Shown: positions 1-64,000 of the stretch, in pieces
Position numbering within the stretch: the stretch's first letter is position 1
How the letters are laid out: each line of letters begins with the position of its first letter
Source of the DNA: Saccostrea echinata
Lineage: Eukaryota
NCBI RefSeq assembly: GCF_033153115.1
Contig: NW_026889803.1
Span: 53,692,001 to 53,756,000 of the forward strand
Direction of reading: 5' to 3'
Length of the DNA: 64,000 nt
Translations under genes and position numbers: made by a program
The notes under the pieces: model-generated
The model's database searches: none
What the model was told of the DNA's origin: nothing
What the model saw: only the letters and a program-made list of their open reading frames with translations

Positions 1-338
1 TGGTCACCATGCTCATTCTGGGTAAGGGTATCCTTATCCACCCATCCTATTGCCGAGATTTGGTCTTTTTGAGAAATTGGCTATTCTTGTTGTAAAAAAT
101 AACTTGCATGAAAGAAATATAAGACTCTGAAAAATCCCTCAGCTTCTGTGAACAGAACGCTACGGAGCATGTCACGTGACAGTCTGGATAACGTGATTCG
201 CGCATGGGCAGAATGGTGGAAGATGTGCATTAATATCGGAGAGGACTACTTTAAAAAATAATGAACACCGAAAACTAATTTTATTTCTTTTATGGAAGTG
301 ATTCAATTAGTTCGCGAACTTTTTGATCACCCCTCGTA
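1..338 (+). mobile_element. Degenerate mariner transposon 3' end (transposase C-terminal remnant + right TIR)
   Basis: Decayed HPxYxxDL-like segment (~30-70) and W.E.WKMCINIGEDYFKK* (~205-261), resembling the mariner WxKCIxxxGDY terminus; ends in AACTTTTTGATCACCCCTCGTA, the reverse complement of a TACGAGGG..TCAAAAAGTT mariner TIR. Confidence 0.7.
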
Positions 339-540
339 CTTGTATTTAGCATTTTCAATTTTTTTTCTCAAACATTTCTTAAAATCTTTGAAATAATCAA
401 AAGTGTTATTACATGTATATATGCAGAGAGTTATGCTAACATACATGTTGCCACCGTTTTATAGTATTCACCTAATCTTCAGAACAGGTAGCTGTATAAA
501 TCAGTACAAGTTAATTGTTAATCCTTATCTGAAAAAATTG

Positions 541-715
541 TAGTTAGCCAAACAAATGATACTACACCTTTTCAAGTATTTCTTGGCACGAGGCTGTCAT
601 TGGCGCCAAAGACGTCCCGTATAGGGCTTTTTGTAGTTAGTCAAACAAGTAATTCTACACCTGTTTAAGTATTTCTTGGCATGAGGTTGTCATTGCTGCC
701 AAAGATGTCCCGTGT
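541..715. repeat. Two-copy ~94-bp tandem duplication
   Basis: TAGTTAG.CAAACAA...AAGTATTTCTTGGCA.GAGG.TGTCATTG..GCCAAAGA.GTCCCGT at 541 and 635. Confidence 0.75.
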
Positions 716-1818
716 GGAACCCAAACTCCGGTATATTTTTCACATACATGTATTTAAAGGTCAAGGTATGCTCTCCTTCCAAGACCGATCTGTTTATATG
801 CTCATAAAGAGCAACCCTTGAGAAGAGAAATGCCATCAAGAGAACCCTGTTTCGTGTAAAGATGTCAAGAAAGAAGGATTTCATGTTGGTGTTGAATATT
901 CCAAATTTGGCGTTCTCTGACGTTGATATGGACTTTTATGCTAATTTTAAATTTGTAAAATTCTTTTACAATGCAATATGCAGATGCAATATGCCTTCCC
1001 ATTGCCTTCTCTCTGTTATTGCTGTTTTGACAATCTATGCATTCATGTCACACTTTAGGATTTAATGTGTCGTTTTAGAATTTCTTCTCACCATAGTAGT
1101 GCATGCTGATCTTGATTGATTTACAAATTAGAAACGATATATTGCGTAATTTAAATGCATTTTAACAATTAATTCTGCTTTTGTTAAAACAAAATATGAT
1201 GTTTAATATGTCTTGTATAAAGTGTAATTATAACAAAAATATATCACAAAACGGCCAAAGATATTACTGTAAATCGATCGTATAGCAGTATAGAAATGTC
1301 GCCATTTTGTTTAGCGGCAGCCATGTTGAAAATGGCGGAAGTTGCATTCATTTGACCAGCGACGATTTTAGAAACAGTTTTAACCGACTGATAATTGTGT
1401 TGAATTTCATGCTTGTCTCCACAAGTGAAATATTTGGGTGAAATTGTGCTTTTACTCTCTACACTAGGAAGACTAAAATAAGATAAATGAGTTGCTTTGT
1501 ATATGAAATTTTATATTCTGTGTTGGACATGAATCCGTGGGTCTCTTCATAGTAATGATACTATGAAAACAAAAACAACAAAAATAACCTAGGAAAATGA
1601 GTGATTTCACAGTATCTTCAAAGATGGCTTTTTGTAACCATTTGGTACATATCCTCGCTATATCCTTTTCTTCAGCATACCTAGCCTTACATTATTATTT
1701 TTTAAAAGAATTTTAAATAACATACAAATGTTTACCAAGCGTTTGAAGATCGAATGTTTATAAAGTACATGTAAATCCAATAAAGAAAATATTTTCGTTT
1801 AGTTTAATTTCTTTATAG

Positions 1819-3720
1819 GTGTATTATCCATTGATGTTGGCCAATGAAAATCTCCTCCGGAAATATAAAACCGTCTGTGTCGACAAATGGCCGGAGTTTG
1901 ATTGTGTGTTAGAGGTGGAAAACTTGGTACGTTGTGCAGATTATTTACATGTTCAGACAATCGAGACTTGTCTCTAGCAGCATTCATATTTTCAACTTAT
2001 TGTAGTTTGTTTTTCGGCGATCATATAATAGTCTTGCACTGACAAAATCAATAGAGTCTGATCCTCCTTCAAAAGGTATCTTATCCAGAGTAAAACGTTT
2101 AAACATATTTCTTTTACTACAAATGCAGATAAAACATGTTTGCTCACAAAAAGTTGCTGCATGAAATGTATACTTAAATACCTGATATTGTCAGGAATTT
2201 TTCAGGCTGATGATGTGTCCCCACACAGAGTGAATGCCTTCTGTAGGAGGGAGGAATGTAGTGTTCGTCTAAATAGCATGATTTGTCAGCTCCTTCAGAA
2301 ATCACCATGCGATATTCTCGTTTACGGTATCATTCATAGTAATCCTTTTGATCTTTGCAAGTGCGGATATTTCAGGTATATTTTGAAGTTCATTTTTAAT
2401 TCATAGAAATGCAAATGAGTTTTAATTACAAAAAGAAGACTTCTCACTGATATATATGTAATATTCTGATATTAGGTGGACCAAGACGGATGAAGGAGAT
2501 AATTTCTAAGTCAGGCGATCCAAACACCCCTAAGATTTCGGCTTCAGGGTGCTGTAAGCATTTTGTAATTTATTGTTTATTACTTGTTTTTCATTTAATC
2601 ACCATTTTGTGTAAGAAGTCTTTCCCAGGATGAGATATGTACCTCCACTTGACTGTACTATATACGGACATTTTTTTTGTTTTATACGTTCCTTCGCAAT
2701 CCATGGCTTTTCAGTCCGCAATGTTTCCCACAGAGTCGTTAATGACATGATCTGCCAAGGGGTCGTAGGGAGTTTTGGCTTGAAAAGATGATAGCACTGT
2801 CATTCTAACTGTACCGTTTTCCAATTTTTATTTAAACGTATACGAGGACAGTCTTTCGCGATTCTCAGACTCTGTATGTTTTTCTTTACGGAACCTATTT
2901 GTTCTTAACAGTAACGTCTGCGATTTCTCAATCCAACAGAAGCTCTTGAAGGTTTGGAAATACGTTTAAAATGCGTGTATTTGATCGGTTTGTTATATCA
3001 GTTAAAACATGTATTGATGATTCCATTTATCATTTAAGGAAGAAGTGAATATTGATATATAGTAGTAAATTCACTTGTCTGTCCAATACATAGGTGGATC
3101 CAAGAGTGTTCAAGGAACTGGCCCCACAGATCTTGGATTTAGCAATGCCTACAGAGTATCCAAAGATACCTTAAAGCGATGGTACATTAAATTTTTCATT
3201 TATTTTTATCGAACAATTCCTTTCTGAAAACCATTTTTTTTACCCATCCTGTCTCTTCTTTTGTTTGGAATTGTTGTAGTGAAGTTCCTCCCAATTTTTC
3301 TGTCACAAGCATAAAGAAAGAATACATGGACTTAATCCTAACTAATTGGCCGCACTCAAAAGTTTTAAGTGATGCAAAGGAATTTTTCACACCTATGGCC
3401 ACCTCCTTGGAATCTGTTTGTATCCTCAACGAATCAGGAGAACCTGCGGCTTGGGGTTTTGAACAACATTACGGAGCAATTGGGCTTATATATGTATTAC
3501 CAGAGTACCGTAGGAAGAAACTCGGCAGTGCTGTTGTTTCTCTTCTCTCGGAGAAAATCCTTAGGAAACATGACTTTGTGTACACAGCTATTGAGGCGGA
3601 AAACACCAAGTCCATTACATTGCATAAAAAGCTTGGCTACGAGGAATGTGACGTATATCCTGAACGTATCTTCAACTGGTTTCTTTACGAGAAAGAAAAG
3701 AAAGGAACAGATAAATGTTG
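1819..3720 (+). CDS. Glycine N-acyltransferase-like (GLYAT/GNAT) protein; exons 1819-1926, 2006-2089, 2206-2326, 2476-2553, 3094-3181, 3280-3720+; first coding exon unresolved, stop probably at the edge of the N gap
   Basis: Phase-consistent GT-AG exons give VYYPL...VCVDKWPEFDCVL (GLYAT N-terminal VDxWPxF motif) ...CEVPPNFSVTSI..MDLILTNWPHS...GAIGLIYVLPEYRRKKLGS (GNAT motif A) ...ENTKSITLHKKLGY (motif B). Confidence 0.8.
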
Positions 3721-3855
3721 NNNNNNNNNNNNNNNNNNNNNNNNNNNNNNNNNNNNNNNNNNNNNNNNNNNNNNNNNNNNNNNNNNNNNNNNNNNNNNNN
3801 NNNNNNNNNNNNNNNNNNNNNNNNNNNNNNNNNNNNNNNNNNNNNNNNNNNNNNN
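3721..3855. other. Assembly gap (135 N)
   Basis: Run of N characters. Confidence 1.
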
Positions 3856-4718
3856 CGTTAGCGCTTTCATTTCAAATTCTTCAGACGTTTTACTTTAAAC
3901 ATTTGACGTTAAAATGTTATCATACATGTATATATAAGTTGTTTCAAAGAAATGTTAGTAACCCTAAGAAACACGGGAATAATTCGTCCGGTGTTTGTAC
4001 TTTTCTCTGTTTTTCCATTACTTTTACATTACTGCAGATAAAAAATATTCCTGAAATAGTCAAATTATACGCAAATCAAGAGTTCAATTACTTGACTATA
4101 CTTTCTTAATACAAATGGTTAGGTGGGTGTTTTTATATCTCAGATGAAAACTTCATTGCTTTCACTGAAAGGCAATATTAAGCCATGGTGTTCAATGTCA
4201 GACTCCCATGCATTTTCCCAGTTTTAGCCACCTATCTTTCTTTCATTACCTTTGTAGAAGTTAGAAGCCACATCCAAAGTAAGGGTTAATTGGATTTCAT
4301 GTGTTTATTTTGCTTGTTTGTTTGTTTGTTTAGGGGGTCATAAAATGATTTTAAAGAAATGCAATAAACAAGACTAGCATAAATTACCATACCATATCTC
4401 GTTAATAGATTTTCCTTTATAATGATTCTGCATTACTCATTGCAGCATTTGAATAGAGGGCTTTAAAAAATATATTTCTGCATTGCGGTTATGCATCCAA
4501 GTTTAAACAAATAAATCATCTTGCTTTGCTCTTCCATTCGAGAACATCGGGAAAGTTTTTTTTTAATTGGATGTAAGACATTACAGCAACAATGCTTAAA
4601 AACTGAAAACGGAAACTATTCTTGTTTGATGAGTATTTAGAGGATATTATCTTGCATGCAAAATAGTGGAAATTACTCTTCCAAATTGTAAGGACCATCA
4701 AAATCATACATATTAATT

Positions 4719-5067
4719 AGGGATGTCAACGAATACTCGAACATTCGAATATTCATTCGATGAGTTGATATTCGAATATGAATTTAAGATTCGAATATTT
4801 GGTGTTTTTCTCAGATTTCATAAAAAGAAGTACTGTGTTTCATAAATTTTGATTAAAACAGTGCTGGAATTATCCTTGTTTAATTTACTAGCGATCAATT
4901 TCGATCTCCTGATTTCTTTCACTACTTTCTTATCGTATATATCTACTAAATTATTTTGTTTTGAGTAAGGTATTAAAGAATTATACAACAATGTTTAATG
5001 TATAGTACAAAACGTATTTTCCTAGTTTTTATTAAATAAATACGATCGGATCTAGAATCGATAATAT
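4719..5067. mobile_element. Insertion in the B-box pseudogene, hAT-MITE-like left end (tAGGGATGTCAACGAATA with TTCGAATA subterminal repeats)
   Basis: Interrupts B-box homology exactly; flanked by direct repeat TATTAATT (4711-4718, 5068-5075); matching right TIR not visible. Confidence 0.55.
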
Positions 5068-5266
5068 TATTAATTCATATGCAAAGAATATACAGCGGTA
5101 TTTTGTGGTAAATGTCTCGTCAATTCCCACAATAAGCATTTCATGGAGGATCTAGAAGATCTGTGAAAGTCTAAAATTGAGATGATTGAAAAAGAACGTA
5201 ATGTTGTTACGGTTCATACTTTATGTAAGAAGTCAAGAAAATCAAAAGAAATGGATTGGTGTTTGG

Positions 5267-7505
5267 TCTTTGTCCAACACAGAGCTTCTGGTAAAGTCAG
5301 CGGCATTGAGCGGCATTTGTCCAACACACAGCTTTTGTTAAAGTCAGCGGCATTGAGCGGCATTTGTCAAAAAGAGAGCTTCTGGTAAAGTCAGTGGTAT
5401 TGAGTGGCACTGTCCAAGACAGAGCTTCCGGTAAAGTCAGCGGCATTGAGCGGCATTTGTCAAAGACAGAGCTTCTGGTAAAGTCAGCGGCATTGAGCGG
5501 CAATTGTCCAAGACAGTGCCTCTGGTAAAGTCAGCGGCATTTGTCCAAGACAGAGCTTCTGGTAAAGTTAGCGGCATTGAGCGGCATTTGTCCAAGACAG
5601 AGCTTCTGGTAATGTCAGCGGCGTTGAGCGGCATTTGTCCAAGACAGAGCTTCTGGTAAAGTCAACGGCATTGAGACTGCAGCCACAAACTTTTCTCTTT
5701 TTTCTCTGTTTTTTCCTCCTCTAAAGCGATGTCCTTTTCTTGTTGTTGACATACTGTAAGAACAGGCTATTCCTTCATGTAAGAAGTCACAAAAGATAAG
5801 ATTACTTTTAGTTTATAGAAAACTACCAGTACTAAGAAATATCTTGGGTAAGATGTTTTAAAAACTTTTCTAAGAGTCAAAGCATGGTATTTGTCCAACA
5901 CAGAGCTTCTGGTAAAGTCAGCGGCATTGAGAGGCATTTGTCCAACACAGAGCTTCTGGTAAAGTCAGCGGCATTTGTCTAAGACAGAGCTTCTGGTGAA
6001 GTCAGCGGCATTGAGCGGCATTTGTCCAACACAGAGCTTCTAGTTAAGTCCAACACAGCAACACAGTGCTTCTGCTAAAGTTCTAGTTGCAAAGTTTAAA
6101 TAACATATGAAAAGTTTAATTCTTCTCAAAAAAAGGTTTTATTCACTTTTGTCCAAGGAAAATGCTTTTGCCTAAAAAAAAAGGTGCACAGGAGGTCTCA
6201 AAAATTAATGTGTGCTTAAATAATGTTTTCTTTAGACCAAGGATAGAAGAATCTGAATTACATTAATTCTTTTCCTACTGATAAAAGAACTTATAATTGA
6301 CAGAAGGTTTACCATTCTATCTATGAAAGGTAATGTAAAGATATTTGTTTTTCTTTAATGGCAAGGATTTTATCATAAAGTAGCATTTATGTTTTTCCAC
6401 TTTCTTTTGATCATATTTCATTATTATATAGATAATACAATAATATTAGATTAAATTTACTTCTCTAAATAGCATAATCCTGGCTGGTTATTAGCCAAAA
6501 AGCATGTCTTGGACAAATGCCGCTCAATGCCGCTGACTTTACCAGAAGCTCTGTCTTGGAAAAATGCCGCTGACTTTACCAGACTACCATTACTGTAATG
6601 CCTAATTAGCATGCTTCTTGGCTAATAACCAGCCAGGATTATGCTATTAAGTGAAGTCAATTCAATCTAATATTATTGTATTATCTATATAATAATAATG
6701 ATAATATGATCAAAAGAAAGGGTAAAAACATAAATGGTATTTAATGATAAATTCCTTGCCATTAAAGAAAAATATCTTTACAGTACCTTTCATAGATAGA
6801 ATGGTAAACCCTCTGTCAATGATAAGTTATTCCATCAGTAGGAAAAGAATTAATTGTATTTCAGATTTTTCTATCCTTGGTCTAAACTAAACATTATTTA
6901 AGCACACATTAATTTTTGAGACCTCCTGTGCACCTTTTTTTAGGCAAAAGAATTTTCCTTGGACAAAAGTGAATAAAATACATTAATTTTTTTAGGCAAA
7001 AGAATTTTCTTTGTACAAACGTGAATAAAAACATTTTTTGAGAAAAGTTAAACTTTTCATATAAGTTATTAAATTTGCAACTAACTTTAGCAGAAAAACT
7101 GTGTTGGACTTTACCAGAAGCTCTGTGTTGGACTTTACCAGAAGCTCTGTGTTGGACAAATGCCGCTCAATGCCGCTGACTTCACCAGAAGCTCTGTCTT
7201 GGTCAAATGCCGCTGATTTAATAGAAGCTCTGTGTTGGACAAATGCCTCTCAATGTCGCTGACTTTACCAGAAGCTCTGTCTTGGACAAATGCCGCTGAC
7301 TTTACCAGAAGCTGTGTGTTGGACAAATGCCGCTCAATAGGCTGACTTTACCAGAAGCTCTGTCTTTGACAAATGCCGCTCAATGCCGCTGACTTTACCA
7401 GAAGCTCTGTCTGAGACAAATGCCGCTGACTTTACTAGAAGCCCTGTGTTGGACAAAATGCCACTCAATTCCGCTGACTTCACCAGAGGCACTGTGTTGG
7501 ACAAA
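5267..7505. repeat. 47/37-bp GC-rich minisatellite in four blocks: 5267-5674(+), 5890-6080(+), 6505-6585(-), 7085-7505(-)
   Basis: Unit CAGCGGCATTGAGCGGCATTTGTCCAAGACAGAGCTTCTGGTAAAGT; a variant lacks one 10-bp GCGGCATTGA subunit. Confidence 0.9.
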
Positions 7506-7722
7506 TACCATGCTTTGACTCTTAGAAAAGTTTTTAAAACATCTTACCCAAGATATTTCTTAGTACTGGTAGTTTTCTATAAACTAAAAGTAATCTTATC
7601 TTTTGTGACTTCTTACATGAAGGAATAGCCTGTTCTTACAGTATGTCAACAACAAGAAAAGGACATCGCTTTGGAGGAGGAAAAAACAGAGAGAAAAAAG
7701 AGAAAAGTTTGTGGCTGCAGTC
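5675..7722. repeat. ~2-kb inverted duplication (arms ~5675-6506 and ~6608-7722)
   Basis: 5675-5900 is a near-exact reverse complement of 7495-7722; 6080-6506 is a more diverged reverse complement of 6608-7100. Confidence 0.9.
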
Positions 7723-9082
7723 AGAAAAGCCAAAGATTGTTATCTCAAACAGGCTAGGGAGAAAAAGAAGAAAAATCTTCAACTCCTGGAAAAACAGAAA
7801 GAGACAATCATAGGAAATTTAGAGAAACCTAAAATAAATTGATCTTGCTATACCAGACAATCACATTACCCGTGAATAGATTTTTGCCCTCTGCATGTTA
7901 GACATCAAACCATTACCTGAAGTGCCGCAATTTCACAATGTATCCTCTCCTGAATTTGCTCCAAAAATTGACTTGTTGGAGGAAGTAATGGATTAATTTG
8001 GAAATCTTGCAATTACATTTACTAAAATAATTAAAGAAACATGGGGGAAATTCTGTATTCTTCAAATTTCCTTTTCAAACCAAATTATTACATACAGATA
8101 CTAGTATTGTACGATAATATAATATTATCAGATGGAGGCTTTCATAGGAGTATCCATAAAATAATAAAACTATATTGTTCGAAATAGCATATAGCTTGCG
8201 CTTTTAATTTCAGAATTACAATCTCAGTAGCCCCTAGAGCAGAGATCATCAATTGTCGAGAACATAACAAGAACATTTAACTCTACTAGATGAAATTTCG
8301 CGCAAGTGCGGGGAAGTGAATTTTTACCACTACTTAAAGAACATTTCGAATAAAATATATCATAGTTTCTACTAACAGTTAATTAATTACAGGCTTATAA
8401 CAGGGAGAAATACTTTGTTCAAAATCCCGCAGTTAGTTTTGGAGCAGAAATAAGTATATCCCCCTTTTGTGAAAACTTGACAAATATCATTTTCATTAAT
8501 TAACGTTCAGTTTGAAACCTGTTATACTACGTTATACTATATGGGGTATTTTCCAAAAACCCCATACGTTACATTTATAAACGTGTATATAAAACTGGGT
8601 GATTTTAGAAAGGTTCCTTGACAGGCAATAATGTGCTACTTTAATACTGGTTATCAAATACGTTTCAAGGACTCGTGGTCTTTGTCTCCATTATTTTCAA
8701 GACTTAATGATGTTTGGAAAAATGTAAATCCTTACGTCTTCCTCTTTGATATATTAAAGGTGGAAAAGATGGACAGATTAAACTAAGACTTAAGTTACGT
8801 TTTATTTACAAACCATACATGTGTAAATTCCCGATTCAGCTAGTAAAACTAAGTCACACATACTAAGAACATTTAATCTTTCGAAAATTGCTTTTTCAAA
8901 AAAAATCATTTGGTACCTTTTTCATGTCCTCGTTACATTTTTTCAGCATTCAAACCTTATATTTTAATTTTTTTTAACACAATAGCAAAAATATTTACCA
9001 AGAGTTGGAAGAGAAATGTTTAAAAAGTACGTATATGTAAATACAAAAAAATATCTTTTCATTCAGTTTAATGCCTATGTAG

Positions 9083-9560
9083 GTGAATTATCCACTGATC
9101 TTGTCTCAAGAAAATCACCAAAATTACAGTATCATCTGTGTCGACAAAGGGTCGTAGTTTAATCTTGTGTTAGAAGTGTGAAACTTGGTAGTTGCGCAGA
9201 TTATTTAATATATGCAGACAATCAGGACTTGTGCCTAGTATAACTCATGTTTTCAACTTATAGTTTGTAGTGTGCACTGTAACTTACTTTGCTGTTTTGC
9301 AATCCAATATTTCTAGGTGGACAAAAATATTAGAGTACTACTAGTATGTTCCTCCTTCAAACACTATCTTATCCAGAGTCAGTATTAAATTTAATTTAAT
9401 TTTTTTTTTTTTTACAATCTTAATAACAGACTAACATGTCTACCTACAAAATTTATGCTAGATAAAATTTTACGTAAAAAAAACTATCCCTACACAGAGT
9501 GAATGCCTTCTGTAGGAGAGAGGAATGTAGTGTTCGTCTAAATAGCATGATTTGATATCC
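9083..9560 (+). pseudogene. GLYAT-like pseudogene (remnants of three exons; downstream exons missing)
   Basis: 9083-9187 reads VNYPLILSQENH..IICVDKGS*FNLVLEV*NL, paralogous to exon 1819-1926; 9320-9380 and 9490-9555 match 2041-2090 and 2221-2285. Confidence 0.8.
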
Positions 9561-10269
9561 TTCTCTATCACTCATAGTAATCATTTTAATTACATTTTTG
9601 CAAGGACTGTCCAATAGCACATCGTTTAAACAAACTTAAAATTATTTAGAATGGCGAATTCTTACCAATCACAAATTGAAACTTTACACTAGTAACTGAA
9701 AAGGTGTACTCAAAAATTGTTCCCTATTTAAAGCTTATTGTAAATTTAATTCAAAGTCATATTATCTAAATTTTGTTATTTCAAATGGCTACCAATAAGT
9801 TTTTTAAGCAGTTGAAAAATGGAATATTAATCAAAGTGCAAGTTAGTGAAAACAAGTTGAAATAACAGTCATGAAATACGGTAAAAATTGACTACCAATT
9901 AAATATATCAGATAAACTGAGTAAATCGACCTCAAAATGTTAGACATAACACTGTTTCGTTTATAGATTTTCCTTTATAATGATTCTGAATTGCGCATTG
10001 CAGCATTTGAATAGCGGACTTTAAATCTATTCTCTCGATGCACTTAAACTGAAACAAGATACAAGAATTTTGTTATACTCTCCAATTCGTGAGCAGTTCC
10101 GTCAAAACGTACGGACTTTTTTTTAAAATAAATGCTGGTTTGGATCTAAGATATCGCAGCAACAACTCTCAAAAACATCAAACGAACAACGTGTTTATTG
10201 TTTTGTGAGTACTAGTATTTAAAGCTATATATATATATATCTTGTTTTACAAAAGATCTTTAGAACAAG

Positions 10270-10878
10270 ATGGAAAGTACTCTTCCAAAATGTAAGACCC
10301 ACCAAGATCGTACATGTGAATTCTTCTGCAAGCAGTGTGAAGCTGTGATATGTGGTAAATGTCTCGTTAGTTCCCACAAAAAACATGACGTGGAAGATTT
10401 GGAAGATCTCTGGAAATCCAAGAAAGAGATAATTGATAAAGAGAGCGAGACAGTTAGAAATGTGGTTACACTGTATCAACAGCTAGAAAATGACATCTCT
10501 CTGGAGGAGGAAATAATGAAAGAGAAATACCAGATCATTGAAAATGACATCACAATGCATGGAGAAAAACTAGAGGCAGCAGTTAGGAAAGCCAAAGAGA
10601 GTTATCTCAAACAGGCAAGGGAGAAAAAGGGAGAAGACCTTAAATTCTTGGAAAAACAGAAAGAGACAATCAAAGGGAACATAGAAAAAGCTCGAAAAAT
10701 GGAGCTTGCTATTCCAGACAGTAACAATACCTGTGAAGAAATCCTTGCTTTCTGCAGGTTAGACATCAAAGAATTACCTGAAGTGCCAAAACTTTCCAAG
10801 GTATCGCCTCCCGAATTTGCTCCAAATATGGACTTGTTGCAGAATATAATTGATAATTTCGGAAATTTAGCAATTTGA
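10270..10878 (+). CDS. Single-exon B-box type 2 zinc finger + coiled-coil protein (RING-less TRIM-like), 202 aa
   Basis: CKTH-x5-EFFCKQCEAVICGKCLVSSHKKH B-box pattern followed by a charged helical region; intact ORF with a paralogue at 12145. Confidence 0.85.
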   Translation: MESTLPKCKTHQDRTCEFFCKQCEAVICGKCLVSSHKKHDVEDLEDLWKSKKEIIDKESETVRNVVTLYQQLENDISLEEEIMKEKYQIIENDITMHGEKLEAAVRKAKESYLKQAREKKGEDLKFLEKQKETIKGNIEKARKMELAIPDSNNTCEEILAFCRLDIKELPEVPKLSKVSPPEFAPNMDLLQNIIDNFGNLAI

Positions 10879-12144
10879 TTTCTCCCAAATAATTTCAGAA
10901 AAAGTGGAGGGAAACACGACATTTTGTTTTTCATTTCAAGTAAATAACTTTATGTTTCATTGTATGTAACATGTGTAAGACGATGTTTCTTTTCATTATA
11001 CTTGTTCATGTTTTCCTTAGTACAAGTTAATTTTATTTCTCGATACATTTGTATCATGAAATATATGCAAAGACTTCATTTGTTCCTCAAGGAAATGTCC
11101 TGTCAGACTGTTCTGGGGCTAGAAAAAAATTATCATTATTTGAAGGTTTAATGGTTCGAGTGACAAAGTTAGTAACAACTAATATTCCTTTGTAATGTTC
11201 ATCATTACATTGAAAGAACTTGCTTTTAATTCAAGATCTTCAGTCTATTAAGTGACCATTGAGTTAAAAAAAAGATAAAATGGGGGAAGACAAGACATTA
11301 TGTGTTGAATTAAAGGGAAAAAAAATAGGAATTATATTTGACAACCATTTATAACACATGCGACATGAAATTTACAAATAATGACTCCTATAATCATTAT
11401 TAAATTCATGCAGCTTGTCTCCTAGAACTTCAGGAGTAAAGAAGAATTTTAATATAGATAAATTAAATACATTTTTTTAATTTCCCAGCGTGCCATGTTT
11501 CTCAGTCTTTGCTTATTATTAAGGAATAAATAACATCTTTAAAGATACACTGTATAATAAACTTTAAATAAATGACAAGAGTTTCAACTTTGGGACTGAA
11601 CATTGGATCCAGGGAACGTAAATTTTTACAATTTCTGTAGAGGGCTATATGCTCGAGCTCATAATGGATATACTGCTAGGTTCCATGAAAAGTGAAGAAA
11701 AATTTCAAAGATTTAAAAATTATCAATATACTTATCCCCTCACTGAAACCTGAACCCTGGACCTTGTGGCTATGAATTGTGCAGAAGATAAATTGTAAAA
11801 TGTTAAAAAAAAATAAATAAATAAATAAATAAATAAAACTTCTAAAAAGCTTCTGTTTATTGATTTTTTCCACAACATTGACCTTGTAAATGCTTATTGG
11901 GGCATTTGAATAGACACACTTTAAATCTATATATAACTAAGTTCCTTATTTAAACAATTTTGAATTGAGGCATTGAAGATAAAGTCTCAATGTCGCCTAC
12001 GGTTCAAGACTTTTCTCGAAACTTCCAGAGCATTTGAAAACGTGCGCTTCGAAAGTACTGTGATAGCATCAAAAGCAATGAATGATCTTAGGTAGTTTTG
12101 AGGACATTCTTCTTTGAAGAGGTTTTCAACATTTCCAGAAGAAA

Positions 12145-12753
12145 ATGGAAATTACTCTTCCAAAATGCAAGGCTCATGAAAGTCATACATGTGAATTCTT
12201 TTGCAAACAGTGTGAAGCTGTGATATGTGGTAAATGCCTCGTAAGTTCCCACAAAAAACACGAGGTGGAAGATCTGGAAGATCTTTGTAAGTCTAAGGGA
12301 GAATTAATCGCCAAGGAACGCGATATGGTAAGAAACGCCATTTCCCTGTATCAACAACTGGAAATGGATATAGATGTCGAAGAGCAAGTCATGAAAGACC
12401 AGTACCGTATCATTGAAACTGATATCGTAATCCATGCAGAAAAGCTCGAGGCAGCAGTCAAAAAAGCCAAAGAACAATTCCTTGAAGAGGCCATAGAAAA
12501 AAGAGTGGATGATGTTATACTCCTAGAACAACAAAGAAAGGAAGTCTTAAGAAACTTAGAAGAAGCCCGAAGCATGGAACATATTCTGCCAGAGAGACTC
12601 GATACTTGTGAGAAAATACTCGCTTTCTGCAAGTTAGAGGTTAAATCCTTGCCCCCAGTGCCGAAACTTCAGAGGATATCGCCTCCCGAATTTGTTCCAA
12701 ACACCGACCATTTGGAGAAAATGAGGGATCATTTTGGAAATCTCGTGATTTAA
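12145..12753 (+). CDS. Single-exon B-box + coiled-coil protein, 202 aa paralogue
   Basis: Same length and colinear with 10270-10878; identical B-box core CEFFCKQCEAVICGKCLVSSHKKH; conserved C-terminal SPPEF.PN...FGNL.I. Confidence 0.85.
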   Translation: MEITLPKCKAHESHTCEFFCKQCEAVICGKCLVSSHKKHEVEDLEDLCKSKGELIAKERDMVRNAISLYQQLEMDIDVEEQVMKDQYRIIETDIVIHAEKLEAAVKKAKEQFLEEAIEKRVDDVILLEQQRKEVLRNLEEARSMEHILPERLDTCEKILAFCKLEVKSLPPVPKLQRISPPEFVPNTDHLEKMRDHFGNLVI

Positions 12754-13236
12754 TCTACAAAGCAACGCAACAACATTTAGGCACTGTAAATTTAGATTTT
12801 TAGAAACAAAAATAAAGAGATAAAATATATTTTAATACTTTATTTTGAAGAAGTAACATAACATTATGATAGATATACTGAATTCAAAGCCATTATTTTT
12901 CATATGTAATCCAAATGTTTATTGAAATTAAGAATTATTGTAAATAAATGTATTTATGAAAATGAAATGTTTAGAACATATTGAAATATTTAGGATTTGG
13001 ATTTGCAGATTCTTTGACGTTATTTTTGTTTTTAAAAGCACAATTGCACAATTGTTCGTTTACTCTCAATTTCGATCTAAGTTTATTGTGTTCAAAAGAA
13101 AAATGCATTCCATTCCGTATTATCCTGCAGCAACATGCATAACATAGAACAGTAATACTAGCTTTATATATAACAAAGAGTTCGTGAAGTTGAAAAGATT
13201 TATTGATCTTATTAAAAACATGAATCAATGAGAGCA

Positions 13237-13238
<2 letters not shown>

Positions 13239-13297
<59 letters not shown>
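13239..13297. repeat. Compound (CA)n(GA)n microsatellite
   Basis: Directly visible. Confidence 0.95.
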
Positions 13298-13899
13298 TGG
13301 AAATTGAATGCATGGCTAAAACTTTCTAAATTTTACAACTGAAACTAAACTCTTTAAAATAGAGAAAACAATTTTCAATCAACTTGCAGAAAAGTTTAAG
13401 GGACCAATGCAATTCTTTGAAATTTGATAATTTTTCAAAATCTACTAATTTAAATTCCATGTTTATGGCATTAATGAGCAAGCATATGCTCTTTTTTAAG
13501 GTAGTTTATTCACCTAGTTGTAAAAGGCTTCCATTATAAACAATACTAAACAGGTGAAATATTTTAAACCTATCAACAGTTATTACATTATTGGGCTTTT
13601 GTGCATAATGACATGGCTGTGACTTTAAAAATTCCCCCTTTTAATTAAAAATAAACGGCAAAGCAGGTTTCAGTTGCATAGGACCTTACACATATTCTAT
13701 CAGCTCTTATCTGGAAAAGAGACAAAAAAATCGTCTTCTGAAGAATATTGCAAGTTTCGTCAGCTTGATTTGTATAAAAAAAATTCGTGTACACCTATTT
13801 AAAGACCCTACTGCACAAAAGGGGTACAAAATTGTATCGTCTTGTCGAAGATCTGACATTATAGGATATCAAAGAAAGCGCAAGTTTAATTTAAATTGT

Positions 13900-14400
13900 T
13901 ACTAAGAGTTATATTTCATATTCTGTGCAGCTTCTGTCTTTGTCGAATATGTTTCTGCCATAAAGGTCTTAATTTTGATAATCTTCAAAAGAAATGTCAA
14001 TCCATAAGAGACAACACTGCCAAAGAAAATCAGAAAACCGCAAGATACACCGAGAAGTGTCTAAAAAGTGAATCTGATATCGAGAAACGCTTGATGAACC
14101 TTAGAAAAAGTTATTCTGATCTGGAGAAAAATAACGGGGAAAATGTGTCAAAAGTAGAAGAAACGAAGTGCAAATTAATGTGGCGAAATTACAGGGAAAA
14201 AAAACAAGAACAAGCATCAGCTCTTATACCTCTCTAAGAAATACTAAAATGGAATTTGAAAGCAGTTCAAAAACTCTTAGATGAAAACAAAAAAAGCTTA
14301 TTCAGAGAATGTGTGCCCCCCGCTTGATGAAAAAAGATGGTGGAAGAAATGGAAAAATTTTGCAAGATGAAGAAAGAAAAGAAGGTCAACCTTGACCTTT
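13900..14400 (+). pseudogene. Possible distant, decayed B-box/coiled-coil gene
   Basis: LCSFCLCRICFCHKGLNFDNLQKKC followed by a K/E-rich helical tract resembles a B-box end (C..C..HKGH) plus coiled coil; no proper start and broken frames. Confidence 0.4.
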
Positions 14401-16330
14401 TAGCTTTTGGCCTTAAAGTCCGCATAAATTTAAAATTTATATATTTAGATTTACGTCCTAATTTGCTTAAATGGGGAGGGTGGGTGGATTTTAAATTTCT
14501 TTTAATTTTATTACTGTAAACATCTACATAACGATCTTCTTATACAAAATTTTCACATTGTAATTATTCACCATGCATTCTCGTTGTGCTTTGTCTGAAA
14601 ATATCCTGGATTTCCACTGTCCTTACAACGTCCAATTTTTCGTTCTTGACACGTTCGATAACCTCAAAAGCTTCTTGTGATATTGTCTGGAAATCTTTGA
14701 TAATGAAAGAATTACATGCAAATTAATTTCTGGCATTTGGAAACCTTTGGTGTATCCTTAAGAAAAGACAGAGGCAAGGGCAAAATCAAATAAAATGTAA
14801 TATTATAAACAGAAAATTCAATGTTTTGTAGTTTGATATGGAATTAAATTCACTCGCGAGACAGGATTTTTTGCTATTTCCTCAAAGGCAATAGGAGTCT
14901 TCTTTCGACCATAGGGAGTTGTGGTATAAAATTTCATTATAAAATCTCAAAGTCTTCTCTAGATATCGCCCGGAAACGAACGTTTTACACACAGACAGAA
15001 ATACAGCTAGACGGACGGACAGACAGACCCTAATTAATATCCCCCACTTTCAGTGAAAGCGGGGGACAAAATCTTCTGACCCATAATGCCATTGAAAGGT
15101 CAATTAAATAAGAGAATTATACAAAAAAAAATTTTATAATCTAGAAAATGAGACAAAAAATACATTATCTTTGTATGTATTAAATGTTCTTCAAAAACCA
15201 ATAGAAGTTATTGTGAGAGAGAATGAGATGGGCTCAATAAAAATTAAGTTTGCATGGTGATAGTGACAAATATGGGCAAGTACAGGCAAGTATATCGATC
15301 TACATTAAGATTTGATACTGAGTACTAGACTTATTAATTCCTTGATCCCTGATCATCCTCTTTCTTATGGGCAACATAGCTTCATCTACCAGTTTCTGTT
15401 GTTTTAGTTAAATTTGTTGGATCATTTACAGTGTTGTATAGTTAAGGCCCTTGGGCCTCTTGTTATTATGACTAATTGTAGCCCAGCTTTTCTTAAAAAA
15501 TAATATTTTTCCTTCATATCATATATATTCACCTATTTATAAAACTTTGATGCTCTATTGTTGTCCAATCCTAGCAATGAAAATCACAATTTCTGCACTT
15601 CATGAAGTATATAAAATTATTGTAGACTTTCTGTCCTTTTACACAACTTTTCAAAGGTTTTAAGTATTCATTTCCTTATAAAACTTTGACCCCCTATCAT
15701 AGCCTCATCCTACACTCAGAGGTCATGATTAGATGAAATTTGAAAGCACATACTGCATGAGGATGGTTGCATGTTAATATGACTTTTTGTAGCCCTGTTC
15801 CTTGAGATTTCTGAAGATTTCCCCCCGTCTATTCCTATGTCAAATATTGACCCCCTAATGTGAATCCATGCTAGCTCCTGGGGGCCATGATTTGTCCAAA
15901 CCTTTCATATAAATGTTCATACATAAATATGCCTAATAATGGCCCTGTTGCTTTAGGGAAAAAAATTTGAAGACTTTATCCTACATATTCCTATGTCAAA
16001 TGTTGACCCCTATTCCCACAGGAACAAACCCCATGAGCCACGATTTGAACAAACTTGAATATACTCTACATGAGGATATGCCTATCTGTGGAAATTGGGG
16101 GGAAGGGACAAAAACCTAGCATTTTATTACTTTTGTTATTGAAAAAACAGGGCCAAAATTCGCTAAATTCTGGGTGCATGTCATGCTAGACAGGGAGTCA
16201 CTGAATGCACGTTAAATATAGTCCCAGGATCATGAAGCAGTCATCAGAATTTCAGTAACTCATAAATGAATATTAATTACAAATGGACACTTGAAATTTA
16301 CAATTGAAACAATTTTTATTAACATTTTAA

Positions 16331-17063
16331 AGAAGATGGGTGAACAAGGCATGCAGAATGCCTATAGCTTCAGATATTTAAAAAATCATTTTCAATTTGT
16401 AAATTAAGCATTTAAAGTTCTCATTATTGAAATTTATGAAATTATGATCAACAAAACTTTTCTGAGAAAAAAAGATCTTGGAAAAAATTATTCTTATATA
16501 AAAAATTAAAATGGTATTTGTGGGATTCGAACCCCTAACAATAAAAATCCGGAGTATCATATTGTTTTGAGACTAACACGCTAACCACTATGCTACACAG
16601 CCCCTGACGAATAGTGGCATTTAAATCATGTTTGTGATATGACCCTTGACTTAATGGACTTCAAGTCTTTCTCGGAAAGGTGCGAATGCATTGTCATAAA
16701 AGTGTAATTTTAAGGTAAAGTGGGTCTTTGCTCCATGTTTTTGTAAACCAAAAAATGTATATTTTTATGCAAACTTTTAGGATTAACTTTCAAAAAAATG
16801 GAGCGAAGACCCACTCATATCGAAAAATTTTGTTTAATTATGAAAAAATGATCCTTTTTGTCCTCTTTAGTGTGTGTATGCTATTTTGTAGGCAATTAAT
16901 TTCAGTCTTTGTGAGATTTTTGTAAATTGTAGAGATTTTACATAAAGTATACTTTAATGTTAGATGAAATATCTACGAAAATTTTGATATAATTGAGATT
17001 TTATTTTTCACTTCATGTTTGTCGCACTATACTCACTTCGCCCGCCTTGTTCACCCATCTTCT
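16331..17063. mobile_element. Non-autonomous TTAA-type (Kolobok-like) element with an internal tRNA-like segment
   Basis: ttaa|AGAAGATGGGTGAACAAGGC ... GCCTTGTTCACCCATCTTCT|ttat; 20-bp TIR with RR termini. Confidence 0.7.
16512..16603 (-). other. tRNA-derived sequence (Pol III A and B boxes), not a functional tRNA
   Basis: Minus strand GGGCTGTGTAGCATAGTGGTTAGCGTGTTAGTCTC...GGGGTTCGAATCCCAC; acceptor and anticodon stems do not pair well. Confidence 0.6.
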
Positions 17064-18273
17064 TTATTTATTTTTCATAATCAAACTTTTAGACATTGTA
17101 CTAACTCTGACGTAATTCTATAATTGCTTCTGACATGATCTTGGGCCATGATGAAATAATTCTCTGGAGGAAATTTAATCGTTGCATATAACAGGAAGTT
17201 GCTTAATACAGGTGGTTGCGAATCAGTGATGACAGGTTTGACCATATTTCTGATTATCTTTGTTAACAATGAATTCAGATTCTGAGTATGTCCACTTAAA
17301 TATTAGTTTGATTCTTCCCTAAAACAAGTATAAAAGAATTTATCAAATTTCACTGAAATCAATTCTGGCTTCTTGGGATACCTTGCAGAGAAAAACTTAG
17401 AAAACTGAATAAAACAGTCTCCATAATAAATGACCTCCATGTCAGAGGTCATTATACTGAAATCAATTCTATACAGGTGATCATTTTTTAATTAAACTTC
17501 CTTTTTTGAAAAACAACTACTCACAACCAGTGTATGTGAACTAAAAATTAAAATACACATACATGTAATTGCACCAGTCATGACAAAAATACAGAATACA
17601 GATAAAAAAAATTCTAGACATGTAGAACAGTTCCTTAGGTTTATCTAGCATACACAGATCAAAATCTTCAATATATACAGTTTCATGTACAACTGCATGT
17701 ACAAGAAGCATTTTTACATATAAACATAAAACATAATCAAATTTAAAATCATCATTTCACACAAATTTCTTCTTTTTATGCAAGATTATTCACAGTTAAT
17801 GCTGGTGTTTTCATGTTTCATCTTATATCAAAAAAGACACAAATTTCCTAAATGTAATCATTTATAAAAATTTCAAATGACCTATCTTCATTTCTATTAA
17901 AAATTCTGAATCTACATCATATATTGTATGTAGCTGTGTAGTTAATGTAAATTCAAAATCTATCAGTACATTGTAATTTTCTGTTGATTTTATATTCCAT
18001 TGTTAATATTGATATATATACTTTTTACTTCTCACTACCAGAACAGGAAATGTTTAGTCACTGCAGTAATCCATTCTGTGGTCCACAGGTACATGTGTAT
18101 CTTTCCAAAAAATGCTGTTAAAAAATAGGTCTTTGAACACAGTTTAATAAAGCTGTTGAAATGCAACTGAGGCTGGCCTTAATGATTCTCACACTGGAGT
18201 TTATCTTGAAAGGCCCTTCCTTTTTAGGTAGGTAAAGCAAATGTTAGCCAGAATTAAATGCCAAGGTTTCATT

Positions 18274-21200
18274 CTACAGTGGGCCATATCCAGCATTCAT
18301 CAGTGCATCCTCCTTTAAAAGATAAAGGAAAGAAAAATTAACAAACTTCAAAGAAATATGGAGTTATGTTTTATACATCACAAGAAATTTCTAGATTTTT
18401 TTAAAATATAAAAATGACAAGTAGCTTTAGCAAAAACTATTACTTTAGATATTAATCTAGTCTTCAAAACTTTTTTTAACAAACAGAAAATTTCTTTCCA
18501 AGATATTTGTGTAAAATTGCCACTGGAAATATTCTCAAGTGCAAAGACCCCATTTGTGTGATAAAAGTGATTATGGATTAGGGCATAAATTGTTAATGTG
18601 AAAGATAGAAACTTTAAATGTACATAATGCAAGTGTACATTTATTTCAAATTGTACTCTAGCATGTTTACATGGCAATTATAATTACAGTAAAACTTACA
18701 AGGCATTCAGTTTTAAACAATTCTTGGTTATGAGGAATAATTTGAAATTTTACTGTCATTCTTTTAATAAATCATTGAGAGTATTACTTGAAAATTAAAG
18801 AAATACAAATTCCATTAATTTTATTGTGAATATTTTGCTACATCTGTAAAATCTCTTACTAAATACTGTTAAACTATTTTATCTACTATATATGTACAGT
18901 TACATGTATATCTCAGCTCTCAAATACATTGTACAACCTTAACATGGGAAACTTTCTTACACGTATCCACATAGAAACACATGTACTTCTTTATACAAAT
19001 ATATGGTATTAAATAAATGGTCCCCAAGATATTCCTTATACTTCAATTTTACAGTGTTGGTTAAAGTGGAAATGAAAGTGTTTTATGGAAGTAAGTTAGA
19101 CAATATCCACAGATTCTTAAAGTTAACAACACCAGAAGTTTCCACATTTAAAGTACAGACAGTGGTAAATGTGCATATCTAATAATGAAAGCAATGAAAT
19201 TAATGAATTGTCTGATTTTTTCACAGTCAGTGAAAAAAACATTTCAAAAAAAACATAAAGCATTGATCAGGATTCAGAGCTTAATAAAATGACCAATTCT
19301 TTTTTACCTATCATATTCTTTATTAACAGAGAACATTTTGTTTTTAATATGAAAGAAGGGTGCATATACAACATCACATTGATTCATACCAGAGAAAAAT
19401 TAAAATGAGTTGACCTAAAATAAATAAATATCGATTACAAAACATGTCATTGGATACAAGATAATTTTCCTTAAACATCAGCCAAAGAACAGACATTAAA
19501 TTATCTATTTTTAAAGCAATTGGCGTCTATCCCATATCTAAAACGTTGGTTTTTTCAATATAGATTCCAGTCAAAATTTAAACTAAAGGTACTGAGAGCA
19601 CTAAGCCTATATAATAATATCCCCTGCTCCCATAAAAGTATAATGGCAAAGTCCATGTTTTTCAAAATATCAGTATGATCAAAACATAAAATAGGAGATG
19701 CTCAATAGTACTATGTAATTAAGATTCTGGAAAAGTCTCATTGAATCTTATTCAGTGGTATAGGAAGAGTTGCGAATAAGAGATGGGTACCCCCAAGTGT
19801 AAAAGATGAATTGATGGACACCTCCATCACTATATACCCCAACTTTTCAATTGCGGGATATAAAATCATTGAAATAAGACATTATGGGTTAAATATCATT
19901 CTGATCTGTTGGATGTTTGGCAATAGCAATTTCATATGCAAAATCAAAAATATGTTTAAGGGAAAGAAAATCTACTCAAAATTTGCATTTCCCCCTCAAA
20001 TTAGGTACAAATACAAACCACAAGATTGTAGAAGGTTTTTGTGATGAGATCATCAAAGAATTTCTGTTCTGTGGCATACACTGAACTGTTGGTCCCAAGT
20101 TTCTTGTACTTTTGCTCTAAGTTATCCACCACAAAGTTTGATATTTTCTTGGCATTCTTTGGTGGTGCTTTTCTTCCTTGTAGGTAAGTGGACTGAGTTC
20201 CTGCTGCCTCCAACAGGTACTTAAACGTCTGTAAATTACACAAAACAGGTAAACTTACATGTGCTTAAACATCTGTACAAATTAAAATAGGTCAACTTAC
20301 ATGTACATGTATGGACACCAACATTTTACAAATTTGTTAGTCCCTAAATCAAATAATTAAACATTTTTTTTGCAAAACCATCCAACCCCTATATGTACAT
20401 GTACAAAGTTTATTTGAAAATCTTCATATACAATGTTGCCATGTCTACAGAATCAACATACATTGAACATTAATCACATACAGCATATCTTTCAATTCAA
20501 AGTTTTTTACTCAACAGATACTTACAGGGTTAACAGGTAATTCATCTTGTTCAAAATGTCCATCCCACAGTGATACGGTCAAGCTAGCATTGGGCTGTAG
20601 AAAGGATGTACTCAATATTAATTCTTAGATCAAATTTCACTGCACAAAAATGGTTTTAATCTGTCCAAACACAACTATATATTACATGTACATGTATAAT
20701 AATATTAAAAGGGTTGAGTGTACCGTATATACTCGCCTATAAGTCGGTCCGCCTATAAGTCGGTTGTATTTTTAAAGCTTAAATTGAAGGGATTGACCCA
20801 CTAAAATACCAGTCTTTTTATAACTCGCGTATAAGTTGGGTAATGAGTTTTGGATCAAAGTTTAACTCCCAAAAAACCGACTTATAACCTAAGTAATTCT
20901 AGGGTGATAAGCAATCTTTAGTGGGTTAGAGACTGTAATACTTTATTTACTCTGAATTATCATTCTGACATAGTTTGTGAAGGATTAATAAATCAATATT
21001 GTTTTGTAGGCTTTCAAAGTTGTTCAGATTATCCATTAATTATATTTAATCAAAGTCTTTTGCAAATAACTTCTGACAAGAAATACATTAAATTAATGTG
21101 AATTTATTAAGGGCTATTCCAGAAAAAATTGTGGGGGGGGGGGGGGGGTTGGAAGGCACTTTTATTTTTACCCCACCACCCATACATTTTTACCGGTAAT

Positions 21201-24200
21201 TACCTTCTACCCCACCCCCCATCAATTTAAAATTGCTTTTGATACAACCACCCATCTAAATTTAAAAAAAAAATTGTGTCACATATATATATATATATTG
21301 TGTGACATATATATAGTTGTTCAGATTATCCATTAATTATATTTAATCAAAGTCTTTTGCAAATAACTTCTGACAAGAAATACATTAAATTAATGTGAAT
21401 TTATTAAGGGCTATTCCAGAAAAAATTGTAGGGGGGGGGGGGGGGTTGGGGGTTGGAAGGCACTTTTATTTTTACCCCACCACCCATACATTTTTACCGG
21501 TAATTACCTTCTACCCCACCCCCCATCAATTTAAAATTGCTTTTGATACAACCACCCATCTAAAAAAAAAAAAAAATTGTGTCACATATATATATGCAAT
21601 AAAATTTTATGTACTTTTTTCAGGTATTGTAATTTATCTGACTTCGAATGAGTGTTGGGTTTTGACATCTATCCAACAATGGCCCGTTTTACAAAAGAAC
21701 TTAACTAAGATCAAAATGTTATTATGCAAAAATAAATTTCTTTTTTGCATTAATTACTTTAAAAATGTTTTAAATCTTTTTGAAAAAAAAATAAGATAGT
21801 TTTATGCCAACAATTTTTAACAGAAACATAAGTTTTGTAAGATTTTATGAACAACTAAAGTTTTTAGTCTTAGTAATAAGTTTTTTTGTAAAACAGTTCC
21901 CCGTGTTCCTGCTACAGCTTAAAAAAATATGTTCCTTTAGGCCTATGATACACACCACTGAAAGCCTTTATTATAGTGATTTGTATATCTGTTCTGATGC
22001 AAAACTTTGTAGTCTGTAAAGCTTAGGTTTAAGCTTTTACAAAAATGTATACACATGTACTAGTAGAAATGACATTCCTACAATTAATTGAAATTAATAT
22101 TGTAAATTATAGCCTAGCTATCCTTAACAATTGTTGTTCACCTTGTTCATAACAAAATGATTCCTGCTTTTTTTTTTTAGGGGGGGGGGGGGGGGGTACT
22201 AAACTACTAAAAGCAGTGTCTGTGAAGTGAAAACTTTGATTAAAAAAATATATTTAATGAATTCTAAATCCCATCTAACAACTTAGATCATTGGTGCATA
22301 CAAGTTTGACAAGTTAACACTTCACAGGTTAAGGACTGGCATGTTTTTGTCATAATATATTTCATATTGTTTTCAAACTCATATCTCATCTTCCTTTTAC
22401 TCTGTATGTGGTGTAAAGTAAAATATTTGACTTGCAAACTCCGTAGTCATGCTCTAAAACGTTCATTATCAGAAACAGTTTTTTTTTTACTTTTGGTTTA
22501 AAATAAAACGATCTTTCTGATTGTTTCTAATATCATTTAATTTACCAATGTAATTATGTTTGATTAAACTGGCAAAAAGAAACTGCACAACTAATCCGTT
22601 TTCCAATCCCCCACTGTCATTGCAGTCACAGTTGCACATGCTTTTATAGTTATCTGCCCTTGTTTCCGTTTTGTTCGATTCTACTTTCACTTTCAATGTA
22701 AACGCACTTTACAACTGTTTAGGACGAAAATATCAGTATTTACTGATTTATACAAAATGAGAGGAAAGAAGTACTTTGCACTTGATTATTTGTGAGGGTA
22801 AATACAACCACCCATCTAAAAATATATCGAGTGAGGACAACCACCCATACAAATTTAATTGCTCCAGACCCACTACCCATACAAAAATATATGAAGTGCC
22901 GTCCAACCCTCCCGTACATTTTTTCCTGGAATAGCCCTAAGTGTTTAAAAAGTTGTTGAAACACTTTAAACTTTTCTTTATTTAAGGAGCTAAACTGTTC
23001 AATAGCTGAATTATTACCATTTTCTGGTTTTTCTCCCACTTCCATGATTGAATCACATTTTTGGCATTCCTTTGAGTGAATTCCTGTACAATCCCAACTG
23101 GGGGTTTTCCTTTGAACAGGGGAACTTCATGTGTTCCTGATGCTACACAGTTTCTGAAAAATTTATCATCAAAATAAAACATGGAGATTTTAAAAATAAA
23201 AATATTTTTTCACATTAAACAAAACAATTTCCAAGGTGCCAACATGTTACAATTAAGAAGCCAAGTAATACAAGTGACTTGTGCTCCTATTCCTACATGT
23301 GTATGATACAGTGTACATACATTTAACATGTAAATTCAGTAAGTATTATTTCCTCACCCTTCAAACATGGGCACTACAGCCCAGGCCAGGATCTGTTCAT
23401 CCCCCAGAACCAGGTCCCCATTCTTTATGGAGTGGACCGTTCCTGGTTCCTCATGTTCTGGTTTCATACGGTATATCAGGTCCAAACCAAACAACTGAAT
23501 AATCAGGCAGGAGTAATTGTCATAGAAAGGGTGTAACAACTGAAAATAAAGACTACCGCATGAATCAAACTGGCAAAGACACAAGCTCATATATTTATAC
23601 CTCAATTCTAATCCACAGGTGTATCACTTTGAAAGAAAAAGGTTTCTGGCAAACACTGCAGTCAGATAATTTTCAGTCATTTCAAATATGAGAGATATAA
23701 ATCTAAATCATCCAATTACCATTCCAATTAGAACCCTTTGTACATTTTACTTTGTACATTTTTCTAAAAATATTGTAGTCAAAATACATAAAAGCAGAGA
23801 GTAGATATTTATACTTATTTAATTGGCAAAAATAATCATTAATCCAAAAGACAATGTTTTTTCCACACATACAAATTTCACTTAAAATTTCGTAGTATCA
23901 ATACTTTAAACTTAAAAATTAAAATCTTACTTTGTGGTCATCAAGAAATCTAGGAGCAGTTTGGAAGCTGTCATAGTCATGCTTCAGAGTAACAAACTTT
24001 TCTTCTTTTCCATAGCCCTCTGGTGTTTCCTCCATATCTAGCACCTTCTCTCCAGGGGAGACCCGAGCAAAGCAATGGACATAGTAGCCATCTACGGATA
24101 CATGATAAGGTGTGGCAGATCAAAATAAAGAATCTTACACCATAAATAAATCATCTCATTATGACAGATCCAAACTAACTTTATGTGCAAGTGTAATAAT

Positions 24201-27200
24201 CTTTTAGAAGTTTTCTTTAGTTCTGAATTATCAGGTCTACATTTTCTATTGGTTTGAGATAATTACCTGGTAGTCCATATGCCTGGTCGACTCTAGCATT
24301 GAGTCCCATTTTGACCCTGTACCTGACAGACTGAGCAAGAGGAAGATTGTCAGCCACAGCTTTAGCTCCTTGTTTTTTAACATCCAGCTGATCTTGAAGC
24401 CATTGTAGTAAGGCATCATCTTCTTCATCTGTTGATAAACCAGCAAATGAATGTTTACTGCTTCATGCAAAGTGCTATATTTTTTTTTTTGTTTTGGGGG
24501 GGGGGGGGGGGGGGGGGGAGGGGGTCATCAGATTTAAGTACTCCTACATTATATTAGGTACTACAGAAATTGAAATATAATCAAGCAAATTATAACAAGA
24601 AGTCTGTGAGCCAATGCTCACTAATAATAACCCCGCTCTGATGTGAATACACAAGTTCGGTTATGGACAAACACAGTGATAATCAGGAAATTGACATCGG
24701 ATTTGTAAAAACTGAATCCCAACATATGGCATGCCTAAACAAAGATTGTGCTAAAATTTCAAGCATCTGCAATGAGTAGTTGCTGAGAAAACTATGACCA
24801 AAATTTGCTAAGTATGATACGGACAGATGCACGGATAAACAGGAAGTTGACATCGGATTTGTTCCAAAAATGAATCCCATTATATGGCATGCCTAAACAA
24901 AGATTGTGCTAAAATTTCAAGCATCTGCAATGAGTAGTTGCTGAGAAAACTATGACCAAAATTTGTTATGTATGATACAGACAGACGCACTGATAAACAG
25001 GAAGTTGACATTGGATTAGTACAAAAATGAATCCCACCATATGGCATGCCTAAACAAAGATTGTGCTAAAATTTCAAGCATCTGCAATGAGTAGTTGCTG
25101 AGAAAACCACGACCAAAATTTTTTATGTATGGTACGGACAGACGCATGGATAAACGGGAAGTTGACATCGGATTCGTATAAAAATGAATCCCACCATATG
25201 GCATGCCTAAACAAAGATTGTGCCAAAATTTCAAGCATCTGCAATGAGTAGTTGCTGAGAAAACCGCGACCAAAATTTTTTATGTATGGTACGGACAGAC
25301 GCACGGATAAACAGGAAGTTGACATCGGATTCGTACAAAAATGAATCCCACCATATGGCATGCCTAAACAAAGATTGTGCTAAAATTTCAAGCATCTGCA
25401 ATGAGTAGTTCCTGAGAAAACTGCGACCAAAATTTGTTACGGACAGACAGACAGACGGACAGACGGACGGACAGACAGCTTGACAGACAGACAGACAGAC
25501 ACACAAGGGTAAAACAGTATACCCCCCTCTCCTTCGGAGCGGGGGTATAATAATATTTGGAGATTAAAATCTTAGAGATGCATGTATATGTTTTGCATAA
25601 TATATGTATGTCTGTATTCACCATTTAAATATATAATTACTTCACTACAGGACTGTCTGTATCACTGACACACTTTAACTGGGACTGAATCACTGAACAC
25701 TTTTACTGGGATTGAATCACTGACACACTTTAATGGGACTGAATCAATGACCCACTTTAACTGGGACTGAATCACTGACACACTTTAACTGGGACTGAAT
25801 CACTGACACACTTTAACTGGGACTGAATCACTGACACACTTTAACTGGGACTGAATTACTGACACACTTTCACTGGGACTATATCACTGACAAACTTTCA
25901 CTGGGACTGAATCACTGACACACTTTAACTGGGACTGAATCTCTGACACACTTTAACTGGGACTGAATCACTGACAAACTTTCACTTGGACTGAATCACT
26001 GACACACTTTAACTGGGACTGAATCACTGACACACTTTTACTGAGACTGAATCACTGACAAACTTTCACTGGGACTGAATCACTGACACACTTTTACTGG
26101 GACTGAATCACTGACAAACTTTTACTGGGACTGTATCATTGACACACTTTTTTAATTTCCCCCTACTTCCTCTGAACAGCAAGCTTACCGACTGCCACCT
26201 CATTAGACTGTTGTATTCTCTGTATCATCTCCCTCACTGATTTGGGATAGTTATGATGTTCCTTGTAGCTGCTGAATATCCTCTGTTCTGATACTGTGGG
26301 GCGGGCTGGCTCTGAGAAGTAATAACCAGAGGAATACGGCGGCATAGGGACAGCTCCCTATAAAATAACACACTCAATAGAAATAAAAGTACATGATGTT
26401 AGAGACAAAATACTTGTTGAATACAAGAGTACATTTTTTATTCTGAATATATCAGTATACCCTTTTCCTTGGAAATACATGTACATGTACAATGTAATAA
26501 TTTATTATGAAATGCAGGAACATGTAATCTTACAGAACTATTCACTAATTACACAGCAGTTACACTTATCTCCCCCCTTTCAGTGGTGGTTCACTGCAAT
26601 GTGTGATAAATACCTGTTGTGCCGGCAGAAGTCTGATGAGGATGGAGCAGGCTGGGACAGCAGGAAAGCTATCAAGGTCGGTAACCAGATTCTTAGTCTT
26701 TGTGGGAGGGATTCCATTCCTCAATCTCAGCTGTGTACCACCTACATTTAATTTGCCATCCTAAAATACACATGCATACTGATGATTCTTAAATGTTGCT
26801 CAGTTTTGCAGGCATTACATATGTACTCAGAAAAACAATCCCCTGAGCAGTAAATACAAATGTTGTTGATACAAGTACCTTGAACACTGGAACAAAACAG
26901 CTGCCTATGACAGAGATTTTGTCAGTCAGCACATCTTCCGTGTAAACCCTCAGAAAGATGACCATGTCAGGATCCATCTTCTTCTTCTGCTCATTAACGG
27001 TCAGTTTAAGTTCAAACAAAGGAGACCTGGCTGGACTTTCCAGGAGTGGCAGGGCCAGGAGAAGTTTAGCATCATTAGCAGTTTTAATCAACCCTGTCAC
27101 CTGTAGGAAGGAACAGAATAAAATCTCATAAACATGTAGAAATAAAGTTGACACTCTATATGTAAAGTGCAAGTACCTTCTGTTGTAAAATCATGGGTTG

Positions 27201-30200
27201 ATTACAACTAATTATACCAATCTCTTATATGCAAATTATACTGTATACCTACCAGGGAGAAAAACAACTACACTTTTCTTTTGAAAACTAATTAACACTA
27301 TACTCTTTTGAGAACTGTTGCATTGGAACAAATGTTGGAATCATATATGTTTTCTAATTAAATTTAAGTACATGTATATCTTGTGTATGAATCTCAAAGA
27401 TAAGCTCAGTTGCTTTCTTGTTTTCCACTGGAAAAGTCTCACAAATAAAAACTCACACTAGCTGTGATGAAGGCATCATCTACGGCTGGATAACAGATTA
27501 TCATAATGTTATCCGTACATGAATGTTGATTTTCATAGATCGAAATTTCAATGTCTACTTCTTTGAACTTACCTTAATCATTGAAGAGTTATCAGGAATG
27601 AAGCGGACACTGTCAATGTAGAAGTCAAATGCTTCCGACAGACCTGTAGGCATGGGATTACTGGCCATGGCGGTGGAGCTAGGCTCTACCCACGGCTCCT
27701 CACTATCCTGGGGTTTAGGGGTTTTAACAGCAGGGGTCCTTCTAGGAGCTGGCTTGGGTCTGGGACTATCAAAACATTTTATAAAATAAGTTTTATGATT
27801 CCACTTTCATTGACTAAAGAGAATAATCTTAAAGATGTGACAGCTAGAGAAAATTATGAAATATATGAAACATATCTGCACTAAATTCCAAGAGACCCAA
27901 TGTTTTGGACTTTGATCTGTGGCTAACCTTGGTTTTCGGACAGGACTGTGTCTTGGAGAGTGGGTAGCCAGGGGTGGAACCTGAGTGGTAGACCCAGCAG
28001 GTAATGTAGGAATAGGAGTGACCCCCTTGGGTCTGGCCCTACCCTCAGGTTCATTTCGTGGATCATACACAATAACCACCATCTCTGAGTTGTATCCCAA
28101 GACAGTATCTAATGTATGAAAAAAGAATTTTTAAATCTAATACAGTATTAGGGATTGTGACCATAACTGATAATTTAGCCAGGGAAACTACATGTAAATA
28201 TCATTCAGTATATATCTTCATGTGTAAGTACATATTATTACTAGGCTCTTTAAGTACTTAATGAATACCGGTACTATAAAGTCTTCTTCAAACTGAAAAA
28301 CAAATGTTATCAAAAATAGTAAACATTTCAAAAAACAAACCTTCCTGTTGTTCAGGTACAGGGGAGGCTGTATCTGATGAAATCAGATTCTGGGGGAGTC
28401 CCCCAGGATGGAGAGTGAACACAAAATCCCCATCCTGTAGGGACCACTCCACATTAGCCAAAGAGTCAGCTGAGGACCTGCCCCCTCGGGAGGCCCGCTG
28501 GAACAATGGGATTCTGGCCCATCCCAGCGGTACACTGGTTCCTGAAATACAAGACAAGCTAAGTGTATATGTATATGTACAATGAGATACAAATGTTATT
28601 CTGTAAACATGGGAATTCAACATGTATGGGTAAATTACACTTAATACACAATAATTCAAAAAAAAACATCCTTGTTCACATAAATACTTCCATGTATATG
28701 AACTTTTTGCTACTATTTCAGGTAAATAACATTTAAATACATGTATCAACATTTACTGTATTTTTTGAGTAGAAATTTTCTCAAATATTGAAAACTGTTA
28801 TCAATTTATCAGTCCATATCTTTTATCCTTTAGCAGTTATAATCAGTTTTAACATTTCATCTGCATAAAAGATAAATGAAATAAATCAGTGGGAATTACT
28901 TAATGCCTCTGGGCCTGGTTTCCTGTACTCGACACGAACGATGGCATAAGGAAAAGCCCCTAATTCTCTCTCTACATCCAGTTCTGAAATGTCCAAACTA
29001 TCAAATACAAACTTGTCCTCATAAAAATGAACCTCATATATAGTGTTTCCATAATTGTCCTTTGTTATGGATGTAGTGACAGCTTTCCCCATAGAGAGGC
29101 GAGATCTGAGCTTAACACTTCCGAAATAGGCGTGAACATGTATCTGTAGACCATCAGCATCTATATTTGCCAACCACTGCTCCTGTAAACCAAAGTAAAA
29201 AGAAATTAAAATAACAGGAAACTGATGCTGTCTTTATATTTTTTTAAATACAAGTACTGTAAGTCAGAGTATATACTTGGTATTATCTTTAAGAAAATGT
29301 TTTCAATCTAAAACTTAGATGAACAATATATATGTAAAAGACCTACCCTCTCTACCACCTCTGAAGGAATGATAAGTCGAAGGATGATGTCTTTAAGCCC
29401 ACAAGGATTGAGAAATCCTGGGATACCAGGGGTGGGCGGGGCACTTTGTACCTGTGCCAACCTTGATCCAGGTGTACTATGAAATTAATATTAAAATCAT
29501 TGCATATTTATATTAATAAACTTCCACAGACATTCTGTATTAATTTCCTTCAACATTTAATTCTTAAATTTTCCTATTATTGTAATGCACAAATATAACG
29601 TATATAGAGTTTGTGTTTGACAAAATGACAACTAAACCCAAACTTGAAATAGAGACAAACTCTAAGTATGTATTTGCAGTAAGATACTATTAGTTATCCA
29701 GGTTCAATCAAGGGTGTACGGGGATTTACCCCGGGTTGTATTACATACACCCTTCGGCCGAAGGGTGTATGGAATACAACCCGGGGTAAATCCCTGTACA
29801 CCCTTGATTGAACCTGGATAACAAATTTATTTCCTATGTACATGTACACAAATAAATTCTTTGTAAACAGGTCCAATCAACTGTGTTTCAAGCTATCAAT
29901 AAGATTTACTAAGTCCTACAATGCTCCATGACCTCATGTTATTTGCTTTTTATCATAGAGAACCTATGGATTGTGACATCACGTTTTTTTTACCCCTGGC
30001 TCAAGTCGGGTGTACGGAAATTTACATCCGACCTTGTAACCAATCAAAGCTCATGTTACAAGCTACATAGGAAATAAATGTACTTACCCCGGCCTTTGTC
30101 TGTTGAGGTAGGGAATTTCCAGGATATCCTTCCCATTTTCCAGATGGATCCAGGCCATCTGTATGTCCACTGTATACAGCTTACATGCTTCTCTTAAGAA

Positions 30201-33200
30201 AACCTAAAGAATTAAAAAGACTTATTTACACAATAATAACACTAATTTGTTCACCTGTTTAATTTATAATTCATTTCTTAAATTCTACTTAAATAACTGA
30301 TTATATTTTTGATAATTCCACATTTCTGACCTCCTTCATTTGCATGTAATCTCGAGCATTCATGAACTTTTCCCTGAGAAGTTCCAGTAGGGCCAGACTG
30401 AAGTGTTTAAGGACACTGGGCTGCCAACCCTGCATGAAGCACTGGTCCCAGATATACATCACAGCAGGTGTGTCCAACACACTCACAAAACCCTGGACAA
30501 AAATAAAACAGATTCAATCTCAGATGACAAATTTGTTCAAGATCATATTTAGAATAAAATGACATGTAAACGTAGAAATTTCTGCCCTATATATTATATT
30601 TATATTACAATATGATATATATGTACATTTATATAGCTACAGTACCTCTCCAATCCATCTCCTGATGAAGACTAAGGGATCTGCCAACAGTTCATTTGAC
30701 ATATACTCCTCTCTCTTACTCCCTGGGGTGGCCTTTAGTAGTTCCTCTGCTTTAGCTTTCTCTGAACTTATCAGGTGCATTAGAAACTCCTGCAATTTTA
30801 TGGCAACAACATTCAAAAGTTACTTGTGCTAATTTGCTCATGCCAAAAATTTATTTTGTATCCTGATGCTCTGATTGATCTGGATATTTGAGAAAAAAAA
30901 ATCAACATACCTTTTTATTGACCTTCATATTTGTCTTGGCAATGGATTTCAAGTGAGTGTAAAGGTCAGGGTCAGACAAGCTCAAGGTCATCATCACCTG
31001 CTCAGCAATGGCAAATACTTGTGGCCAGGTGGGAAAACAGCTAGAGTTCAAAAGGTCAAGGTACATTGCCAACTCATACACGTGTTCCCCTGAAAAAATT
31101 TTGCATATGATGTTTAATACCATAATGTTTTGGGAAAATTGAAAAGATATAAATATGTTTACAACTCATGCAATGACACAAATTAATGCAAAATAAGTTA
31201 TGTCTTATACTGATTTCTTTTTAAAACTGAAATTCGATAATGCCATATGTACATGTAGTGTAGATTTCCATATTAATCTAAACCAAGATACATGTATCCT
31301 GTACAAGTGTATGCAAAAAAACACAGAATATGATTATTTATAAAGATAAGATAATAAACATCCCACATATACAAAGAATTTGAATGCACAGTTAAAATCA
31401 AAGGACAATCAAACAGCATATGCCAGCTTTTGAGTCTATGCTCCTTCTATTGTTCACGACATTAAATCGAGGCATATGAGTAAATTAAACAAATTTAATA
31501 CCTTTCTCTGTGGTTTTTTCTGATGGAGCTTGGAAGGCTATCTGAAGTGGAAACAGCCAGTGGATGAGGTAGGGCTCATAGCTTCTATCATACACATACA
31601 GAATGTTCAGCACACGAGACGCCTCCCTCATGTGGTCTGTGGATTTAAAGGCTACCATACTAGTTGTCTTGTTGTAGGTCTGAAAAAATTAAATAGCACA
31701 TGTCTATTGGAGTTATTGCTGGTTGTCATTCGCTGAATATTTGCTGGGTAGAATGCTGATGTATACCTCAATGACTGCTGTTTCAATCAAGCCTGCAATT
31801 GGTGAGTTCGTGGCTCTTGTAATTCTTAATTCCTGAATGCCCCTACTGACCGCTTTTCCGAATCTTTCGCGAATTATTTTCTCCAAATTCCTAAAATCAT
31901 GTTAAATCAGATTAGTTCTCTTAAAACTAAGCACAAGTAAATAGATTAAAACAATTTAAAGCACATTTTAATTAAGGAATGAATTTAATAGCTACCCAAT
32001 TTATACGGTATAAACTGGATTGGGGCAGTTTATGCTTTATAAACCTCGAAGCGGTTTACAAAATAGCGTACAATTAAACTCATTCCTTATAATTTAATTT
32101 TCATTCATTTAATGTAAGAAAAATAGTTGACTGCCTTTAAAAAATGACTTTAAATTGTACAACACTTCCTGCGGATCGATACGTTTTTGAGGCAAATCAT
32201 TGTGACATAGACAACCCAATTTATACGATATAAAGTAATTTTTTAATCCAATCAAATACAGCGTTATAACCAGAATTAAATTATTGATTTTTGAGATACA
32301 TGTACTCCCATGATTTGAATAAAAGAAACTTACGCTTCAGGCATTTTTTTCCTCTCCTCTCTGAAGAGTTCATCTGACCACATGAAGGTCCTCAGTGAGC
32401 CAGGTAACTGACGACCATGCATTTTACCAGCCACATAGTCATACTTTCTAGGGTCCCTTTGAAGAATGGCTTGTACAGCTCGACCAATCAGATCACTCTG
32501 GGGACCCCATAGTGGTGGGGGATCACCCTCAACTTTATGAATCATGCCTAGAATTGTGTACATTGTACAGTTTATAATCTGAAAGATTTCTTATAATTTT
32601 TTTTTTAATTTATACAAATGAAAAATATTCCACTCTAAAGATTTTCAATACTAAGTGCTATCAAAAAATTTGAACTTTGACTTGTTGTTTCAGTGTTACA
32701 GCAAACTGATTTTTTAATGTTTACATACATTATTAATTTCAATATAATACCACATTCCTCCCTGCAAGAGTCCATTACAGGGTCATCACAACATTTGTTT
32801 TTAGGACCATACACCCATTTGTTACCTTTTTGTTGACATGCACACACTGACCATGCTTTATTATTACATGTTTATTGGGTTGAATGTTACAGGACATTAC
32901 ATACATGTACATGTAATGTTAATGTTCAAATGTAGAAAATACGCTATATCTACACACATAGAAATTCCATACACATTAACAGATTTCATCAAGTTTTGTG
33001 ACCCCCCCCCCCTTTTTTTTGGCTGAGTTTCTTTTTTCACAAAATTACTGAAAATACACAAATGATGACTAGGCTAACTATTGTTATACATAAGCAAAGT
33101 TTAACAAATGCTTTACTACACATATACATGTACACTACATAAAACATATACATGTATATTCTTCTTTTGATCCTTTCTTGATACACATGTTAAGGAGACT

Positions 33201-35825
33201 GTTAAACTGCACTTTTTGAGGTTAAACATCTCTTTTTAAAGTTACATCAATGTACATGTAATACTCTGAACAATTAATATGTAGTATATTGTCACAAAAT
33301 CAACCAGACACTGAGACAGGTTAGCTGTAACTTACAGAAGCATGCACACTCACCACTATTTTTACCAGCTAATCAAAAGAAAACCAGTATTCCAACTCAT
33401 TACATTAAGTAAATTTATATATTTTCTGGATCTGGTAATTTAATCTTTCAATAAGCAGCATACATATTTTTACTTTATATGTTTTTTTTTTAAAAATCTT
33501 TTAATGAATTAATACATCTCTAATAATGTGAAATAAATAATCTTAATAATTATCAAAACTATGAAATATAGCAACGTTCAACATTAAGACAAAAATCAAA
33601 ATATTGGAAAACTATAAATAAAGTATTGATTAAATATACATGATTAAAATTTGGGTTCATTATCAGTCAGGAAGGATTTTTACCATAATGAGTAGCCATT
33701 TGGAACTAATATTTTCAAGGAAAAAATTCTACATCTCCAAAGGAAAACTAAGGAGAGGAGTTTAAGATTAAATATATTTAAAATATGGTATAAAACTAAA
33801 GTTTTACCTCGTATTGTAGCCGAGTTCGGTTTATCAGTAGAGCCGGATGATACTGATGATACAGCTGTTGCCGGTTTGACACGACTCGGTGCTGGAATCT
33901 TTAACATTCTGTTCAGTTTGTTTTCTAACTTAATCTCATCCTCCTTTTGTTTCTACAACAATAAACAAACAGTGTTTGTGAACTTATAATGCTGATGAGT
34001 TTGGAAAATTCCTACTGTGGCAAAATAGTGTCTGTTACATTTTATGTAACTATGAACTTTTAACATCGTTGAGAAAAGAATTACATGTACTTGCAGTAAG
34101 TAATAACAAGTCAAACAGATCTAGAACGATACCGGGTATATTCCCTTCTTCCAAGTGTTTTAATTTTCTCATTGAGATTTTTAAAAAAAACATTGATGCA
34201 ACTAATGAGTTGAAATAAAACAATAGAAATACATGTATAACCTATGCATAAACTGCAATAATTCAGGTCACTGAAACCAAATACCAGATAATATATTGTG
34301 GTGTATTCATTAACATGGTACATTTGACTAAGTTTGAATGACCCTTGATGAATTCAATTCATATTTAGGAGCATCTTTGATGAAAATTTTTTACAAAATT
34401 GCCAAATAGTAACTTGACTACTATGTATAAATGAACAAATCAAGGATAAATACTTCCTGAAGAGTAAACAGATAGAAAATCTTCAGAAAAATGGATTTTT
34501 TTCTAATACTCATGGATTTTTAATTTTTTTGCATACATGCATTGGGTTTGTAGACTTACTTTGAGTTCATTTTCCTGTTTGTATTCTTCTCTCTCCAAAC
34601 CTCGGAGGAAAATGTTGTATGTGTGCTGTAGGAACTGCTCATACTCATTGGGCTGAGTGGTGCTGTAAAAATACAATGTGGATATCCACATGATACAATG
34701 ATATACTTACCATTTTTCTCCTTTATCATTTTATGATTAAATTAAACACTGTTGGTAGCTTTAATTTTTGACAAGAAGAACAATATTCATGTATATACAA
34801 AAGCGTATATTATATGCTAATATTGCAAACATACTCTCTCATAAGTTTGTAACAAATCCAAATGTATATGAATCCTACATGATAAAAAAAATGTAAATAT
34901 TTGTCTCACCTTGTGTTAAGATTTTTGCCTAACATTACACTGTAGCCTTTTTCCTTGACACACTTATACACCTGGCTGTTCAGGTAAGCCTGGGCCTCCT
35001 TCATAATCTTTTGTTTCTCTATGGGAGTCATATTGGGTGGTTCCTGTTTTTGTAAAACATCAATATGTATTATATGAATAAATGTACATAATTTTGAAAG
35101 AATTAAACGATAATGGGAATAATTATTTTAAAAAATTACATAAAATACCCTTACAGATGCTCCTCATTTTATTTGTCAGTTAAACTACTAATACATGTAT
35201 GTTCTTCTCAAAACTTACAAATGTGAGTGCTTTTCATTCCCGATCTCAATTACATGTCTCCTATCTGTCTGTGATATTGAAGTACAAATGTAATTTAGAA
35301 ACTGACCAGTATCTGTGGGTTCCATGTTGCCTTGGGGAGGTACTTTTCTACAAACACCTCCCCCAGAGTCTGAATCAGGGCCTCCTTTCTCTCAGGTTTA
35401 CTAAACTGTTTCTCCACCTTACTGGCCAAGGATTGGGCAATTTTAGCCTCCATCTGAAAGAAGCCATATTTCATTCTATTCTCTCAATATATTTGAGATT
35501 TGAAAATGCCTGCATTTCATGAATAGTATCACAATAAGTTGCACACATTAAAATTTTGTGTTCAATAATGATTCGAAAAAGAGATTTATTTCTGAATTCA
35601 TGCACAATTTTATCATTAAAATGATCACTGTTGTCATACATTTGGAATTATATTCATCAATTGTGAAGAATATTTGGCATTTCAAAGATTCCTGCAGCAG
35701 TCAGGACTTACCGCATGCCATGGTGCATCTGGAAGTAAAGTTTGTTGATAACAGGAATTAATCCAGTCCACGGAGAACGGATTTCTGTCCGATTTTTTTG
35801 AAGGATCTTCTCTATGAGTTGACAT
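18274..35825 (-). CDS. Uncharacterised ~1414-aa protein: degenerate TBC/Rab-GAP-like domain + about three C2-like modules. 27 exons: 35712-35825, 35307-35453, 34910-35043, 34560-34662, 33808-33952, 32334-32547, 31767-31890, 31502-31679, 30911-31089, 30646-30789, 30331-30492, 30088-30203, 29347-29476, 28900-29182, 28341-28541, 27928-28108, 27573-27765, 26879-27100, 26614-26760, 26189-26357, 24267-24428, 23931-24091, 23358-23539, 23018-23153, 20526-20594, 20019-20228, 18274-18312
   Basis: All introns GT-AG with matching phases; 4245 nt open frame ending EDALMNAGYGPL*. TBC-like motifs LPGSLRTFMW, ASRVLNILYVY, LSDPDLYTHL, FIRRWIGEGFVSVLDTPAVMYIWDQCFMQG..LALL. C2-like motifs PLGWARIPLF..LQDG, FDFYIDSVRFIPDN..VIGSCFVPVF..LNVG, ILAWAVVPMF..VASGTHEVPLF. 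Confidence 0.85.
20721..20890. mobile_element. Tc1/mariner-pogo type MITE fragment
   Basis: ta|CCGTATATACTCGCCTATAAGTCG terminus with repeated TATAAGTCGG / CCGACTTATA subterminal motifs. Confidence 0.55.
21018..21600. repeat. ~297-bp near-identical tandem duplication including the left end of a Harbinger-like MITE
   Basis: 21018-21315 repeated at 21316-21600; junction at a (TA)n tract. Confidence 0.85.
21408..22937. mobile_element. PIF/Harbinger-like non-autonomous element
   Basis: taa|GGGCTATTCCAGAAAAAA ... TTTTTTCCTGGAATAGCCC|taa; 3-bp TAA TSD; ACCACCCAT subterminal repeats at both ends. Confidence 0.75.
24594..25551 (-). mobile_element. HINE (Helentron-associated) element carrying ~5 copies of a 157-bp satellite
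   Basis: Minus strand: hairpin TATACCCCCGCTCCGAAGGAGAGGGGGGTATA, (CTGT/CCGT)n microsatellite 25440-25500, repeat starts at 24753/24911/25068/25225/25382, terminal CTTGTT. Confidence 0.8.
25655..26150. repeat. 28-bp minisatellite, ~18 copies
   Basis: Unit ATCACTGACACACTTTAACTGGGACTGA. Confidence 0.95.
29693..30078. mobile_element. Palindromic non-autonomous element (130-bp hairpin followed by a segment bounded by a second inverted repeat)
   Basis: 29693-29822 is a near-perfect palindrome centred on CCCTTCGGCCGAAGGG; TTTATTTCCTATGTA (~29826) pairs with TACATAGGAAATAAA (~30064). Confidence 0.7.
31970..32285. mobile_element. Degenerate element with the same hairpin-plus-IR layout
   Basis: TAAGGAATGAATTTAAT ... 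ATTAAACTCATTCCTTA inverted pair; ATAATTTAATT ... AATTAAATTAT second pair; internal direct repeat ACCCAATTTATACG.TATAAA. Confidence 0.5.
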
Positions 35826-36011
35826 CGTCAATAATAATTCAACATCCAATGAATTAAAACTTGTAAACACACTCCGTAAGTTCACATTAAAAAATATACA
35901 AATAAAAAAATAAATAAGTTACACATACATAAATATCCCTTGTACCCTGCAAGTCTATGTACAATGTTTTACATATTTATATCACAACAGACCACAGGTC
36001 CAGTCAGCCAG

Positions 36012-39000
36012 CTAAGTGACTAGTGCTTGAAGCTCGGGGGGATCTTCTCCATAGCAATGTTTAGCTAATGTGTTTCGGTAAGAGTTTTCATGCTGAACGC
36101 TCTGCAAAGATACATTGTATATGTATGAATAATATCAACTGTACAATATGAGATCATTTTCATTAATCAAATGATATGCTGATAAAATGTTACCAGGTAT
36201 TACAATTGTCCTTCTTGGGCTAGTAGAAGTAACCAAAAAACCATTAACTGAACCTCTAACAGAAATTTAAGATACTGAAGCAAATTTTAATTTTTTTTAC
36301 CATAGAAGAAGTTCTACATTTGGCCAAACAGAGTTCAAAGTGATCAGATACAGAGCCAAGTGCTATGTCTAATCCCTCACGAGCATTAGTAAGAATCTTC
36401 TGCAACAATGGTCTCTGAAAAGAACAGGCTGAAGGATAACTTCTGTGTCAAAAGAATATATTCAACGATATAGTTATACATGTAATAAAGCAAAAAATAA
36501 AACGATACAAATATAGGAAGAAAATAGGCTGTGTAGTACATGTATCCAGATTGGGAGGAGGGGGGTTATAATTTAACAGTTTTTGATAAAGATTTCTGTA
36601 CCTTATCCGGCTTTAGACAACAGGCTACACAGTATTCATACACAACACAACAGGCATTCTTCAGACATGTATCACAGCGATGCTTTGATGTTGATTTAGA
36701 TCCCCTTCTTACATTACAACATCCATGGGGGTCCACTGATGTACGATTACAAACGTACCCTGAAATATCATATAAATACAAGTATGATATATTTTTCTGT
36801 TTGAAATTGCACCAGGCAATGAGTATATATTCAATACTCATTTCCAAAAAATATCAAACCTCAATATCTCAAATTAATGATGTTAACATAAAAACCTGCA
36901 ATATCTAAGGGTTTGAGATATTGAACTTCATGAGATTTACAAAAGAATGAAATATTTAAGCTTGAGATACTGAACTTGATGAAACTAACATACCTAATAT
37001 TATATTAAGTGTTTGATATTAAAATGGATTATTAAGTTTGTAATATAGTTCAATCTAACCTCTTTGAGATACCTGGTACATGTATCTGACACATACAGTT
37101 GAACTTCGGTATCTCGAACTCAGATATCTTTAATACATGTATCATGGATATGTCAAAGTGATTTTGAAGTCCCAAGCACTTATTTCTTAAGTATTTTACC
37201 CTGGATATCTTGAATCCTCTAATATCTTGAAGTCATTTCTTGGTCCCGTGAAGTTCGAGATAACGAAGTTTGACTGTTACAGTATATCATTGTTTTTATA
37301 CTGTTCTGCATAAGAAAGTGGTTATTTTCACTTTATAAACATAACAGTAAAGTCAGTTATTAAAACATGTTTCATATGCTCAAAAAAATTCTGAAAGAGT
37401 ATTTATTTTTACTCTGAAAAACAAAACATTTCAACACAATGTGCAACAATAATCATATATAAAAGCCTTGTCTGTATACCTCTCTCATCCACAATGAGAC
37501 TCTTTCCCTGGACGGAATTCCTGCATATCTGTTTCTTTGTAGAGTTCCCCTCCCCCAGCTGGACTTCAGAAATCTTTGGCTGCCATTCAAAAGGTTGTCT
37601 TAACAGGGTATGCTTTATTTCATAATCGTCTGGTACAAGCTTTGAGTTCTTAAAATGTAAAAAAAAAAAAAAAAAAAAAAAAGACTAGTGACAAAAAAGT
37701 GTAAACATTAGAAAAAAAATCCCGGCCTGAGTTTTCCTACTCACTTTTTGTCCCATACCTAGACTTGGCTTGTAAAATAAATTATATATTTATTACAGCT
37801 CATTTCTGCAAATTTTATGCAATTGTTACCCTCACACTGAACAGTTATCAACACCACACCAAGATCATAGATCAAGATCATTACCTCCCACTGCAATAAT
37901 GCCAAACCTATATTTCCTTTTAATATATATATATATTCCCTTATCCCACAGGCAAAGGCCTTGATAAGGCATTGTCTTGATAATGAGTAGACAGTAGACC
38001 AATGTTCATCAGGTTCGGCACAATCTCTTGATTTAGCTATATAGCTTGAATTAGCTGTATAGCTTTATTTAGCCATTCAAAATAGCTTGATTTACCGGTA
38101 GCTATTTTATCATACTTTTTTTCTTAAATGTGCAATTTTTTCAGTATGTAAAAAACGTTGCACTTAGGAGCAGTGAAAGTTTTTATCTTTGAACTCTTCT
38201 GAAAACAATGCATGAAAAAATCACTCATCAAATTACGTGTCCTTGAGAGAATTTGGACTTAAAGTTCTAAAAGTTTGGGGGCTATATAACAGGGTTCGAC
38301 ACTAACTTTTTAAGGATTTAGTCCAGCCGGACTAGTGCTTCATTACTTTTACTAGTCCGCACACGATTTTATTAGTCCGTCAAAAAAAAGAAAAGAAACA
38401 TCAATATTTTTAACATTAATTTAACATGACAATTAATATACTTATTATTTTTTGAAATAAACAAAGTATTTACGTGAAATATATTATTCCACAGATTCAT
38501 TGAAATCTCGCAATCAGCAAGTACGATTGTATTCCCGATCTCCGTTCTTTACATTACATCCAAAACGTCCAACATCTTCCTTAAAAGTGTCATACTAAAT
38601 CATGATCGCTAAAACCTTATACTTCATATCGATCAGTCCAAAAATTAGGCGCTGAATTGACCCAGCATTGCGTAACTACCCGCCAAAAGCTAGAAATCTA
38701 AAAATACACGAGGTTTTCCTGTAAAAGTTGTTGAGAATCGGACATCGGTAATTTATTCATATTGTTTTTCAGAAATTTTTATTGGTCCGTTCGGACTTAT
38801 TAGCCACATATTTTATTAGTCTGAATGAAAATGTATTAGTCTGAGACTAACGGACTAACGTTAGTGTCAAACCCTGTATAAAGCAACTGATTTGTGACTG
38901 CACAATTACTTCCTGAATGAAAAGTTTTGGGGCTATATAAATCAATTGATTTGTGACTGCACAGTTACTTCTTGAATGAATTTATAAAGAAGGTCAATTA

Positions 39001-39588
39001 TGGTCAACAAGAAAATTGATTGGTAATAATTCAGCACAATGTGAGATAATCATACTTAGCTATGCCTCACTGCACACAAAGCTTGAAAAGTGTTCAAAAG
39101 CAGTGCAATGTTTAAAAGAAGTTTGAATTAGATTGATTTTTTTAATAGTCCATATTTGAAATCTAAGCAGTTACATCTTTGCGACTTTTTGTGTAGGCCT
39201 AATTCTTATTAAAAAAAAATTTGTGTAAAACTGAACTGAAAAAGCTTCATCAACCTATATAGTTTTATCAAGATGTTGTGCTGGACTTGTTCATTTGAAC
39301 ACTCAAGAATATATTCCTTTAAAACAAATTCAATCCCAGATTTATAATGAATTATATGTTCTTGTGTTTTTAAAACAAAATAAGTTCGTTTACGCCAGGT
39401 TTTTTTTTTTTAACCTGAAGGAAATTCGAACCACTGATTCGATCTATTCATCCCTTTGCGATGGATCCAATTAAAATGGTTCTGTTACTAACCTTTGATA
39501 ATTTATTGGATATAAATAAAATAAAACCGCCTCCTAGTAGCAAAACCAGAACAATTCGCCGTTTTAAGTGACGAGTTCTCCACAACAT
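36012..39588 (-). CDS. SPRING1: SREBP-regulating gene protein SPRING1 (C12orf49/UPF0454), 208 aa; exons 39493-39588, 37480-37648, 36602-36759, 36301-36414, 36012-36101
   Basis: N-terminal TM ([17 protein letters not shown]), then [63 protein letters not shown]...[11 protein letters not shown], the Cys-rich SPRING domain; 627 nt in frame. Confidence 0.95.
37096..37276. mobile_element. Tc1/mariner-pogo MITE
   Basis: ta|CAGTTGAACTTCGGTATCTCGAACT ... AGTTCGAGATAACGAAGTTTGACTG terminal inverted repeats. Confidence 0.75.
38290..38876. mobile_element. MITE with CAGGG termini
   Basis: CAGGGTTCGACACTAAC ... GTTAGTGTCAAACCCTG; flanked by TATAA on both sides; TAGTCC/GGACTA subterminal motifs. Confidence 0.8.
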
Positions 39589-52500: not shown

Positions 52501-55500
52501 TCTGGATCTGCCACTGCATATTTCGACCCAATATTGATGACCAAATTAATTACAGAAAATTATAAAAATTGAATGTGTGCAGGGAAGCAAAGAGCCATAG
52601 CTGTCTTACCGACGACAGGGCCGATTCAAGACTTTAAAAAGAAATGACCCTAAGCTTTTCTTTTTCAATTCAAGATCAACCAATGTAATATCATTTACGG
52701 ACTAGTATTATATTTTCATAGTTGCAAGTATGTCATATAACAATCATTTTACATGTTCATTACTCTAATTGGGTCAAAAGATTTAGAAAATTAATAAAAA
52801 TAAAACAAGTAACTATGCAAAATTTAATAAAATAGTTTAGAGCTGTCTTTTCCCGTGATACTTTCAAAGTGTAACGTGTATATTAATTATGACTTTCTGA
52901 AATTATGTTTATTTTAAAACATAGTAAAGAAAATGTAGAAAAAATATACAAAGAAAAAAAATAAATAAAAGAGCACAACTGGAAAAAGCACTTGGATTCA
53001 CCACATTTACATTTCAGCAATCATATCACTGCGCCACGAAGTCATAGATATTGAATACATAAATTTAAGAAAGGTTGCCAAATCTTAAAATAATACGAGA
53101 TGAAAAATTGAGTATATATAAATTTCCACCATTTTCGACATGAATTAAGACCACCTTTAACCAAAATAAAGTGTCGTAATACACAAAATTATTCAAATGT
53201 TGTTTTTCTGGTTAAGGGTGGTCTTTGTCAACAGTTTGTCATCGTTTAGGTAGATACACTGTACAAGTACCTCAATATTTACTATATACTCCATACAAAC
53301 TTGAGGATTTTTATAATTATTATATAGGGGAACTATAAACGTATAATATACACCTATTTACTGGCTATGAGGACAATAGCAAGTTAATCGTTCCCCAAGA
53401 CAGCAACTATTTCCCGAGGCGCAGCCGAGGGAAATAGTTGCTGTCGAGGGGGACGATAAACTTGCTATTGTCCGAATAGTCAGTAAATAGGTGTTTTATT
53501 ATACCGAAGCAGGGTAAAACCACAAGCCTACCAAAATAGTTAGTAAATATTCTGTTATAGTGAAATGTGAATATATACAAATACGAGGCTAGTTCTAAGA
53601 GAAATAGATTTACATTAATTACAACGGCCGGTGCCCATTGGACCTATATGTCACTTTAGCATATATATTAACATATTTTCATTTTTCAACAGAGAGCTAG
53701 GGCATATGAAATAAACTAGATTTTTACAAATATTTTTGTCTTACTGAAAAGATTAAAGATTTTGACAGGTTGTCTTTGATTATTTTTCATTAAAGTGTTT
53801 AAATTATCAACTAGATCTACATATCTATTTAAATTAACATTATGAAAGAAAGTTTTTCTGCTGTTTTCTTACGAAAATGCTTTTAGGCTTAAACCAGTGC
53901 GTGCCGAACTTAACTGGGGACGAAACAACGAATGAAATAAAAACATAATGGTCGTGCGAATAGGTCAGCTATATAATACACAATACAATACACGACGGTC
54001 GTGCAAATAGTCACTGAAAATTATATACACGACGGTCGTGCAAATAGTCATTGAAAAATTATATACACGACGGTCGTGCGAATAGCCGATGAAAAAGTAA
54101 GTACACGACGGTCGTGCATATAGACACTGCCTTAGCCGAATATCGCATGACAGACCTCAGAAATAAACTACGCTGAGTGATTATAGTTCTTAATTTTCGT
54201 GCAATATTTTTCAATATTATATGACATTGTCCTACATTTGTAGGATTAATATGCTTATTTGATAAAAGGTAATTAACAGCCTTACCTGCAAAAGAAATAA
54301 CAGACGTTAAATTCAGTCGGAACTGCTAAAACTGGGCGCGTATTAATTTATCTGTCCATTGTAAAATCGAAGACGGAGCATTCCCTGATATGACGTAAAC
54401 ATCGATGTTACTTTTATAATAAACAATATTAAACATTTAGATCGAAACATTCTAATAGCTGGAGATGTTTAACGAAATATCTCTCTAATTGCTTTGTGTA
54501 ATCGAGGTACTAGAGACATCAGATTACAGAAATAGTCAGTTGGTTTCAATACCGGAATGGCAGCCCCCCCGATTTCGCATGGCGGACATGCCTAGTTGAT
54601 GAAAAACAGACAGTTATGGAAAAAGTACGCGCAGTATTGCTAGGAACGAAACAAATGGTTGTACCCATGACGTTCAACTATCTGCACATATACAACAAAT
54701 GTCATGTTATTGTTTTGTTAGACCTGTAGCTGTGCAGTCCTGCAAGTGTAATATGCACATTATTGCTGCATGACACTGCAAGTGACAATCAAACTGCATA
54801 CATATCAAGACAGCTTTCCAATGGAAGGTGTCATAGGTCAGTTTTCAAGAGTAAGCAAGAAGTATTTATTAAAATATTGAGATTTTTTATTTCGTACGAG
54901 TTTCACTTGGATGAACACAAAACCAAACCCTTAAGGTGATGATTTGTTTATAGGGCTGTCACGGTTCCAAAATTTTTTGGGTTTGGTCGGTTCTGTAAAT
55001 TTTTGGTTCGGTTTCGGGTTTTTCGGGTCGGGTATTTACATCTATTTTAAACCTTAATTTCATGAATTTAACTTGAAAAATCTTTACTTGTTACATTAAA
55101 TTTACATTTAAAACAAGTCTTAACCATGCGAACGTCTAGACACTGGTGACTTGGCCTACTATAGAGCCACAACCTGACCATTCCTGCTCGTTTTGATAAT
55201 TATCTAATACTTCCGTGACAAGTGTTTTGTCATGGAATGAAGTAGATTTCAGTTGTGATGTTTATTTATCACTGTTATCGTCATCATTCCTTTGATTTCG
55301 ACTCCCTGAACAGACTCTAATATATAAACCAGACCCGAACCGAAATCCGGAAAAATGGAACCGGAACCGAACCGAACAACTTGGACCGCGGTTCTCAGTT
55401 ATTTCGGGTACTCGTGACAGCCCTATTTGTTTATTTATCATAATGATTAATACAGCTATGGTTGACATTCATCTATCTAAATATTATAAATTTCCAATAT

Positions 55501-56686
55501 TCCTTTATAGCATTTTTGTAAATGAGGAATAAAATTTTCTTGCAGATATTTCAAGCATTAGCAAAGGGGTTTGAGGTTGTGAAATCCATCAAAGGCTTAT
55601 TGTCAGACGTGGTAAGTCTCAAGTACTGTTATACAAATGCATGTGTGTTCTTCTAATGAAGTAAAAAAAAAATTGTCATATACATCTAGGTTCATTCTTA
55701 ATCTGTATACCAAATACTGGGATGCACATTATACATTTTCAGTCATTATTTTATGTGAGACTAGAAGGGAATGCTAAAATTACTATTCTGTTTCAGACCT
55801 ATGGAAGTCGACCAACGTCCACTGAAATCGACCAGTGTGGGGAGAACTGTCCAATTTGTCAGGATGACTATAAAGATCCAATCAAACTGGCTTGTAAAGT
55901 GAGACTCCATTTACTTTTGATCTGCTTTGTGTACAAATATACAGTAAAAGTAATATACATTTGTACATTGTATATGTGTACTTCTAGAGTATAATATACT
56001 GGAAAGGTACTTTTTCCGCGTGGTATTGATTTACGATATGTATGTGGTCACAAATTTTCTGCGGACATGTATCCCTGTGTACTTAAAGTTATATGCATGT
56101 AAGGCATATGGTGGTAATCTAAAAAATCTGCATAATTTTCTTCTCAAGGATGAAACAGAAATTGTGATTCCACGGAATTATAACCCCTTGGAAAAATGTA
56201 TGTTTACAGCATAATGATCGTACCATAGTTACACAGTTACATGTACAATTGCATGGGAGGTGTGTGCTTAAGAGAGTGTCTTATTCAATTTGAATTAAGA
56301 ATAACTTTCTGTAGACTAAGAGCATTTCTTTTCTGTTTGAATTAATCAATGATTACTGCATGAAAAAAACATTAAAATGGTACATGTACATGTATTTCAG
56401 ATTTAAAAAAAAAAATTAGACTCAACAGGAAGGATGAACATAATTTACTTTTTAACATTTTCTCAAAGAAAGCTTTATTGTCTCTGATTAAGCAGGCAAG
56501 TTTTCTTTGTAGAAATTTCTTACATGTACCTTATATTTCTTTTTATTTCAGCATATATTCTGTGAAAATTGTGTATCCATGTGGTTTGATAGAGAAAAGA
56601 CATGTCCCATGTGTAGGGCACAGATCCACACAGAATCCCCAATGTGGAAAGATGGATCTACCAGTATCCACATACAGTGGTACTAA
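40579..56686 (+). CDS. RNFT2: RING finger and transmembrane domain-containing protein (RNFT1/RNFT2 family E3 ligase), ~419 aa; exons 40579-41053, 41397-41482, 41746-41855, 42203-42347, 42949-43089, 55546-55611, 55797-55898, 56552-56686
   Basis: Multi-TM core (LKLLSQHFLG, FWDYLWVVLVTDFILKYSTIIIKA, QLYRMLTPIVPWFHFL) and C-terminal C3HC4 RING [39 protein letters not shown] followed by WKDGSTS; 1260 nt in frame; likely co-orthologous to RNFT1/2. Confidence 0.92.
43334..46566 (+). mobile_element. HINE element with a ~166-bp satellite array (43560-44420, resuming at 46284), interrupted by another element
   Basis: TTTTAGCTCACCTGAGC..AAGTGAGCT 5' hairpin, (GTC/GTT)n tract, GTAGTGTAGATTCAAG repeats at ~43668/43833/44000/44169/44334, 3' end GCTCAGGTGAGC..GGCCCCTGGG..TCTTGTT. 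Confidence 0.85.
44428..46283. mobile_element. Unclassified element nested in the HINE array, with GGGAC(T/C)GC subterminal repeats
   Basis: Clusters of (T/C)TGGGAC(T/C)GCT at 44430-44515 and 46200-46258; HINE satellite resumes right after 46283. Confidence 0.55.
47182..47756 (-). mobile_element. Degenerate HINE element
   Basis: AAGAGGCC..GGCCCACA..TCACTTGAGT at the left and GATCAGAAAAAG..CTCAGATGAGCTAAAA at the right, the reverse complement of HINE termini. Confidence 0.65.
51133..51316. repeat. Array of palindromic TACACGACCGTCGTGC motifs with variable spacers
   Basis: Motifs at 51133, 51170, 51215, 51254 and a partial at 51300. Confidence 0.85.
53341..53504. repeat. ~160-bp imperfect palindrome (hairpin element end)
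   Basis: ACACCTATTTACTG..GGACAATAGCAAGTT..GACAGCAACTATTTCCC / GGGAAATAGTTGCTGTC..AACTTGCTATTGTCC..CAGTAAATAGGTGT, centred on GAGGCGCAGCCGA. Confidence 0.85.
53949..54125. repeat. Array of palindromic TACACGACGGTCGTGC motifs, 37-38 bp period
   Basis: Motifs at 53989, 54026, 54064, 54102 and a partial at ~53949. Confidence 0.85.
54951..55425. mobile_element. hAT-type MITE
   Basis: TIR TAGGGCTGTCACG ... CGTGACAGCCCTA; perfect 8-bp TSD TTTGTTTA (54943-54950, 55426-55433); CGGTT/AACCG subterminal repeats. Confidence 0.9.
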
Positions 56687-58208
56687 TCCACTTCTCCACA
56701 TCTGATGGGACAGGCTCACCTCCTGTTAGGACTGGAATCCTCAGAAGGGATAGGAATAGTTTTATCATAACTGTACAAGGGATGTTTTTCTTTTCAGTTG
56801 TTGCTTAATTTGGAGTTTTATCTAAAATATCAATCTGCTTGTTTTATGGTAGCTTTAGAAAGATACATTTATGACAGAAGTTTTAATCATAAATCTTAAA
56901 CTAATTTTAGTTTATTGAAATCTATATTTTTGATGCCAAATTTTCCCAATTTACCTAAGCACTCAATATTACATTACAGGTATTTTCAATGTACACAGTA
57001 TTTTTTCAGTGTAAAAAATAAGTTTTGTTAGACCATTGTATGCTTTGATTATTCACTTGCAAATATTATACTGAATTTTTCCTTAAGTAAGTTCATGTTT
57101 TGATAAATTAAAACTGTAATGTAATTGAGCAATAAAAGTGGTGAAAATTTCAATGTGTTCTCCTGGTATTTTAATGAGATCATAGGTACTGTATGTTCAT
57201 GTCATGTGTGTGCCATGCCCTTTGATAAATTTTGTTTTATTATTGAGAGGCTATTAAGTTGTGCAGTATACAGAGGTTTCTGATAATCACAGATAAAGTT
57301 GATGTTCACACACAGTTGTATACATACTTGTAGCAATTCAGCCCCCTCCCCCCCCCCCCCCCCCCCCCTTAATAATTGCCAATTCATGGTGTAAAAATCA
57401 AGAATATTATGAGTTAAAGATGAAAAATTCAATCTTGAATATTAGAATATCATGACTTTATCTTTTTTTTATCTCAATCACTCAAGATATGAGAAAGATC
57501 TCTTTTTTCATGGACATAATGTCAAGGTCATTTAGACAGACCAAAGACATTTAAGTAAGCCTAAAAAACAAAAACAAAAAAATCTGTTTATTTGATTTTT
57601 TTTTTTTTAATTTTTTGGTCACTAGTATTGTACATAAATCTGTTTTTGTAAACAGAGCACATGCTCTGTTATTGTTACTGTTTACGTTTTACTGGGTGTG
57701 TTTAATTTGTTAACTCTGTTTAACTCTGCACACGTCACTGAGCACGGACTGACGATACTGGTGAGAAAGTTTCGCTTTCTCACATTTCTAGTCTGAATTT
57801 TCTGGATTATAGTTTAAATATTTTTCATTAATACACAACAAAATTTCTCTTTTTCTTAAGTATTAAGGATAAAGTTTACTTTGTGAAAGTGGATATTATT
57901 TAATCAAATGTGTCCTGAAAGTCGTAGTTTTAATCATTTCCAGATAAAAGAAGTTTCTGGACACGCTTTTATTATATTTCTGTGTGAAATATGCTAGCAA
58001 GAAAATTAATAAGTCATGATATTATATAGAAAATATTAACCTCAAATCTGTGTCCAGGCCCCTTTAAAAAGATATAACCAGTATATGAACAATTCTGTAA
58101 GATTTCAGTTTATCATTAAGTTGGTTCCTTACATAAGTTGTCAGTTCCTTTGTTGTAGATAAGCATGATAAGCAACACTTTCATTTTATTGCATGCAGTT
58201 TTTCATTT

Positions 58209-58210
58209 TA

Positions 58211-58247
<37 letters not shown>

Positions 58248-61209
58248 CCGTTCTCGTCCGTCGGCGTGCGTCGTGCGGTGTGCGTCGTGTGTTAACATTT
58301 GAACATTTTTAGCTTCTTCTCTGAAACCGCTTAACCAATTTCAACCAAATTTGGCATATAGCACCTATGGGTGAAGGGGAACAAAAATTGTGAATTCCAT
58401 GGTCCCTGCCCCCCTGGGGCCTGAGGGGTGGGGCTAAAACCACCAAAAATAATGCAATCTTTAAAAATCTTCTTCTTTACTCCTGGACATCAAGCAGTCT
58501 AACTGTTGGCATCATTGTAATAAGCATTGAGTCCTCTACCAAAATTGTGAAATTCATGGCCCCAGGGTCAGGGGTTCTGGTGCTAGGGTGGGGCTATATA
58601 GATCATATAGGGAAAGTGCATTATTTCTTTGAAAATCTTCTTCTCTGCTCCTGGGTATTAAATAAAGTAACTAAGTACATAGTTATGAAGAACAAGAGTG
58701 CCTCTTTCAAAATTATGAAATTCATGGCCCCAGGATCAGGGGTTCTGGTGTTAGGGCGGGGCTCTATTGATTATATAGAGAAAATGCATTAATTCTTTGA
58801 AAATCTTCTTCTCTGCTCCTGGGTATTAAATAAATTTACTAAGTATATAGTTATGATGAGCAAGAGTGCCTCTTTCAAAATTGTGAATTTCATGGCAGCT
58901 GGGTCAGGGGTTCTGGTGTTAGGGCAGGGCTCTATTGAGTATATAGTGAAAATGTATTAATTCTTTGAAAATCTTCTTCTCTGCTCCTGGGTATTAAATA
59001 AAGTAACTTAGTACATATTTATGATGAGCAAGAGTGCCTCTTCCAAAATTTTGAATTTCATGGCCCCAGGGTCAGGGGTTCTGGTGTTAGGGCGGGTCTC
59101 TATTGATTATATACATTAGTTAAAATGCATTAATTCTTTGAAAATCTTCTTATCTGCTCCTGGGTATTAAATGAACTAATTTAGTACATAGTTATGATGA
59201 GCAAGAGTGCCTCTTCCAAAATTGTGAATTTCATGGCCCCAGGGTCAGGGGTTCTGGTTTTAGGGCGGGTCTCTATTGATTATATTGTTAAAATGCATTA
59301 ATTCTTTGAAAATCTTCTTATCTGCTCCTGGTTATTAAATGAACTAATTTAGTACTTAGTTATGATGAGCAAGAGTGCCTCTTCCAAAATTGTGAATTTC
59401 ATGGCCCCAGGGTCAGGGGTTCTGGTGTTAGGGCGGGACTCTATTGATTATATAGTGAAGATGCATTAATTCTTTGAAAATCTTCTTATCTGCTCCTGGA
59501 TATTAAATGAACTAAGTTAGTACATATTTATGATGAGCAAGAGTGCCTCTTCTGAAATTATGAATTTCATGGCCCCAGGGTCAGGGATTCTGGTGTTAGG
59601 GTGGGGCTCTATTGATTATATAGTGAAAAGGCATTAATTCTTTGAAAATCTTCTTCTCTGCTCCTGGGTATTAGATAAACTAACTTAGTATATAGTTATG
59701 ATGAGCTAGAGTGCCTCTTTCAAAATTTTGAATTTCATGGCCCCAGGATCAGGGGTTCTGGTGTTAGGGCAGGGCTCTATTGATTATATAGTAGAATTGC
59801 AATAATTTTCTCTGCTCCTGGGTATTAAGTACATAGTTATGAAGAACAAGAGTGCCTCTTTCAAAATTGTGAATTTCATGGCCCCAGGGTCAGAGGTTCT
59901 GGTGTTAGGGTGGGGCTCTATTGATTATATAGTTAAAATGCATTAATTCTTTGAAAATCTTCTCTGCTCCTGGGCATTAAATAAAGTAACTTAGTACATA
60001 GTTATGATGAGCAAGAGTGCCTCTTCCAAAATTTTGAATTTCATGGCCCTTGGGTCAGGGGTTCTGGTGTTAGGGCAGCGCTCTATTGATTATATAGTAG
60101 AATTGCATTAATTCTTTGAAAATCTTCTTCTCTGCTCCTGGGTATTAAATAAACTAACTAAGAACATAGTTATGGTGAGCATGACTGCCTTTTCAGAAAT
60201 TGTTTCATGGCCCTTGGGTCAGGGGTTCTGGTGTTAGGGATGGGCTCCATTGATTATATAGTAAAATTGCATTAATTCTTTGAAAATCTTCTCTGCTCCT
60301 GGATATTAAATAAACTAAGTACATAGTTATGATGAGCATGGCTGCCTCAGAAATTATGAATTTAATGGCCTCTGGGTAAGGGGTTCTGGTGTTAGGGCGG
60401 GGCTTTATTGATTAGATAGGGAATTGGCATGAATTCTTTCAAAATCTTGTGTGCGCCTGGGTATTTTTCAAACAAAGGAAGTGCATGGTTATGATAAGGA
60501 AGAATGCCTCATGGCCTTTGGGTCAGGGGTTCTGGTGAGGGGGAAAGAGCTCTATTGATTATATATAGTGAAAATGCATAATTTCTTTCAAAATATTTTT
60601 TCTACTACTGGTTATAAAGTAAAGAAACAAGTGTATAGTTATAATGAGAAAGGGTGCTTCTTCCAGAATTGTGAGTTCATGGCCAATGGGTCAGATGTTC
60701 TGGGTAAGGATGGGGCTTTATTTATTTAATTTTATGGTGAAAATGCATTTCTTTGAAAATCTTCTATGCTTCTGGGGATGTTCAAGGCAAACAGAGTAAA
60801 AGTTTTAATATGCAAGGGTATTTTTACCAGATTTTTGAACACCTGGACCATTTAGTCAAATGTTCTAGTCCTGGCCAGGGCTCTATTAACTTGTATTCTG
60901 CTGAGCAAAGTTATTCCCCTTTGCCATTCACCTTTGATAATTAATCAATGTAAATAATGTATTTGAAAGCTTAATAGAATAAGAGAATTATGCAAGATAA
61001 TTTATTGTATAATGAAAATGTACTTTCATAGATTTAATGACTTGGAAAGTCAGATAGGCAGGACTAAGATACTAGACCAATTATTTTGTTGATGCTAATC
61101 ATACTATTTTTCTTGCTTTTGGGCAACAAAGCTTCATTTTTCAGTTTATGGATCCTCTAAATTGTTGTATTGTACTCAGGTGACCGTTTAGGCCCTTGGG
61201 CCTCTTGTT
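58209..61209 (+). mobile_element. HINE element carrying ~14 copies of a 168-bp satellite
   Basis: 5' hairpin TAGGTCACCTGAGTCACTCAGGTGACCTA, (GCGTCGT)n tract, TTCATGGCCCCAGGGTCAGGGG at 58553/58721/58889/59057..., 3' ACTCAGGTGACC..AGGCCCTTGGGCCTCTTGTT. Confidence 0.9.
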
Positions 61210-61330
61210 TTCATTATGTTTCCTAACTGATGGATAATAACTCATTTTATTAAAGATGTTTTATTTAAAATTACATTTAAGTTTGAATTTATATGTATTG
61301 TACTTCAAAAAGCAATTTGGGCTGCATATA

Positions 61331-62018
61331 ATTTTCAGCTGAAAGCTCAAGTGAGCTTTTCTGAACACCTGATTTCCGTCATCCATCTAAATTTTTCACA
61401 AAGCATCCTTGGGTGAAGGGGAGTTTAAATTGTTAAAATGAAGGGCCAACCCCATTATAAGGGGATATACTCAAGAAAAGACAAAAATAAGGTGGGGTCA
61501 TGAAAACTTCTTCTCAAGAACCACTGGGCCAGAAAAGTTGAAATTATGTTGAAGCTTCCTGCAGTAGTGTAGATTCTAAATTATTCAAATCATGGTCCGG
61601 GGGAAGGGGGGGGGTTAGGATGGGACCACAATGGGGAATCAAAAGTTTCAAAAAGAAGGTTTGAAAAAAGTTTTTTTTAATTGAAATATTAAAAATCTTT
61701 AAGAATCTGGAAGCATCCCCAGGTAGTGTAGATTCAAGTCTGTTCAAATCATGACCCCCCCCCCCCCCCCCTTTCCCAGGGTATGGTGGCAGACATCTTA
61801 AAAATTCAGTTTTCAAGAACAGCAAAGTCATGATTAATCATATGAATATGGAAGCATCCTGAGGTAGTTTAGATTGAATTTCGTTCAAAACATGATACCT
61901 GGGGGTGAGGTGCAGCTAGAACGGGCGATCAAAGCTTTACATATGAATAAATCTGCTAATGAAGAACAGCAGGGCTATACTGACTCAGGTGAGCATTGTG
62001 GCCCATAGGCCTCTTGTT
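61331..62018 (+). mobile_element. Short HINE element of the same family as 43334
   Basis: AGCTCAAGTGAGCTTTTCTGA start, three GTAGTGTAGATT units, ACTCAGGTGAGC..GGCCCATAGGCCTCTTGTT end. Confidence 0.8.
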
Positions 62019-62764
62019 TTATTTTTTTCGTTTCAAGAACAATTTTAATTTAGTTTTCAAATTTTTACCGATATGCTGACCCCCCTCCCCGTAAGTTCAT
62101 ATTATCCTACTTTAATTAAGTACTGTAAAAAATAATTGCAAAGAGAAATTTTAGAAACTACCAACCTGCCCCATCCCATTAAATAGGATTAACAAATTCA
62201 AAAGTTTGAATATTTTAACAGATAATTGTAATTAAAGCTATATACGGCGTATCTGATCTAAAAAATAAAAATACGAGATTGGGTGTATATGAACACGATA
62301 TTTGTTATTTACGTACAAATTAAAATTTTCACCGATTTTGAACTTGAATAACCCCACGTTTCTATAGTTAAATTGACTTTAAACTGTCTCTGATATTTAA
62401 ATGCGGAGTCGGTAAATAAATCGGTTATTGTTTTAAATTTCTAATATCTATGAAACGCTATTGATTTAAATTGTGTAATTTACAGGAAAGTCCTATCTTT
62501 ATATAAAGTAATAAAACAAATAGAAAGATCGTTTTAATTTTTCTTAGTCTGACTTTTATATAAAAAATACGCCATATATGACTTTAAAATGTATATATTC
62601 TGCAATGTAAGAACCTGTTATTTGTTAAAAATGTACCTTATACGTGTACTACCTTATCTTAAGGTTAATGTCATTTGATTTTTTTTAGTTTCAATAAAAG
62701 CATCGGGATTGCTAATCAAGTGCAAATAGATCGGGTTTGAAATTCTGTATTGTCTGTAAACAAT

Positions 62765-62931
62765 ATGGACAGCAAGAGAGAGTTCCTCGATTTACCAAAT
62801 GAAGTAATTGATCTTGTGCTTCAGAACAGGGGTATATCATTTACAGACATATGTAGTATATCCCAAACATGCACAAAAATGCAATATTTGTGCTTGTCAA
62901 ACGAATTATGGAGAAGAAAGCTCCAGCAAAG
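62765..62931 (+). CDS. First coding exon of an F-box protein, FBXO21-like (gene continues beyond the window)
   Basis: MDSKREFLDLPNEVIDLVLQNRGISFTDICSISQTCTKMQYLCLSNELWRRKLQQR is an F-box; strong donor AG|GTAAGC. F-box identity is confident; the FBXO21 assignment rests on recalled motif similarity and neighbourhood. Confidence 0.75.
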
Positions 62932-63179
62932 GTAAGCAAAAGTTATGCAATATACTGACAGCTGGGTCCGCCGTCATAAACCATACTTAAGTCTGATAAT
63001 GTTCTCAGGTCTGAGAATATTCCCAAATCTTAAATTGTCAGGAACAGCTAAATGGGAAAAAAGTGCATGAAAAATGTTAACAGTTCCTTTGTTGCAAATT
63101 TTTTTGTAATAGTTCATTACTGCGTAAAATTGTAAAATACTTCATAACTTTTTTTCTGTAAGCATGTCATCAAATGGTA

Positions 63180-64000
63180 GACAGACATCTCGGCCCAACG
63201 ACAGCTCGGCCCGTCACGCTTGACATCTCGGCCCTGACATGTCGGCCCAGTATTGTTGACACGTCGGCCCATATAAAAGACACCTCGGCCCAAGCAAAAT
63301 TTTATGATGGAAGAAAATTAACAGCATTTGAATTGGTATTATTGGTGTAATTATTTTTTTTGATGATTAAACGATTGTTTTAAAATTAAAAAATAGGGGT
63401 CTTAATCTTGTTTTTTTTAAATAGAAATATTCTATTGTTTATATAGATCGATCTATATGACTTCATTGTATATATGTTTTTCTTTTCTTTTTTTTCGTTT
63501 TTTTCATTTTTTTTTTAAAACACACGTACATACTTGCTTTGCATGATACAAGGAGCTTGAAAAAAAAAAGAAAGAAAAAACGGACTCGAACTAGGTATAA
63601 GCGACGATAATAAATTCATGAATGGAAGTGTTTTTCTTATAAGAAATAAATGAGAAAATATTCAATATATGTAAATGTCTTTAATTACTATCTCCCAATT
63701 AACTCTGCTCGTAATTAACCCCCTGTTGTCACCAATACCAAAGGATGCGCCGCGGCATATTACTTGTTTATCATTTAGCACTTTAATTAATAGCATTGGC
63801 TTCTCATTCATTGAATATCGTCAAAGTGCCCATGGAAGTTCTTTTGAAAAAAAAAATCTTGATAGTTTATTCATGTACTTTTTTCAATAAATATTTAATT
63901 CAAGTCCCAAAATTAGAAATATATATTTCATGGTAAAATTTTGCTTGGGCCGAGGTGTCTTATGAATGGGCCGACCTATCTTCAATCTGAGCCGAGGTGT
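63180..64000. mobile_element. DNA-transposon-like element with GACANNTCGGCCC subterminal repeats (right end beyond the window)
   Basis: Six GACA..TCGGCCC copies at 63185-63291; inverted counterpart AAAATTTTGCTTGGGCCGAGGTGTCTT from ~63935. Confidence 0.75.

Follow-up and report, generated by a model that had tools for sequence, protein, structure and literature searches.

A shared exon joins SPRING1 to a TBC/C2 gene in oyster RNA contigs and points to a likely old two-protein mRNA of molluscs

The SPRING1 and TBC/C2 genes

Two separate conserved protein-coding ORFs lie on the same strand within the 64,000-nt stretch of the Saccostrea echinata genome that we analysed (the window). The upstream ORF belongs to SPRING1 and the downstream ORF to a large, uncharacterised gene with TBC- and C2-like regions (TBC/C2). 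The features of the locus are as follows, each with the evidence that defines it.

39400..40100, no strand: CpG-rich region from SPRING1 exon 1 to a divergent RING-finger gene (CpG o/e 1.18-1.54)
39493..39588, minus strand: SPRING1 coding exon 1, ATG at 39588 (spliced model)
37480..37648, minus strand: SPRING1 exon 2 (X3 contig piece and spliced model)
36602..36759, minus strand: SPRING1 exon 3, Pfam PF10218 (Pfam match, contigs and spliced model)
36301..36414, minus strand: SPRING1 exon 4 (GT-AG joints in 5/5 runs aligned)
35712..36101, minus strand: 390-nt exon shared by SPRING1 and TBC/C2 (unbroken in X1 contig 3 and X6 contig 9)
36012..36014, minus strand: SPRING1 stop codon TAG (sequence)
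35826..36011, minus strand: intercistronic spacer, U-rich, with five AUGs (sequence)
35974..35981, minus strand: TATAAATA, a variant poly(A) signal or TATA-like box (not above chance)
35823..35825, minus strand: ATG of the TBC/C2 gene, A at -3 (orthologue starts)
35454..35711, minus strand: TBC/C2 intron 1, which holds AATAAA at 35585-35590 (spliced out in contigs)
18274..35825, minus strand: TBC/C2 gene, 1,414-1,419 aa (homologues, tblastn, Pfam and structure model)
17487..17492, minus strand: ATTAAA, candidate poly(A) signal for the whole unit (sequence)

The five-exon SPRING1 model encodes 208 aa, all of them identical to the S. echinata protein XP_061162974 (208/208), and its exon 3 matches the Pfam SPRING1 family (E 7e-14), for which the genome gave one match. 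The CpG-rich region is likely a bidirectional promoter common to SPRING1 and the RING-finger gene, where a plus-strand contig joint (39893/40532) is found. The shared exon comprises the final 30 codons of SPRING1 (stop included), then the 186-nt spacer and the opening 38 codons of TBC/C2; the distance of 186 nt from the SPRING1 stop (TAG, 36014-36012) to the TBC/C2 ATG (35825-35823), first noted in a sequence-only reading of the window, is correct. Further candidate poly(A) signals for the whole unit lie at 18148, 17179 and 17072, and a dicistron ending at the ATTAAA is predicted to measure about 5.9 kb.

In the Saccostrea orthologues, the annotated start corresponds to the ATG at 35825. By tblastn, the S. 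cucullata protein aligns with 35825-18277 in 25 pieces, some of which extend over two exons (27 exons had been predicted from sequence alone), and it begins at the same methionine. An exon-1 motif after this methionine is kept across molluscs, in nearly all homologues. Therefore, TBC/C2 exon 1 is real coding sequence. With one internal TBC/C2 exon as query, 32 homologues were matched; the named ones are molluscan proteins of 1,093-1,462 aa, except for one unclassified fragment of 134 aa, and no cephalopod TBC/C2 protein is among the 32.

The protein is predicted to consist of a helical N-terminus, a TBC-like domain and domains of C2 fold. A partial RabGAP-TBC Pfam match, limited to model positions 158-216, appears in two of three full proteins scanned and is above cut-off in one. 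The catalytic motifs of the TBC domain are IxxDxxR and YxQG, and both are absent from the TBC-like region in 6/6 homologues, so that we rejected an active TBC Rab-GAP. The structure model of a 993-aa homologue (mean pLDDT 55.6, beta domains mostly 60-88) resembles the C2 domains of ferlins, PI3K, synaptotagmin and AIDA; structure-atlas look-alikes of the TBC/C2 protein include cnidarian and chordate clusters.

Conservation of the gene pair and RNA contigs across it

We compared eight bivalves and gastropods in which both proteins carry ordered GenBank identifiers. The SPRING1 and TBC/C2 identifiers are consecutive in seven of the eight, an adjacency that gives neither strand nor distance: among bivalves, Mactra (ACF0H5_017386/7), Mya (WAR02621/2), Dreissena (DPMN_100284/5), Mytilus coruscus (CAC5371613/4) and M. 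edulis (CAG2251109/10); among gastropods, Littorina (KAK7088192/1) and Nucella (ACOMHN_051198/7). The Solemya identifiers are three apart (005446/005443). Sixteen RefSeq species have both proteins, with five pairs consecutive, six within 50 numbers and five distant on a contig of the same size, although RefSeq identifier order need not be genomic order. The SPRING1 exon query matched only three proteins and the homologue search was made with the protein P0035 instead; no heterobranch SPRING1 is named among the 120 matches listed.

A pattern scan of metagenomes returned four loci (L002-L005). Of the queries used, Mya is the closest to L004, a clam locus with SPRING1 and TBC/C2 in the same order and on the same strand, separated by a 736-nt spacer with AATAAA at -117 and -39 relative to the ATG; L003 is a near-identical copy whose first bases fall within the spacer. 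Distant TBC/C2 homologues are encoded at L002 and L005 (L002 36-38% identical), with no SPRING1 in the 206 and 529 nt upstream, stretches too short for proof; the pairing may therefore be limited to molluscs. The arrangement is kept in other molluscs, as judged by the adjacency in seven of eight species and by the order in the clam, with spacers from 186 to 736 nt. The age of the pair seems to match or exceed that of the split between bivalves and gastropods, which dates to the Cambrian.

Four contigs carry complete intron-free SPRING1 ORFs: two oyster-like (5,815 and 5,740 nt), one mussel-like (5,409 nt) and one gastropod-like (6,332 nt). These 5.4-6.3-kb contigs, near the predicted 5.9-kb dicistron, account for 4/11 mollusc-like SPRING1 rows, and oyster TBC/C2 proteins come from contigs of 5,727-5,803 nt. 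The gastropod-like SPRING1 (P0239) and TBC/C2 protein (P0277) each lie on a 6,332-nt contig, and we infer from the equal size that this is one contig. The other seven mollusc-like rows have contigs of 981-3,772 nt, and all 31 lower-ranked rows, mostly of undetermined taxon, have contigs of 922-3,989 nt. Because of these seven shorter mollusc-like contigs and the two AATAAA in the clam spacer, SPRING1-only RNAs may exist.

Five of six runs (X1-X4 and X6), kept as assembled contigs and none of them recorded as RNA, were aligned to the locus and taken as spliced RNA because their contigs carry GT-AG joints. X1-X4 are near-identical runs; X6 comes from a second species, in which 69 of 878 aligned coding letters differ outside the last SPRING1 exon (about 92% identical). 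X1 contig 3 (1,181 nt) runs unbroken from 36101 to 35712 and is then spliced to 35453-35306. X6 contig 9 (910 nt, depth 62) connects SPRING1 exon 3 with TBC exon 1 across a spacer of about 203 nt, the 3' half of which no longer aligns to the window spacer, and its loose end matches 18 letters of TBC exon 2. The claim that TBC/C2 coding exon 1 lies within the SPRING1 3' UTR is supported, as this exon is continuous with the last SPRING1 exon and its 3' UTR in spliced RNA contigs.

In X3, the SPRING1 contig reaches 35792, so that SPRING1 contigs extend past the TBC/C2 ATG in three of the five runs (X1, X3 and X6). The X2 contigs end inside the spacer at 35950 and 35939, leaving a 10-nt gap, and the X4 contigs at 35875 and 35893, with a 19-nt overlap. 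Splicing at the 35711 donor is seen in 5/5 runs, by the joint 35453/35712 in X1-X4. A single contig bridges both genes in two runs, X6 and one of the four near-identical runs (X1), but contigs are de Bruijn paths in which transcripts overlapping by at least 31 nt would be fused, so that a bridging contig shows no single molecule. The depths of the SPRING1 contig and the first TBC contig are 5.1/5.1 (X1), 4.9/4.6 (X2), 9.1/3.0-5.7 (X3), 12.7/15.5 (X4) and 62/87 (X6), values that do not rank the expression of the two genes.

The shared exon, the bridging contigs and the adjacency in molluscs together make an old two-protein mRNA likely. The mechanism that we propose, to which we assign about an even chance, is that SPRING1 reads through into a dicistronic mRNA while TBC/C2 protein comes mainly from a second, shorter RNA. 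SPRING1 would be transcribed from the CpG-rich promoter common with the divergent RING-finger gene and would have no efficient 3' end of its own. Its RNA would read through the spacer, use the 35711 donor, enter the TBC/C2 exons and terminate at the poly(A) site of TBC/C2, presumably linking both ORFs on single molecules in the predicted ~5.9-kb dicistron. The shorter RNA, starting inside the shared exon, would supply most of the TBC/C2 protein; a downstream promoter within the SPRING1 3' end, which the sequence-only reading had set against a joint transcript, is likely to operate alongside the read-through RNA. Neither gene could move away if TBC/C2 starts in the last exon of SPRING1 and SPRING1 depends on the poly(A) site downstream, and this would explain why they are linked from oysters to snails. 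With about 26 junctions after it, the SPRING1 stop should invite exon-junction-dependent nonsense-mediated decay, and this predicted decay of the dicistron counts against any model with read-through past the SPRING1 stop.

No such problem of decay, or of translation, arises if two monocistronic mRNAs overlap tail-to-head and were fused by the assembler. SPRING1 RNA would then end within the spacer or TBC exon 1, at a non-canonical signal, and TBC/C2 RNA would start upstream of that end. Contigs break in or just after the spacer in 3/5 runs, TATAAA is followed there by a U/GU-rich tract, a typical 3'-end element, and the clam spacer has its two AATAAA. However, the break points vary between runs, no poly(A) is found in the loose ends of the SPRING1 contigs at 35950, 35875 and 35792, SPRING1 RNA continues beyond the ATG in X1, X3 and X6, and the same fusion would be needed in the oyster, mussel-like and gastropod-like assemblies. 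We consider this overlap rather unlikely.

The spacer and translation of the second ORF

The 186-nt spacer is composed of 80 T, 50 A, 39 G and 17 C (43% T). It had been described as free of AATAAA and ATTAAA with a single TATAAA, which is accurate, except that the TATAAA lies at 35981-35976, one base from the position given. Its upstream ORFs had been called very short start-stop units; they have 1, 3, 14, 1 and 5 codons and are not all of this kind. The first canonical AATAAA past the SPRING1 stop is indeed the one at 35590-35585, in intron 1 (donor GT at 35711). On the minus strand of the window, 0.59 A[AT]TAAA and 0.22 TATAAA are expected per 186 nt, and only 24% of shuffled spacers have a canonical signal; the argument from the missing signal, taken alone, is therefore weak.

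Several candidate elements in or near the spacer were rejected. The TATA-like box is not above chance as a promoter sign (0.21 TATAWAWR expected per 186 nt), and a 12-mer common to the oyster and clam spacers was equalled in 39/500 resamples and is not significant. The 186-nt spacer has no stable or unusual fold (z = +0.88) and no Rfam match. The sole Rfam row, IRES_Cx43, scores 17.9 bits against a cut-off of 70, lies in an intron on the opposite strand and was treated as a chance match.

We then asked how a ribosome could reach the second ORF. A read-through fusion protein, conceivable as 186 is a multiple of 3, is excluded because codon 10 of the spacer is an in-frame TGA and because the spacers elsewhere measure about 203 and 736 nt. 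Leaky scanning is unlikely, since 21 AUGs within 813 nt precede the TBC/C2 ATG without depletion: AUGs number 16 in the SPRING1 CDS (12.3 expected), 5 in the spacer (4.5 expected) and 22 in the clam spacer (14.8 expected), and 14 of the oyster AUGs are out of frame, compared to 11.2 +/- 2.1 in synonymous shuffles. Both starts read ACG-ATG-T, and the SPRING1 start is not weaker. With fusion and leaky scanning out, and with no fold or Rfam family, what remains is a second 5' end near the ATG or internal entry.

A second 5' end near the ATG is weakly hinted at by three observations. The four AUGs nearest the TBC/C2 ATG all have U at -3 and the ATG itself has A; the last 110 nt of the clam spacer are AUG-free; and CpG o/e is 0.69 in the shared exon compared to 0.23 over the 21 other TBC exons, with values of 0.79 and 1.09 in two of them. 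CpG o/e inversely tracks methylation in the chordates covered by the available text of PMC4776710, and by analogy the relation may extend to oysters.

Alternatively, the dicistron could be the only mRNA, driven by one promoter, with translation of the second ORF relying on internal ribosome entry, shunting or reinitiation at the U-rich spacer. The start of the second ORF has no CpG-rich promoter signature (CpG o/e in 600-nt windows is 0.30-0.52 around the TBC/C2 ATG and 1.18-1.32 at the SPRING1 promoter), which also speaks against a second 5' end, and no alternative first exon or leader is joined to the shared exon in the five runs. In Drosophila, 45 of 159 annotated dicistronic pairs apparently make both proteins from a dicistron without a monocistronic form, and the spacers of 186 and about 203 nt fall within the gap range of such polycistronic-only loci, -34 to 319 nt, as given in the accessible part of PMC4528330. 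Set against this are the ordinary fold and the lack of an Rfam match, a 3' half of the spacer that is unalignable even to the close species X6, the 736-nt clam spacer with its excess of AUGs, and the dispute over cellular IRESs reported in the available text of PMC4705651. We regard this route as improbable, and to the same degree its evolutionary extension, an obligate mollusc dicistron kept since bivalves and gastropods parted, whose 1,400-aa ORF would be translated by internal initiation behind 21 AUGs while escaping decay. If true, the spacer would hold a natural cellular IRES-type or reinitiation element without conserved sequence or fold.

Remaining alternatives and comparison with known systems

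In a further alternative, an operon-like precursor would be cut within the spacer, and the downstream piece would be spliced-leader trans-spliced or otherwise matured. The short, U-rich intercistronic region and the clam AATAAA 117 nt before the ATG would suit such processing, but the spacer is intact in mature spliced contigs, no leader-like loose end occurs there on the aligned SPRING1 and TBC contigs (contigs lose true 5' ends), and the available text of PMC3795323 places Mollusca among phyla with only putative leaders, most never shown to trans-splice. We judge it very improbable.

Just as far-fetched is the earlier proposal that the AATAAA in intron 1, although the first canonical signal past the SPRING1 stop, competes with the 35711 donor to give a SPRING1-only mRNA: contigs join across intron 1 in 5/5 runs, no contig covers bin 35586-35687 in X2, X3, X4 and X6, the exon part fully accounts for the depth in bin 35515-35915 in X1, X2 and X4, and with no continuous contig cover leading to this AATAAA the model is unsupported, a minor isoform being possible as contigs drop rare forms. 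Cover at 35484-35585 in X2 and X3 was set aside as probably from unrelated AT-rich records, as were partial matches with long loose ends at 35877-35915 (X2) and 35900-35939 (X3).

Dicistronic mRNAs have so far been catalogued in flies, vertebrates and algae, and the SPRING1-TBC/C2 pair of molluscs would add to them. The literature searched, which included few subscription papers and no supplements, showed no report of a dicistronic mRNA of molluscs or of SPRING1 (C12orf49), nor of SLIDR applied to Aplysia, and molluscs go unmentioned in PMC7986045. With a short (186-nt) and a long (736-nt) spacer, the pair offers a test case for cellular internal initiation on a natural animal dicistron, and it bears on how an mRNA with many junctions past its first stop avoids decay. 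It also links SPRING1, a lipid-regulating protein of the SREBP pathway, to the TBC/C2 protein. For either gene, results of expression counting and of knock-downs in molluscs may be confounded.

Several known systems resemble the oyster locus in part. Spliced-leader operons of chaetognaths, nematodes and tunicates have similarly short same-strand gaps (operon criterion <250 bp), and trans-splicing is patchy across animals, according to the accessible text of PMC12460157; in the oyster, however, the contigs show the spacer retained in spliced RNA and bear no leader. The leaky-scanning bicistrons of green algae are likewise conserved two-ORF loci with no fixed frame relation, but the available text of PMC11892635 describes AUG depletion and a weak start of the first ORF, whereas the oyster has 21 upstream AUGs and A at -3 of both starts. 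Vertebrate CERS1(LASS1)-GDF1 is also a conserved transcript with two unrelated full-size ORFs, the upstream one encoding a membrane protein of lipid metabolism (PMC4371885 and PMC4705651, as far as their available text goes), and the same portion of PMC4705651 presents the mechanism of translation of its second ORF as not investigated. The oyster pair differs in its genes and phylum, in the 1,414 aa of its second ORF, in the more than 20 introns past the first stop and in a linkage seen from contigs alone.

The dicistronic loci of Drosophila are a further likeness. The accessible part of PMC4528330 reports a polycistronic transcript for 2.5% of the gene models that code for protein, so that the view of operon-like units as unusual outside trans-splicing lineages was overstated, given the 159 annotated pairs. 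There is no trans-splicing at these loci, their stop-to-start gap is similar, most pairs join genes that are dissimilar, and in many cases there is a monocistronic RNA too, which for the 3' ORF usually comes from an alternative downstream promoter (PMC4528330, same text). Small ORFs are over-represented among them, in contrast to the 208 and 1,414 aa of the oyster pair, which is furthermore adjacent across two molluscan classes while its spacer varies from 186 to 736 nt.

Isoforms of the TBC/C2 gene

33354-33368, minus strand: 15-nt microexon of the TBC/C2 gene, recognized from its AG/GT ends and contig joints

Among three sequencing runs represented by assembled RNA contigs, X3 retains the microexon and both X2 and X4 splice past it; its use fits the 1,419- versus 1,414-aa isoforms of the TBC/C2 protein. 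The gene may also contain an internal promoter at 33500-34400 (minus strand), where the observed/expected CpG ratio climbs up to 0.64-0.69. One S. cucullata RefSeq TBC/C2 isoform starts at Met 182, its start exon lying near this rise, and another starts at Met 124.

A TBC-like domain and distant TBC/C2 homologues

30088-32557, minus strand: TBC-like domain of the TBC/C2 gene
L002:1-3167, minus strand: distant TBC/C2 homologue, by similarity
L005, minus strand: distant TBC/C2 homologue, by similarity

The usual catalytic motifs of a TBC domain are absent from this region in all six of the TBC/C2 homologues examined and, because of this, the domain is likely a pseudo-GAP fused with C2 domains. 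Relatives also occur among cnidarian and chordate clusters. In the metagenome locus L002, the homologue looks spliced and its similarity stops near residue 620, ahead of the C2 part. SPRING1 is absent from the sequence checked upstream of the distant homologues (206 nt in L002 and 529 nt in L005).

Repeats and B-box-like ORFs

10264-10878, plus strand: B-box-like ORF, Cys/His motif followed by coiled-coil-like sequence
12118-12753, plus strand: B-box-like ORF, same arrangement
31970-32290, 37093-37250 and 37900-39100: intronic repeats, from contig matches

The two ORFs resemble each other and are probably tandem paralogues of TRIM type. The intronic repeats draw numerous unrelated RNA contigs, and two of the three overlap CpG-rich peaks.

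The divergent neighbour of SPRING1

39810-56700, plus strand: RING-finger gene, from RNA contig joints and a C-terminal RING finger

An out-of-frame ATG lies 14 nt upstream of the SPRING1 start (39600-39602, minus strand); its short ORF overlaps that start in the genomic sequence, making it a candidate uORF. SPRING1 stands head-to-head with the RING-finger gene, the two being separated by a few hundred bases of CpG-rich sequence. The RING-finger gene has plus-strand contig joints at 39893/40532 and 41052/41396, and positions 55848 and 56603 mark its C-terminal RING finger. We take this gene to be RNFT2, which in human is presumably also head-to-head with SPRING1.
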